Shown here: piece by piece, positions 1-57,043 of the stretch
How positions within the stretch are numbered: position 1 is the stretch's first letter
How the letters are laid out: each line of letters starts with the position of its first letter
Assembly: GCA_003614675.1 (NCBI GenBank)
Contig: ML002254.1
Location: 1 to 57,043 of the forward strand
Length of the DNA stretch: 57,043 nucleotides
Direction: 5' to 3'
From: Dimargaris cristalligena
Taxonomy: Eukaryota
Translations under genes and position numbers: made by a program
Notes under the pieces: model-generated
Database searches by the model: none
What the model saw: only the letters and a program-made list of their open reading frames with translations
What the model was told of the DNA's origin: nothing

Positions 1-3000
1 GGGATAGCGGAAAGGAATACATGGTTTCCAAAAACGATTGTAGCTGGTACTGTCCCTCCCCCCCAAATTACAAAAGCCGTACAAGGGTCGGCTGTTACTT
101 TGTAAATGTGAATAGTAGTGTGTGGGGCTGATGACTGGCAAAGTCCGGTTCTATGTCTTCCACTTGCGGGATTTGGCCGTGGGTTATATTGTGGGTTCCT
201 GCAGACAATGTGGCCAGTTTGGTTTAAAAGTCAATACAATGTACAGAACAACCGTTTATATGGGGTCTTCATAACACGTCATACTGAAATGCTCACCACG
301 CTACGAGACGTAATTTAGTCATAAACATCAATATGCGTGTCAAAGTGGGTATTGACCAACAGTGAGCCTACTGTTTACAATTCAAGTAGCATCGAGCAGC
401 AGCAACTACAGTAATGGCAAATGAATAGTCTTACTTTGATTCCTTAGCTTGGTGTCAATCGACTCCTCCCCCTAGATCTGCTGGAGTAATCGATGGAAAT
501 GGCAGCAGTTTTAACGCATCGATACTTCATTCTTGAGTAAATACGGTAAAGGGGCTTTACGTCTAGTCATGATCTTAACGTAAGTATAGATTAACATGGT
601 GCGAATAAGGTCTACGTAGATCTACAATCGAAAGGATTCGCAAGTAAAAATAGAAGGATCATCCGTTACTCCTTATCCCCTCTAACGTATCATACAGGCC
701 GCCAAGCGAGTCCACATATGTAGAGCCACAGGAAGAAGGTGAAATTTCATCACAATCCAAGTACGGAGCTGCCTTCGTGTACTCGGTTAAGATATCTATA
801 AAATAAAGCACATCGGTAGGCCAACCAACGTTTCAATACACATTTCTAGAAGGATTGCGGGTATATTAGCAGGCGTTATCACACCAGTTCAACCCAATTT
901 TAATATAATCAGACAACCATGAAGCAAACCAAACATGGCACCCAACTTATCCATCAAATTCCTGCTTTTGGGAAAACTTTAAGCGCATATTAGTAGGAAC
1001 CTGACTTTACGATTTGAGCAATATGGTGGGATTAACTTGGTGCACATGGGCGCATTCCTTATTTATAAACAGTGGATTTGTAAAATTACCAAAAAGGTGT
1101 CAGTATCATTGCCTCGAGTGGTGCCAGTTTTGGGGACGTATGAGGGTTTGCAGCGCCAGAAGTTTGGCTTAATCGACCAACACTGTACCCTACCATCACC
1201 CCTTTAACGATTAACCAGCTGTTCTTTCCCTAGCCACTTTATATAGTTAAGCTAAACCCCAAACGTGGAAGACCCCTCTAGTCGATTTTTCGGGGCCGAT
1301 TTAAGCGGTTATCATTACGCTGATTATCATGACTATGGAGTTGGATTTTAGTGAGTGCTTCCATGAAACATTTTGATCGGATTCCAGATACATATGACAA
1401 AGAAATGGGCGGTTGATAATTGCGGATTTTCATATGGATCAGCTATATATGGGATATATGTAAGTATCATGCCGATTTAAATGAAAAATGTATCTGGAAA
1501 GGCAAGTTCACTGTACAAATAATAACCAAAGTCCCCTTTTCTGCATAACAACGCGCGAAGATCATTTCTAATAGTTCAACTCAGCTAGCTCAGCGGGTGG
1601 ACTATTTTACGACCGGGGCCATTCAAGTGGAATGCCTTGTGAATAACAATTTGGCTCCAAATTTGACCATATGGAGACGGATCTTTCGGCGGTCCCTGAA
1701 TAGGGGACGCTTGTTTTCCCACCACTCAATATTGATTTGGGATTAGGCGCACGCTTAAAGATAAACTACGGTCTACCGTAGCGAAACAACATATGGGGTT
1801 ATGCGGGGGCTCAATCTCCGCTCATTGGGCGGGCAACCATTACCATATTTTAAATGGGTCCGTGGATTTGGCCAATTCAACTGGGCGGAAACACATGAGA
1901 CATACTCAACTAATCTGACTGGCTGCGGAGTCATAAACAGTTGAGCGGACTTGCTCATATCTACTTGATCTATAGTAATAGTAGAAAAAATCCTAAATGA
2001 TCGCCATCATGGGGGGTTTTAGTTATTGGGTGCGCACAGGATGTGCCGAATCCCGCCGCGTAAAATGAGCCATCTATTTGAAGTATCAGGCATTCCTCGT
2101 TAAAAATACCCCCCCTCCCCCGTCTATTTCCCCATATATGTATCTATGAAATTTCCGTACATTTAAGCTGAATGCTGCCCATATGGATCCAGAGTGCGAA
2201 CATCAACACCATATTTATCTAACTACGGCGTGCCCTTTGTCCAATAAACCGTAATCATATGAACAAGCGACATGCGATTGGAGAAAGCCACATAGTAACA
2301 CCAGGTTCTACTTAACTGGTTCATTAATTTTAAAAGTGGTATACCGACCATACAATATCAGTGCAGTCGGGGGGGGGGGGTGTAAGCTCCGGGTTTGACC
2401 CCCAACCAGCGCCACTATGAAACGTAAGACAAGCCCGAGTTAACATTTATGGTGGAGTAGTAGAAATTCTCGGGAAACTGTGGGTGGGAATAATAAAACG
2501 TTGGTTAAGAGTCTCGAATTCAAGCCTGAACACTTAATTGGTGGGCTGATCAGCCGAAAGTTAAGGCTGGCTCTATGGATTACCATACCACCTTTTCTTG
2601 GCGAAATAGAAGCGGCTGAAATCGACCTGGGGTGGTGAATGAGATATTCGGGAGGAAAAAAATAGGATTACTGACCCATACCTAAATTTGGGGGTATGTA
2701 CAGCGGGGAGTGTTGACCTCACTCTAGATGTGGGGGAGGAGATGGACATTCCGTGGCTTAGCGGAGTATACTACTGGGCAGTTTTAACCACATTATGCCT
2801 CGTCCATTTGGTGCTGGGTCTATACTGCCACAAGAATGGCAATTACAGTCCGTTCACACACATTACACTCGGATAGGCGAATCTGGATTTCGAAATGAAC
2901 ATGATATCATTGACAAACATGAACAAATAAAGCGTGGCCAGCAAAATTGGCATCAGAATGCATGGGTAGGAAATTTGTCTGGGGCATGGCTCTCTGGCGA

Positions 3001-4309
3001 ATGGAATATATGGATATACTGGGCTGTTTTCCACCATAGTAGGGCCGGTTTAAAGTCTACAGAAAATGATTATCCCTTCTTTCTATAGCAATAATGGGCA
3101 TTCTCGGGGCCGGTAGTAACTGGACACTCTATTCGTCCGCTATGGCAAGGTTTTGTAGCCTATGTGGACTGGCTGGTTGGCATTCATCTTGTCGCCTAAC
3201 GAATATGTCGGTATGCGCCAGTGCCAGCTATACCCCAGTTTAAGTTAGGGGTGATGCTCCCCATATAATCAGTACCAAAAATATAGGGTTAGAAAGTAGC
3301 CTGATAAGTAGTTGATAGTAGAGTGAGCGTGTCGGCCGTCACATTATCTGGTTAATATTTCTTGTATTGCACTTCCATAAACGGAATGCATATTTTTTGG
3401 GCCTAAATCCGACGGTGAAGCCCCCAAAAACCCACTTACGAGCAGAAGCAACTAGCCAACCGGTGTGATTTGCGCTGAAAATTGGTTGAACTGACAACAA
3501 GAGCTCAAGGCACAAAGTCTATGTATTGACATTTCGGTACACCACTTCTCTTTAATGGATTTTATTTGACCGCCCTGGTCGATTTAAACGATGATCCAGC
3601 CCAAAATCGACCGAAACTTGGTGAGGATTTTTCATACTTCGTGGCCATCCTGGGTGTAGGGCCAGGGTATGTAATGGGGTAGATCTCAGGTTACTCCTGT
3701 TCGATATCTCTAGGAACATGCACGTAGCAATGGCGCGAATGGAGAGAGAGGAGGGAGAAACTGTGGGCGATTGGTCTAGAGGGCGGGGGAGGAGGATTCG
3801 TGGACAAATAGAATGTATGTTTCGATGAGAGTTGTCTAATCCTTCTTTCCTACCCAATATACATGACTGTCTCTTTCTCAAGGGGGGGTCAGAGGAGGGC
3901 AATATGGATTTTCCGTAGAGAGTGGTCTATAGGGATGGAATGGTAGAGGATAGAGGAGAATGGCTGGCTAGAGAGTCTGCACGTAAATTTACCATTTGGG
4001 GAACCCTATATAAACTACACCCCGCGGTCACTATTGGTTTTATCCCTTCATGTGTATTAGATTCCCTCATGTCCTCCTCCTGCTCTACTCCCTGACACCC
4101 GTTTATTTTTAAATTTACGACCCTGGCTCACTTCATTCGTCACTACCTCTTAACTCGTGTCCTGCCAAATTACTGAATAATTATTGAATAATTATACTCC
4201 TTCATAACGCATCGTGACCTACTATTATCAGCCAACCTTACCGCCCCACTGCTATTGTTGGGTATAATAGACGTACCATCTCCCAGATAAACACATCCAC
4301 CTCCGTATA

Positions 4310-4498
4310 ATGCAGCACTCTCAAATTTGGGCCTTAGCCATCGTCCTTGTGGCTACCCTCACCATGACCCAGGCCGCTCCGACTGTGTCTTCCACGGCTG
4401 CCGCGACTACCGCCCCGTCTGGTATTGTTGGCGGTGCCGATGTGGCCGCCGCCCAGCCCGCTTGGCTTCTACCTGACTTTGGTTCGGGCTGGTACTAA
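4310..4498 (+). CDS. Small secreted peptide/protein (62 aa unspliced; possible 96 aa spliced form ending at 4690)
   Basis: ATG followed by a signal-peptide-like stretch (MQHSQIWALAIVLVATLTMTQA-APT) and an Ala/Thr-rich linker. TATA-like TATATAAA near 4007. The same frame reopens after TAA TGA and runs to 4690. Confidence 0.6.
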   Translation: MQHSQIWALAIVLVATLTMTQAAPTVSSTAAATTAPSGIVGGADVAAAQPAWLLPDFGSGWY

Positions 4499-6020
4499 TG
4501 ATATACCTCAGCCTGGGACTATGTTGCGACTATTACCGACATCTACCGGACCCTGTACCCCGCAACCCCCCCAGTTCACCCCACTCCTCCCTGCCATTAT
4601 ACTTTAGACATTAACGATACCTTGGCCCGAGTTGCTGCTCCCAGCTTGGGATATTCGAGCCCGCCATTTCGGCCGCGCCAATGGCCTTAATTGCCCACTC
4701 CCATTCTTTTCCTTTGGAAAATCCCTTTATGCCCCCCTAACTCAGTGTGACTATTCGATAATCACAAGTAATGATCCTGTATGAATGCCCATCATATTAC
4801 TTATCCATCTACTTATCCTTTCCCATTATCACTTTGGTGACAACCCATTCGAGTAGACTTTTTTGCCCTCCCTCGTTTTAATATTATAATAGTGCCTATC
4901 CATAATTCACCTCCACCCTCCCCATTTAATTGTATTTTCAATGAACATCGTGACTTATCTGGCGCCTCTTTGACATTATTGTAGCGAACCAAAAGCATTG
5001 CTGTGTTATCATTTTTGGTTTTGCGTGTGCGTGTGCGTGTGTGTGTGTGTGGATGGGTTTAGCTACAACTGTATAGAGTTGAGTGGGCTCCTTTTTCACC
5101 TCTAAATACACCTGATGCTAAATATAGGTTGTGGACATTGAATTCTTCAATGACCTCTAAAGCAGCCTACTGAGCTGGTGTATATCACTTGAAATTGCAA
5201 GTGTACTTTTGCCCTGCCCATGAGAAATACCGACTGAAACGGCCCAACATTTGGAGATCTGCGCCTACCGAGGATTGCTATGGCACTGACATGTTGGTCT
5301 TTTGCAGCATCAGCTATAACGTGGAGGGAACATGCTTCCACAATTGGGGAGCATTATCGAGGTCTGGAATGGCACTATTTCATGCGAATAGTCAGCAATG
5401 TCTGTTGATTGTATACATGTAAGTGTGTGCGTGTGTGTGTGTAGTAAGTCTCCCTGCTCCACTATATAATGATTCTATATACACACAGTGGTCAGTCCTG
5501 GTTTCATCCCCCAATCAGAGGTACTCGGCATTTTTTTTTTCACTATTGCCAAATTAACTGCTCTCATTCAAATTTCAACCCTCTCCCCCTACAATGATTA
5601 AAGAAATACACTAAGAGAGGAACTTCTAAACTCCCTTCTACTTTCTATTAACCCCCGCATTTCTTTCGTATGGAGTCCTTGGACAAAACTACCAGTAAGT
5701 CCACGGCTTCGACTTGGTCAGTTCATTGTTGGTAAGATACTCTGCCGAAAAGGCACCCTGCGCGAGGTGATTGGCCCCCCTACCTCGATTCCTTCACACA
5801 CACACACACACTCTCTCTCTATTGATTTTTTTCACTCTTTCGACACTCCCCACCCCGTCCTTTTTCTAATCCCCCTCGTCGGCCTCAATTCATCTACCCT
5901 AGAGCTTGTTTGAAGGAAACGCCTGTCCTGAATCACAGTCACCGTTGCCTTATTCCTTACCCAGTCCTGCTCAAGTCAGATATATATATCACTCTTTGCC
6001 TTCGTTTCTGGTTCCCACCA

Positions 6021-9000
6021 ATGTACGCCCACCAGACCCCAAATGGGGGCAACGGTCTCCACTATTCCCCGCAGGTGGCCCGGCCCCAGCCGACCATGTA
6101 CCGCCTCAAGACCCAATTGGTCTTACTCAGCGACACTTTGCCCAATTCGCCCCGCCGGGGTCCCTTGTCGCTACTCCAGGCCGAGGGTGACATGGACGGG
6201 CCGTCCGACTCCGTCACTTATAATGCCTCGTCCCGTCGGCCCAGTCCGTTGCGAGGAGGAGGAATGGGGATGGGGGGCATGCCTTCCATGATTCTCAACG
6301 ACGACCTATCGTCCCACGCCGGCGGCCTAACGGCGTATAAAGTGAAACGCCGCTTTTTGATCATTGAGCGCGGTGAAGCGACTTTGGCCCAGCTGAAAAC
6401 GAAAATCGCCCGCATGTACCACCAAATGTACCCCCACGACCCGTCCGTCGATATCCTTCGCTTAAAAGACCTGGCTTTTTATGACTTGCCCGATATTTAC
6501 CGGGTCGAGGAGGTTTTCGGGGACAGTGATACCCTGTTTGCGATGGCGACCGTGACTATGCCGCCGACCCATTACCCGAACCCGAACGAACACCAGCAAC
6601 TCCAAATTGTTCAGTCCATGGCTGAGGTGCATATTAGATCGTCACCCCCTAACGAAACGCCCATTAGGATGCTTTCGACCACTTCGGTTGATCACTCGGC
6701 TTTGGCACATTCCGTGTCGACCGTTCATGCTGTATCGCAGGAAATGGTGACACCCACCGCCCCGGAATTTCAGAATCCCCGTAAACACTCTCTAGCGCCC
6801 CAGTCGGCGGCCATTGATGATGACAACTCTCTCCCGGCCAAGAAGCCCAAGTTTCCCCCCGCCCGGTCACCTTCACCGGCTGATCATACTCCCTCCCGTC
6901 TCGGTGGCGGCGGCGGTTTTCCCGCTTCCGGTACCGATACCCCCACACAAGCCATGGTAACCCCTACGCTTGCCCAGGCCACATCACCTACTACCGAAAT
7001 GATAGACGATGGGCCATCGGTCGCGATGATATCCGATATTGGCATCGCCAGTCCGCGGGAAGGATCCGTGGTCGTTAACCCGCTGGACCGTTCCCAAGGA
7101 AACGGGCGGACTGCAGTGGCCGCCAAGACCTTCGCTTCACCAACCATTGTCCAGGCATCCCCTTCCGTCCCTACCTTAAGCACGGCCCAACTGGCTCGGT
7201 CCGCAATGCATAATATCACCCTCAAATCTCCCGGCAGGGTGGCTCCTCCTCCCGCCCTCTCACCCCCAGAAGCCGCCCCGGCGCCAGCGCCAGTGGCCCC
7301 GCTCCCACAACCGACACAGTCGACCGGTTCGAACACGGTTGCTGAGCGGGAAGCCATTAAGAAGAACGACGAGCATACGCAACCCCCGAAACAGTCGTCG
7401 GATTCGGATTGGGGCCAACTACCAGAATCAGACTCTGATTTAGATTCAGACTCAAGTTCAGAGGCGGACTCCGAGTCCGAACCGGAACCCAAGGCTACCC
7501 CAGCCACCACCCCCGTTAGTCGGCCAGCCGCACCCAAGGCTGTCCCGAACGCTAAACCGGTGCCCTCGCCGCGAACTAGCGCCTGGACCCAATTGCGGCC
7601 CGCTGTTAAAACGATTGGTGGCCATTCGTGCTCGGATTCTGATTCAGACTCGGACGCGGATGTGCTTATTATACCTACCAGCCGCAAAAGTGGTCCCGCC
7701 ACGCGTAGCTCAACTGGCCTCCGATCCGCTGCTCCTTCTACCACCTCCGTTACCACTAGAACTAGCACTAAGACCAGTACCTCCATTCCAGCCGCCAAAG
7801 TTACACAGCAGCGTGCCGTAGCAAGCAAGACCCCAAGCAAGCCCTTGGCCAGCCCTAAATCCGGTACCGGGTCCCAAATGGACATTGATTCCGACTTGGG
7901 TCCCAAAACACAAGTGACTCAAGCTAAAACTCCGTCGAATTCGAATCCCCCGGCCCCTCCTGTTCGGACATCCACCTCCAATGCTAAATTAACGTACAGT
8001 TCCGACTCGGATTCCGAAAGCGACTCGAGCGCGACCTCGGATTCTGAATCAGACTCTGATATCGTCGATCCATCGAGCCAAAACGCCCAGCGACCTACGG
8101 TGCCGAAGACGGAGGCCCAGCCCCTAAAACCCGTCAGCCCGATAGTTGTAGTTAGCGCCCCAATGGACGTTGATTCTGAATCAGAGTCCAATTCCGATGC
8201 TGACACTGCCTCGGATACCGACACTGATTCAGACACCGACATTATTATAAGCAAGGTCAATCCGACGGTCCCAACCCCCACGATTCCGCAAGCTAATACG
8301 GACGTTAGGGTAGCCGTGGATTCGGGCTCTAGTTCCGAGTCCGAGGAGTCGGAGTTAGATTTGGAGTCGGACTCCGAGGACAACCCCAAGGTTAATAACC
8401 AAGGGGACCAGAAACAGCCCGGTGTACAAATCCCGGTTATTCCGCAATCTAATCTCGCGGTTGAACAACCCACTCCAGCTAAACTGGATTCCGAAAGCGA
8501 CTCTGGCTCGGGTTCAGACTCCAATTCCGACACTGACACTGACTCGGGCTCCGATGGCGATTCCGAAGAGTCCAACTCCGAGACCGCCGCATCATCCACC
8601 TCCATGGACTCGTCTAACAAAACAACCACCCAGGCATCTGCAAAGGCCACTTTGGCCTTAAACGGCCGACGTACTAGTGGTCCCCCGGGGGGGGCTATAT
8701 CAATGGACCTCGCGCCCGGTAAATTGCTACAAAAATCGAGTTTCCGCTCCCTCTCCCAAATAGCGGCCTCCCGCCAATTCGACCAACTTCGTACATCCGC
8801 CCAATTAGTCACAGGAGCGGCCAAGATTTTTAATTCGCCGGCCCATTCCCTCCTCCATAGTCCGGATGTTTTGTCAGATGAAAGTAACGAAGATGATGAC
8901 GATGATGATAGTGATTCTGATTCAGCATCAAGTGCTTCATTGTCTTCTTCATCGGACGATGATTCAGAGTCGGAATCCAAATCGAAAGCGATATCGAACT

Positions 9001-9158
9001 CTACAAAAACTACGCGATTTAATTCATCTATGGCCAAACCAAGAGGTGCAGCTGGATCGTCCCGGACGTCGTCGGCCGGTAGTAGCCCACCCAAAATTAG
9101 AGTCGCCGGGGCCCAGCGGAAAACGCGCAAGTCCGGGCTGTTCGCAATGGCTATGTAA
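6021..9158 (+). CDS. Net1/Tof2/Dnt1-like nucleolar protein with an N-terminal Cdc14-binding-type domain and a long Ser/Asp-rich disordered body
   Basis: Intronless ORF of >1000 codons; first ATG at 6021, alternative ATG at 6096. MYRLKTQLVLL...KRRFLII...TLAQLKTKIARMYHQMYP...VDILRLKDLAFYDLPDIYRVEEVF resembles yeast Net1 as recalled (MYKLQVVLV...KKFLLFT...LSLQDNSGCDLDPDFLVKDVF). Acidic SDSDS blocks alternate with Pro/Thr/Lys blocks; C-terminus is basic. Confidence 0.7.
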   Translation: MYAHQTPNGGNGLHYSPQVARPQPTMYRLKTQLVLLSDTLPNSPRRGPLSLLQAEGDMDGPSDSVTYNASSRRPSPLRGGGMGMGGMPSMILNDDLSSHAGGLTAYKVKRRFLIIERGEATLAQLKTKIARMYHQMYPHDPSVDILRLKDLAFYDLPDIYRVEEVFGDSDTLFAMATVTMPPTHYPNPNEHQQLQIVQSMAEVHIRSSPPNETPIRMLSTTSVDHSALAHSVSTVHAVSQEMVTPTAPEFQNPRKHSLAPQSAAIDDDNSLPAKKPKFPPARSPSPADHTPSRLGGGGGFPASGTDTPTQAMVTPTLAQATSPTTEMIDDGPSVAMISDIGIASPREGSVVVNPLDRSQGNGRTAVAAKTFASPTIVQASPSVPTLSTAQLARSAMHNITLKSPGRVAPPPALSPPEAAPAPAPVAPLPQPTQSTGSNTVAEREAIKKNDEHTQPPKQSSDSDWGQLPESDSDLDSDSSSEADSESEPEPKATPATTPVSRPAAPKAVPNAKPVPSPRTSAWTQLRPAVKTIGGHSCSDSDSDSDADVLIIPTSRKSGPATRSSTGLRSAAPSTTSVTTRTSTKTSTSIPAAKVTQQRAVASKTPSKPLASPKSGTGSQMDIDSDLGPKTQVTQAKTPSNSNPPAPPVRTSTSNAKLTYSSDSDSESDSSATSDSESDSDIVDPSSQNAQRPTVPKTEAQPLKPVSPIVVVSAPMDVDSESESNSDADTASDTDTDSDTDIIISKVNPTVPTPTIPQANTDVRVAVDSGSSSESEESELDLESDSEDNPKVNNQGDQKQPGVQIPVIPQSNLAVEQPTPAKLDSESDSGSGSDSNSDTDTDSGSDGDSEESNSETAASSTSMDSSNKTTTQASAKATLALNGRRTSGPPGGAISMDLAPGKLLQKSSFRSLSQIAASRQFDQLRTSAQLVTGAAKIFNSPAHSLLHSPDVLSDESNEDDDDDDSDSDSASSASLSSSSDDDSESESKSKAISNSTKTTRFNSSMAKPRGAAGSSRTSSAGSSPPKIRVAGAQRKTRKSGLFAMAM

Positions 9159-11960
9159 ATGCTGATCAGCACTTCCATACGTAATTATTTTTATAGTCCC
9201 TCCAACTCGTCCATCCTCCCTCCCTTCGCGCACACATTCGCACCTCGCCTTCTCTCAACCCTCGCCCACCTGTTTCACTTTCTTTAGTCTCTTCCTGCGC
9301 TATATTATTATTTATATTCTCTTAATGCCCGGTTCTCACCTATTCCCATTTATATAGATGCGAAAAACATAGTTTATACAAGAATCTAGCAATGATCATA
9401 GATTTTGTTTCTCCCCATCGCGCGCCCTATCCAAAAATCCTTGATTTTTCTTGGATGTTAAATGTACAGGTCTGTTGCGTATTCAAGAGGTCCCTTTGGG
9501 GTATTTTATTACCTCATCCTTCTCTCTTTCCGCGATTTACAAAAACCCGTACGATCTTGGCGTTTTTTACTTCTCTTCTCTCCCCTCCCCTGTAGTTGTT
9601 ATATTATTTTTGTTTTTTGTTCCCGAATCGTCGACTTTAGTGGAATGGTCTCGTCCCACTATATTGTCCAATGGTTCGAGTTTTTCGCACATGTCAGTCT
9701 CAATGAAATTAACGGTAGTAATGTTGAATTCGGTTCTTTTGAAATGGCAAAGAGGACCCGGGACTTCAAGTCGCTAACCGCCATTTCCAGCCCGGGGTTG
9801 GGGAACTGTGAACAATATATAGATCCATACGAATCGGTTAAAACTTGGCTTAGATGTTAATGCAATTATGTATATTAGACCGCGATAATCTTGTCACCTT
9901 GTAAAGGGTGGCAATACCAACTTTATACAACCGCCATGAATAGCCAACATGGATAGACGGCCACCACGTGACGTTTGTATCCACAGTCTTTCCATTGCCG
10001 TTTCTTTTACACCCACTCCCCCTACCTTGTTCGCACATTTATGTATACTTTGGCTATCCACACCATGGGGCCATTCACTGCGCGCCCATTTAGGCATTTT
10101 CGGTGAAGACCTTGGTATATTCGATGCCTTTTAAAATAGTTCTCGATATGGCGATTTTCTTTAATCCCCCCCCGCCTACCAATTCAAATTTCCGAATCGG
10201 GATTAGTATCGGCGAGAATGGGAGAGAAAGAGGCGCTTTTGCTCTGTGGAGGACGTCACTCCATCGGATTTTGCAATAATAAGAAAAATAAGAATAATAA
10301 AAATACCTGGTCGAAACAGGTGCTGTAACATTATGAATCGGTGCCCTTGGAATAAAAAACGACAGTGTTATGATTCGTGTGCAGCCCAGAGTTAGTTAGC
10401 ATACATCAGAAATATATTAGGGAGGTATGGGTGAAAGCGAATCATGTGGCATTAGGCGTAGGGAATATATATATATATATATATATATAGAACAACCCAG
10501 AGCTATGTATAAGAATGTTAGTTTGATGTGTCATTAACTCTGTACCTACGAATACCCTCATTTTAGGGTTTCGTATTTGTACATGGCAATACTCTTGTTT
10601 AGAGGGATATAGATTAGAACAGAGGTGGGTGAATGACAGAGTCAACTGCGTCAACCCACCTGCCATAGAACCCTTAGGATCAGTTGATCTTCTATTGTTC
10701 CATGGGGTTGCCTGGCCCCTAACTGGGGTAGCTTGGTGTGTGTTAAGGCTGGTTTCCAATTGGAATTAAATAACAGGCACGGTAGATGGTTAATAGCGAC
10801 AGGGGGTACTTATATATATATATAATATAAACATGTTATGGCCACTGAGTGTAAAGAGATGATGTGGTTGGGGGGTTTGTTTAAGGTGGTTGATGGATAA
10901 GATTCCACTGAAGCTGTCATGCGCGTGGGGTCGGTCGAATGCCGGACGGTGGGGGGAACAGGGAGGCCGAAAATGGGGATATTAGGGAGGGGGGAGTTCA
11001 TAGGTATTTTTTTCGGAGGAGCCCATTGAAATGACCTCCATATAGTAGTCTCTGCATCAACCCGTGCTGCAGCCGCTCGCCTAATCTGTAGACCAAGCCG
11101 GGGGTGCAGCAAGAGATATATTGACTGAATGGGAAGGCTGGTAGTTTAGTGCGAATACCCGGTGAATTGTCCCAGGTTTCCGTATGTTGGCCAAATAGAG
11201 GAGGGACCAGTAGAGAAAGTCGTTTAATGGTGACGTCTTCTAAAAAAAAAGTGGATGAGGCATATATATATTTGTAGAGGCGTACTTTAAAGGGTTTCCC
11301 GATTGTGTCGTCTCAGTTGGTCCCCGGTGAGGGTCAACAGCGGGCTGGTGCCGGTTTCCCAAATAGGAAGGTTCTGGTCGTTATAAGGCGGGGTCTGTCC
11401 CATTCGGGTGTAATCTTGGCCCGTTTAGGGAAAGTAAGGGGTGCAGCTGTTTCTCTATGGAGTCGGGAAAATTCGACATTGAAATTCCAGGGTGCAGGCG
11501 GTAGAAATGGTTATGCACATGTGGCCTGGAATCATCTGGACGAAACGAAACCTTAGCACGACCGACAAGGACAACGTAGGGTCATCGTACGTCACCCCTC
11601 CAACTCCATCATTTTGGCACTCTACCCAAGCACCAAGCGAATAGTCTCTGACGCAATGGAGGTCAAGGGGGGCAGGGACCCAATTCAGGGCGGGGGGGTA
11701 TGAGTATAGGTCACCCATCGTAACGAAGTCGGGAACCCAGAAATAGAGATCATTATTTGATGACTTATGGGGCCAATAACCCCAACCCACGCATTTCTTC
11801 TGGCCACCGAAGCCATGAATACGGATAAGATTTCCGTAGATTGCGGATTGTGTTCTGCCTTGGCTCAACTCCACAGTGTAGGAGGTGTGGTCTAGAATGC
11901 GGCAATATTGTGATGGGGACGGAATAGACGGTTCCAACCCTTTGTCCATTCATACGGGAT

Positions 11961-12029
11961 TGTCGCCTGGGATGTAGGAATGAGTAATTTTTTTGTGTCG
12001 CCTGGGATGTAGGCATGAGTAATTTTTTG
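11961..12029. repeat. Tandem duplication of a ~35 bp unit
   Basis: TGTCGCCTGGGATGTAGG(A/C)ATGAGTAATTTTTT occurs at 11961 and 11996. Confidence 0.9.
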
Positions 12030-14366
12030 GTTTCGTCGCTCTAGGCTACGGGGAAAAACAATCAAAAACAAGCAAAGGTGGGAAAAGATTTACCGCGGGC
12101 GGTGATTGGCTCAGATGGGTCACTGTGGGGCGGCCGACTGTACCCTGCCGGTGGCCCAGATCAAGGTTTCCCTAATGAAATCTCGATCGCTACCCCTTGG
12201 ATCCTCCTAAATAGGCCGCTTCCATGTGAATGTAATTATTCGTTCTCTCGCCTCCTTCTGCAATCACTGCCTATTTTTTTTTTCGTTTAGGGAATTCGTA
12301 CATGGCCATCCCACTTAGTTTATTTGGCAGTAGTGAGTGCTTAGCCACTGTTGACCACGTCCCCCCCTTAATTACACTGCCCCGAGTTAAGTTGGACTAG
12401 TAAAAAAGAGGGTACTCAACCATCGCCCACTTGCCACTGGGATCATGGCCACAACGGGCTTAATACCACACCACCACCCCATCTCCATTCGCCATATATT
12501 TCCTATTCTGGTCTCAGCTGAACATAACGTAGAGGGGGGGGTCGGTCAATTCTACTCCCCGCCGCGCATGGGCGTCGGGCTTGGAATGCCCTGAACTGAT
12601 CCTACCGTTAGGGGTGTTAATAGCCCCAAAGTTTCCTTTCATGGAATCTCGACCGCCAGAAGAAGGTGGTTTCGGACTGGGAGGGGGGGTGGGGCTTTTT
12701 TAGATTGCCTAAATTAGAATTAAGTGATCGGCCTGGGATCACAATATCTAGAAATTGACTATTGACATCCGGACTTTCGCCTCCCTCCCGAAAAAAAACC
12801 TCCCTCCGAAGAGCGATATCGACAGGTTGGGAGGAGCGGGAGTTGTAGCATCCATGAGGTTAATTTCCCTTGTATAGAGAGGGAGGAGATGACCATGGAA
12901 TTCATTACCTCAGCGGGGTCATCCCATTTTGGATTTGATACAGAAGGAGCTCTCTGAATATAAGTAGTTAAATGAATTTGGTCGCGGGATTCCACTTCAC
13001 ACACCTCCTTGTTTTCATGGCATGGTGCGAAGTGGCCAACATCCCCCCTCTCAAATAAATAAGCCTTTGGGGATGGTGTAGGCGGGAGCGAGATCCTGTT
13101 TTGAAGGAATACCCATTTCATGGCTCCTAGAACTGCTAAAGTGATCAAGGTAACAGCATCCTCGACATTGTCTATAATAGAAACCATAATCCCGACGAGG
13201 AGGAGGCGCGCGTGGGAGAGAGAGAGAGTTAAAGTAACCTTTAGCCTTGGATTAAGGATGTAAATATAGTAATAGGTGGGTAAAAGGACTGAAGAGTAGG
13301 ATCAGCAAGGAATGGGAATGTAGAATAGATAGGGTTGCTGTAATAGACCGGATATAATAGGGACATTAAAGAACCCAACGCCCACACACACATACACACA
13401 CACACACACTCGTATACGTTAGATAACCCATCCACCCCATTTAGCCAGGTCCAGGCCTCGCGTCACACTGGAGGCACACCCCGCAGGCCATTCCTTTTCC
13501 CCTCCTTTGATCTCCTATCCCCCTTTCCTATATAAACCCCCTAACCGCCCCGCCCATTGCCTTTGTGATTACTATTTTAACCTACTTTACCATCCAACTG
13601 CGTATGCGTGCTTGACCCCCCCCCCCTACCCTACCTCTCCTCCTCCCTCTGCTATAGTACTTTATTGCCTACCACCCTCCCCAAAAACTTCAAACTGCCA
13701 TTGATTTCGCTCTAATTATCTCCCGCGGCTTTCTGTTCCGGTATTTCCCGACTTTACCCTTCGTTCCTTTTGGACCATAGTTACCACCTCTTCTCCATCC
13801 CATTCTGCGGCTATTTACGCCCCAGCCCCGCCGATCTTATTTGTATTCCTTTCCAGGAAACTGCACGTCCCTGTGGATATATTGCTTGGCCTGAACCCTG
13901 AACCAAGCCCATTGACGCATTCCGACCGCCTCGGTCCCAACCCACCCCTCCGAACCCCCATCATTCCTCTGCATTCGCAGACCGTGAAAGGCGTGTATAC
14001 TATTATATGGGAATTGATAGACGAGGGTCTTTACGCATTCGGTCCCCTAGGCTATAACCTCTTCGCTATCCGGCCTTGTCGGAGTTACAGTCTATCAAGT
14101 ATCGGGGTGTTAAGCCACGCTTTATAGACGAATCCGTTATTTAGCAACCTCTCTGCTCTATCCACCACTAGGTTTTCTGGCCAATTCTACTTTACGTATC
14201 AATCAATACCATTCCTATTTAATTACCACAGCTTCCCCTTGGTCCTTAAGGTTACCATAGACACTGCGTATTTTATATATTTCTTACCAATTACTCTTAG
14301 AGCGCTGTTTATTTGGCTGACTCTCGCGAGCCCCCTTTACATAAGCAATCCTCTCCCCTTGATTCC

Positions 14367-15544
14367 ATGCTCCACTCACCAGAAGAGCGGGCCACAAAGG
14401 CTCAGCTTCTTGTTCAATTCCAAACCCAGCAACTCACTCGTCTCCGGTGTTACGTAGTACTAGAAAGGTAAGGAGTAGTGGTTATTTATTTCCCAGTCTA
14501 TTTGAATGTCGGAGGTGGAATTACCTGTTATTGGCAACCCCTATTGATTCATTATCGCATCATCCGGGATGTCGGGTGACCTCATTCTCGGGCCCTCCTA
14601 TTCCATCAGCCTTTTTAGATTACAGAATGGGAATGTGTAGTAGGTAGGGTGGGATTTAGCCAACATTGGGACAATTTCCACTTTCACTTCCACCTCCCTG
14701 ATTCTTTTGCGTAGAGCCATGTGATAAGGCCTTTTTAGGGAAGCCATCTTCCCCCCTTGTTAGCCACTCTCACACCAAGAGTGGATTGCATAGATTGCTA
14801 CCCATAGAGCTGTAAACATGGAAGGAGGAGGAGGACAGACGGAAGCAGGCATAGTCTGTGCTTGCAGTGTGGCATATCATGCCTGACAGGGTTACCCTGT
14901 TATTCAACTACACCTCCCCCATCATTTGTCCCCGAATATTTAATAAATCTGGTGGCCATCGGGCACGTCCATCTAGCCCTTCGATCTGTGACATCATACC
15001 GGCTCCCTGTGTGATCTAGATCTATACCCTTTCATCTCCATCTGACCTCTTCCCTCCTACCATCTCCCTTTCTTCCCATTATATCTATCTATCTATATAT
15101 CTATATACTCATTCCAAAAATCCAATAATATATATATATATCAATTCACCTACCTCCAGCAAATTCAAAGATTACCTAGCCGGGGTTTGCGTAAGCGACG
15201 AGTTCTACCGCTTCTGCGTACAATCCACCGCCGAAAAATACACCACCGTCACACGGAACATCGATTTCATTGTCGACAATCTAATCAACCTCTTCGGCGA
15301 GGAAACCCATTTCGTGCGCAATGCCCGGCAGGTCCAGTCGCTCGAGCAGCTTCGCTGGTCCAAAACGTTGGGAATGTACATCCACCGGCTGCGCCTCAAT
15401 TACGAAGATCCCGGAACCCTAATGCTCGAATACTTCGAGGATGTCGATGACGAGTGTGATGATTTGGCCGAGCGGGTCAATGCATTACTCGAAGCAATTC
15501 AAACGGATATTGATAGTATAGTCGATGGCTATAATTCTTCCTAG
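14367..15544 (+). CDS. REX1-B (required for excision 1-B) domain protein, 161 aa, two exons
   Basis: Exons 14367-14467 (donor GTAAGG) and 15160-15544 (acceptor CCAG) join in frame: MLHSPEERATKAQLLVQFQTQQLTRLRCYVVLESKFKDYLAG...FYRFCVQSTAEKYTTVTRNI...RQVQSLEQLRWSKT...LAERVNALLEAIQTDI. The helical pattern resembles the DNA-repair REX1-B family. Confidence 0.6.
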
Positions 15545-16299
15545 ACTCACCAGTCTAGTTTTTTACATATAATCTTCGGTTTCTATTTTATTTTGTTTTT
15601 TACTGTGTTGGTCCTATTGATATAGATGTTCTTTAGGCACCCTATTCATCGTTCGCCAATTTCCCCTCTTTTGCTCGCTGTTTTCGTCTAGTCCGGTTTC
15701 CCCGGCGCTCTGATCCATTCTCTTATGAGTGCATCTCCGTTCCTTCCTCTCTAACACCCTCCCCTCCCACCTGTGTATCCCCCTCCCCCCTCTATTGCTG
15801 CTGTCCTACAATCCATCTCATCTATCGTCCTGTCTCCTCCGTATTCTACCCGAACTTTCCGATCCCCAAATATCCATTTATCGTACTGTCCCCCTTCGTC
15901 ACCTATTATTTATTTGTCCATGTGGACTGACTGCATCTTTCGCGTATAAATTTACGTCGATCGAACATGATTCGTAAACGAGATTACTCGTATTATTCCC
16001 TTTGTCTAAGTATACCCTTCCTAATAAAAATGCCCGAACCCCACTCGGTTCTTTTCATTATATATATATATGCTTAACGTATGACATGCCGTCGTTTCCC
16101 CACTACCCCTAAAAAGGCACCCACCCATTAATAAGGGCCCCCGTACAATGCCGTCATTTCTTAGCCAAACCAAACGGGCCCATGCATAAAAACGGTCGTT
16201 TTATTTTAATAAGCAACATAAGGTAATCAACATTTCCGACCAGTAGTCAAATCTATATCTATATCTATATCTATATATGTATCACATCACCAAACCTAA

Positions 16300-17205
16300 C
16301 TAGTAGCTCATGGTCTGGGAGACGGACTTGGTTTCCGATGACATCGTAGGTACAGGTCCCAGGGGCACCATGGCCAGTTTAAATTTGGTGCGGATTTTGT
16401 CCATAGTTTGGATAAAGTCCGTTTCCCGGTCATTGGTGGTGGGAAACTGTTCAATTAAAGCCAGCACATCTTTCAAATGACGTATCACGCGCAGGGGATT
16501 CTTGACTGTCGTCATCACGGCAGCCGGGGTGTTACTGGTGCTATTGCTACGGATGGGTGACGACATCGTTGATATTGTCGTCGTCGTCGTCATCGTGGTG
16601 GTTGTTGTCGCTGGGGTGGGTTTCCTGGGAGGTGATGGGGGCACCGGGGGAGTGGTGGTGCCGGTGGGGTGGTGGGGGAGTTGACTATTAAGTATTTCTA
16701 GCCAGTATTCGGCGATACCGTAGTAGAATCCCAGTTCACGTCCCATTTCGAAGGATTTGGTGGCTCCGAATACTTGGCCATCTAGTCGGCCCGCTCGGAT
16801 GCCATCACGAACCCCATCTTCATAGCCCAAATTATGGAACCTGCCGAGTGTGTGTGTGTGTGGTGGGGGAGGGGATAGAAGATTCCAGTTGAAAAATACA
16901 GTTCACAAAATTAATAGCATGCGTACATGGTTTTAATATGCCCAAATCATGAGATTTTTTGTTAACCCGTGACCTCATCAACATATACCAGGTACGCTGC
17001 CTAGTATTAATTGACCAAATGTAATTTAATGCGGGAAAGTAACTCTATTCAAGGGGTATGGGCCTTGGCAACAGGACCTTTGGCCAATCGCTGACCTATG
17101 TTATATATAGTTTAGCACAACTGACATTTCCTCCAGGTACACGAGGTCTTGTAAGTCGGCCGGTGGTGTAGGTGCCGACGGGTCGGATGGGTTGGTATTA
17201 GACAT
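16300..17205 (-). CDS. LTO1: Lto1/ORAOV1, Yae1-N (deca-GX3) family protein involved in Fe-S maturation of ABCE1/Rli1
   Basis: Exons 17205-17126 (donor GTCAGT) and 16840-16300 give LVYLEEMFHNLGYEDGVRDGIRAGRLDGQVFGATKSFEMGRELGFYYG (GxxxG repeats) and C-terminal LIEQFPTTND...MDKIRTKFK. Confidence 0.85.
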
Positions 17206-17788
17206 GGCGCCGATAGTCAGAAGTAGAGAGTTCGTACGATTTAGGGACTTTGCAACAATATATATATATATTTTAAAAAAAAAAGGCTACAGAAGGTCAG
17301 AGTGGTACAGTCAAGTCAATGAGGAGGCAAATCGAATAAATGCAGTCTAATAAAGGCCAAGAAGCTAACATGCGTGAAAGAATGGCAAAAACAATATATA
17401 TGCAGCGAAAGGGCGGTGCCTAGTAGTTAGTCAGCCAACTGGGGCGATGCAACTGGGACTTGGAAAAGCTGGCACCTGAGCCAATCGACCAGGTGGGATT
17501 TGGAAGCAAAGTCATTGGACTCAGCATCGAGTGCTCTCTTTCACTCATTGGGCCTCCGATTTGTTTCCGCTTTTGGCGAAGTTACATTTCCGTTGCGTTA
17601 TACCCGTTTCCTTTTACTCATCGCAGTCTATATTCTCATTCTTTTTTTTGGTTGCAGGCATCATCCGCCAGTTAACGTTTGCCTAAATTGTATTGAATCT
17701 CAGCGACCTGAACTTGACTTTTAGCCGTCCCACATTGCGGCCAATTCTCCCTTCATTGCCACAACTGTGCTCTAGCTAAACCCTAAGC

Positions 17789-18739
17789 ATGTCATCACCC
17801 CGGCGGAGTTCCAGTGTGGTCTCCGCTAATATGGTACCGGAGACCAAAACGCCCAAGTACGAAATATACGGCTTCGTAATCCATATCATATCCTACCTAT
17901 TTTTCGGTAAGTGGCGAAGTGCGATATATACTCCTCCCTTCCACCGCTTTATTATATATTCTGCACCTTGGACTGATGGCTACTAACTCCTAATTTGTTC
18001 TTACTGATGGATGGCCTCGCATAATCCATTGATTGATATATACTCATTGGGCACCACACCACCTAGCCATCTACCTCTGCTGGGCATATATACCTGATAC
18101 TATCCTACATAGTATTGGGATCAGTTATTATCCCATTCGGTATGTTGAACATGTAGTACACATTCCCTTTTTTCCATAATGATTGATGGCGATTAAACTG
18201 GACCAAGTCGTTGCTATATCCGCTCATCTAACCGAACGCCATATTCTGCATCCCCATTTTCTATATTATGCGTACCCCTCTCCTGAACACGTCTTATTCT
18301 GGCCAATTTCTAGCTATTGGGCCTTGGCGATACCCGCTTGGCTTGTGATGTTTGTAGCCTTCATCTACTTAATGTTCTTTGCCCATAATCTGGTCAACAC
18401 CCCACCGCTCAACTCCTATGCTACCCTTACCGGTAAGTATAGCTAGTCAGTCTTCAATTCGATTAGTGTCCCACCAATACCCGAGATTTATTTGTACCCC
18501 GAATACATTGCTTATCCACCCTCTCTGGCACAATCATATAGTTAGAAAATGCGATCGTCGTTGGAGCCTCACATTCTAAATATCATTTATTTGGAGCTAT
18601 ACTATTGTATTTAAACGAATCCACAGACGAGCACGCGCTCTATTTAACTGAAATCTCGGACCGTTACTTGGACCCGGACTCCATTCCAGAGATTCGGGAT
18701 ATCCCCATTAGCGAGGTGAATCGCTATGTCTATCAGTGA
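17789..18739 (+). CDS. PIGP: GPI-GlcNAc transferase subunit P (PIG-P/Gpi19), four exons
   Basis: Exons 17789-17906, 18067-18139, 18314-18432 and 18627-18739 splice in frame: EIYGFV...YLCWAYIPDTILHSIGISYYPIRYWALAIPAW...NTPPLNSYATLTDEHA...IPEIRDIPISEVNRYVY. Confidence 0.92.
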
Positions 18740-19161
18740 TACCCGATTATTAAGGGATACCAAACCCAATTCGGACCATGCTGACTGGTTCCACCCTGTA
18801 ATTTTAAATTCCGATTTTTATCTATTTTTATCGAAATTGGCCATTTCCTGGTCTGAAAAAACAAGCCACGACGTCTTCGTTTATAAAATTAAGCACCATG
18901 TCATGCCAGCGTCCTAAAAGGGCTTCGCTGAAATAAGTTGAGGCAATGCATACATTAAAATGGGATCATATCCCAAGATTTGGGAATAGTGCATTATATT
19001 TCCCGGTTTCTTACTACTGACTTGATGGTAGTGGGATATCCGATTGCCTAAAATCGAAGTTGGAAGAAATGCACAGTCCCAACGGTCTTCTCTCCAATTG
19101 TTCTTTCTATTTTTGATTTATTCTTCCATTACCTTGCCCATTCGTATTAGACAACCACTAC

Positions 19162-21119
19162 ATGTCTACACTACCCCTACCACCTGATTTCCAACTCCTC
19201 GAAAGTCTGCTTTTGCGGCCCAATGGGGGTGAGTCACCTACCCTGTTTCTCTCCCCGAAGCGAAACTTTTGACATGCAACCTATGCGATTCACTATCCGG
19301 TCAATAGACCCAGGTTTAACCCACCCATGCCGGCTTAAATGAGCCCCAGCCCATTCGCATGTCCGTCGACTCATCCCCAACGTTAGGAATGGGCTGGTAA
19401 AGAATAAATCTTCCGCTACTCATCCCACTTCCATCCAACCATCTGACTCTTCCACTCACTTAATATTATTATGTACTGTCCCCTTCGCCAAGACTACTGG
19501 CTTCTACAACGCCATATTAAGCGACTGGTGGCCTCGGCTGCTCAATTTAAGCGTCTCTATGGGGGCGGTTACTTTAACACTTTCCCCACTTTGGAAGAGT
19601 TGGAAGCCCGGCTAAATGCTTTCAGTGCTGATATACTTGCCCAGCAATCATTAGGCCCAATTATACCAGTATTGGGATGGAAGGTAGGTGGCCTATTTTT
19701 TTCCTATTTAAGAAACAAAACTAAACAAAAAAACATGAATGAATTATTTCATACCAGTCTAGAGTAGAACCTGGTTACGAGCACCTATATCCAATTTCCG
19801 GACAATCAGATCCCTCTGGTACGATCCACATAAATCTAATTCTAGCGTTGCTAATTTATTTACGATACCGGACATTATGGTGATCAGACTCGACTTCTAG
19901 TGAATCACCACGGGGAAGTAAGCCTCGAGTCAGCTCCACTCAACCGCCTGAAGTGTGATGAAGGTAGGTTGCACTACTTCGAAATAATTTACAGCATAGC
20001 TGGCCCAGTTAAATCAGGCCCCTAGAATTATATTATCATTGTCCTGAGCCGAGCCGGCTTAAATTTTAGAATCAACCAAATCATTGTAACATTAATTTGG
20101 GTTTTTAATGTGCCACCGATCATAACATTGCTATATATTCCCACCATTGAATCACATAGGTCCCTTGAAAGTTAGCATTGATTCCGTACCTGTCAACAGC
20201 CAGGATATTTTCCTGAGACACAAAACCACGCATCGTCCGGCGTACCAGGCAGCCTGGCAAAGACAAGGTAAGTCATTGGTACTTGCCAAAAAGAACGGAC
20301 ACTTTGATGATTAATGATATTATAAGTTCACCAACGTTTGGTATGATGTCTGGGCATCTTTCATACGAAAATCTAATTACATGCAGTACACCGCTAGTTT
20401 GTTACTGAATTCAGGTCTGCCACGCTCGGATTACTTCGATGTGCTTCTGGTCAATGAGGAAGGGGATATAACTGAAGGCTGTATTTCCAATTGTGCATTA
20501 GAATGTCGCGACTCCGACGGGCAGGTTTATTGGAAGACACCACCCGTTGAATCAGGTTAGTTTATATACAGACATTACCCTAGGACATAGCACCTGGAGC
20601 GAAAATCGGAGTGTTTGAATTGCTATGGTCCCATACAAAAATCCGTACTGAGACTCGCCCTATTATCCCTTATTTATTAACCTAATTTGTATTCAAATAC
20701 CCGACCTATACGACCTTGGAACCCTAGGGTTATTAGTTGGCTGTTTACGGGATGATTTACTGGACCGAAAAAAGTTGGTCGTTGGTCGAATCTCCGTATC
20801 TGAGCTGAAGGACTCGGTGAAAGTAAGATTCCAGACTTGACTGTCTATATACATATATATATATATATATATATACAACCGCCCTCTCTTGAAAGGGACT
20901 AGGATTGATCTGTCCACAGCCGACACTGTATTCAGACAATATACCTAATTTTGGATGCTTTTTAATTTACCAACTAACCAATGAATATCATCATCCTCAC
21001 CCTTACGTATACCCGCCTTAATTAATACTGTACAAAACACACACAAAAAATAGAGAGGCGCCCGACTTAAGTGCTTCAATTCAGTTCGGGGTGAAGTAGA
21101 AGTTCAGTTAATCGGCTAA
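19162..21119 (+). CDS. ABZ2: Class IV PLP-dependent enzyme, probable 4-amino-4-deoxychorismate lyase (Abz2-like), seven exons
   Basis: Spliced translation contains FQLLESL, WLLQRHIKRL, TRLLV, FLRHKTTHRPAY (PLP lysine), FDVLLVNEEGDITEGCISN, WKTPPVESGLLVGCLRDDLL and CFNSVRG. All introns are GT-AG. Confidence 0.85.
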
Positions 21120-21395
21120 CTGGGTATTGGTCTGGATTGAATTGTCCTTATGTACAGTCATCGGTGGACACTCCCCTCCCATTTACTTACCAATACATGT
21201 CTAATTCTTGCAGCATTTGAACACATAATTGCGGCTGATTGAACTAGTTCACTCATTAAATGCTAAAATTTGGCATTTTGAAATGCAACCCCGGCAACTA
21301 ACGACAACAGAGGTTCCCATATTAGCTGACCGTATACCATCGCCCAGTAGGTTCGATAAGTGACATGTACATCCGTTTTAAAATAAAAATTTGGT

Positions 21396-22239
21396 TTATA
21401 TTTTATTACTGATCGGTGCTGTCGTGTCGGGAATAGTACCTGTGGGGTCACGTTTTTGAACAGTGTAGCGATCGGGTATCATGAGAGGGCTCGGTGATGG
21501 GGGGGCTTTGATTGGGAAGATTTTGAGCTTGAACTTTTCTTCGGTCGTTCGCGGCAGGAGTTGGGCCTACGGATATATATGTCATTGCGACATGCCGAAC
21601 ACATTGGGGTCAAATATAAAAGTAAATTGCGGTAAAGAATGGGTTAGATCTATGGTTTAATGGTATAATATACTCTTTCACACCGATCAGCTTAAGTTGC
21701 AATATCAACGCAGCTATGTCACTTGCCATGAGCGATTAAATACTGTACACTTCCTTAGAAAGTAGGGCCTCTTAAATGGGAAGGAAACCTTGTCCGTAAA
21801 AACAAAAGAAAACGACTACTAAAATTACAAGCGGATCCAATTCCACCATTGTGATATACTATAGAATCTGCTCGGGGGGAATAGGGTCGGATAAATGATG
21901 CATTTAAGGGGCCAAATATCGAGTAAGGCTAGTGTGTAATCCAAGTTTAGTGATGATAAAAAAAATAATTAACACAAGACCTACCTTTTCGAGGACTTCA
22001 CGCGCACCGTTACTGGGAATGGCCCCTTCGGCAATCCAATGCTTAGCGCGCTCGATGTTGAGATCCAGTTGCATATAGCCGTCCTGGTCGCGCAGAATAC
22101 AGTATTTGCCTATGTATTCGGTCACCGGTACCCGGCGACGGGTAGGGCCCCGTGCAACAAAGATGTCGAACATGGGCTTGATTTTGGTGCCGCAGGTCTT
22201 CATGCGAATTCGCATGGCCTTGGCTATGACGTTGCTCAT
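21396..22239 (-). CDS. MRPS16: Mitochondrial ribosomal protein bS16m-like, divergent, two exons
   Basis: Exon 22239-21985 (MRIRM..GTKIKPMFDIFVA...EYIGKY...LDLNIERAKHWIAEGAIPS..AREVLEK) is spliced via GTAGGT...GTAG to 21566-21396 (AQLLP...). Motif spacing matches bS16. Confidence 0.75.
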
Positions 22240-25200
22240 GGTAATGTAGGCGTTAGTGAGAGTGTCAAAAAAATAAAGGGGGGGGAGACAATGCAGTCAA
22301 GAAGGGCGAATCCTAGAAAAGTACGTAATGAAAAGTAAAAACTATTATTTAAATATATATAGGAGATAGGATAAACCAGAGGGATTGGTGCAGGTAAAAA
22401 GTCAGGCGAATGGAAGCGAAGCAACGAATTGGCTTGGTCGAAAGCTAGCCAGTTTACTGCGCCTTTTTAATTTCCCATTCCTTGAGGCCACACTATAACC
22501 AAATAAATTTGACTGTTATAGTTTCCCGTCGTGGATTAGGAAAAATAATATACCACGATGGGGGGGGACTGCATAGGCGGAATAGAATAGTGCGATTGCA
22601 AAGGTGAAATGTTATTCACTAAGCTATAATGTCCAGGATCATTATTAAACCCAGGCACGCCATGCTGTGGTTTAACTAGATTGGAAATAGTGGAAGAGTT
22701 CAATTAAACAGGTTATCCGCAGAGTACACTAATGGTATTTAATGTTGGCTGCAAATAATTCAATTTCCCGTATAACCTACCTTACCCCCCCTCTCTCCTT
22801 ACTAATGGATATTTATTGCATTGCTAACAGGGAGTGACGATAATCGGATTCATCAGCAGATGTCCACTTCGCTTAGGCATCCGAACATTTATCGGCCAGA
22901 TTGTCCGAAGCTATTATTATTATTATTTTACGTATTGACACGGGATAGCGATTTTCCCCGACTCTATAAAGGCCACACTGCGGAGACTTCCCAACTCGTC
23001 GCTTCGGACACGACCGGAATGTTCCCCCACTCACTGTACGATATTTGAAAATAAGGGACGGCTCCTGTAGACTATACCCTTGACTGGGGCAATCAAGGAA
23101 ACACGGGGAATTGCCTAGTTTGGGGCGGGGGTGATCAAAGAAGGGGAGGCGGTATACCCCATTAGAGGCGGAGTTTCGGTCAGCCAGTCAGTCAGGGGTG
23201 AATCTGCAGGTAACCCCAACTAACACGTAATGGGCGGAGGGTGAAAGGCATGGGGTGAGGATGAGGATGAGGAAGAGGCGACGGGTGCTAATCTCGTCAT
23301 TGGTATATCGAATCGGATAACTAGCGGATTCGTCCATGCCACGCATCTGTCTACCTATTCTCCCGTGTACCAGCACATTCGCTGCCCCTCCCACCGTGTT
23401 GCCATGTCATTTCCCTCATGTTGTATAGCACCTCGAATTTAACTCATATCAATAACTGTGTATATATAGATCTAGATGGACTTGATACTGGATGGGGCTA
23501 TCCCAATAATAGTACTATAAACTGTGCATTATCACATGTGGGACAGCCGGGGATGCAAGTGCAGTACTATAGTATAGCAATTCCCTAGCAGAAGGAGAGG
23601 CAATGGATATGGGAGAGACCCAGTTTGATTTGTATATGGCTTTTTCTAATATTATGTCTTCCCATCTAATTGATTGATGATATTCGTAGGGTACGAATCC
23701 CTGTGCATTAAAACCCTGTGACCCGTTTCATTGCACCTTCCACTTTCAGCGACCCGGGCGGGTCAGAGAATAGCCGCCGGGCCTGACTGCGTTATTGCGG
23801 CCATCAATACAGAGGCATAGGCCGAGGGACACACACGCCAGGGTCCGCCTAACCGATATTTAAATGAAGAATAAAAGCTACTCATGGCTATATTAAACTC
23901 AGTGAATATACCCCCCCCACCCTCACACACACATACACACAAACACTGTCGAAGTTGGACGTTATAATGGATGTAGCTCGGAGGAACGAAGGCCGTCGAG
24001 GCCTAATGAAAAGATTGATGAAATTTAGCCGTATTTCTCGCATCCTTACCCCCTTCTACACACCCCTTCCCCCGATATACATGTACATATACATACAAAC
24101 AGACATGGACATGGATGTGGACACAGACACACGCACCGCTTGCCTTCCTGTGGCATGCCTCTCCATGTTCCTCCGCCGACGCTTTGGCATTCAGTGGTTC
24201 ACGCATGTGCTCAGCTGGATTGATTAGAATTATCGACATTGACGTAGCTCGCTTATTCGTTCAATATAGCGGCCTCCTTAAGGGAGTGCTCAAAGAAGGC
24301 GGGGAGAGCCAAAGCGGGTACAATGACTGTTCGTTGTTCGAATGGCCCAACTCCGGCATAGGAACAAAGCTAGTTAAGGGCTGTCTCGTCTCTCGTTTTC
24401 CCGCCCCCAGTCTCTTCTAGACTTTCCGACAACGGGATTTAACCGAACTGATTTGCTAAACCCTTTGTTTAATGACGGAGACGCCGTGTCGGCTACTAAT
24501 GGCTATGCACTCCTCCCTCTTTCTCTCTCCCTCATTCTATTACATTACCATTCCTAAACCAGGGTCACCAGGTGGGACAGGTCTCCGACCAGCGGATTCG
24601 CTGCTGGATTATGCAAGTTAACCAGTTATCCTTGCATATTTCACCGCCTGGGTCAACTGCTTAACTTCTACGAGCGGGGGGCTGTGGAAATCCGACCGTT
24701 TTGTACAGTTTTGTTGCCAAATAGTAGATTAAAAATAGAGGGGGGTTTCAATCAAGTCCGACTCGGCGGACTTGAGCCAAAAATCGAAAGGAAAAAGAGG
24801 GAGAAAGAGAGAAAAAGAAGAGAATGAACTAGGTCGGGGAATAGTTATGTAGTGCCGGAGCAATTCTAGACCATGGCAGTGTACTTTGGTGCCGCCCCTT
24901 CCATCCACACCGACCCACCCTCACTGGCCGATACGTGGCGGTCCGGCGTTGTGCCAGGTCGTTTAGACTCCGATGGATAGTTTGGCCAAGAAGGGTCCTC
25001 GTAACCTTTTTACGCCTCCCTCCTCCACCCGTCGCATCGCAGTCTCCTCCTAGTTTGGCTTACCCCTGAACCCTCCTCCTCCTCCTCCTCAAACGCGGGT
25101 CCCATGGCGGATTTCCGCCTATTTTATTTTTATTACTGCACATGGTGTGTCCACTCCTGGTTAATTTTAATGCTGATATGTAGGGCGGAGAAGTCAGCGC

Positions 25201-25258
25201 AGTCGCCGTCGTTTATTTTTCCCTAATAAATGACTTATGGCATTCTTAGGTGAGTGGC

Positions 25259-25268
25259 CTATAAAAGG
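25259..25268 (+). promoter_or_regulatory. TATA box upstream of the P450
   Basis: CTATAAAAGG about 230 bp before the ATG at 25494. Confidence 0.45.
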
Positions 25269-25493
25269 TGAGAGCGAGAACCGCCGGAATTCTGCAACCA
25301 GTCTTGTGGATTCGGCTATTCTACTGCCGCATGCGACTATAGATACCTATTCTCTTCATTTATTGCCCCCCTCTCGTTGAACTGTTTCACCGCCGCTCTC
25401 GGCCCCTTCGGTTATCCATTTCATCTGGAATTCTGCTTCACCATCACCACACCACCACGGCCATTCCCCTCGCCGTCTATCTTCCCGGTCATC

Positions 25494-27179
25494 ATGCCGG
25501 CTTATTCCACCCACCTGTTCACTTCGGCCCAGACCTTCGGCACCGACCTCTGGGCCCGGGCCCCCTATGAAATATGCCTAGTAGCCGCCCTGCTAACGGT
25601 CGGCCTCTACCTCCGTTGGCTCCACCCGGTGCTCACTACAGCCCGGCGGGCCGCCAAGACCAACGTCCCCCAACTCGCCGGCGGCTGGCCCTTTATTGGC
25701 CACATCCACCTGTTCCGCGACACCGTCACCCAGTTTCAACAGGCCCATGCGCGCTACGGCGATGCGTTCCGGTTCCGCCTCTATGGGCGAGAAATATACG
25801 TCTTAAACGGTAAGGCGGTGGGGGAGGGGTTCCGTAAATCCCGTGAACTCAGTTTTTACGAAGCGCTCCCGCGGAGTGCGCTGACCCTGTCGTTCTTTAA
25901 AGGGGTGGACCCCGTGGATAAATCCCACCTTAATTTGTTGCGTGCGACGTTGCCCAAGAAATTCGATGCGGTCATGGACCGCATTCAGCGTATTCTGGAG
26001 GATAAAATCGCCGAAACGATTACCCAGCGGTTCCCCGTGGGGGACGCCCCGCTACTGGAAGGGACCGGGCCTTCGGTTTCCCCCTCCTCTGCTGCCCCTC
26101 CTTCGGCGGTAATTGATCAGCCGTACGGGTGGGCGGTGTATGTCATTGGAAGTGCCATATCCGACTTTCTGCTGGGTCCGGAACTGGGCACCCACCCGGA
26201 GGTATTCCGAACCCTCGCGAGCCTGCCGGTGGGGGCGGATAAGTTGTTGAATGCCGCCCGGGTCTTCCCGTTGTGGGCGATGGATTGGTGGGTGCAAACC
26301 ATGACTCCCTGGCCCCAGCACCGTCGAACCCTGTGTCAGCACATTGGACCCGAAATCGAACGCCGGTTGGCCCGGTTCGAATCCACCACCACCACCGTTG
26401 ACTCCAACTCCGATTCCGTCTCGTCGAATGATTCGGACGAATCCATAAAAAAGCCCGAGGACATGCTCCAGTGGGTTTTGGAATCCATGCCCCGCGAACG
26501 GGCCGATTGGAAATACCAGGTCGTTTTGAAAATGACCTCTTTATCGTTTGCGTCGCTGCACACCACCACCATGATGTTCCATAATTTACTCGCCCGCCTC
26601 GCCTCCCGACCCGATCTGCGGGCCCGCCTCCGGGCCGAACAGGCGCGTGTGCTGGCCGAGTTCGGTACCACGGCTACCCCCACGGCGGTACTGGATGCCA
26701 TGGACCTCCTGGACGCCTGTATCCAGGAATGCGCGCGCCTCCATTTTGGCGTATCCACCTTCCAACGGGTGGTGGCTACCACGGATGACGAAATCACGCT
26801 GAACCACGGCCGGACCACCATCCCGGCCGGGGCCACCGTGCTTCTGTCGCCCGTGTCCATCAATATGGACCCGCTCGTCTACGGCCCCGACGTGGACCAG
26901 TTCCGGCCCGACCGGTTTTTGGAACTGACGCAGGCGCACCTCAAGAAAAGTACTACGGTACGCAGTGACTTCCTCATGTGGGGTAGCGGACGGCACGCCT
27001 GCCCGGGCCGCTTCTTGGCCATTTCGGAAATTAAACGCATGGCTTGTATCTTGCTAAGGAGCTACGACTTTGAAACGGTGTCCGGGAAACCGTTTGAGTT
27101 TAGCTCGCTGTTCCTGGGCAACATAGTGCGGGACCAACCCGTTCGGTTTACACGCATTGTGGACCTGGCGGTGGCGTAA
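25494..27179 (+). CDS. Cytochrome P450, intronless
   Basis: N-terminal membrane anchor, P-x-L-x-G-x-P-F-I-G hinge, I-helix SFASLHTT, ExxR (ECAR), FRPDRF and heme motif WGSGRHACPGR. First ATG at 25494; the ORF track starts at an upstream TTG. Confidence 0.96.
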   Translation: MPAYSTHLFTSAQTFGTDLWARAPYEICLVAALLTVGLYLRWLHPVLTTARRAAKTNVPQLAGGWPFIGHIHLFRDTVTQFQQAHARYGDAFRFRLYGREIYVLNGKAVGEGFRKSRELSFYEALPRSALTLSFFKGVDPVDKSHLNLLRATLPKKFDAVMDRIQRILEDKIAETITQRFPVGDAPLLEGTGPSVSPSSAAPPSAVIDQPYGWAVYVIGSAISDFLLGPELGTHPEVFRTLASLPVGADKLLNAARVFPLWAMDWWVQTMTPWPQHRRTLCQHIGPEIERRLARFESTTTTVDSNSDSVSSNDSDESIKKPEDMLQWVLESMPRERADWKYQVVLKMTSLSFASLHTTTMMFHNLLARLASRPDLRARLRAEQARVLAEFGTTATPTAVLDAMDLLDACIQECARLHFGVSTFQRVVATTDDEITLNHGRTTIPAGATVLLSPVSINMDPLVYGPDVDQFRPDRFLELTQAHLKKSTTVRSDFLMWGSGRHACPGRFLAISEIKRMACILLRSYDFETVSGKPFEFSSLFLGNIVRDQPVRFTRIVDLAVA

Positions 27180-29301
27180 AAAATATTCAAAAAAATAATA
27201 TATAATATAATATAAAACGGGGGGATTCTAATTAGGATATCCCCGAGAGAGTGAAAGAGAGAAAGAAGGTATTAGACCTTCACTGCCTTACTTTTTTCCG
27301 GACCGGTTCTTCTAGCCCAACTATAGCACCAATGCTACCTCTATGGGTCATCGGATCGGAGTGCTTCATACTCTATCCTATCCGACGAATCGGGTCCATT
27401 TCGCTGCAGTACCCCTTCTATACTCTACCGCACTAGCCATTTTCGATACCCTTGTAATCATTTTTATATAGTCCGCTATTTTTTTACCAATAACTCATCC
27501 ACCTTACCTTACCTCCACTTCCATCTATTTCGGCTTGGTTATTAATATATTTGGTATATTACTTCCCATCAGTGTCGGTCAGAGCAAATTAAATAAAATA
27601 TAGAGATGGCAACGGACCATACGTACATGGAGGAGGCTGCCGGTCTTCGCCTTATTTGAATGTTGGATTAAATGAGAACGACTAACCCCAACTAAGTTGG
27701 CGTTGGTCCGGCTGAATGTGGGTAGAGAGGATTTCCTATAATCCCCAGTGCGGTCTATTGAGCAGCGAGTAATTAGTGCACTCTCTACTTACGCTCCTCC
27801 GCCATGGTGTTATAGTTAAGTAATGATAATGACCAGGTAAATAAGGGAGGGGAACCTTAGGGCAACGCTGGATTACCAAATTGGGCGAGGTTTCGCTTGG
27901 ACCACTTCGGCCTAGGCGGATCAACAGGTGGAGCTGGGGAAGGGGTGGAGTGTTCCTGGCTCACCCTCCCAAAACGGGATAGAGAGTGGACGTGGTCCAA
28001 GCTGGCAGTTGCCGGGACCTATCATTCATCCGAGACACCTTTTCGGGAACCAAAGCGGTAATTTCAAAAGAAGGATTTTTAGCCATTCCAATGATCAACC
28101 GCCGCTGGCTAAAAGGTCGGAGTTTGGGCACCGGTATTTACGGCGCACACATACACACACACACATATATATATATATATACATTAGACAATGGCAGGAT
28201 AGGCGAAGGAGGCGGGTTCGAAACGCCATTAGAATAAGCTAAGATTTGCCTGGCGGTTCCCATGTTTGCTTCGACACTCTCACTTTCTCTCACTTGGTCA
28301 AAATTACACTGCAATACCAGAGGTCCAACGCTGAAAAAAAACAATGAAAATGTATATAGATTTGCAAACAGAAGGAGAAGACCGGTTATTAGTCAGTCAA
28401 TGGCCAAACCAATAGGGAAATGAGTAAGGAAGGTCTCCTCCCCCCATTGGTTTGCACGGCCTAATGCTAAGTACATTTAGACGGATAAAATATACCTGAT
28501 AGTCCCCCTCACTATTCTAGAAGGTCGAGGAGAGCGTCAACGAGGTTTCGAGGGGTGGATGCAGGATAAGGGTAAGCGTAAGAGCGATAGGAATAAGAAT
28601 TTCGACAACGGAAACTAGGCATTTAATTACGAAGATCTGGATTACTTGAATAGGACATTGGCGTCGAAATTATTGGCCGGGCAAAGACTTTCATCTCTCG
28701 CCTTCCTTCCTTCGCCAGGTGGAAAATAGAATGGTGTCGGAACAGGGGGGAATTGGCTTGCGGTGACGGCCAACGGGAAGGGCGAGGGGGATATATCCCA
28801 GTCGAACTCGGGGTTCGTGGTCAATGGACAATGGTACATTCATTGTTCGACAACCCCACCGGGCTTAAACTTTAATCCGGGCAGTACATTCTGGTATCTC
28901 GACTATTATTTCATTTTCCATATATATATATATAAATTTACTTTACTCCGCCTTACATACCCTAATTATACAAGTTTGGGGAAGATTTTCCCTCGCCTTT
29001 TAAAACACACGCTGCCTCGTGGGGATTGCCCTAGGCGCTGATATGTTCCCTAAGAATACAAACATCGCCCCAGTCCACCCATACTCCCCGGTTAATGCGC
29101 AGCCCAACCCAGCAGCAGTCCATCGTTTGGTACCCCTCCATGGATAATCCAATCCAACCACACTGGCACCGTGGGTGTGAAACGTAGGGAAGATGCTGCT
29201 GACGTGCATGCTTATGTTTCGGCTTCGGTCTAGGATCCGCCTAGGCCGAGAACCTCGGAAATGGGCGGAAATGGAGCGGGAAAGACCATGAACGAGAAAT
29301 A

Positions 29302-29335
<34 letters not shown>

Positions 29336-29553
29336 TTATAATGAAGATGTCGGTGGGAATAGGTAAATCGGCGTATTAAATTCGGCACTGAGGATGGCCG
29401 ATATTAATCGGTGGGCATCCCCGCAGTCTGGACCACCACAACCCTCTTCCTTCTCCGTTCAACTGTTTTAGAAAGGGGGTGATGTTGCCGTTATAGCAAT
29501 GGCCGCGGCCGTAAAAGGGGCATCATGGGGTTGTTTCTCTTCTAGGGAACATA

Positions 29554-29595
29554 CCCTAACCCTAACCCTAATAATAATAATAATAATAATAATAA
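29554..29595. repeat. (CCCTAA)3 running into a (TAA)n microsatellite
   Basis: CCCTAACCCTAACCCTAATAATAATAA... Confidence 0.8.
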
Positions 29596-30447
29596 CTTGG
29601 TCACATAACCACAACCCTTCAAAGCAGCAACAACCCTCTAAGGTTGTGGGGTCATAGGGTGAACCCACCAGCCCCAACCGTCTTCCATTTCCAACTAATA
29701 GTAGGACTTAGATTGGCGAGGAGGAGAGGCAGTCAACAATGCTGGGGGCTTGTACTGTAAAAACATATAGGGAGTCTCCAGCCCTCTCTGTGGCGGTGGA
29801 AGCAGCAGCAGTCTTGGTGGATTTTTTAAAGAACGCAGCCTTGTCCCTGACCCTACAGTATAATACTGTGCACCAATAATAGTAAGTGATTCATCACGGG
29901 AGGACCGTGGTTCCAAGACGACGTGTTCTGTATTCCGTTTTGGGTTTTCGGCTGCACTAACTTCCCTTGAGTGGGGTGGCCTTCCCGCAGAAAAATCTCC
30001 CATACAAAGGGACGCTATTTTCTCCCACCATTATTGGTGTATACCGCCGCTGCTGTTTCTTATCTCCATGTATGCGCCACTGCTGCTGCTAGCCAGCCTG
30101 TGCGATTCAACTGATACATAAAAACCCCGGGCTCGCCGTCCGCTGGATGATTTTTTCAGTGAACCCCCCCTCCATACCTATCTATATGCATACCTTATAT
30201 ATATATATATAATATGCCACGCTCCTCCCCAGTTACTCTCTCTACTGAACCCTTTTCTCATATCTAGTCTAGTCTAGTCTAACCTCACTTACCTTAACTT
30301 CTACGCTTTGGTCTATTGCTTAAATACAGCTGCGTTAATCCCGACCCTTCGTCCACCCCTACTCCCTCCCCGCCCATTTGCTCCATACATCCGGGAACAG
30401 CATCCCCTCCCCCTCCCTCCTCCACCCCCTCATTTCCCTTACTCACC

Positions 30448-31104
30448 ATGACCGCCTGTCAACCCACCGCCCACTCCGCCACGGCCCTAGCCGCCTCGTG
30501 GGGCTCGGCCGATTCCCCCCTTCCGCCCGATGGTCTCCCGGTTCTTTTCAAAACCCTGATGTTCGCCTGCGAGAAACACTCCGACCAACGCCGCAAGGAT
30601 CCCGAGCAAACGCCCTACATCAACCACCCCATTGGCGTGGCGTCTTTCTTGGTCGAAGCCGGTGTCACCGACCTGGTCACCTTACAAGCCGCCCTGCTCC
30701 ATGACACCATCGAGGACACCGACACCACCCCGCAGGAAATCACCGCCCTGTTCGGTGAGGCCGTGTGCCGCGTGGTACTGGAATGCACCGACGATATGGC
30801 CCTGCCCCCGTCCGAACGGAAACGTATTCAGGTCCGTAAGGCCGCTTCGGCTTCCTATGATGCTAAGCTCGTGAAATTGGCCGATAAACTCTATAATTTA
30901 CTGGACTTGTGCCGCGCTGTGCCCGTCGGTTGGACCCCGCGTCGGGTCCAGGCGTACTTCGCTTGGTCCAAACAGGTCATCGACTGCTGTGCCGGAACCA
31001 GTCCTATCCTGGAGGCCCGCCTTAACTATTTGTTTGAACATGGAACTTTCACATTCAACGGTCAGAAACATAAGTGTCTTTGCCGCAGCGTGCCATTCAA
31101 CTGA
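30448..31104 (+). CDS. HDDC3: MESH1/HDDC3 HD-domain (p)ppGpp hydrolase / NADPH phosphatase, intronless
   Basis: KHSDQRRKDPEQTPYINHPIGVA, AALLHDTIEDTDTT, LECTDD and AKLVKLADKLYNLLDL...PVGW..RRVQAYFAW, all characteristic of Mesh1. Confidence 0.93.
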   Translation: MTACQPTAHSATALAASWGSADSPLPPDGLPVLFKTLMFACEKHSDQRRKDPEQTPYINHPIGVASFLVEAGVTDLVTLQAALLHDTIEDTDTTPQEITALFGEAVCRVVLECTDDMALPPSERKRIQVRKAASASYDAKLVKLADKLYNLLDLCRAVPVGWTPRRVQAYFAWSKQVIDCCAGTSPILEARLNYLFEHGTFTFNGQKHKCLCRSVPFN

Positions 31105-32223
31105 GCCGGCTCACATTCTCCCTCATATATATTTCACCTATCGTCGGGGTGTACCCAAAGAAATCCCTATAACCTAATAATGACCTGGGCTACTGCCGTA
31201 ACACAACATCCGTATACGTTCATATTATTTTTTTTCACTCTCTTTCTTTTATTTTTAGTTTTATACCTTCTCCTCCTCATCTTATCTTCCTGTGATTTAT
31301 TTAACCTATTCTCCCAGTTCTGTAATATATACTATCGAGTAGTGTGAGGGGTCTATTGAATCTACTATACCTTTCGACTTTCCCTTCCCCTCACTATACT
31401 GCTGTTTACTCCCCCTCCCCACACAACACCCCTTTATAATAATCAATACACACCCAACTCTTTATCCAACCTATTCTGTGACCTTACAGCTGAAAATTCT
31501 GACCAGTCCCCCTCACTCCAGCTGCTGTGGATAGGATATACCACAGAACGTCAGGGACATGTCATTGCGCAGTCCAATTGCAGCAATCATGACAACATCG
31601 CATTGCCTATCGGAGAACCTTAACCAAATGACGAGCGAGACAGAGAATGAAAGAGAGACAAAGTGTGTGTAGATGGATGGGTATAGTCCGATTAATTCCT
31701 CCTACTCTAGGCATGTCTATTGGTTAAGTGACGAGCCTACCTTTAGCTGCTGATGACGACATAATAAAACTTAGCGAAACCTTAAGACTGAATTGCCAGA
31801 TACCATTCCCTTCTGTTCCTCGCATTATACTGTTTTGTGATTAAAAAAATAAGCTAAATCCGGGTGATAAGCCACCGGGATCCACACAGGTGGGTCGCCG
31901 GGAAAATCTTCCACCCCCAACACTATAAATTCCCGCAGAGTTTTTTCCATATTTTTTTTAAAAAAAGGAGGCAAAATGAGAATGTAATTTTATATAATTA
32001 ATCAAGGCAACTCCCCCGCTCAACCCCTCAATATCCATATCCACTTCTTTATAATGTTTGAACTGTACCGGTTGGAATAACTATGCTACTATAGCCACAA
32101 AAAAAAGGGGGGCAGGCGCATTCCCGAAAACAGAGAGCGGCCCACACACGCACATGGTAGAGGAGGAAGACGAAGAAGAGGAAATGTCGATTGAAATAGT
32201 ATAAATGAAAAAAACATACCGAC

Positions 32224-33677
32224 TTAAGCAGCCAGGAGGTCGATGATTTCCTGGTTCTTGAGGGCCTTATCAGAAGTGACCGATTCGGGCTTGAACCAGG
32301 ATCCGGTAATCCGTTCGGCACCGGTGGGAAGGATCAGGACGGTCATTTGGAACTGGGCCACGAGGGCACCGGTCTTCTCGGCGTACACGGTGTAGGGGGT
32401 GACCACACCACTCTTGGCGCATTCAATCAGACCCAGACGGGCCTTGCGTTCGTCGGAGAGGTACCGCAGGGCAAAGGGAAACTTGGCGAATTTCTGCTGC
32501 ACTTCACGGAAGACGACCTGGGAGGTTTGCATCTTGAGGGAGTAGGTGCTGTCGGTCTTCTTGAACACGGTGGTACGGTAATCGGTATCACGGAGCTTAC
32601 CGTCACCGGTGGACACGATGATGTCGAGTTGGTAGACTTCGTTCTCCTGGAACTCCACGGTCTTGTGCCCCTTGCGCTGTTCGGGGGTGGGGTTCACAAT
32701 GATGGTTTTGCCACCGTCGATTTGGTTGCGCTGGATCTGGGTGGACAGCATACCTTCCATGGGCACGGCATCGAAGTCACTGGCGACCTTCTGGATGGCC
32801 TCGGTAATGTCGTAGTTGACCTTACCGGGCTTCAGCAACTTCAGGGTAGCTTCGGTGGCGTAGTGCGCGGCCAGCAGCACGTCGGCCTGGCGGCCGTCAA
32901 TCTTCTCTTGGCCAACCACCAAGGTGTGGGCCACCAGAGCGGGCTCCCCGTCCACCTGGGCACCCAGCTGGATCTTGACCATATCACCGGCCTTCAGTTC
33001 CAAACCGGCTTCTTCGCTGGTCTGGAGGGGGCTCAAGTGGGCCACAATGTGGTTGGGCGAGACGGTCGTGGGGAAGGCGATTCCCTTGGCAACGGTCTTG
33101 GAGATGTTCTCCTTGACCAGGGCGTCCTGGATAGCCTGATCACCCAGGAGGCACAGCTCCGGGATCTTAGCTCCGGGCAGGCAAGCGGCGATCACGGCCT
33201 CCATGGCGGCTGGTGGAAACAAGCGGGGGTGGCGACAGGTTCACATAAAGATTGGGGCGTTTTTTTTTTTGGAACAGGGGGTCACAAAGGCGAATAAGGG
33301 AGAGGTGGGGATATAAATATGCATACATCGGGTACTTAAGGTAAGTTGCCGGTCATTGTTTCAGGGCATCTCCGATCCGCCCTCGGCTAACCAAGAGTGG
33401 GGATAGATGGCTTAAAATGTCTTACGGAGATCGGGGGAATGCAGTTGGTGTAATCCAGCCGTCCTTTTCAACTAGAAAGCAAGGCTGACTGCTGGCTGTA
33501 TGAAAAGCCGGGGTGGATCGGGCAATATAACCCTTTATATAGAGAGAGAGTGGGCACTGTCCTACCATCAGCAGCACGGGCGGCGGACTTGAAGCGGTTC
33601 ACCACGGACGGGGAAGCGATGGTGTGCTTGGAGGCATCCTCCTTGGTGGCGTTAACCTTCTTCTTCAACTTGGACAT
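32224..33677 (-). CDS. PA2G4: PA2G4/Ebp1/Cdb4 (non-catalytic M24 peptidase-fold, ribosome-associated), two exons
   Basis: Exons 33677-33566 and 33209-32224. Motifs KGIAFPTTVSPN, HLSPL, VKIQLGAQVDG, IDGGKTII.NP, RTTVFKKT..YSLKMQTS, FPFALR and ARLGLIEC. Confidence 0.93.
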
Positions 33678-34236
33678 GGTGGAATAGGAGATACGAAGGG
33701 GGGATAAGGACAAAGCGAAGGGGGAGAGATGGTGTGCACTAGGAAGGCAAGGAGGGAGATCAGGTCAGTGGGCCGGGCGGGCGGATCAAAAGGAAACTAG
33801 GCCGTATGCTATAGTGTGGTATAGTAGAACAGAGTATGGTGTTTTCAGGATCTAACGGGGGAGGCGGGCCTTTTCCCCCTACACAACTCCGCCTTGGCCA
33901 GCTCCTCCTCTCCTCTGCTTTGACAAGGAAAAAAATCCATAGTATTTAGCAAGGCGGTAAAGTAAGCCACTGAGAAACCATAAAATACCCACCATGGTAT
34001 ATACTTTACTCCTCTTGGTCGAGAAGAAGGTATGGGAGGAATTTAGGATGACAAATATCCCCACTGCTCCTACCTAATACATGCACCCGAAGCTCACACC
34101 CACCACCTCTCCTTACTTCATAGAGCCCCCCTTCCCTTTTCACGCCGGCCCAGCCCTAGCCCTCTTTCCAGTTTTGGTAGCTTAACCTCCTCCCCAAAAA
34201 ACACTCATTTATAGTCCATCTACCCCATTACCCACC

Positions 34237-35519
34237 ATGGCCTCGTCCTCCGCTCCCCTGCGCAAGCTCGTTTTCGTCACGGGCAACCAGAACAAACTCC
34301 GGGAAGTCCGGCAGATTCTCGGAAATGTAGTAGACCTCGAGGCCCGTCCCATCGACCGTAAGTAGTCTGGGCCCGGCCCCTTTATTTACTCTTCAAGCCA
34401 TATATACCACCAGTCCCGAGTATCGGCTATCCGTCTCAAGCCCCGCAAAGCGAACTAGACCGACATATGGGCCTAGCAATGGTTCGGCTTAACTGTCACC
34501 CTGAAGGGACTCCTGCAAGGCCTTGGCGATTAACGCCCGTCCTGTTTGTTGGTTGGTTTGTTTTTTATCCCATCATTTCACTCACTTGACCATCTCTCCA
34601 CGGGGGGTGATTCCCTTGGGTTCCTACCACCAGTGCCCGAAATCCAGGGCGAGACTGCGGAAGTATCGGCCGATAAATGCCGCCGGGCGGCCGAAGTTGT
34701 CCAGGGGCCCGTTATTACCGAGGATACCTCCCTGTGCTTCAATGCTCTCCATGGCCTCCCCGGCCCATACATCAAATGGTTTATGGGCAAGCTCAAGCAC
34801 GAAGGTATTTTTTATTTATATTTTTTTCAGTTGGTGGTCTATTACATATCCCGTGGTGTTGCAGATAATCTAATTCGTGGTATATACTCCACAGATTTCC
34901 ACTAGGAAACGCCATCATCCCGATGCATTCGATGGCCCTTATACTAATGGTGCTGCCTAACCTGCGGGTAAACCTATCCTCTTTATTCCAATATGCAATC
35001 GACAATGCTATTTTATTATAGGCCTGAATAGCATGCTCGCGGGGTTTGAAGACAAAACCGCCTATGCGCTGTGTACATTTGCGTACAGTGCTGGTCCTGG
35101 TCACGAACCCATCATTTTTGAGGGAAAGACTGATGTAAGTTTTTTGTCTACCCATCCCCGACTAGTTTAGTTCTAATTCAACAACTGGTCTATAGTTCCT
35201 CGCCAAGCTCAATGGATAATGGTATTGTTAGTTAGTTAGCCGGTCCCAATCGTGCGCCGTATAGTCACCGCCATTCACTTACTTACTCACCCCCTGGTTC
35301 TTTTTGGATACTTTTGATACCGATTCGCTCATTATTCTTTGGCAGGGTCGAGTCGTACCGGCCCGGGGATCCGCTAGTTTCGGCTGGGACCCTATTTTCG
35401 AGCCCGAGGGCTACACCGAGACCTACGCCGAAATGCCCTGCAAACTCAAGAACACCATTTCGCATCGCTACCGGGCCCTTGAGAAACTACAGGCCTATTT
35501 GCAGACTCTCGACAACTAG
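34237..35519 (+). CDS. ITPA: Inosine triphosphate pyrophosphatase (Ham1/ITPA), four exons
   Basis: Exons 34237-34357, 34634-34804, 35022-35134 and 35346-35519. Motifs [47 protein letters not shown] and [10 protein letters not shown]. Confidence 0.96.
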
Positions 35520-36320
35520 GGTTAGGTCGACTAGGTTACGCATATTTACACCATCTCTGGGTTTGCTAGATGTAATAAACCCGTCTTTACTGTAGTATAC
35601 GTAGTATGTTGCGTAAACGGCTTGCGGGAACTTGATGATATATCGGCTCTCCCTCCTGTATCCGCTGCAATGCCTTTTTAATTAAGCGGTGGCGAGAAGT
35701 CGTATTTTTCTATGCTAGTTGCTGGCAGCCTCTCTCTCTCTTTCACCCACATCCTCTCCCATAAATCCCTTCTCCCCTCTATCCAGTACGCTCGGTTTCA
35801 AACCGAGCTATATTTGGTCACGTGATTTACATCCCATGGGTATTTGGGGTCGGAATTTTATATAGAAAGGCAAATGGCCACTAGTGTTGTAGTCACAGCT
35901 GAGCAGGAGGGGGGCGCATACTGGCAAAGTTTAAAATAATAGCGGACTCCCTTTGCCTTAATCTCGAGACAAACTAGGCGCAAGTAGAATCGAGTAGATT
36001 GATCGCCTTCGCCGCACCCATTCCGAATCACCCTCTCTCCTTCTCTCTCTCATCTCACCATACACTTGTGCTGCCCCCTTTTTCTGTTTGGCCCGTTGCA
36101 TCCACTTTGTTAGTAGGGTTATCTATACTACATATCCTTCTACTGCTTTCACAATCCGCACCAGTCGAGAACAACCCCCCCCTCCCCTCTCACTTGAGTC
36201 CCGTTCTAGTGTTTTATTGTATTCTCGTTTGTAAATCGGTTTTATCGATTCGGCGCCACTCTGACCACTTCGCCCCTCCTCCCGCTCCCTTAACTCCGCC
36301 TTTATTCCACTCCGCCCACC

Positions 36321-37563
36321 ATGCCGCCAAAGAAGAATCAGCCGGCCGCCAAAACCAATGACAAGAACAAAAAGAAGCAAATCGAGGACAAGACCTTTGG
36401 TCTCAAAAACAAGAATAAGTCCGCCAAGGTGAACCGCTATGTCCAACAGGTCGAACAGCAAGTTTTGACCGCGGGTAACAGTAAGAAGCTGAAGGAGGCC
36501 GAGGAACGGAAGAACCTGGTCTCGAATAAGAAGGAGGCGGAAGCTAGGAAGAAGGCCGAACTGGCCGAGCTCTTCAAGCCCGTTTTGGCCCAGCAGAAGG
36601 TGCCCTTCGGCGTGGACCCCAAGACAGTACTGTGCGCGCATTTTAAGCAGGGCACTTGCACGAAGGGCGACCGCTGTAAATTCTCGCATGATCTTAAAAT
36701 TGACCGGAAGGCGACTAAGATTGACATGTACACCGATGCTCGTGACGATAAAGAATCGGGTAAGTACAGTGGAGATTTATATATATATTGAATCGACTCC
36801 AGTGTGGACACTATGAATCCCGCAACGACTATTGCCCCCAGAACCGGGTATTTTCCACTAGCCTAATTTTTCACTGACGCCCAACCCATTTCCCCTACTA
36901 CTACAATTATATCTCCACCTACTAGATACCATGGACTCTTGGGATCAGTCTAAGCTGGAATCTGTGGTCAACTCTAAGCTTACCAAGAACTCCAACATAA
37001 CCGACATCGTCTGTAAACATTTCCTCCAGGCCATTGAGGACCAAAAGTACGGTTGGTTCTGGGAATGTCCCAACGGTGGACCCAAATGCCAATACCGTCA
37101 CGCGCTACCCAAAGGGTTCATCCTTAAGAGTAAGAAGGCGCAACTGGCGGAAGAGGAGGCCAAGAACCAGATTTCGTTGGAGGATTTCCTCGAAACCGAG
37201 CGGCATAACCTGGGTTCGAACCTCACGCCCGTGACGTTGGAGACGTTTACCCAGTGGAAGAAGGACCGTCGGGCCCGGAAGGAAGCCGCTGAAGAGGCCG
37301 AACATAAGGCGAAGGAGGCCGCTTTTAAGGCCGGGCGGGCTGTGAATATGAGCGGGCGGGACTTCTTTGACTTTAACCCGGAGTTGCTGCAAAATGGTGA
37401 GGATGAGGAAGGGGATGTATTCGAAATTAGCCAGTATCAGAACCGGGCCGATGAAGAAGGCCACCAACAACCCTCCACGGCCGACGCCGACCGGGAGGCG
37501 GACCCGACCAATGATGGAACTCGGTTGGCCGAACAACTCGAAAACACCAGTCTGACCGCCTAG
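36321..37563 (+). CDS. TMA46: Tma46/ZC3H15 (DFRP1) CCCH zinc-finger protein, two exons
   Basis: Exons 36321-36759 and 36926-37563. Motifs MPPKK, IEDKTFGLKNKNKSAKV, QKVPFGVDPKTVLCAHFKQGTCTKGDRCKFSHD, KYGWFWECPNGG and LTPVTLETFTQWK. Confidence 0.96.
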
Positions 37564-38547
37564 TTCGGATAGTATTCCCCTCCTTCCAGGAATGAGCTTC
37601 TCTTCCTTACCGGCTGCTTTTGGGAGGGTTCTTACTCTCTCTCTCAATCTCTCTCTCTTTATCATCTTTTTTCGTTAATTCTTCGTACGCGTCTTTTTGA
37701 ATATTATTATTATTATTTTTACATTGTCGTATGTGTTTCGGACCAAATTGGTTAAAAGTCAACTGTGCCAGTTGAGGGGGGGTATAGGTGGTTCATAATT
37801 TACTGTACCCCTCTCATCTAACTAATTTGGCCTTTTTTTTTTATTGGTAAGGGGAGCATACCATGCGTGTCGATGAAATAAACCCCTTCGTATACATATT
37901 TCCATGATTTCTGAAATACTTATGGGTAATACAGTCCTTCGTAAATTGTAATAGTTATACCTTATACATCATTCGCTCATGTTATACCGACTCGATAATT
38001 TAATATATATATATTCGTGGTCATTTTAATTCTTGTAATGATAAATGGCCGGACTGCTGAACGGAAGCCAAGAAAGAGAGAGAGAGTGTGTGTGTGAGAC
38101 TTGGTGGAACATCGCTCACATCCACTACCATATTTCTATCCTTCCCAATTGATATCTCCAACCAGTCCTAGGAGTAGGGGGCATACTACTAGTCTACGGG
38201 GCCGACCACTTTGAGCATTTATCCCCAAATATAAAAGGAGTGAACAAGTCCATTAGGTCTCAGCGAAAAGGATAACAAGATCCCAGGTCGAGGCCTCTTG
38301 GCGGACCAGTGACTGTAATTAAATCGACGCAAATTAAAAATTAAATAAAAATACACGGTACCAATTCAGCTTCTTGGGTCAAGCAGGAGGAGTATCGGAG
38401 GTATAGCAGACGCCAGTTGTATGGGAGGAGGAGGGGGGGGGGATCTCTCGACCATTGATGGCTGCGACTTGTTCGGGCATAAATAGAGGTCCTGATTGAA
38501 CTGCCGTTCAATTATTATTTATTTTATTTAACGGTCCCCTCATCGCC

Positions 38548-41500
38548 CAACACCCTCTTTATCCTAATTAAGCCCTGGGCAGTCCACATCCCCCTTTATA
38601 TATGTCCCGGGCGGTAGCTTGGCCTTCGACAAGAGGTATGTTCAATTTCGCCGATATATTAACCGAGTATCCCCCCAGGGTGGATTGTCGAGAGTTTAAA
38701 ATGGCTCGAAGAGAAAGGGTTCCTTCTGGGGGTAGTCGCTGACACTATTTCGGTTGAACTAGAATGTGACACTACCCTACCAACTGCCTCGGTTTCCCTA
38801 CGGGTTGTGGCAATCCAAGGTTTCATGTATTTATTATTAAGGTGGTTGACTCCCTGTATAGGCCCTACTCCTTGGCTAGTCGAGTATATATAGGCGGAGA
38901 AAAGTGCGATTAGGTGAGAAAGTGCGAGATAATTATAGAGAGTAGCCTTTATAGTTGTATATAATGGCAATGGTAGTGGTCGAATAAAATATAGATTGAC
39001 CTACTACATCCATGCTAATTTTAATCAGCTCATTTTGCGGCTGATGATCACCAAACCCGGGACTACGGTCCAGCTTTCCTACCTACCTACCTGCCTGCCT
39101 GCGAAAGTGCCGCGGTCGAGAAGAAGAGAAAGGAAAGTCGGGGCGATTGCGATAATGAGGTGAAACAGGCGGCAATGCTAATCGTTTACTTTAAAATGTG
39201 GTTGATTGGGTAGGATTTAGGTCATTTACCAGCTCGAAAATCAATAGCCCGGGGCCCCAAGACCAGCTGAACCTGTACGATGCCCCCCGCTAGCGGATGG
39301 GAGGCCCGCCCTATGGCAATCTATTGCGGACGCCATTAAGGTGAATACAAGGGAAATGAAGAGTGAGGAGGGTTGGGGCCCACCCAATGTTGCCTGACCC
39401 GTACAAAGTTGGGACCCTTCTTAGATTTCTATACAAAAACCTATTCGTTTACCTATCATACTATCCACCGCCCAGCGTCTAATTGCCAGTGCAGACCCTG
39501 TGTGAAAAATGCATAATTGAGGGTAAATAAGATGGTGTTGATGAATAAAAATGTGCTAGAGGTGCAAATAAAGTTGTTGCACTGTTTCTAAATCTAATGA
39601 ACGACCGGACATGGTAGACATATTTTAAAAAATAGGGAGAAGGGCTTCGTAGGCGAGACACAAAATGTAATAGTGCAATACGCAAGTTAAACGACCTACT
39701 ATAGTGAAGGTATGGCAGTCAAGGGCGATGATTTTTGGAAAAGGGGAATAGGGGGGTAAGCCCTATAGCCCCTCGCCAATCGGACTCAAGTACTAGTTAG
39801 TCGGGTTTCCCGAAATAAATATTTAGGGATCTTTGTATAGATCCGGGAACAGGCCGCCGTTGGTGGTTTTTGCACCCTTGAGTCGAACGACGAAGGGGGC
39901 GAGATTGCCGGCTGTAGGAGGGATAGGAGAGAGGGAGTTGAATTAAGGCAGGCCTATCCTATCCTATCCTTCCCTTATTTCCCTTTCCCTTTCTTCCCTC
40001 CTTGCTGAAGTACGCCTGGCGGGCCATTTCATTCAGTACACATACCCCCTCACCCAGACGACTGTTGCCGAATAATTCGGTATGTATATATATACCATGT
40101 CGCGGCCTTCTATAAACACTATCTTTCTAACATCGGTTGCTCTGAGCCTACTAATTCGCCCAATTCTCCACCCTCTCTTCTCCTATTCTATCCACCTATC
40201 TTTGGCCCCTCTTAATTTTCACTAGTTCTTTGGCCGTGTTTCCCTGTATAATTCGCGGACCATTGCTAGCATTACCCTCGCCGTTCTTTACTGAAACTTG
40301 CCCCCAATATTCTATAATAGCCGCCGTTTTTAAAAAGGATCTACATAAGTCACACTGACCTACCTAGATATCCGACATACTTCCCCTAAGACCACTCGTG
40401 TATAGACCCGAGCAAAGTTGCGCTCCCTTATCACTATCGAAATGTAGGTTATTATATAGACCTGCCTCATTACCATCATATGCACATTTTTATTACCCGC
40501 TTTGTCCATCTTGACTCCATTAGCTGGCTCAGGATACACCTACAATTACTGAAACAACGCCCAGTGAATATATTTAGTAACTAACTGCCACCGTTTATTA
40601 CGCCTTTCCTTTTCCAATCCCCAAAGTTAGCTGAAGTCCACCCTCACCGACTTCCACCTCGTAGTTGCTACTTACCCTCCTTACCTCTTAGTCCGGCAGT
40701 TATATAGCACTATGTCTGCCTTGAATGCCATACGGTTCAGCCTCTTCGGTCTCCTGGTGAGTCTGACGCTTCTAAACTCTACACATGCCCAGGCTGCCGC
40801 TCCGGAAGTGAATATTCCCGTTCCCCCCTACCAGCGCTGCGATAGCTTTAGTTACCAAATGACCAAGGAGGACATTGAGAAGGATTTCATAGTTGACTTG
40901 CCGGAGCAGGTCACCTTTGAAAACGGTGTCATGTACTGGGAATCCAATGAACAAAAATTCTGGCCCGGGTTGACTTATCGTGAGAATGACATTTGGTATG
41001 GCAAAGCCTCGATTACACTCAAGATGGCACCGAAATCCGGTATCGCCACCGCTTTCATTGTAAGTAATGTGTTTTAATTCCGTTTGTTGTTTCACCCCTT
41101 TTTATCCCGGAAATTTATTCATATTTACCCAAACATGGGAGTCTCCTCAATACGGATACTCTCATACCAGACCGAGAATCATTACATAGCACACACCGCA
41201 TTCTTGGCTGTTTTTCTTTGAATGGACTTCTGTACTAACCCTCGTTCTCAATATAAATTTATATACACCCTTTGCCAAAATGTAATTATCTCTACCCCAC
41301 TTTATCCAGCGTGGTAAGCAATCGGCCGATGAGCTTGACTTTGAATGGGTCGGTAAGGATACCGCCCGCGTCCAATCCACCTTTTTCGTCAACGGCCAAA
41401 ACACGGAGCGCAAAGAAGCCGTCTATGGGACAGCCGCCACCGATTTAGCCGCCGAATTCCACACGTACGCTATCAACTTCCAGCAAGATCATATTGAGTG

Positions 41501-42575
41501 GTCGGTGGACGGCGTGGTGACGGACAAGCGGACCCGGGCCGAGAACCCCACCTACTATCCGGAGAACGCCCGCGAATGGAAAATGAACCTGTGGAATGCC
41601 GGGGCCGGGCACGCCGCCTGGGCTGGCCCTACCGACTGGTATAGTGAACCTAAATCCGTGCGGGCGGCCATTAGTGCCATCAGTTTCGAGAGTGCCTGCG
41701 GCGCTGATGTCGTCAAGGGTGAACATAAGTTGCTCGGTGGCGCAGTAGCCGCCCCCGTCGTCGCTGCACCCGCCCCTGTTGTCACCGCCCCCGTCCCTGT
41801 CGTCCCCGCCCCCGCCGTCGCAGCCACTCCCGAACCCGTTCTGCCGGCTCCCCCCGCTGCCCAGCCCGAGGTTTAAGCCACGGTTCCTCAAGCTTAAGCC
41901 CTCCCCGCCCGCACCCACCCAGGCGCTGACCGCTGCTGGTGACGATTCTATAACTCGGATTACTAGGGAACCCAATACCAATTCCAATGTCTCGGATAAT
42001 GCGTGCTTATTGCGCGAGCCTCTCTAACCCTAGCTACTACACTTTATGAAACTACACCAATTTAGTTGTCGGACGGCAAATTCGCTCGTTAAACGCTTGG
42101 AGGGATGTGCCTTTAACACTTTTTCCTGTATAAAAATATAGTCACACGACTGGCCATTTAGGTTGATTTTCCCCGGCGGCATTACCAATCTGCGATATTT
42201 TATCGGGCTAGTCCGTGTTCTATAGTACTATTTTTTAACTGTATTATACATTTCCACCCCTAAAAAACGAGGCATATTGTTTAGCGATTTAATTTGTCCT
42301 CCCGGCATGGAATGTCGGTTTGGGGTACCCTTCTCAGTTTTATTTTTCATTCCTGGTTGAATGGTATTGTAGTATCTCTATTTATTTGGCATCATGTGTC
42401 TCAGCAAATGCATTTCGATTTAGTTTGGACATATCAATAAATCTCTTGTGATCGTAACTACGAAACAGTGGACGGTCAATCAAGCTTGATGCAGCGGAAG
42501 AGTGCACTGGTGAATAATATTATAATGGCACTAAAATACCAAGATGGTGGTCTCCTTAATATCTTACACTACATT
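38548..42575 (+). repeat. Segmental duplication, copy 1 (~4 kb, includes the GH16 gene and its flanks)
   Basis: Collinear with 44228-48155, e.g. CTAATTAAGCCCTGGGCAGTCCA at 38564 and 44244 and AAAATACCA near 42535 and 48117. End points are approximate. Confidence 0.93.
40712..41876 (+). CDS. Secreted glycoside hydrolase family 16 (Crh/licheninase-like), copy 1, ~304 aa
   Basis: Signal peptide; exons 40712-41059 and 41310-41876; IWYGKASITLK..KSGIATAFI, DELDFEWVG (ExDxE catalytic motif), EFHTYAI, NLWNAG..AWAGPTDW; Pro/Ala/Val tail. Probable 5'UTR intron from GTAGGT at 40444. Confidence 0.92.
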
Positions 42576-42599
42576 TGCATATTATCAAGTTGTCTCATA

Positions 42600-43550
42600 G
42601 CAGCGGTAATATCCGGTGGATTTTCGAAAGTTTTTACTACGGGCTTTACTTACCCGTTAGTTTTGTAAAGCTGTTTGGCTTTCTTGCAGGGGATGGCCAG
42701 CAGTGGGTGTTGGACAGTCCAGTAAATATTCCCGATTTTAAATAAAGCAAAATGTAAACTAGGCCCAGCTGATAACTAAGTATATTTATCAAGGAAAGGC
42801 CTTGTTGTGATGAGGTCCATAAGTAGAGCCTTAATCTACCATCATACCAAGAATATGTACCAAGTGGTAAACACACACCTAAATACATACATATATATAG
42901 GCATAAAGCAATATTGAAATGGTGAAAATTGGTGCCACGTCAAGTTCTAAGATATCTCTTTGGAAGACTGGCCCAGCAATTTCAGTGGTATATGAACAAA
43001 AATGAACAATATAATAGTTAAACAATGCTTTAGTGTGGTCTATTGGTATTATTCCTGGCGGAAATCTTAGGTAGTCCAGGGATATATAATAGAGCTATAT
43101 AATTATTAATAACAAATATAATAATTTCAATCAGAAGGGTTTAACCCTAGAGGACTAAATTGGTAATATTAGCCAATATTGGTTGCATGAGCCTGTGGAA
43201 TGAATAAAATGTAGTAGGGGCTGACCAAAAGCTCTGTGATAATATATACACTTATGAGGTACCAGTAAGCATAGCCTGAGTAGATCCAAAGGTGAGAACC
43301 AAGATAGGACCACCATTGGGGTTGTCAAAGAGTACCATTATTGATTAGACATGGGCTAAAATGGTACAGTCTGAAACTACCTAAGAGTATTGGGCTAAGT
43401 AACAAATAAGTAGGCAATACTGCATATATATGATGGCCCAGTTGGTTAGTAAGGGTAATCAGGGTAGAGAAGGGGGTAAGGTAGTAGATATATATATATA
43501 TTGGGCATAAGATGGGGTTATTATAGGTGTAGATAATAACACAGTAATAG
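42600..43550. mobile_element. AT-rich, CpG-depleted degenerate repeat relic (family not recognised)
   Basis: Almost no CpG and an excess of TA/TG/CA compared with neighbouring DNA; no ORF; interrupts the duplicated segments. Confidence 0.45.
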
Positions 43551-43554
43551 TAAC

Positions 43555-44140
43555 TATTGGACCATCTAATCTACCTTAATCTGGTCAGCTTAGACATCCA
43601 ACCCTATTAGGCTGTATAGTACCATATTAACCTTCCCATAGTTACCCCCAGGACTATGAGATTATCCCTTATTACATAACCCTTCCCCTTCTAGACTCTA
43701 CCTCTTTACACTACTCACTCCAGTGCTGATCCAAAGACTCTTCCAATTACCTTTAGAGACTTCTGGATACCAATAACTATCCAGTCAGCCTATTTATATA
43801 TCCTTAGTCTTAGTAGTATCCTTCCCTTGGGACCTCCCTCTAGAGTTCTCCCTGTGTATATATAACTAGGCCCCATTGGGACCACTTAGATTCCTCAGCT
43901 TATTCTTACTTCTTTTTTAGTTAATAAACCCTATATACACTTACTCCCCTTTATACTAACTAGTAAGCATACCCACTATATGCCCCTTACATATCCCTAC
44001 TATATCCTTTATTAGTTAGTGCTATATCCTATACCTGATACTAGTAGCCCACTTAGCTGAGTCTAAGCCTTACTTACTATTAAAAACCTATCCTTGGGAC
44101 TCTTGATGGACTAAGAGTGTTTAACCCAGGTACCATATAG
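43555..44140 (-). mobile_element. Uninterrupted copy of an older LTR-like repeat
   Basis: Its reverse complement aligns with 48596-48759 joined to 53727-54150 (shared AGAGGGAGGTCCCAAGGGAAG, AGGAATCTAA and AAGAGTCCC.AGGATAGG). Ends are approximate. Confidence 0.8.
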
Positions 44141-44227
44141 GAAGACAGCAGTTAAAGGATGATAGGCACCACCAGGTAATTAGTTTTACTAAATAGTATA
44201 GAAGACCCATCAGGACATATTTTTTAA

Positions 44228-47200
44228 CAACACCCTTTTCATACTAATTAAGCCCTGGGCAGTCCAGATCCCCCTTTATATATGTCCCAGGCAATAGCTT
44301 GGCCTTTGACAAGAGGCATATTCAATTTTGCTAATATATTAACCGAGTATCCCCCCAGGGTGGATTGTCAGGAGATTAAAATGGCTCAAAGAGAAAGGGT
44401 TCCTTCTGGGGGTAGTCACTGACACTATTTCGGTTGAACTAGAATGTGACACTACCCTACCAACTGCCTCGGTCTCCCTACGGGTTGTGACAATCCAAGG
44501 TTTCATGTATTTAATAGTAGGATGGCTGGCCCCTGTATAGGCCCTAGTTCTTGGCTAGTCAAGTATATATAGGCAGAGAAAAGTGCGATTAGGGGAGAGA
44601 GTGCCAGATAAATATAGAGAGTAGCCTTTATAGTTGCATATAATGGCAATGGAAGCGGTCGAATAAAATATAGATTGACCTACTACATCCACGCCAATTT
44701 TAATCTACTCATTTTGCAGCTGATGATCACCAAACCCGGGACTACGGTCCGGCTTTCCTACCTACCCACCTGCCTGCCTGCGCAAGTGCCGCGGTCGAGA
44801 AGAAGAGAAAGGAAAGTCGGGGTGATTGCGATAATGAGGTGAAACAGACGGCAGTGCTAATTGTTTACTTTAAAATGTGGTTGATTGGGTAGGATTTAGG
44901 TCATTTACCGGCTCGAAAATCAATAATCCGGGGCCCCAGACCAGCTGGTAGTACGATTCCCCCCGCTAGCGGATGAAAGGGCCGGCCGATGGCAATCGAT
45001 TTGCGGACGCCATTTAGGCGAATACAGGGGGATGGGGGTAGTGGGGGTGGGGGTGGGGGTGGGGGTTGAAGCCCAGCCAACGCTCCCTGACCCGTACTAG
45101 ACTGGGCCCCTTCTCTGATTTCTATAAAAAAATCTATTCATTTACCTATCATGCTACCTATCGCCCAGCATCCAATTGCCAGTGCAGGCCCTGTGTGAAA
45201 AATACATAATTGAGGGTAAGCAAGATGGCGTTGATTAATAAAAGAGTGCTAGAGGGGCAGATAAAGCTGTTGCAATGTCTCTAAATCTAATGAACGACCC
45301 GACGTAGTATATATATTTTTGAAATTAGGGAGATGGGTTTTGTAGGCGAGAAACGAAACGTAATAGTGCAATACGCAAGTTAAACGACCCACTATGGTGA
45401 GGGTGTGACCAATTCAAGGACAAGGATTTTTGGGAAAGAGAAAGGGGGAGGAATGAGGGATGGGGGAGGCAAAGGTCTTCCACACAAGGGGGGGGTAAGC
45501 CTTATAGCCCTCGCCAATCGGACTCAAATATCAGTTATACGGGGTTCCTAAAATAAATATTTAGGAATCCTTGTATAGATCTGAGAACAGGCCGCCGTTG
45601 GTGGTTTTGCACCCTTTAATCGGACGACGAAGGGCGCTAATTCGCCAGCTGTAAGAGGTAAAGGGGAGGGTAGGGGTTGAATTAAGGCCGACCTACCCTT
45701 CCCTTATTACCCTTCCCCTTTCCCTTTCTTCCCCCCCCCCCTGCTCAAGCACGCCTGTCGGACCATTTCATTCGGCGCACATACCCCCTCGCCAAGGTGA
45801 CCGTTGTCGAATACTTCGGTATGTATATATATACCATGCCGCGGCCTTCGCCCTATAAAAGTCATCTTTTTAATATTGGTTGCTCTGAGCCTAATAATTC
45901 GCCTAATTCCCCACTCAGTCCTCCTATTCTATCCATCTTTTTTTGGCTGTATTTCTCTGTTTATTTCACGGACTATCGCTCGCATTACCTTTGCTATTCT
46001 TTACTGAGACTTGCCCCCAATATTCTATAATAGCCGCCGTTTTTAAAAAGGATCTACATAAATCACACTGACCTACCTAGATATCCGACATACTTCCCCT
46101 AAGACCACTCGTGTATAGACCCGAGCAAACTTGCGTTCTCATATCACTGTCGAAATGTAGGTTATTATATAGACCCGCCCTTTACCATAATATACACATC
46201 TACATTACCCGCTTGGTATATCTTGACTCTACTAGTTAACTCAAAGCGAACATGCAAATACGGAAACAATGCCTAGGGGTTGTTATTAGTAACTAACCAC
46301 CACCATTTATCACGTCGTTCCTTTTCCAATCCCCATAGTTAGCTGAAGTCCACCCTCACCGACTTCCACCTCGTTGTTGCTACTTACCCTCCTTTCCTCT
46401 TAGTCCGACAGTTATATAGCACTATGTCTGCTTTGAATGTCATACGGTTCAGCCTCTTCGGTCTCCTGGTGAGCCTAATGCTCCTGAACTCTACGCATGC
46501 TCAGGCTGCCGCTCCGGAAGTGAATATTCCCGTTCCCCCCTACCAGCGCTGCGATAGTTTCAGTTACCAAATGACCAAGGAGGACATTGAGAAGGATTTC
46601 ATAATTGACTTGCCGGAGCAGGTCACCTTTGAAAACGGTGTCATGTACTGGGAGGTAAACGAGCAGAAGTACTGGCCTGGTTTGACTTATCGAGAGAATG
46701 ACATTTGGTATGGCAAAGCCTCGATTACACTCAAGATGGCACCGAAATCCGGTATCGCCACCGCTTTCATTGTAAGTAATGTGTTTTAATTCCGTTTGTT
46801 GTTTCACCCCTTTTTATCCCGGAAATTTATTCATATTTACCCAAACATGGGAGTCTCCTCAATACGGATACTCTCATACCAGACCGAGAATCATTACATA
46901 GCACACACCGCATTCTTGGCTGTTTTTCTTTGAATGGACTTCTGTACTAACCCTCGTTCTCAATATAAATTTATATACACCCTTTGCCAAAATGTAATTA
47001 TCTCTACCCCACTTTATCCAGCGTGGTAAGCAATCGGCTGACGAGCTTGACTTTGAGTGGGTGGGCCAGGATACCACCACTGTCCAATCCACTTTTTTCG
47101 TAAACGGCAAAAATACGGAGCGTCAATCGGCCACATTTGCGAAATCTTCCACCGATTTAGCCGCCGAATTTCACACGTACGCAATCGACTTCCAGCAAGA

Positions 47201-48155
47201 TAAGATTGAGTGGCTTATGGACGGTGTGAGTGTAGACAGTCGGTCGCGGGCCGCTAAACCGACGTACTACCCGGAGAACGCGCGCGAGTGGAAGATGAAC
47301 CTGTGGAACGCTGGGGCCGGTCACGCGGATTGGGCTGGCCCCACCGACTGGAACAGTGCGCCTAAATCCGCTCGGGCGGCCATTAGTGCCATCAGTTTCG
47401 AGAGCTACTGCGGTGCGGACGTCGTCAAGGGTGAGCATAAGCTGTTTGGAGGGGCAGCGACCTCCCCCACCGCCTTTATAACCGCTCCCGCCGCCGCCCC
47501 CGCCCCCACGGCCACTCACGAACCGGTCCTACCGGCTCCCCCTGCTACCCAATCCGATACCAATGCCGAGGACTCCGGCAAAAAGTGTTAATTGGGCGGG
47601 TCTCTCTAACCGTAGCTAGTATACTTCATGAAACTACACTAATTTAGTTGTCGGACGGCAATTTCGCTCGTTTGATGCTAGAAGGGATGTGCCTTTCAAA
47701 CTTTTTCTTGTATATATATATAGGCACAAGGCAGATAATTTAGGTTAATTGTCCCCGGTGGAAATGCCAACCTATAGCTCTGTGCCGAATTGTTCTGTGC
47801 TCTATTATATAAAAATTCATCTGTATTGTACAATTACGTCCCAATGTATCGGGGTAGATTGTTTAGCGACTTAACGTATCCCCCGGGCATTAAGTGTTGG
47901 TTTAAGGCATCCTTCTCAGTTTTATTTCACATTCCTGGTTGAATGACATTACAGTACCTTTATTTATTCGGCACCATGTGTCTCAAAATAAAATTTCAAC
48001 TTAGTTTGGACATATCAATAAATTCCTCATGATGATTGTCAATACGTAAAGTTGATTGATAATTTATCTCAATTCAGCAGAAGGGTGCTCTAGTCAATAA
48101 TGTTTTAATGGTATTAAAATACCAGTTGGTGGTCCTTAACATTGCCCACTACATA
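44228..48155 (+). repeat. Segmental duplication, copy 2
   Basis: Direct repeat of 38548-42575, offset about 5.6-5.7 kb. Confidence 0.93.
46424..47591 (+). CDS. Secreted glycoside hydrolase family 16, copy 2, ~305 aa
   Basis: Exons 46424-46771 and 47022-47591; same motifs as copy 1 including DELDFEWVG; different tail ending SGKKC. Confidence 0.92.
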
Positions 48156-48360
48156 TATGGATGAAGTTCAGCTTAGCTGTATAAGAATTTAACTGATATG
48201 TGTATGGGAAAATCAGTGGGATGTTTATTTTCAACCAGTAGTACTTGCCTCATCAAATGGATTTTTCATTATATAGCCTGGATGATCTACTCCCATATGT
48301 GTTGCCTGGTAAATGGGGTATATCATAAATTGGGAGAGGGGTATAGCCAAAACTATACAT

Positions 48361-48584
48361 TGTTAAAGGATATATTCCTATGTATTCTTTATTCTATCCT
48401 ATTTTTACCCAATTAAATTAGTTTATTCTGCTATCATGAAATCATTCATGTTAGCCACTTATATTTCACCCTATCAAAAATTACAGTTCAATAAAACTAA
48501 CCACCTAGAGGTACCTATCATTCTCTAGCTGCTTTCTTCCCTTTCTTCCAGTTTTATTTCCTTTAAGTCCTTAGTATTCTAATA
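48361..48584 (+). mobile_element. Solo LTR of the adjacent Copia family, in opposite orientation
   Basis: Reverse complement of the LTRs at 48760 and 53504. Starts TGTT and is flanked by a perfect 5-bp TSD TACAT (48356-48360 and 48585-48589). Confidence 0.92.
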
Positions 48585-48595
48585 TACATATGGGC

Positions 48596-48759
48596 TATTG
48601 CCCAGGTTTGCCACTTTTAGTCTGCTAAGAGTCCCGAGGATAGGCTTCTAATGGTAGGTGGGGCTTAGGCTCAACTAAGCAGGCTACTAACATCAGGTAT
48701 GGGGCATGGAACTAACCAATAAAGGCTTAGGTGATCAGTTATGCAAGGGACATGCAACA
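48596..48759 (+). mobile_element. Left part of the older LTR-like repeat, interrupted by the Copia insertion
   Basis: Aligns to the reverse complement of ~43980-44140. Confidence 0.75.
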
Positions 48760-48982
48760 TGTTGGAATACTAAGGATGTAAAGGAAACAAAGCTGGAAGT
48801 AAGGGAAGAAAGCAGCTAGAGAATGATAGATACCTCTAGGTGGTTAGTTTTATTGAACTGTAATTTTTGATAGGGTGAAATATAAGTAGCTAATATAAAT
48901 GATCTCATGATAGCAGAATATACTAACATAATTGGATAAAATAGGATAGGATAAGGAATACATAGGAATATATTCTTCAATA
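48760..48982 (-). repeat. 3' LTR of the Copia element
   Basis: TGTTGGAATACTAAGG...TTCTTCAATA, a direct repeat of 53504-53726. Polypurine tract AAAGGGGAG (minus strand, 48983-48991) abuts it. Confidence 0.95.
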
Positions 48983-49029
48983 CTCCCCTTTATTACAAGT
49001 AGGAATAGTAATAACATCCTGTTTGTTGG

Positions 49030-52000
49030 ATGTAAAGAGATGGATATTCAAAGGTTTTGTTAAAAAATCAGCCTTTTGTTTATTACTAGGCACATGTTTT
49101 AAGGTGATAATTCCTTTGTCAATGTAATCTTGAACCACATGGAATTAAATATCAATATACTTAAAGCAACTGTAATTCACAGGGTTTTTTTCAATAAGGA
49201 TACAAGTCATATTATCACTGTAAATAGTGATAGATATAGAAAAGGAATTGAGAAATTGGAGGACTTGTTTAACCCAAATTGCCTCCTTTGTAGCTTCAGA
49301 TAGAGCAATATACTCAGCTTCAGTAGTAGAAGTAGCAACTAGGGTTTGCTTTTTGGATGCCCAGGATACAGAGCCACCATCCAGAAGAAATAGGTAGCCA
49401 CCTATAGATTTTCTGTCAAAGGAGTCACTGGCAAAATCACTATTACAAAAATCAATTTAACCCAAATTTTTACCATCAAAGGTAATCCCATGGATTAGGG
49501 TACCTTTAAGGTAGTGTAGAATTCTTTTAGCAGCAAGCCAGTGGGTAGTTGTGGGTTTGGGATTAAAGGAACTTAACTTGTGAATAGCATAGGTAATATC
49601 AGGTCTAGTGCAATTTGATAAATACAACAGGGACCTAATTAAGTTGGCATAAGGTTCATTGGTGAGCTCACAAGTAGTGGTGGCAGGTGAGGGTTTGAAG
49701 CCAGGCTCCATGGGAGTGCTTGTTGGGATGCTCTGTTCCATGCAGTAGTCCTCCAGTAAGTCAGAAATATATTTCTGCTGGTGGATAATAGCTGGCTATC
49801 AGTTGACTTAATTTGTGAGACTTGAATTCCAAGTAAGAAATTCAATTCCCCTTAATCAGTTATTGAGAATCTAGTATTGAGTTGTTGTTTAACCCAATCC
49901 ATACCAGAAAGCTCAGATGAGACAATAAGCATGTCATTAATATACACAATAAGGTATGTATGTAGGTTTCCTTAAACCTTGGCATAAATACCATAATTAA
50001 GTTTACACTTTAAAATGTCACAGGATAGCAGAAACTCATCAAGAGTTTGATTCCAGAGACTTGGAGTTTGCTTGAGTCCATATAGGCTATGGTTAAGCTT
50101 GCAGACAGAGTGTTTGGGGATCTGGAATCCCTCAGGAGGTTCAATAAAAACTTCCTTATCAATTTTACCATTCAAAAACACAGTTTTAACATCCATTTGA
50201 TGAATAAAAAGGTGATACTTAGCAATAAGTGCCAAGAGAATCCTGATGCTAGAGTAGTGAACTACAGGTGCAAAGGTTTCATTGTAGTTAATTCCTTTAC
50301 ACTGATGGAATCCCTTAACAACTAGTTGAGCCTTGTGATACTCAATAGTACCATCAGGGTGTAACTTAGTAGTAAGAACCCAATGACAGGGTAAAACTTT
50401 GGAGGTTTTTGGGCGAGGTACTAAGTCCCAGACTTCATTTTCAGCCATGGACTTGAGTTCAAGGTTAATGGCCAACTGCCATTCCTTACGGAACTGATCC
50501 TTCATGGCCAGGGAGTAATATTGTGGACCATCCATGGCCAGAAAAGCTAAATTGGAAGGAGGGTTGGAGTTGGGAGAGGGAGGAATGCTGCCAATATATT
50601 TAGACAGTCGAGGAGTTGTCAATTGGAGTTGTTTTGACCTTTTAAAATGATTCCTTTTTAAGGGAATAGCCTGGGGGCCGGGGACAGGTGCTCTGTAGTT
50701 GAATTGGACAGGTGTAGGGACCTGGTGGGAGATATTAGATTTCTTGAGTTCAGATTCAAGTTCCCAGTCATTCAGATCAAGATTTGGGTCTACAGGGATG
50801 CCACTTAAAGTGTGTGGGCTTAATTCCATGCTAAGATCACTTGTATTAATGACCTGGGGTATGGTAGATACCACTGAAAAATTTTCAGAACCATATGTAG
50901 ATTGGTTAGAAATATCTATTATCACAGGTACAGTTACTACTGCAGGAGGTGCATAAGATATATGGTCTGCATTAATAGATAAATTTAAGCCTGGATCCTC
51001 ATCTGGGAGGTAAAAGTAGTGACTGGAGGTATTCTGGGCTTGATTCCGGATGGTTTTTGATGGGGATGGCTGTTCTGAAGTCCAGGAAGCCAGGGAATCA
51101 GGCAAAAAATGCATGTCTTGACTGACAATGACCTTGTTTGACTGGGGGTCAAAAAACTTGTAGTTTTTCAGGTTGGCAGTCAGCCCCACGTAGAGGAGCT
51201 TCTTTGAGGTTAGTTGTAACTTTTGGGAGTAAAAATTGTTGGCTTTGATGATTGCCTTAGACCCTAACTGGTGAAATCATGTAAGATCTGGCTGTTGGCC
51301 ATACCAGCGTAAATGGGGAGTGTCATTACCAATTTTAGGACTAGAAATCCTATTCTAAATTATGGTAGTAGCCAGAAGTACTCCCCCCAAAGGGATTTGG
51401 GTAAACCCTTTTCATTAAGCATGCATTTCACAGTAGAGTGAACAGTTTAATTGAACCTTTCAGCAATGCCATTTTGTTGGGGGGAGTAAGGTGCACTAGT
51501 GGAATGAGCAATTCCATACTCCTTGAGGATAGTAGTGAATTGATGGAAGATGTACTTACCACCATTATCAAAATGAATTTCTTTAGGAAACTTACCAAAC
51601 TGATTGTTCACATACTTTAGATACCAGTCCAGTGCCTGGGGTACATCAGATTTATGTTTAATCAAACTGACATAAGCCATTCTTAAAAACTGGTTAATAA
51701 AAGAGACAAAATAGTATTGTCCTTTCATTGTTCTGATAGGCATAGGACCAGCTATGTCAGTGTGAATTACCTCCAGTATGGTGAACTCAGGGTCCAGCCT
51801 ACCAGAGAAGGGTAGGCAAGTTGCCTTATTAATTAAACAGGTTTCACAAGGTTGGATATCCTTAGAAGTAGTTAAATCAACACCTGGTAGTAGGCCAGAC
51901 TTGGTTGCCTGAATCAGTAATAGATAATTAACATGGCCTAAGTTAATGTGGGCCTGTTGAATTGAATTTTCCTTTGAAATCAGGGCTTTGGGGGTTAGAT

Positions 52001-53223
52001 CTTATCTAGGATACCACATTTTGATGGTATATGTATGTGTGCATGAACCTGCATAAAAGGACATCCCATTAGGGAGAGTAATCTCACAAGTATCAGAAGT
52101 AAAATTAATACTTGCACCTTTCTTTGTTACCTCTTTGACCAAAAAAAGGTTAAAACCAAGCTCAGGGCAGAAACCAACATCAAAGAGAGTGATAATTACA
52201 GGTTTTCCAGTGGAGCTGGTAAGGGTAACCTAGATATTGCCTTGACCTAGGATAGGTACTGTACTGTTGTTGGCAATGGTGATGGAGGTCTTAGAGGGTT
52301 TGAATTCTTCAAAGAGTTCCAAGTAAGGGCAGAAGTGGCCACTTGCACCAGAATTGACATACCAAGTCTCAGTTGGATTTTCTTTTTGGGCAGAGGCCTT
52401 GAGGGCTAGGCCAGATTGTTGGGGTTCTTATTCACAGTGGGGAGGTGCAGGGACCTTGGGTTTACTCAATTACACAGCTAACTTTGCAGTTTGGGCCTTA
52501 CATTCATTGTTGGAATGGGAATTTGAATTGTGGTAGTCACAGTACTTACCAGAGGGTTTCCCCTTTTTCCCTTTGACCTTTTTAGGGGTAGCAGGTTTGT
52601 TGAAACTGGCTACAAGGGTAGAGGAACTAGACATAAGGGGGTTTGTTCTTGGTGTAAATAGTCTCTGTAAAGACTATCCCTAATATTAGAAAACTTTAGA
52701 TCAGAAATTTTGGTGGAGTTAAAAATTGCAATTTGAGTTGTAAATTGGTCCTGCCTCATGGAGTTAATAAGGATCAGGGAGCAGATTATCTCCTTGCCTA
52801 GTTTGAGGCTCTCAGTTTTACCGTAGAGTTGCCACACCTTATTGGCCATCTAGATTAGGGTCTCATCATCTTGATGTAGGTTGAAAAGTTATTGGTAGAG
52901 CTCCAGGGCATGTGAGGCCTTATTCAAGTTGAAAGCACTAGCCAGGGTACTCCATATTGCATTTTCAGATGGGCAGGACCTGATAGTTGGAAGCATATTA
53001 GCAGTGACAGAGGCTTGGATCTTGAGTTTGGCCAGGTGGTCTTTCTTATACCAGAACCTAGTGGAATCAAACTTGACCTCTTATCTTCAGTAGTGATAAT
53101 GAGGGTCAAAAATGGGGCTTCAACAACTTCCCAGAGGTCATCTAAGTTAAGGTGATTTTGCATTTGGATACTCCAGTCATCATAGTTTGTACCAGTAAAT
53201 GTAGGAAGAGGGGGGAGATTCAT
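49030..53223 (-). pseudogene. Disrupted gag-pol polyprotein
   Basis: Fragments in several frames (ORFs 52924-53268, 51447-51743, 49972-51189, 49457-49741). Catalytic motifs are altered: DSG>NSG and YVDD>YIND. Confidence 0.93.
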
Positions 53224-53488
53224 TGTAAAGGACTGGCCAATCATTAGATGGATAGATAAAAATACCAAAAACTAGATGGATGGATATAGGAAAAGACTTA
53301 AAAGTATCTATAGATAGATGAAGGATACAGATGGAGTCAATGGATAAAAATAAAGTAAAAGTTTGTACTGGCTGCAAAGGCACAAATATGCAATTGATCA
53401 GGACTAATGCACTATTCTGCAGGGATATGTAAGCGGTCAATGCACACATGTACAATTATTTCAAAGATAAAAGGATAAACATGCATAA

Positions 53489-53503
53489 GCAGGGCTCATA
53501 ACC
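53489..53503 (-). promoter_or_regulatory. Primer binding site complementary to the anticodon stem-loop of initiator tRNA-Met
   Basis: Minus strand GGTTATGAGCCCTGC directly after the 5' LTR end (CCAACA). The plus strand reads GCAGGGCTCATAACC, the fungal tRNAi-Met anticodon arm. Confidence 0.9.
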
Positions 53504-53726
53504 TGTTGGAATACTAAGGATGTAAAGGAAATAAAACTGGAAGTAAGGGAAGAAAGTAGCTAGAGGACAGTAGGTACCTCTAGGTGGTTAGTTTTATTGA
53601 ACTGTAATTTTTGATAGGGTAAAATATAAGTGGCTAACATAAAGGATCTTATGATAGCAGAAAAAACTAACAGAATTGGATAAAATAGGATAGGATAAAG
53701 AATATGTTCCTACATATTCTTCAATA
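53504..53726 (-). repeat. 5' LTR of the Copia element
   Basis: Direct repeat of 48760-48982; differences are mostly transitions. Confidence 0.95.
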
Positions 53727-54150
53727 TAGTGGGCATACTTACAGGTCAGTATGGGGGGGTGAGTGTATATAGTGTTTTTTGGGGTAAACTAGGGGGGTAA
53801 GAGTAAAGCTAAGGAATCTAACCAGTCCTAAGGGGGCCCAGTTATATATATACAGAGATGGCTCCAGAGGGAGGTCCCAAGGGAAGACTATGGGTAACTA
53901 AGGTATATAGTAAAACTAGGCCAGTCAGATGGCTACTAGTATCTGGAAGACTCTCATGGTAACTGGAAGGGTCTTTAGATCAGCAGGTTAAGTGATTACT
54001 ATGAAGAGCTGGAGTCCAGAAGGGAAAGGGTTATATGATATAGGGTGATCCCATAGTACCAGGGGCGACCATGGAAAGTTTAATATGATGCTATAAGTCT
54101 TAATAAGGGTGGGTAGCAGGGTGTTTGGATTAAGATGGATTAGAAGGGCT
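53727..54150 (+). mobile_element. Right part of the older LTR-like repeat, interrupted by the Copia insertion
   Basis: Aligns to the reverse complement of ~43555-43980. Confidence 0.8.
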
Positions 54151-54841
54151 GATATGGGTGCTTTAGAGCAACATATTTAATAGTGATATGCATGTAACAG
54201 CATGGGTAAATAGTACTAGAATATGAGCTATTGGTTTGAAGAGGAACCATAATGTGGTATGTCTGTGTAATATTTAATTAGAGGTGTTTAACCAAGGTAG
54301 GTGGCACCTGTCACTGGCATGGTCCCAAGTGATACTGAGTTGGTTAAAATTATACTTCACCATGAACTATGGTTCTGGTGATAATCCTGGAGCCCTGGTC
54401 TATTTAGTGGATGTATGACCTGCAGAATGTATACAAGTAAATACCTCGAGCCTAATTAGCCCCGTATGAATATATTAGCATTCCTAATACGTAAAATATA
54501 CATTTTTTCAACCCATGCTATGCCTACAAACCCACCACTGGCAGAAAAGAGAGTCAATCAAAATCCACATAATTCAAAAAATTATATGCACGTAATAGTA
54601 ACTATCCATTGCATTGTAATGAGGGAGTAAAACAGATTAAAACATAAATAAATTGTAAATGTGAGACACAAAGATCTGATATAGGAAAAGTTCAACGGCA
54701 AGGATGGCAAATTCTGATATTTATTACTTGAGGCTGGCATCAGTTCATTACATATAGTATCTCGAGGAGTTGACCAAGTGGCGGCAGTGAATAGGGATCC
54801 AAAAGGTGAATGATGGAATATCGATGTCACCATGTTTTTTG

Positions 54842-55954
54842 TTAGTAGGCTTTAGTAAGCTTTTTGTGTCTTTTTATGTTGATTTCATCAATCGCTCCGT
54901 GAATAAGGTCGGCCATCTGAACTACAGGCATGGTCAGTGGGACTGCCGTAAGTAAAACATGATTTCCAAGTGCCGTGTCAGCCTGAACGAGTGCATCACA
55001 GTCATACCCGCGTTCGTTGGTAAACATTTCCACTGTAAACTGGTCTGTTTTAGAGTCCCATGCTAGACCATAGATAAACGAGGGTCGCATTAGTGAATCT
55101 TGGTTCGTGCGTAAAAATCGGCTCATCCGTACTACAAAACATTCCGGGTGGGTCCTTTTCAAATGTGCCTGGGAATCGGCGTTCTTCCGCCAAACCTGGA
55201 ACTTGCGATAGTTTAGGGCATGTTTGATAATGCTAGCGCGAGACGGTGCTCTAATAGTGTTCCCCGGGAGAAGGTCAAGGTCGCTGGGCAACACCTCCGC
55301 ACTAGGCGGTTCGCTAAAGGCCGTGCTGGAGACAGATTGGCAAACCTGATGGCATTCCTCCTTTGGTAATCCCGCACTCGCTGTGGGTAGAATCGGACGA
55401 TAGGGGCCTGGATTTTTCCACATAGGTTGGTCTATTTGGCTGGACGAAGTGATATTAGGGTCATCGCCGTTAGCTTCACACGGGTCACTGTAGAGCGTGG
55501 ACTGGCTAACAGCCCGAGGCCCTTTGGGCTCGACGGCACCTTGGGTGGAATCACCTCTAGAGGCGGCGTGCGGGAGCTGATGAGCAATATTCAAAGAACC
55601 ATCAGGACTTTGGCACCCTTTGTTCGTTAGTGGATGCGGAGGTGAATAGGTTGGGTGGTAATTGTCGTGGTCATCCGTGGTCTCAGGGGCAGCCGGACCT
55701 GGCCAATGTCTGAGTCCATAGTGGATGCCACCAGTTCGTCTATCCCGCACCGGTTGGGAGGTCCAAGTTAATTGCGCATCCATCGGGAGGCCAACTTCAT
55801 TCGCATAAGTATTTTGGCCACCGACAGGAGCTTCTTGCAAGTCAAATACAGGCGGGGCGAGTGAGTCTCCACTCATGGCCGCAGCGGATTGGCAAGGCGT
55901 CGCTAATAGCCACACTAGGGTCAACGTAACACATGGAGTATGGCACGCAACCAT
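54842..55954 (-). CDS. Hypothetical secreted protein, ~370 aa, intronless
   Basis: Long ORF with normal CpG content. ATG at 55954 is followed by a signal-peptide-like stretch (MVACHTPCVTLTLVWLLATPCQSA), a Pro/Ser/Gln-rich disordered middle and an ordered-looking C-terminal ~130 aa. No family recognised. Confidence 0.65.
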   Translation of the reverse strand: MVACHTPCVTLTLVWLLATPCQSAAAMSGDSLAPPVFDLQEAPVGGQNTYANEVGLPMDAQLTWTSQPVRDRRTGGIHYGLRHWPGPAAPETTDDHDNYHPTYSPPHPLTNKGCQSPDGSLNIAHQLPHAASRGDSTQGAVEPKGPRAVSQSTLYSDPCEANGDDPNITSSSQIDQPMWKNPGPYRPILPTASAGLPKEECHQVCQSVSSTAFSEPPSAEVLPSDLDLLPGNTIRAPSRASIIKHALNYRKFQVWRKNADSQAHLKRTHPECFVVRMSRFLRTNQDSLMRPSFIYGLAWDSKTDQFTVEMFTNERGYDCDALVQADTALGNHVLLTAVPLTMPVVQMADLIHGAIDEINIKRHKKLTKAY

Positions 55955-57043
55955 TGGTACAGATACGATTGCAGGAGATAAGCACAGAGGATTAATAGAG
56001 AAGGGGAAGTACTGCAAAGATGCTGGAGGTAGGAGTCAAGATAAAAATACCGGGAAATGGTATATTAAATTTAAATATGTTAAATCGGCAATATTGGACT
56101 GTGGGAGACGGCTGTTTATATACAATTATCTGGCTTAGTTGGTCAAATTGGGAGAGAAGCAGATGCACAAATGGGCAGTCGAGGCACTTTTAGCAGGTAG
56201 GCTCGGGCTGGGTTGTGCAATAGTGCATTCACACCTGTACTCTTTTAGTGCAACAAGTGAGACACCCAAATGAATACAAGGAGTATACAGCACAAGGCCG
56301 CTGGTTGTCTGTTGTGATATACTGCAACCAATGGCAGTGGATCCCGGTATGGCAAGAACCCATATTCGGTTAAGCTGGCGTTGGTCCTTCCCCTATATGA
56401 AATGCCAATAGCACCCATGTGCCTGCCGCGGAGGCAGAAAGTAAAAGTACTGCTCTGAGAAATATAAGTTTGGCCTAGGTAGTGGCATCACAAACTAATC
56501 AATAATTTTAGGACCAACGTGAATAAAACCCCTTTCAACTCAGATCTGTATTTGTCTATGATTCCTCGAGTCAACGCCACCATTTTTTCTCAAGAGCGTT
56601 ACGGCCCCACCAGTCACAGATGGTTACCAAGCTCGCCACAAGTATGACACTGGCTCGTTGTTTTTCCGGCCCAATAGATTGGCAGTGTCAACACAAGGGC
56701 ATTGTAAGGTGGCAAGGACGCGGGTGACTCCAAGTCCATATCCCCCAAATGTCTAAATCCACCATCAACAAGCCTATTCACCTAATATAATGGTGGATAC
56801 TGAGACTGTCTATAATATGCCTACTCGGCTTTTGATAGCGATATGGTACCAACCACGTCTGGCAAAGCAGTGTTGAATGCAGTCATTCATTGAATTCGGT
56901 CAACTAGTAAATGGGTGGAGAGTTCCAGATACCCAGGGTCTCAGTGGGTCCGTAATTATACACATAATTGATCGTAGAGTTGGAACAGCTCCTCTCCGGT
57001 ACTGCTTATTAAATATAATGGCTTTTCTAGGACACATCAAATC

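Follow-up and report, generated by a model that had tools for sequence, protein, structure and literature searches.

Loss of CpG sites at the repeat-facing edges of a duplicated region in Dimargaris cristalligena, consistent with CpG methylation reaching past transposons

In the window examined here (the whole stretch of DNA that was analysed, 57,043 nucleotides), transposon blocks have lost almost all of their CpG dinucleotides, and the loss extends a few hundred bases into adjoining single-copy DNA. It is CpG-specific, directional and localised, it occurs at all four repeat edges, within the repeats it reflects decay in place, and it is absent from the body of a linked duplication. The best reading of this pattern, and one that we consider probable, is that CpG methylation aimed at transposons reached past the repeat edges and was followed by deamination of 5mC. 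The locus is a tidy case of a known kind of process; it adds no new kind of system. The observation in the sequence-only reading that preceded this work was confirmed; its interpretation was partly supported.

The window carries a TMA46 exon that is 100% identical in a protein search to a protein of Dimargaris cristalligena (Zoopagomycota). It also contains a 3.9-kb duplication, found with blastn and MAFFT, whose copies are 85% identical overall and carry one GH16 gene each. Copy 2 is flanked on both sides by high-copy repeat blocks (43583-44130 and 48196-54154), and copy 1 serves as its unmutated control. The features of the duplication are as follows.

38548-42574, plus strand: copy 1, with ~2.1 kb of upstream DNA and GH16 paralog 1 (ATG at 40712; second exon ORF 41286-41876)
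44228-48154, plus strand: copy 2, with GH16 paralog 2 (ATG at 46424; second exon ORF 46998-47591)
40982-41326, equal to 46694-47038, plus strand: gene-conversion tract between the GH16 paralogs, a 345-bp identical run within the otherwise 85%-identical copies
38548-38740, unstranded: paralogous control segment in copy 1, 9 CpGs, o/e 0.74
44228-44420, unstranded: eroded 5' edge of copy 2, 1 CpG left, o/e 0.10, single-copy depth

The GH16 reading frames of both paralogs are still open. Copy 1 gave a PF00722 match at 1.6e-21 and has a CpG o/e of 0.89; the interior of copy 2 (44428-47995) is normal at 0.88. The best-conserved non-coding part of the duplication is its first 800 bp. Searches with Rfam (E <= 0.1) on 37500-48500 and for tRNAs over the whole window returned no match.

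Eight CpG changes had been listed for the start of copy 2, and all are present in the sequence where they had been placed. The MAFFT pair alignment also bears out the count of eight losses among the first nine CpGs of copy 1 with none gained: columns 0-199 hold nine CpG sites, eight of which read CpG in copy 1 but CA, TG or TA in copy 2, one (38664/44344) is common to both copies, and CpGs found only in copy 2 number zero. These eight losses and one retained site differ from the 41 losses and 120 retained sites of the remaining columns (Fisher p = 2.1e-4). Symmetric loss, which was looked for as counter-evidence, was not what we found, since the direction is 8:0 in these columns and 41:32 elsewhere (p = 0.019). 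At the 5' edge, transitions affect 9/18 CpG positions and 6/83 of the remaining C/G positions (p = 6.6e-5). The corresponding values for the body of the duplication are 82/454 and 243/1371 (p = 0.89), so CpGs in non-repeat DNA are not hypermutable. Among the eight losses, the one at 44369-44371 consists of an adjacent AG/GA swap instead of a single transition; it is polymorphic between runs, since run X2, which comes from another study, has the copy-1 state. The eroded 190 bp do lie upstream of one paralog, and the proposal that the process reshapes that region is literally correct, but they sit 2.0-2.2 kb 5' of the GH16 ATG at 46424 and no regulatory effect is seen in the sequence.

The polarity of these changes rests on mutational context and not on an outgroup; outgroup non-coding DNA would not align, because the nearest relatives named in the protein search are 64-67% identical even in a conserved protein. 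Nine of the 12 differences in which copy 1 has C/G and copy 2 has T/A fall in CpG, compared with 22.5% expected if copy 1 had gained the sites (p = 1.7e-4).

The key paired sample is nine CpG sites in a region chosen post hoc, which gives some room to explanations by chance clustering, by gene conversion with copy 1 restoring CpGs past column 200, or by selection keeping the CpGs of copy 1. Conversion between the copies does occur, as the 345-bp identical run attests (contigs from the sequencing runs of both studies break at its ends, 46694 and 47038). We nevertheless consider this group of explanations very improbable. A scan permutation over any nine consecutive CpG sites in either direction, which allows for position and direction, reached equal clustering in 44/20000 shuffles, the same asymmetry appears at the other repeat-facing end of copy 2, and CpG-free DNA runs past every one of the four repeat edges. 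Gene conversion was rejected as an origin of the sharp edge: non-CpG divergence in the first four 200-column bins is 0.05 (the eroded edge, where it is thus not raised), 0.07, 0.04 and 0.078, and since it does not drop at column 200, no conversion tract begins there.

The repeats on either side of copy 2 comprise the following features.

43583-44130, unstranded: high-copy repeat block 1, modules X (43555-43981) and Y (43980-44126), 0 CpG
44140-44198, plus strand: old copia LTR fragment, ~73-78% identical to LTR positions ~48-106, ending 29 bp from copy 2
48196-54154, unstranded: repeat block 2, 11 CpGs in 5959 bp, o/e 0.05
48366-48585: inverted solo LTR within repeat block 2
48605-48753: module Y, reverse-complemented, within repeat block 2
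48756-53726, minus strand: degenerate Ty1/copia element with LTRs 48759-48982 and 53503-53726 and with gag DUF4219, rve and RVT_2
53724-54154: module X, reverse-complemented, within repeat block 2

Block 1 is homologous to the reverse complement of 53724-54154 and 48605-48753. A repeat end near 44140 had been proposed from the letters, and depth agrees with it. Summed over DNA contigs of four sequencing runs, depth is in the thousands at 43606-44208 compared with 13-150 in the flanks; contigs break at 43582 and at 44126-44131, and other genomic copies diverge past the latter position. Runs from two studies both put 44209-44409 at single-copy depth.

That the effect declines with distance from the repeat was upheld. 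An exponential-decay model gave a length of ~200 bp (roughly 80-500 bp; LR 11.5, p = 0.003), and a step at column 190-200 (LR 15.2) matches the data at least as well. The step lies ~190-200 bp into copy 2, at a distance of ~290 bp from where the high-copy repeat stops. The gradual thinning of losses claimed for the next ~500 bp was not recovered: columns 200-700 contain five CpG losses in copy 2, four in copy 1, 15 common sites and one transversion.

CpG-free DNA passes all 4/4 repeat edges, by 524, 214, 151 and 293 bp, two of these edges having a paralog control. Across 44 kb of background no CpG-free gap is longer than 195 bp, and there P(distance >= 151) = 0.003; the comparison covers the four repeat edges of this one window. 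Together with the transition counts at the 5' edge, this overshoot sustains the claim that a repeat-associated, CpG-directed mutational process acts in this lineage and removed CpGs from adjoining single-copy DNA. The additional flanks are as follows.

42656-43582, unstranded: CpG-poor spacer on the left side of repeat block 1, o/e 0.10 with 3 CpGs over 927 bp, single-copy depth, without paralog control
47996-48195, unstranded: eroded 3' edge of copy 2, adjoining repeat block 2, 1 CpG, o/e 0.19
54155-54446, unstranded: CpG-free flank on the right side of repeat block 2, first CpG after 293 bp, without paralog control

In 200-bp windows, the copy-1 equivalent of the 3' edge (42416-42615) has seven CpGs (o/e 0.97) compared with the one in 47996-48195. 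Within the homologous part (47996-48154) the counts are five in copy 1 and one in copy 2, a paired difference that is not significant on its own (p = 0.22) and comes from poorly aligned DNA of ~76% identity. Between run X2 and the window, 42574-43373 in the spacer region shows 13 differences; two give X2 an extra CpG and none the reverse, the sites being few. Surviving CpGs in or beside the repeats include 44344, 48045 and 50414-51308.

Nothing need have spread if the eroded segments are old transposon-derived or once element-borne DNA that was targeted along with the repeat, their copy-1 counterparts having escaped as short, isolated pieces. The inverted X-Y-LTR modules that bracket copy 2 suggest a transposon-linked origin of its position, the old LTR fragment comes close to copy 2, and the spacer is AT-rich as well as CpG-poor, like a relic. 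The two overshooting flanks that have no paralog control may derive from old transposons whose divergence hides them from depth and BLAST. At the 5' edge, however, BLAST down to word size 7 matched neither 44228-44420 nor 38548-38740 to a repeat of the window, depth is single-copy, the copy-1 segment is at background CpG content, and the homology between the copies continues unbroken across column 190-200, where the erosion stops. We thus regard an origin of the erosion without spreading as improbable. Six ORFs from the spacer and relic (42441-43865) gave no Pfam match below the cut-off, an AlcCBM31 match at E = 0.066 being taken as noise. Capture of copy 2 by an LTR transposon was also considered and is unsupported, as 44199-44227 and 48155-48365, inside the flanking repeat modules, have no homology to each other.

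Within the repeats CpG is nearly gone, with an o/e of 0 in block 1 and 0.05 in the copia block compared with 0.86 in the background. The copia block has CpA/TpG at 1.11 (background 0.96) and TpA at 0.96, which is not raised. Block 1 differs in having TpA at 1.61 and CpA/TpG at 0.63. Discordant TG/CA dinucleotides are the commonest class of double transition between repeat copies, contributing 2/3 in the LTR pair, 7/16 in the X pair, 3/10 in the Y+LTR pair and 0/0 between LTR and inverted LTR. The CpG decay in the repeats took place after insertion, in place.

RIP leaks into flanking single-copy DNA in Neurospora and Leptosphaeria, some hundreds of bases past the repeat, and the present locus resembles it in that a repeat-directed C>T process reaches beyond the repeat and CpA>TpA changes are raised within repeats. 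We therefore weighed a RIP-like deaminating process, sexual or premeiotic and aimed at repeats, that would prefer CpG and then CpA and leak a few hundred bases into the flanks. Between repeat pairs, C/T differences occur at 54/101 sites before A and at 43/236 before C or T (22/99 and 21/137, respectively), an excess that CpG-only methylation leaves unexplained; CpA differences in the duplication body are 58/340 (Fisher p = 3.6e-12 against the repeat pairs). Majority-rule polarisation of three LTR copies gave 10 C>T changes at CpA and three T>C at TpA, although up to 3/10 may be TG/CA doubles. The dinucleotide ratios of block 1 point the same way, as does its composite RIP index of 0.46, the highest in the window, and RIP-index signals have been described, with the authors' own caveats, in the available part of a study of another Zoopagomycota fungus (PMC11105155).

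Several observations nevertheless make a RIP-like process unlikely. Classical RIP triggered by homology is a poor fit, since it left the duplication unmutated: RIP mutates duplications above a few hundred bp by C>T changes in both copies, and the 3.9-kb duplication shows C>T 104 and T>C 102, G>A 88 and A>G 81, with no CpG or CpA excess in its body. Its neutral divergence equals that of the repeat pairs (CpC+CpT 138/808 and 43/236, p = 0.70), and yet it was spared. The effect in the flank is confined to CpG, CpA differences at the eroded edge being 3/19 (P(<=3 of 19) = 8e-4 under the repeat rate), and the edge changes fall on both strands (6 G>A, 3 C>T). The repeats speak neither clearly for nor clearly against a RIP-type CpA>TpA preference: CpA differences are raised, but CpG is the dominant target and TpA in the copia block is not elevated. 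The ascomycete RIP frame of the sequence-only reading is therefore set aside for this zoopagomycete host. According to the accessible text of a kingdom-wide screen, RIP-like signatures were seen in ascomycetes only (PMC12543289).

In the methylation reading, which we prefer, the transposon blocks would sit in a CpG-methylated, probably heterochromatic, domain, defined perhaps by a DNMT1- or DNMT5-type enzyme together with a heterochromatin mark. This domain would extend ~150-500 bp, or one to a few nucleosomes, beyond the repeat ends into single-copy DNA, and its methylated CpGs would deaminate over time to TpG or CpA with 5mC as the probable intermediate. Deamination would thus have emptied the repeats and both repeat-facing edges of copy 2, and the copy 1 segments, which lie away from repeats, would have retained their CpGs. 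None of the window's ORFs that were scanned against Pfam gave a match to a methyltransferase family, and the methylome of Dimargaris is not treated in titles or abstracts among the literature matches listed. The CpG signature of fungal transposons has been attributed to Dnmt1/Masc2-type methylation followed by deamination (PMC4352252, in the part available). Linderina pennispora (Kickxellomycotina), a relative from the same subphylum, is described as carrying its 5mC almost solely in repeats; the same partly available source describes 5mC as scarce in Zoopagomycota overall, which counts against methylation here (PMC11258239).

The closest parallels are the repeats of Tuber melanosporum, Microbotryum and rust fungi, which, as described in the available part of PMC4352252, have Dnmt1/Masc2-type methylation and lose CpG by transitions whereas genes keep it, with TpG and CpA products building up through mutations that postdate insertion, as at this locus. 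Those fungi belong to the Dikarya, unlike Dimargaris, a mycoparasite of the Zoopagomycota in which depletion is near-total (o/e 0-0.05); also unlike those cases, the flank overshoot was measured here against a paralog, and we infer the methylation and the enzyme from sequence. The repeat-restricted 5mC of Linderina pennispora and of Phycomyces, another early-diverging fungus, in which it has a CG preference, is a state that would yield the Dimargaris pattern; the accessible portion of that study contained no report of flank erosion in either species (PMC11258239). Theirs are direct methylomes, whereas Dimargaris offers a mutational footprint alone. In plants and mammals, DNA methylation spreads a few hundred bases from transposons and can affect nearby genes. 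Unlike that spreading, which is read from methylomes, the present case is a fungal one and consists of the CpG loss that spreading would be expected to leave behind over evolutionary time. RIP leakage differs in turn, since here the flank effect is CpG-only and a linked 3.9-kb duplication is untouched.

The raised CpA changes in the repeats allow a further, tentative and on balance doubtful suggestion. Dimargaris may have a two-layer repeat-directed defence, in which near-total CpG erasure overshoots the repeats by 150-500 bp and CpA>TpA hypermutation stays confined to them, neither being triggered by the two-copy 3.9-kb duplication. If so, copy number, small RNA or heterochromatin would mark the targets in place of pairwise homology, and a RIP-like outcome would be reached through a different recognition rule in a phylum for which the kingdom-wide screen, in its accessible text, gave no such signature (PMC12543289).

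The locus is a natural experiment in which the same 3.9 kb stands once away from repeats and once between them, so that the mutational cost of a transposon neighbour can be read directly: each repeat-facing edge has been stripped of nearly all CpGs over about 200 bp, and the interior shows no excess loss. It provides sequence-level evidence that a zoopagomycete mycoparasite has, or had, strong repeat-directed CpG modification, in a phylum described as 5mC-scarce in the part of PMC11258239 available, and it supplies a length scale for the reach of that modification. That a simple gene duplication is spared is relevant to how fungi of this type can still evolve by duplication.

The window, a complete contig of 57,043 bp, contains a segmental duplication whose copy 2 is bracketed by repeats. 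These features are located as follows.

38548-42574, copy 1 of the segmental duplication (BLAST and MAFFT)
44228-48154, copy 2 of the segmental duplication (BLAST and MAFFT)
43555-43981, repeat module X, left of copy 2
43980-44126, repeat module Y, left of copy 2
44140-44198, copia LTR fragment, left of copy 2
48366-48585, inverted, solo LTR, right of copy 2
48605-48753, inverted, module Y, right of copy 2
48756-53726, minus strand, degenerate full-length Ty1/copia element (gag DUF4219, integrase, RVT_2)
53724-54154, inverted, module X, right of copy 2

In each copy about 2.1 kb of DNA lies upstream of a single GH16 gene whose exons are open (PF00722, E = 1.6e-21 and 3.7e-22). Identity is 76-89% per BLAST piece and 85% over 3844 ungapped columns of the MAFFT pair alignment, with substitutions symmetric overall (C>T 104 and T>C 102, G>A 88 and A>G 81). 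Over 345 bp (40982-41326 and 46694-47038) the paralogs, otherwise 85% identical, do not differ at all, which probably reflects recent gene conversion. The tract runs from late exon 1 through the intron into early exon 2, and contigs from both studies used for mapping break at its ends. Outside this tract the first 800 bp (38548-39350 and 44228-45030) are best conserved, with 89-94% identity per 200 columns versus 67-84% in the next 1000 columns. The GH16 start lies 1.3-2.1 kb downstream of them, and searches of this stretch gave no conserved ORF, Rfam family or tRNA. A G-rich, (GGGGT)n-like run in copy 2 (45026-45075), missing at the matching place in copy 1, was passed over as repeat in contig mapping.

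In the first 200 columns of the alignment we recovered what the sequence-only reading had described: all eight CpG changes that it named are in the sequence, eight of nine CpGs are lost in copy 2, and no CpG is exclusive to copy 2. At these nine sites (columns 0-199), eight are CpG in copy 1 but CA, TG or TA in copy 2, and one is shared. Of 246 CpG sites in the whole alignment, 121 are shared; transitions account for 49 losses in copy 2 and 32 in copy 1, and the remaining 44 fall into other classes. Chance would rarely produce the edge cluster (Fisher p = 2.1e-4 versus the remaining alignment): in a scan permutation left free in position and direction, 44 of 20000 shuffles matched it. The loss is CpG-specific. 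Transitions at the edge affect 9/18 CpG positions versus 6/83 other C/G positions (p = 6.6e-5), while the figures for columns 200-3900 are 82/454 and 243/1371 (p = 0.89). The edge changes fall on both strands (6 G>A, 3 C>T). Non-CpG divergence is 0.05 at the edge and 0.07, 0.04 and 0.078 in the following bins, so greater age alone does not explain the edge, nor does a conversion tract start where the erosion ends.

Polarity was judged from the mutational context of the two copies. Nine of the 12 positions with C/G in copy 1 and T/A in copy 2 are in CpG, whereas 22.5% (25/111 T/A positions) would be expected had T>C or A>G changes created them in copy 1 (p = 1.7e-4). CpG o/e is 0.74 in the copy-1 segment, which is background-like, versus a repeat-like 0.10 in copy 2. 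Over 1183 bp of the spacer between copy 1 and the left repeats, run X2, which belongs to a different study, has 13 differing positions and one gap. Since it differs at about 1.1% of positions in this single-copy DNA (42574-43373), X2 is a second isolate or haplotype; a review (PMC10386755) remarks that D. cristalligena may be non-haploid. At 44370-44371 X2 carries the copy-1 state, so that CpG persists there and its loss is recent, although the change is an adjacent AG/GA swap and not simple deamination. Among the differences listed, X2 has no others in 44228-44420. X2 could polarise recent mutations genome-wide.

The repeats next to this edge were delimited by depth summed over contigs from four public runs of two studies. 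At 43606-44208, and again from 48028 onward, depth runs from the thousands into the tens of thousands, and it is 13-150 elsewhere. The single-copy contig stops at 43582, other genomic copies diverge past 44126-44131, the right block begins at 48196, and one contig spans 44097-45741 without any difference from the window. This bears out the proposed repeat end near 44140 and shows the eroded DNA to be single-copy. Inverted copies of one X-Y-LTR module flank copy 2 (43555-44198 and 48366-54154), and the right-hand one is interrupted exactly at the X/Y junction by the full-length copia, whose LTRs are 224 bp each and 89% identical.

A taper over about 500 bp had also been proposed, but the data do not support it and favour a sharp edge. 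Losses past column 200 are symmetric between the copies (columns 200-700: five in copy 2, four in copy 1, 15 shared, one transversion). A step at column 190-200 (8/9 inside, 41/161 outside, LR 15.2) fits at least as well as exponential decay on a 25% background (length about 200 bp, roughly 80-500 bp; LR 11.5, p = 0.003). Measured from the start of copy 2, the erosion extends about 190 bp; the distance is about 220 bp counted from the last base of transposon origin, and about 290 bp counted from where the high-copy repeat stops.

All repeat borders in the contig show CpG loss. The left repeat block has a CpG o/e of 0 and the right one 0.05; the value is 0.86 for 38 kb of background, and the interiors of the two copies reach 0.88-0.89. 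CpG-free DNA reaches 524, 214, 151 and 293 bp past four repeat edges; the largest CpG-free gap in 44 kb of background is at most 195 bp, and the probability of a distance of at least 151 bp is 0.003, or 0.006 if the background is limited to low-GC surroundings. Two of these flanks have no paralog control and could be old relics. The other repeat-facing end of copy 2 (47996-48154) has one CpG versus five in copy 1, or one versus seven in 200-bp windows; in this poorly aligned stretch the comparison alone is non-significant (p = 0.22), and its direction is that of the 5' edge.

Inside the repeats, TG/CA discordant dinucleotides, the trace of an ancestral CpG decaying on opposite strands and hence of loss in place, are the top double-transition class between copies (2/3, 7/16 and 3/10; 0/0 in one further pair). 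The copia block has elevated CpA/TpG but no rise in TpA, as expected of 5mC-type decay and not of classical RIP. An unexpected second signal came from C/T differences in repeat pairs (48759-48982/53503-53726, 48366-48585, 43555-43981/53724-54154 and 43980-44198/48482-48753), with 54/101 before A, 22/99 before C and 21/137 before T. The before-A rate is about threefold that before C or T (43/236) and exceeds that in the duplication body (58/340, p = 3.6e-12). CpC and CpT rates together are equal (43/236 versus 138/808, p = 0.70), so the repeats and the GH16 duplication are of similar neutral age. Majority-rule polarisation of three LTR copies gave 10 C>T changes at CpA, of which at most three may be miscounted TG/CA doubles, versus three T>C at TpA. 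The excess is absent from the eroded edge (3/19; P = 8e-4 under the repeat rate). A repeat-confined CpA>TpA bias thus adds to the CpG loss. It leaves some room for an active RIP-like process that recognises repeats by some other rule than homology, the less likely reading; non-CpG methylation inside repeats would also explain it. Homology-triggered RIP is argued against, because a linked, once-identical 3.9-kb repeat should carry RIP mutations in both copies and has escaped as a target.

The best reading is CpG methylation of high-copy transposons with a short overshoot and 5mC deamination. Methylation would be directed at these transposons, the methylated domain would extend one to a few nucleosomes past them, and deamination would remove the CpGs; we infer 5mC as the intermediate, and likewise the enzyme and the chromatin mark. 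Methylation of this kind would account for the CpG specificity, the both-strand edge changes, the overshoot at every border, the untouched interior and a two-copy duplication never being a target. The repeat-directed CpG process of short reach put forward from sequence stands in kind, while its frame of ascomycete RIP does not. In a protein search, exon 36862-37563 was 100% identical to Dimargaris cristalligena translation machinery-associated protein 46, with other Dimargaritales next at 64-67%, placing the host among Zoopagomycota mycoparasites and not ascomycetes. Long ORFs with Pfam matches are ordinary host genes (P450, HD-domain protein, Yae1, Cdc14-binding protein).

PMC4352252 attributes the CpG-signature decay of transposons in Tuber, Microbotryum and rusts to Dnmt1/Masc2-type methylation. 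PMC11258239 describes 5mC as scarce in Zoopagomycota overall, although in Linderina pennispora, which shares the host's subphylum, it is restricted to repeats. A kingdom-wide k-mer screen places RIP-like signatures in ascomycetes only (PMC12543289), and an entomophthoralean study gives RIP-index signals outside Dikarya, with caveats stated by its authors (PMC11105155). Among the matches listed for Dimargaris and methylation, no report of a Dimargaris methylome was found by title or abstract. RIP leakage is known, as is methylation spreading in plants and mammals. This locus adds one clean case, from a phylum that has been little studied, to a kind of process already known. Its main use is as a calibrated natural experiment.

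Follow-up and report, generated by a model that had tools for sequence, protein, structure and literature searches.

A degenerate retrotransposon on a contig of Dimargaris cristalligena has lost nearly all of its CpG dinucleotides, and the question raised by this locus is whether the loss reflects decay of methylated cytosines or an active, RIP-like defence operating outside Dikarya. We analysed a window of 57,043 nt, by which we mean the whole stretch of DNA under study (Table 1). Dimargaris belongs to Kickxellomycotina, Dimargaritales, and the TMA46 exon of the window is 100% identical to an NCBI protein of D. cristalligena, the next-best protein matches being those of Dispira (67%) and Tieghemiomyces (64%). 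Match and taxonomy thus agree with the initial annotation, made from the letters alone, in which the source was apparently a non-Dikarya fungus. The literature searched yielded no methylome from Zoopagomycota or Kickxellomycotina, nothing relevant on methylation in Dimargaris among the papers listed (judged by titles and the starts of abstracts), and no publication that brings Dimargaris and DNMT1 together.

Table 1. Coordinates of the features discussed, in window positions
Feature	Position	Strand	Remarks
Analysed window	1..57,043	forward	Dimargaris cristalligena, GCA_003614675.1, contig ML002254.1
Copy A, tandem segmental duplication with GH16 gene	38548..42574	+	PF00722 in ORF 41286-41876
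CpG-free island 1	43059..44344		0 CpG in 1285 nt; fragments of an abundant short repeat and 116 nt of duplicate copy B
Copy B, tandem segmental duplication with GH16 gene	44228..48154	+	PF00722 in ORF 46998-47591
Boundary zone	44228..44344	+	Initial 116 nt of duplicate copy B, adjoining island 1
CpG-poor island 2	48045..54447		11 CpG in 6.4 kb; spans solo LTR, Copia element and flanking repeat fragments
Extremely abundant repeat fragment	48155..48360		0 CpG (counted over 48155-48362)
Solo LTR, same family	48361..48584	+	Opposite in orientation to the two LTRs of the element; 90.6% and 89.5% similarity with these
Degenerate Ty1/Copia LTR retrotransposon	48760..53726	-	4967 nt; LTR pair and tblastn threading to Copia polyproteins
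3' LTR	48760..48982	-	223 nt; purine-rich tract directly upstream in element orientation
RNase H	49789-49019	-	tblastn threading to Copia polyproteins
RT	51360-49768	-	tblastn threading to Copia polyproteins
Protease and integrase	52427-51381	-	tblastn threading to Copia polyproteins
5' LTR	53504..53726	-	223 nt; LTR alignment; primer-binding-site-like stretch just downstream in element orientation
Abundant short repeat copy	53727..54150	-	73% alike to 43562-43981, inverted; 1 CpG; CRI +0.58

A Copia element with G>A changes at conserved residues

The retrotransposon has the hallmarks of Ty1/Copia elements: a pair of LTRs, a purine-rich tract before the 3' LTR, and protease, integrase, RT and RNase H in that order. 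Its homologues carry PF00665, PF07727 and PF13976. Eleven in-frame stops lie within the three threaded pieces, with two frame changes; the stops (8 TAA, 2 TAG and 1 TGA) fall mostly at unconserved columns, and their origins are uninformative. No target-site duplication is recognisable in the flanks, which read CAACA and TAGTG. A 434-aa ORF searched against longer and shorter proteins returned no protein of the same family, only Copia relatives at 57% identity or less, and a scan of metagenomes yielded only two loci, at 45-52% identity.

The two LTRs of the element are 89% alike, differing by 16 transitions and 8 transversions over 223 aligned columns. Read on the + strand, both begin and end TGTTG...CAATA, and the solo LTR has TGTTA...CTAATA; canonical LTR termini are TG...CA. 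In the coding part, DSG of the protease has become NSG (GAT>AAT, codon at 52355), DNGGE of the integrase has become DNGGK (codon at 51557) and YVDD of the RT has become YIND (codons at 49941 and 49938), in every case by G>A in the sense strand of the element. An R codon at 51449 carries a CG>TA double change (CGA>TAA). The excess of transitions between the LTRs, the termini of all three LTRs and the G>A changes in DSG, YVDD and DNGGE had been noted in the initial annotation, and all of them stand.

CpG is lost from transposon DNA in two islands with sharp borders

Loss of CpG is concentrated in two islands, which coincide with the degenerate Copia element, the solo LTR and very abundant short repeats. 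The abundance of the repeats is evident from summed contig depth, which is 26,709-79,323 for the repeat of island 1 against about 148 in the unique flank, and 302,422 for the bin 48016-48409, where a unique bin has about 148 (run X1). CpG O/E per kb within island 2 is 0.00-0.10. It is 0.052 for 48361-54150, with 11 CpG, and likewise 0.052 for the internal part of the Copia element (48983-53499; 9 CpG in 4517 nt), as compared with 0.86 (1903 CpG) in the gene-rich part of the window (1-38547); the early impression of a 5-kb Copia element almost without CpG amid CpG-rich genes was therefore accurate. In the repeat part of island 1 (43288-44227), CpG O/E is 0. The longest CpG-free gaps of the window (1779, 1514 and 1285 nt) are all within the two islands; outside them, the mean CpG spacing is 23.7 nt and the maximum gap is 205 nt. 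This loss far exceeds chance.

The base before the CpG has no influence. The islands, 7.7 kb in all, hold 5 TCG, 5 ACG, 8 CCG and 4 GCG, and the 38.5-kb gene part holds 1039, 740, 1206 and 821, respectively, such that all four NCG contexts are depleted equally, with about 98-99% of CpG lost. A TCG-specific target was rejected on these counts; moreover, TCG accounts for 5 of the 22 strand readings of the 11 surviving CpG, i.e. it is not avoided by the survivors. TpG and CpA are in excess in the Copia body, where the substrate index, (CpA+TpG)/(ApC+GpT), is 1.31 as opposed to 1.09 in genes, as expected if CpG had turned into TpG and CpA.

The borders of the islands are sharp, and decay goes about 116 nt into duplicate copy B and no farther. 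Compared with copy A, this boundary zone has 5 of 6 CpG decayed, including the CG>TA double change at 44332-44333 that had been picked out in the initial annotation (CCGAT in copy A, CTAAT in copy B). The first 120 columns of copy B hold 9 GC>AT changes, 2 AT>GC changes and 2 transversions; the remaining duplicate is symmetric.

A tandem gene duplicate is spared

The GH16 tandem duplicate serves as an internal control. Its copies align over 3856 nt at 85% identity, and both keep their CpG, with O/E of 0.90 (copy A) and 0.84 (copy B). Differences between them are symmetric in direction (C/T 103 vs 103, G/A 88 vs 81), with a Ts/Tv of 1.86, or 1.69 outside CpG. Transitions per C are similar in all contexts (CpA 0.18, CpC 0.18, CpT 0.19, CpG 0.24), and CpA does not differ from CpC and CpT combined (75/428 vs 185/1000, p=0.71). 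By transversions, the duplicate has diverged at least as far as the LTR pair (202/3856 and 8/223). It is thus of similar or greater age and divergence than the transposon copies, and is without their context bias.

RIP acts on all DNA that is duplicated over more than a few hundred bp, including genes, and this is its defining property. A 4-kb duplication that keeps its CpG, its symmetric directions and its flat per-C rates does not have that property; the pattern at this locus is directed at transposons rather than at duplicated DNA, and therefore lacks what defines RIP.

C>T at CpA is a second component of the pattern

Within repeats, C>T is about 3.5 times as frequent at CpA as at CpC or CpT, and this is a real second component. 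The counts behind the individual CpA tests are small. One test uses 163 codons of the Copia element whose conservation across 91 Copia homologues is 80% or more, with the changes polarised over tblastn-anchored columns. Thirty of the 163 codons have changed, with 19 G>A, 3 C>T and 6 transversions, and by context the changes affect 5/5 CpG, 13/75 CpA and 4/86 CpC and CpT sites (CpA vs CpC+CpT, p=0.010). Outside CpG, transitions at these codons go one way, with 17 at 161 G/C sites and none at 149 A/T sites (p=1e-5), which exceeds ordinary AT-biased mutation. The non-coding repeats point in the same direction: CpA against CpC and CpT is 7/21 vs 5/49 in the LTR pair, 25/40 vs 34/134 in the pair of abundant repeats (p=4e-5), and 11 events in 21 CpA columns vs 3/47 in the polarised LTR trio (p=5e-5), although 2 of the 11 are CpG-derived TG/CA doublets. 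A TG/CA doublet is the mark of one ancestral CpG decaying independently in two copies; the LTR pair has 2 of them and the abundant-repeat pair has 6. When YpA is compared with YpC and YpT, which makes the pairwise test robust to composition, the effect is weaker (abundant repeat pair, p=0.029; LTR pair, p=0.108), but its direction is the same in all four repeat comparisons and reversed in the GH16 control.

One candidate refinement and one scheme of polarisation were set aside. A target restricted to TCA, suggested by the codons (9/26 vs 4/49), was dropped since the non-coding repeats show ACA (7/13), CCA (13/25), GCA (4/6) and TCA (8/17) to be affected alike, and since the Copia body is not short of TCA or TGA. 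Polarisation of the LTRs by three-copy majority, which gives symmetric changes (14 vs 13), was discounted because parallel hits at hot sites flip polarity and because nearly every other contig has G at 48822 and 48826, which makes two of the 'A>G' calls under the majority rule G>A in reality.

It is conceivable that only the CpG decay is real, and that small samples, wrong polarity and base composition produce the CpA excess, for instance when T>C at the many TpA sites is counted as a CpA event. Such T>C changes can inflate unpolarised pairwise tests, and both the loss of significance for the LTR pair in the robust test and the unreliability of three-copy polarisation would fit this explanation. 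So would the codons in which CpA or TpG is certain, which are rarely changed (W 0/8, C 0/3, Q 0/5), and the 17 best-supported GC>AT sites private to the window, which, among the best 40 of about 1990 variant rows, are spread over CpG (3), CpA (5), CpC (6) and CpT (3). Nonetheless, the codon test retains its CpA excess with polarisation by 91 outgroup proteins, the robust pairwise direction is constant across repeats, and the control, with much larger counts, has no CpA effect. Plain 5mC-driven CpG decay predicts no C>T excess outside CpG, and such an excess is found in codons, LTRs and abundant repeats; together with the flat GH16 control it therefore indicates more than plain CpG decay, and we regard the by-product explanation as distinctly unlikely.

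The strand on which the codon changes fall could point to a different source, namely an APOBEC-like activity that deaminated minus-strand cDNA when this Copia copy was made by retrotransposition. The sense strand has many more G>A than C>T changes at conserved codons, non-CpG rates are 15/112 for the antisense strand and 2/49 for the sense strand, and GA>AA makes up the majority of events, as D>N and E>K. However, the difference between strands mainly tracks codon make-up, with 109 ancestral G sites and 45 C sites, and the changes private to the window relative to other copies are mostly on the opposite strand (13 G>A vs 4 C>T on the + strand, among the best 40 of about 1990 variant rows). Moreover, the same CpG and CpA pattern is seen between the two LTRs, where it arose after insertion, and in the boundary zone of the gene duplicate, which was never reverse-transcribed with the Copia element. 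We consider an APOBEC-like origin very improbable.

Methylation-type decay and RIP-like mutation as possible explanations

We propose, with moderate confidence and from mutational traces in the DNA, that the islands are transposon DNA marked by the fungus, most likely by cytosine-5 methylation, and that marked cytosines are slowly lost by deamination, at CpG far above CpA. Methylation would not go beyond transposons and the adjacent 100 nt or so, and the marked cytosines would gradually deaminate to thymine. Marking would be overwhelmingly at CpG, whatever the flanking base, which would account for the loss of about 98% of CpG and the accumulation of TpG and CpA; weaker action at CpA would yield TpA and explain the CG>TA changes that appear double. 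Since duplicated genes are spared, the trigger would be transposon or heterochromatin identity rather than presence in two copies. CpG-specific depletion with a gain of TpG and CpA, in repeats only and with sharp borders, is what 5mC decay leaves behind. We infer the methylation itself, and with it the enzymes: the CpA component would suit a set of methyltransferases with low non-CpG activity, such as a Dim-2-like enzyme beside one of the DNMT1 type. Indeed, fungal 5mC is preferentially on transposons, according to the consulted part of PMC7862722, and the consulted parts of PMC7862722 and PMC13297926 report Dim-2 from early-diverging fungi and, for Phycomyces, DNMT1 with Dim-2 and more CG than non-CG methylation. 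Several observations count against methylation as the cause: CpG maintenance methylation by itself would not be expected to give a several-fold CpA excess, the transitions outside CpG at conserved codons are one-way, and RIP indices are passed by the abundant repeats here and have been reported as signals in Entomophthorales (in the consulted part of PMC11105155).

These observations bear on the possibility of a RIP-like, actively mutagenic genome defence in a non-Dikarya fungus, in which a repeat-directed activity that deaminates or methylates cytosines would take CpG first and CpA second and yield TpA. Such an order of preference has been reported for RIP in some Aspergillus and Penicillium species. 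The CpA>TpA excess in codons, LTR trio and abundant pair would be explained, as would the CG>TA double changes at 44332-44333 and in the R codon, the LTR termini with TA in place of the canonical dinucleotides, and the reach of about 116 nt into the flank, which resembles RIP leakage. The standard thresholds for RIP are TpA/ApT >=0.89, (CpA+TpG)/(ApC+GpT) <=1.03 and CRI >0. Abundant repeats pass them, with TpA/ApT of 1.47-1.53, a substrate index of 0.75-0.89 and a CRI of +0.58 to +0.78 (1.53, 0.75 and +0.78, respectively, for 43288-44227). The Copia body does not: its TpA/ApT is 0.96, but its substrate index lies above the limit and its CRI is -0.36. In Neurospora RIP, differences between copies are nearly exclusively transitions. 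Here, the non-CpG Ts/Tv of the LTR pair is 1.5, no higher than that of the control, such that transitions do not swamp transversions and the CpA effect is a few-fold one; 42500-54300 as a whole has a Ts/Tv of about 3.3 by places, with differences of the GH16 duplicate mixed in (run X1). RIP-index signals in Entomophthorales come with RID-like domain architectures (PMC11105155, in the part consulted), whereas the latest kingdom-wide screen, in the text available from PMC12543289, saw repeat-directed mutation signatures in ascomycetes alone, and a table in a 2026 review restricts RID to Ascomycota (PMC13297926, consulted in part). With the 4-kb gene duplicate unmutated, we consider a RIP-like defence unlikely. 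The initial annotation had argued that C>T outside CpG goes beyond passive decay and resembles RIP; the first half of that argument is upheld by the CpA-centred excess, and the step to RIP is not, given the spared duplicate and the failing Copia indices. It is similarly doubtful that Dimargaris has an active C>T mutator that is guided by transposon or heterochromatin identity, spares gene duplicates, and acts on CpG and then on CpA far above CpT and CpC. Transposon-targeted cytosine methylation accounts for the pattern better than true RIP does.

Comparison with known systems

Within a single locus there is a clean contrast between transposon DNA stripped of CpG, and partly of CpA, and an adjoining gene duplicate that is unbiased. 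This contrast argues for a transposon-targeted system of cytosine modification in an early-diverging fungus, and raises the question of whether non-CpG methylation or a deaminating defence exists outside Dikarya. If a transposon-directed mutator were real in Dimargaris, a zygomycete-grade mycoparasite, it would be a RIP-like defence outside Dikarya that does not carry RIP's cost to gene duplication. As a practical matter, CpG-free islands flag dead transposons in the D. cristalligena genome.

The closest likeness is to the 5mC-driven CpG decay of fungal transposons associated with DNMT1/DNMT5-type enzymes, or with DNMT1 and Dim-2 in Phycomyces: CpG loss is confined to transposons, the products are TpG and CpA, genes are spared, and all NCG contexts are hit. 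Plain CpG maintenance decay differs in that it does not have the additional, roughly 3.5-fold CpA>TpA component of Dimargaris repeats. RIP of Neurospora crassa and other Pezizomycotina is RID-dependent. It shares with Dimargaris the C:G>T:A changes in repeats, the TpA products, the positive CRI in short abundant repeats and the small leak into flanks; by contrast, the main target in Dimargaris is CpG rather than CpA, Copia indices fail, transitions do not dominate, a 4-kb gene duplicate is spared, and the lineage is outside the known range of RID.

Hypermutation at TpCpG in Pucciniomycotina (Microbotryum, Puccinia and Melampsora) likewise consists of CpG-centred C>T in transposon copies of fungi that do not have classical RIP. 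There, as described in the consulted part of the report (Horns et al., 2012; PMC3318451), the elevated rate depends on a 5' T and is not seen at VpCpG, whereas no 5' T is needed in Dimargaris, in which all four NCG contexts are depleted and CpA is affected too. Lastly, Entomophthorales are, like Dimargaris, of zygomycete grade, and their repeats likewise have a RIP-like composition. Their composite-RIP-index signal covers 24.2% of the genome in Zoophthora radicans, and the authors suggest, with caveats, that RIP may be active outside Dikarya (eLife 2024, PMC11105155, in the part consulted). Unlike that signal, which in the same part of the source is a window index only, the Dimargaris pattern comes with mutational contexts tabulated against an internal control, and these have CpG as the main target and let duplicated genes escape.

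Organisation of the window and its host

Self-comparison of the window, together with alignment, resolved the parts of the interval 48361-54150 (see table). Four public runs of this organism yield contigs that stack at high depth on all of these parts (solo LTR, Copia element and short repeat), identifying them as repeats. In run X1, summed contig depth, which is not equivalent to copy number, is ~148 in unique flank; it rises to 727-1391 across the bulk of the Copia body and reaches 302,422 at 48016-48409. A CpG-free fragment of ~200 nt at 48155-48362 is extremely abundant, with an X1 depth of 302,422 versus ~148. Threaded Copia polyproteins match three frames (52427-51381, 51360-49768 and 49789-49019) with 11 in-frame stops across the three pieces; the best homologues reach at most 57% identity. 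Other repeat fragments adjoin the element at both ends, indicating that the insertion is nested or rearranged, and no target-site duplication was found around it (48755-48759, CAACA; 53727-53731, TAGTG). Beside the 5' LTR, 53484-53503 resembles the copia-type primer-binding site, to which initiator tRNA-Met pairs through its anticodon stem-loop. At 48822 and 48826 the 5' LTR has G, as do almost all other contigs, but A is found in both the 3' LTR and the inverted solo LTR next to it; this reflects either parallel G>A changes or gene conversion among neighbouring LTR copies.

Features of the window (the three genes are matched to coordinates in the order listed)
Feature	Coordinates	Strand	Remarks
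1110-aa ORF with Cdc14-binding Cytokin_check_N domain	5826-9158		CpG-normal DNA
Cytochrome P450 gene	25272-27179		CpG-normal DNA
HD-domain protein gene	30298-31104		CpG-normal DNA
Solo LTR	48361-48584		
Ty1/Copia element	48760-53726	-	4967 nt; 223-nt LTRs, 89% alike
Short-repeat fragment	53727-54150		second, inverted copy at 43562-43981

The initial annotation had guessed a host outside the Dikarya, and this is borne out: the TMA46 exon (36862-37563) is 100% identical to a Dimargaris cristalligena protein (NCBI), the next-best matches are from Dispira parvispora (67%) and Tieghemiomyces parasiticus (64%), both Dimargaritales, and D. cristalligena itself belongs to the Kickxellomycotina, Dimargaritales.

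CpG loss and a duplicated-gene control

The main process in the repeats is loss of CpG. There are 9 CpG in the 4517 nt of the Copia body (observed/expected ratio, O/E, 0.052) versus an O/E of 0.86 in 1-38547, in agreement with the initial description of a nearly CpG-free element beside CpG-rich genes; O/E for the whole interval is also 0.052 (11 CpG). Two CpG-poor islands are present, at 43059-44344 (0 CpG in 1285 nt) and 48045-54447 (11 CpG); outside them, the longest CpG gap is 205 nt and the mean spacing 23.7 nt. Depletion is alike for TCG, ACG, CCG and GCG (5, 5, 8 and 4 in the islands versus 1039, 740, 1206 and 821 in genes), and TpG and CpA are enriched in the Copia body (substrate index, (CpA+TpG)/(ApC+GpT), 1.31 versus 1.09 in genes). 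When the next codon starts with G, the third codon position is T in 56% of cases but C in just one of 216; when it starts with C or T, C makes up ~30%. A TG/CA doublet is the scar of a single ancestral CpG that decayed independently on both strands; two such doublets separate the LTRs and six the short-repeat copies.

Upstream lies a 4 kb tandem segmental duplication (copy A, 38548-42574; copy B, 44228-48154; 85% identity) with an open GH16 (PF00722) exon in each copy. One of the two islands sits at the downstream junction of each copy; the duplication may have been mediated by the transposon fragments at its junctions, or may have preceded them. The copies, presumably identical at birth, are similarly or more diverged than the Copia LTRs (transversions, 202/3856 versus 8/223). 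The duplicate is linked, has normal CpG content, symmetric changes and no context bias, and shows a transition/transversion ratio (Ts/Tv) of 1.86. CpG sites there mutate hardly more than those in other contexts (91/386 versus 260/1428, odds ratio 1.39; beyond the first 120 columns, 38668-48154, transition differences per C are 0.24 at CpG versus 0.18-0.19 elsewhere), which implies that the genes of the window would be essentially unmethylated. The island borders are sharp: beside the first island, just the first 116 nt of copy B are affected, where five of six copy-A CpGs have decayed and GC>AT changes outnumber AT>GC by 9 to 2 (binomial p=0.065), and the remaining 3.9 kb is symmetric.

C>T changes outside CpG

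C>T change beyond CpG is present in the repeats; it is moderate and falls at CpA, and three lines of evidence agree. First, with 91 non-redundant Copia homologues as outgroups, 30 of 163 codons that are at least 80% conserved are changed. At 303 sites where the amino acid fixes the ancestral base, we count 19 G>A, 3 C>T and 6 transversions, with A>G or T>C at 0 of 149 A/T sites; outside CpG, GC>AT is 17/161 versus 0/149 for AT>GC (p=1e-5). By context on the C-bearing strand, changes affect 5/5 CpG, 13/75 CpA and 4/86 CpC+CpT sites (p=0.010). Second, among the three LTRs, C>T or G>A changes private to a single copy hit 11/21 CpA versus 3/47 CpC+CpT columns (p=5e-5); subtracting two doublet artefacts from the CpA count leaves 9/19. 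Third, pairwise context tests excluding TG/CA doublets give CpA 7/21 versus CpC+CpT 5/49 for the LTR pair (p=0.034) and 25/40 versus 34/134 for the short-repeat pair (p=4e-5); the GH16 control gives 75/428 versus 185/1000 (p=0.71). T>C changes at the many TpA sites can inflate such unpolarised tests. A composition-robust test has the same direction in all four repeat comparisons (short-repeat pair, p=0.029; LTR pair, p=0.108; 3' LTR versus solo, p=0.278; 5' LTR versus solo, p=0.041) and is slightly reversed in the control.

Codons with a certain CpA or TpG are mostly unchanged (changed: W 0/8, C 0/3, Q 0/5), and the codon signal is largely D>N and E>K after a T (9/26). Non-CpG Ts/Tv in the LTR pair (1.5) is not above the GH16 control (1.69). 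Among GC>AT sites private to the window relative to other copies, the 17 with the best support, a sample biased against hot sites, divide into CpG 3, CpA 5, CpC 6 and CpT 3, alongside 9 changes in the opposite direction and 10 transversions. We think it improbable that decay was restricted to CpG and the CpA signal is spurious. A TCA-specific target was rejected, since the 5' base is irrelevant in non-coding repeats, and a three-copy LTR polarisation (symmetric, 14 versus 13) was discounted as unreliable.

Possible processes

The defining property of RIP is that DNA is mutated because it is duplicated. The GH16 duplicate is the sole test of this here, and duplication-triggered mutation fails it. 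Because a duplicate of similar or greater divergence lacks context bias, the process is aimed at transposons, with short spill into flanks; this matches the behaviour of heterochromatin-directed cytosine methylation. We therefore favour methylation-type decay targeted to transposons as the probable explanation. A methyltransferase repertoire like DNMT1 plus Dim-2 would give the order of CpG far above CpA. Two reviews describe fungal 5mC as lying mainly on transposons, Dim-2, which methylates non-CpG sites, as occurring in early-diverging fungi, and Phycomyces as having DNMT1 and Dim-2 with CG methylation above non-CG (PMC7862722, PMC13297926). Our literature search found no paper linking Dimargaris to DNMTs.

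The particulars reported initially are all confirmed: LTR differences are mostly transitions (16, with 8 transversions), the LTRs read TGTTG...CAATA (+ strand) and the solo LTR TGTTA...CTAATA, conserved catalytic motifs are altered to NSG, DNGGK and YIND, and 44332-44333 is TA in copy B and CG in copy A. Their RIP-like interpretation is partly supported: in repeats, C>T at CpA does exceed the level of the neutral control within the window, but CpG changes dominate, the CpA excess is only a few-fold and there is no duplication trigger. A RIP-like mutator is an unlikely, though not negligible, source; the CRI (composite RIP index) of the abundant short repeats (+0.58 to +0.78), the CG>TA double hits and an index-based claim of possible RIP in Entomophthorales, outside Dikarya, which carries its authors' own caveats (PMC11105155), speak for it, and the unbiased GH16 duplicate and a kingdom-wide k-mer screen, which places repeat-directed signatures in ascomycetes only (PMC12543289), speak against it. 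Editing of cDNA is very improbable as a general cause, because the flank of the duplicated gene shows this pattern too, and so do the changes between the LTRs that followed insertion.

The contribution of this window is a duplicated-gene control beside CpG-stripped transposon DNA; the novelty is modest, the footprint being of a known kind in a lineage for which we found no report. The pattern here differs from two known systems. Neurospora-type RIP leaves the opposite of the Copia body composition (substrate index 1.31, TpA/ApT 0.96, CRI -0.36), and hypermutation in Pucciniomycotina is specific to TpCpG (PMC3318451), whereas the Dimargaris islands have lost all four NCG contexts alike.
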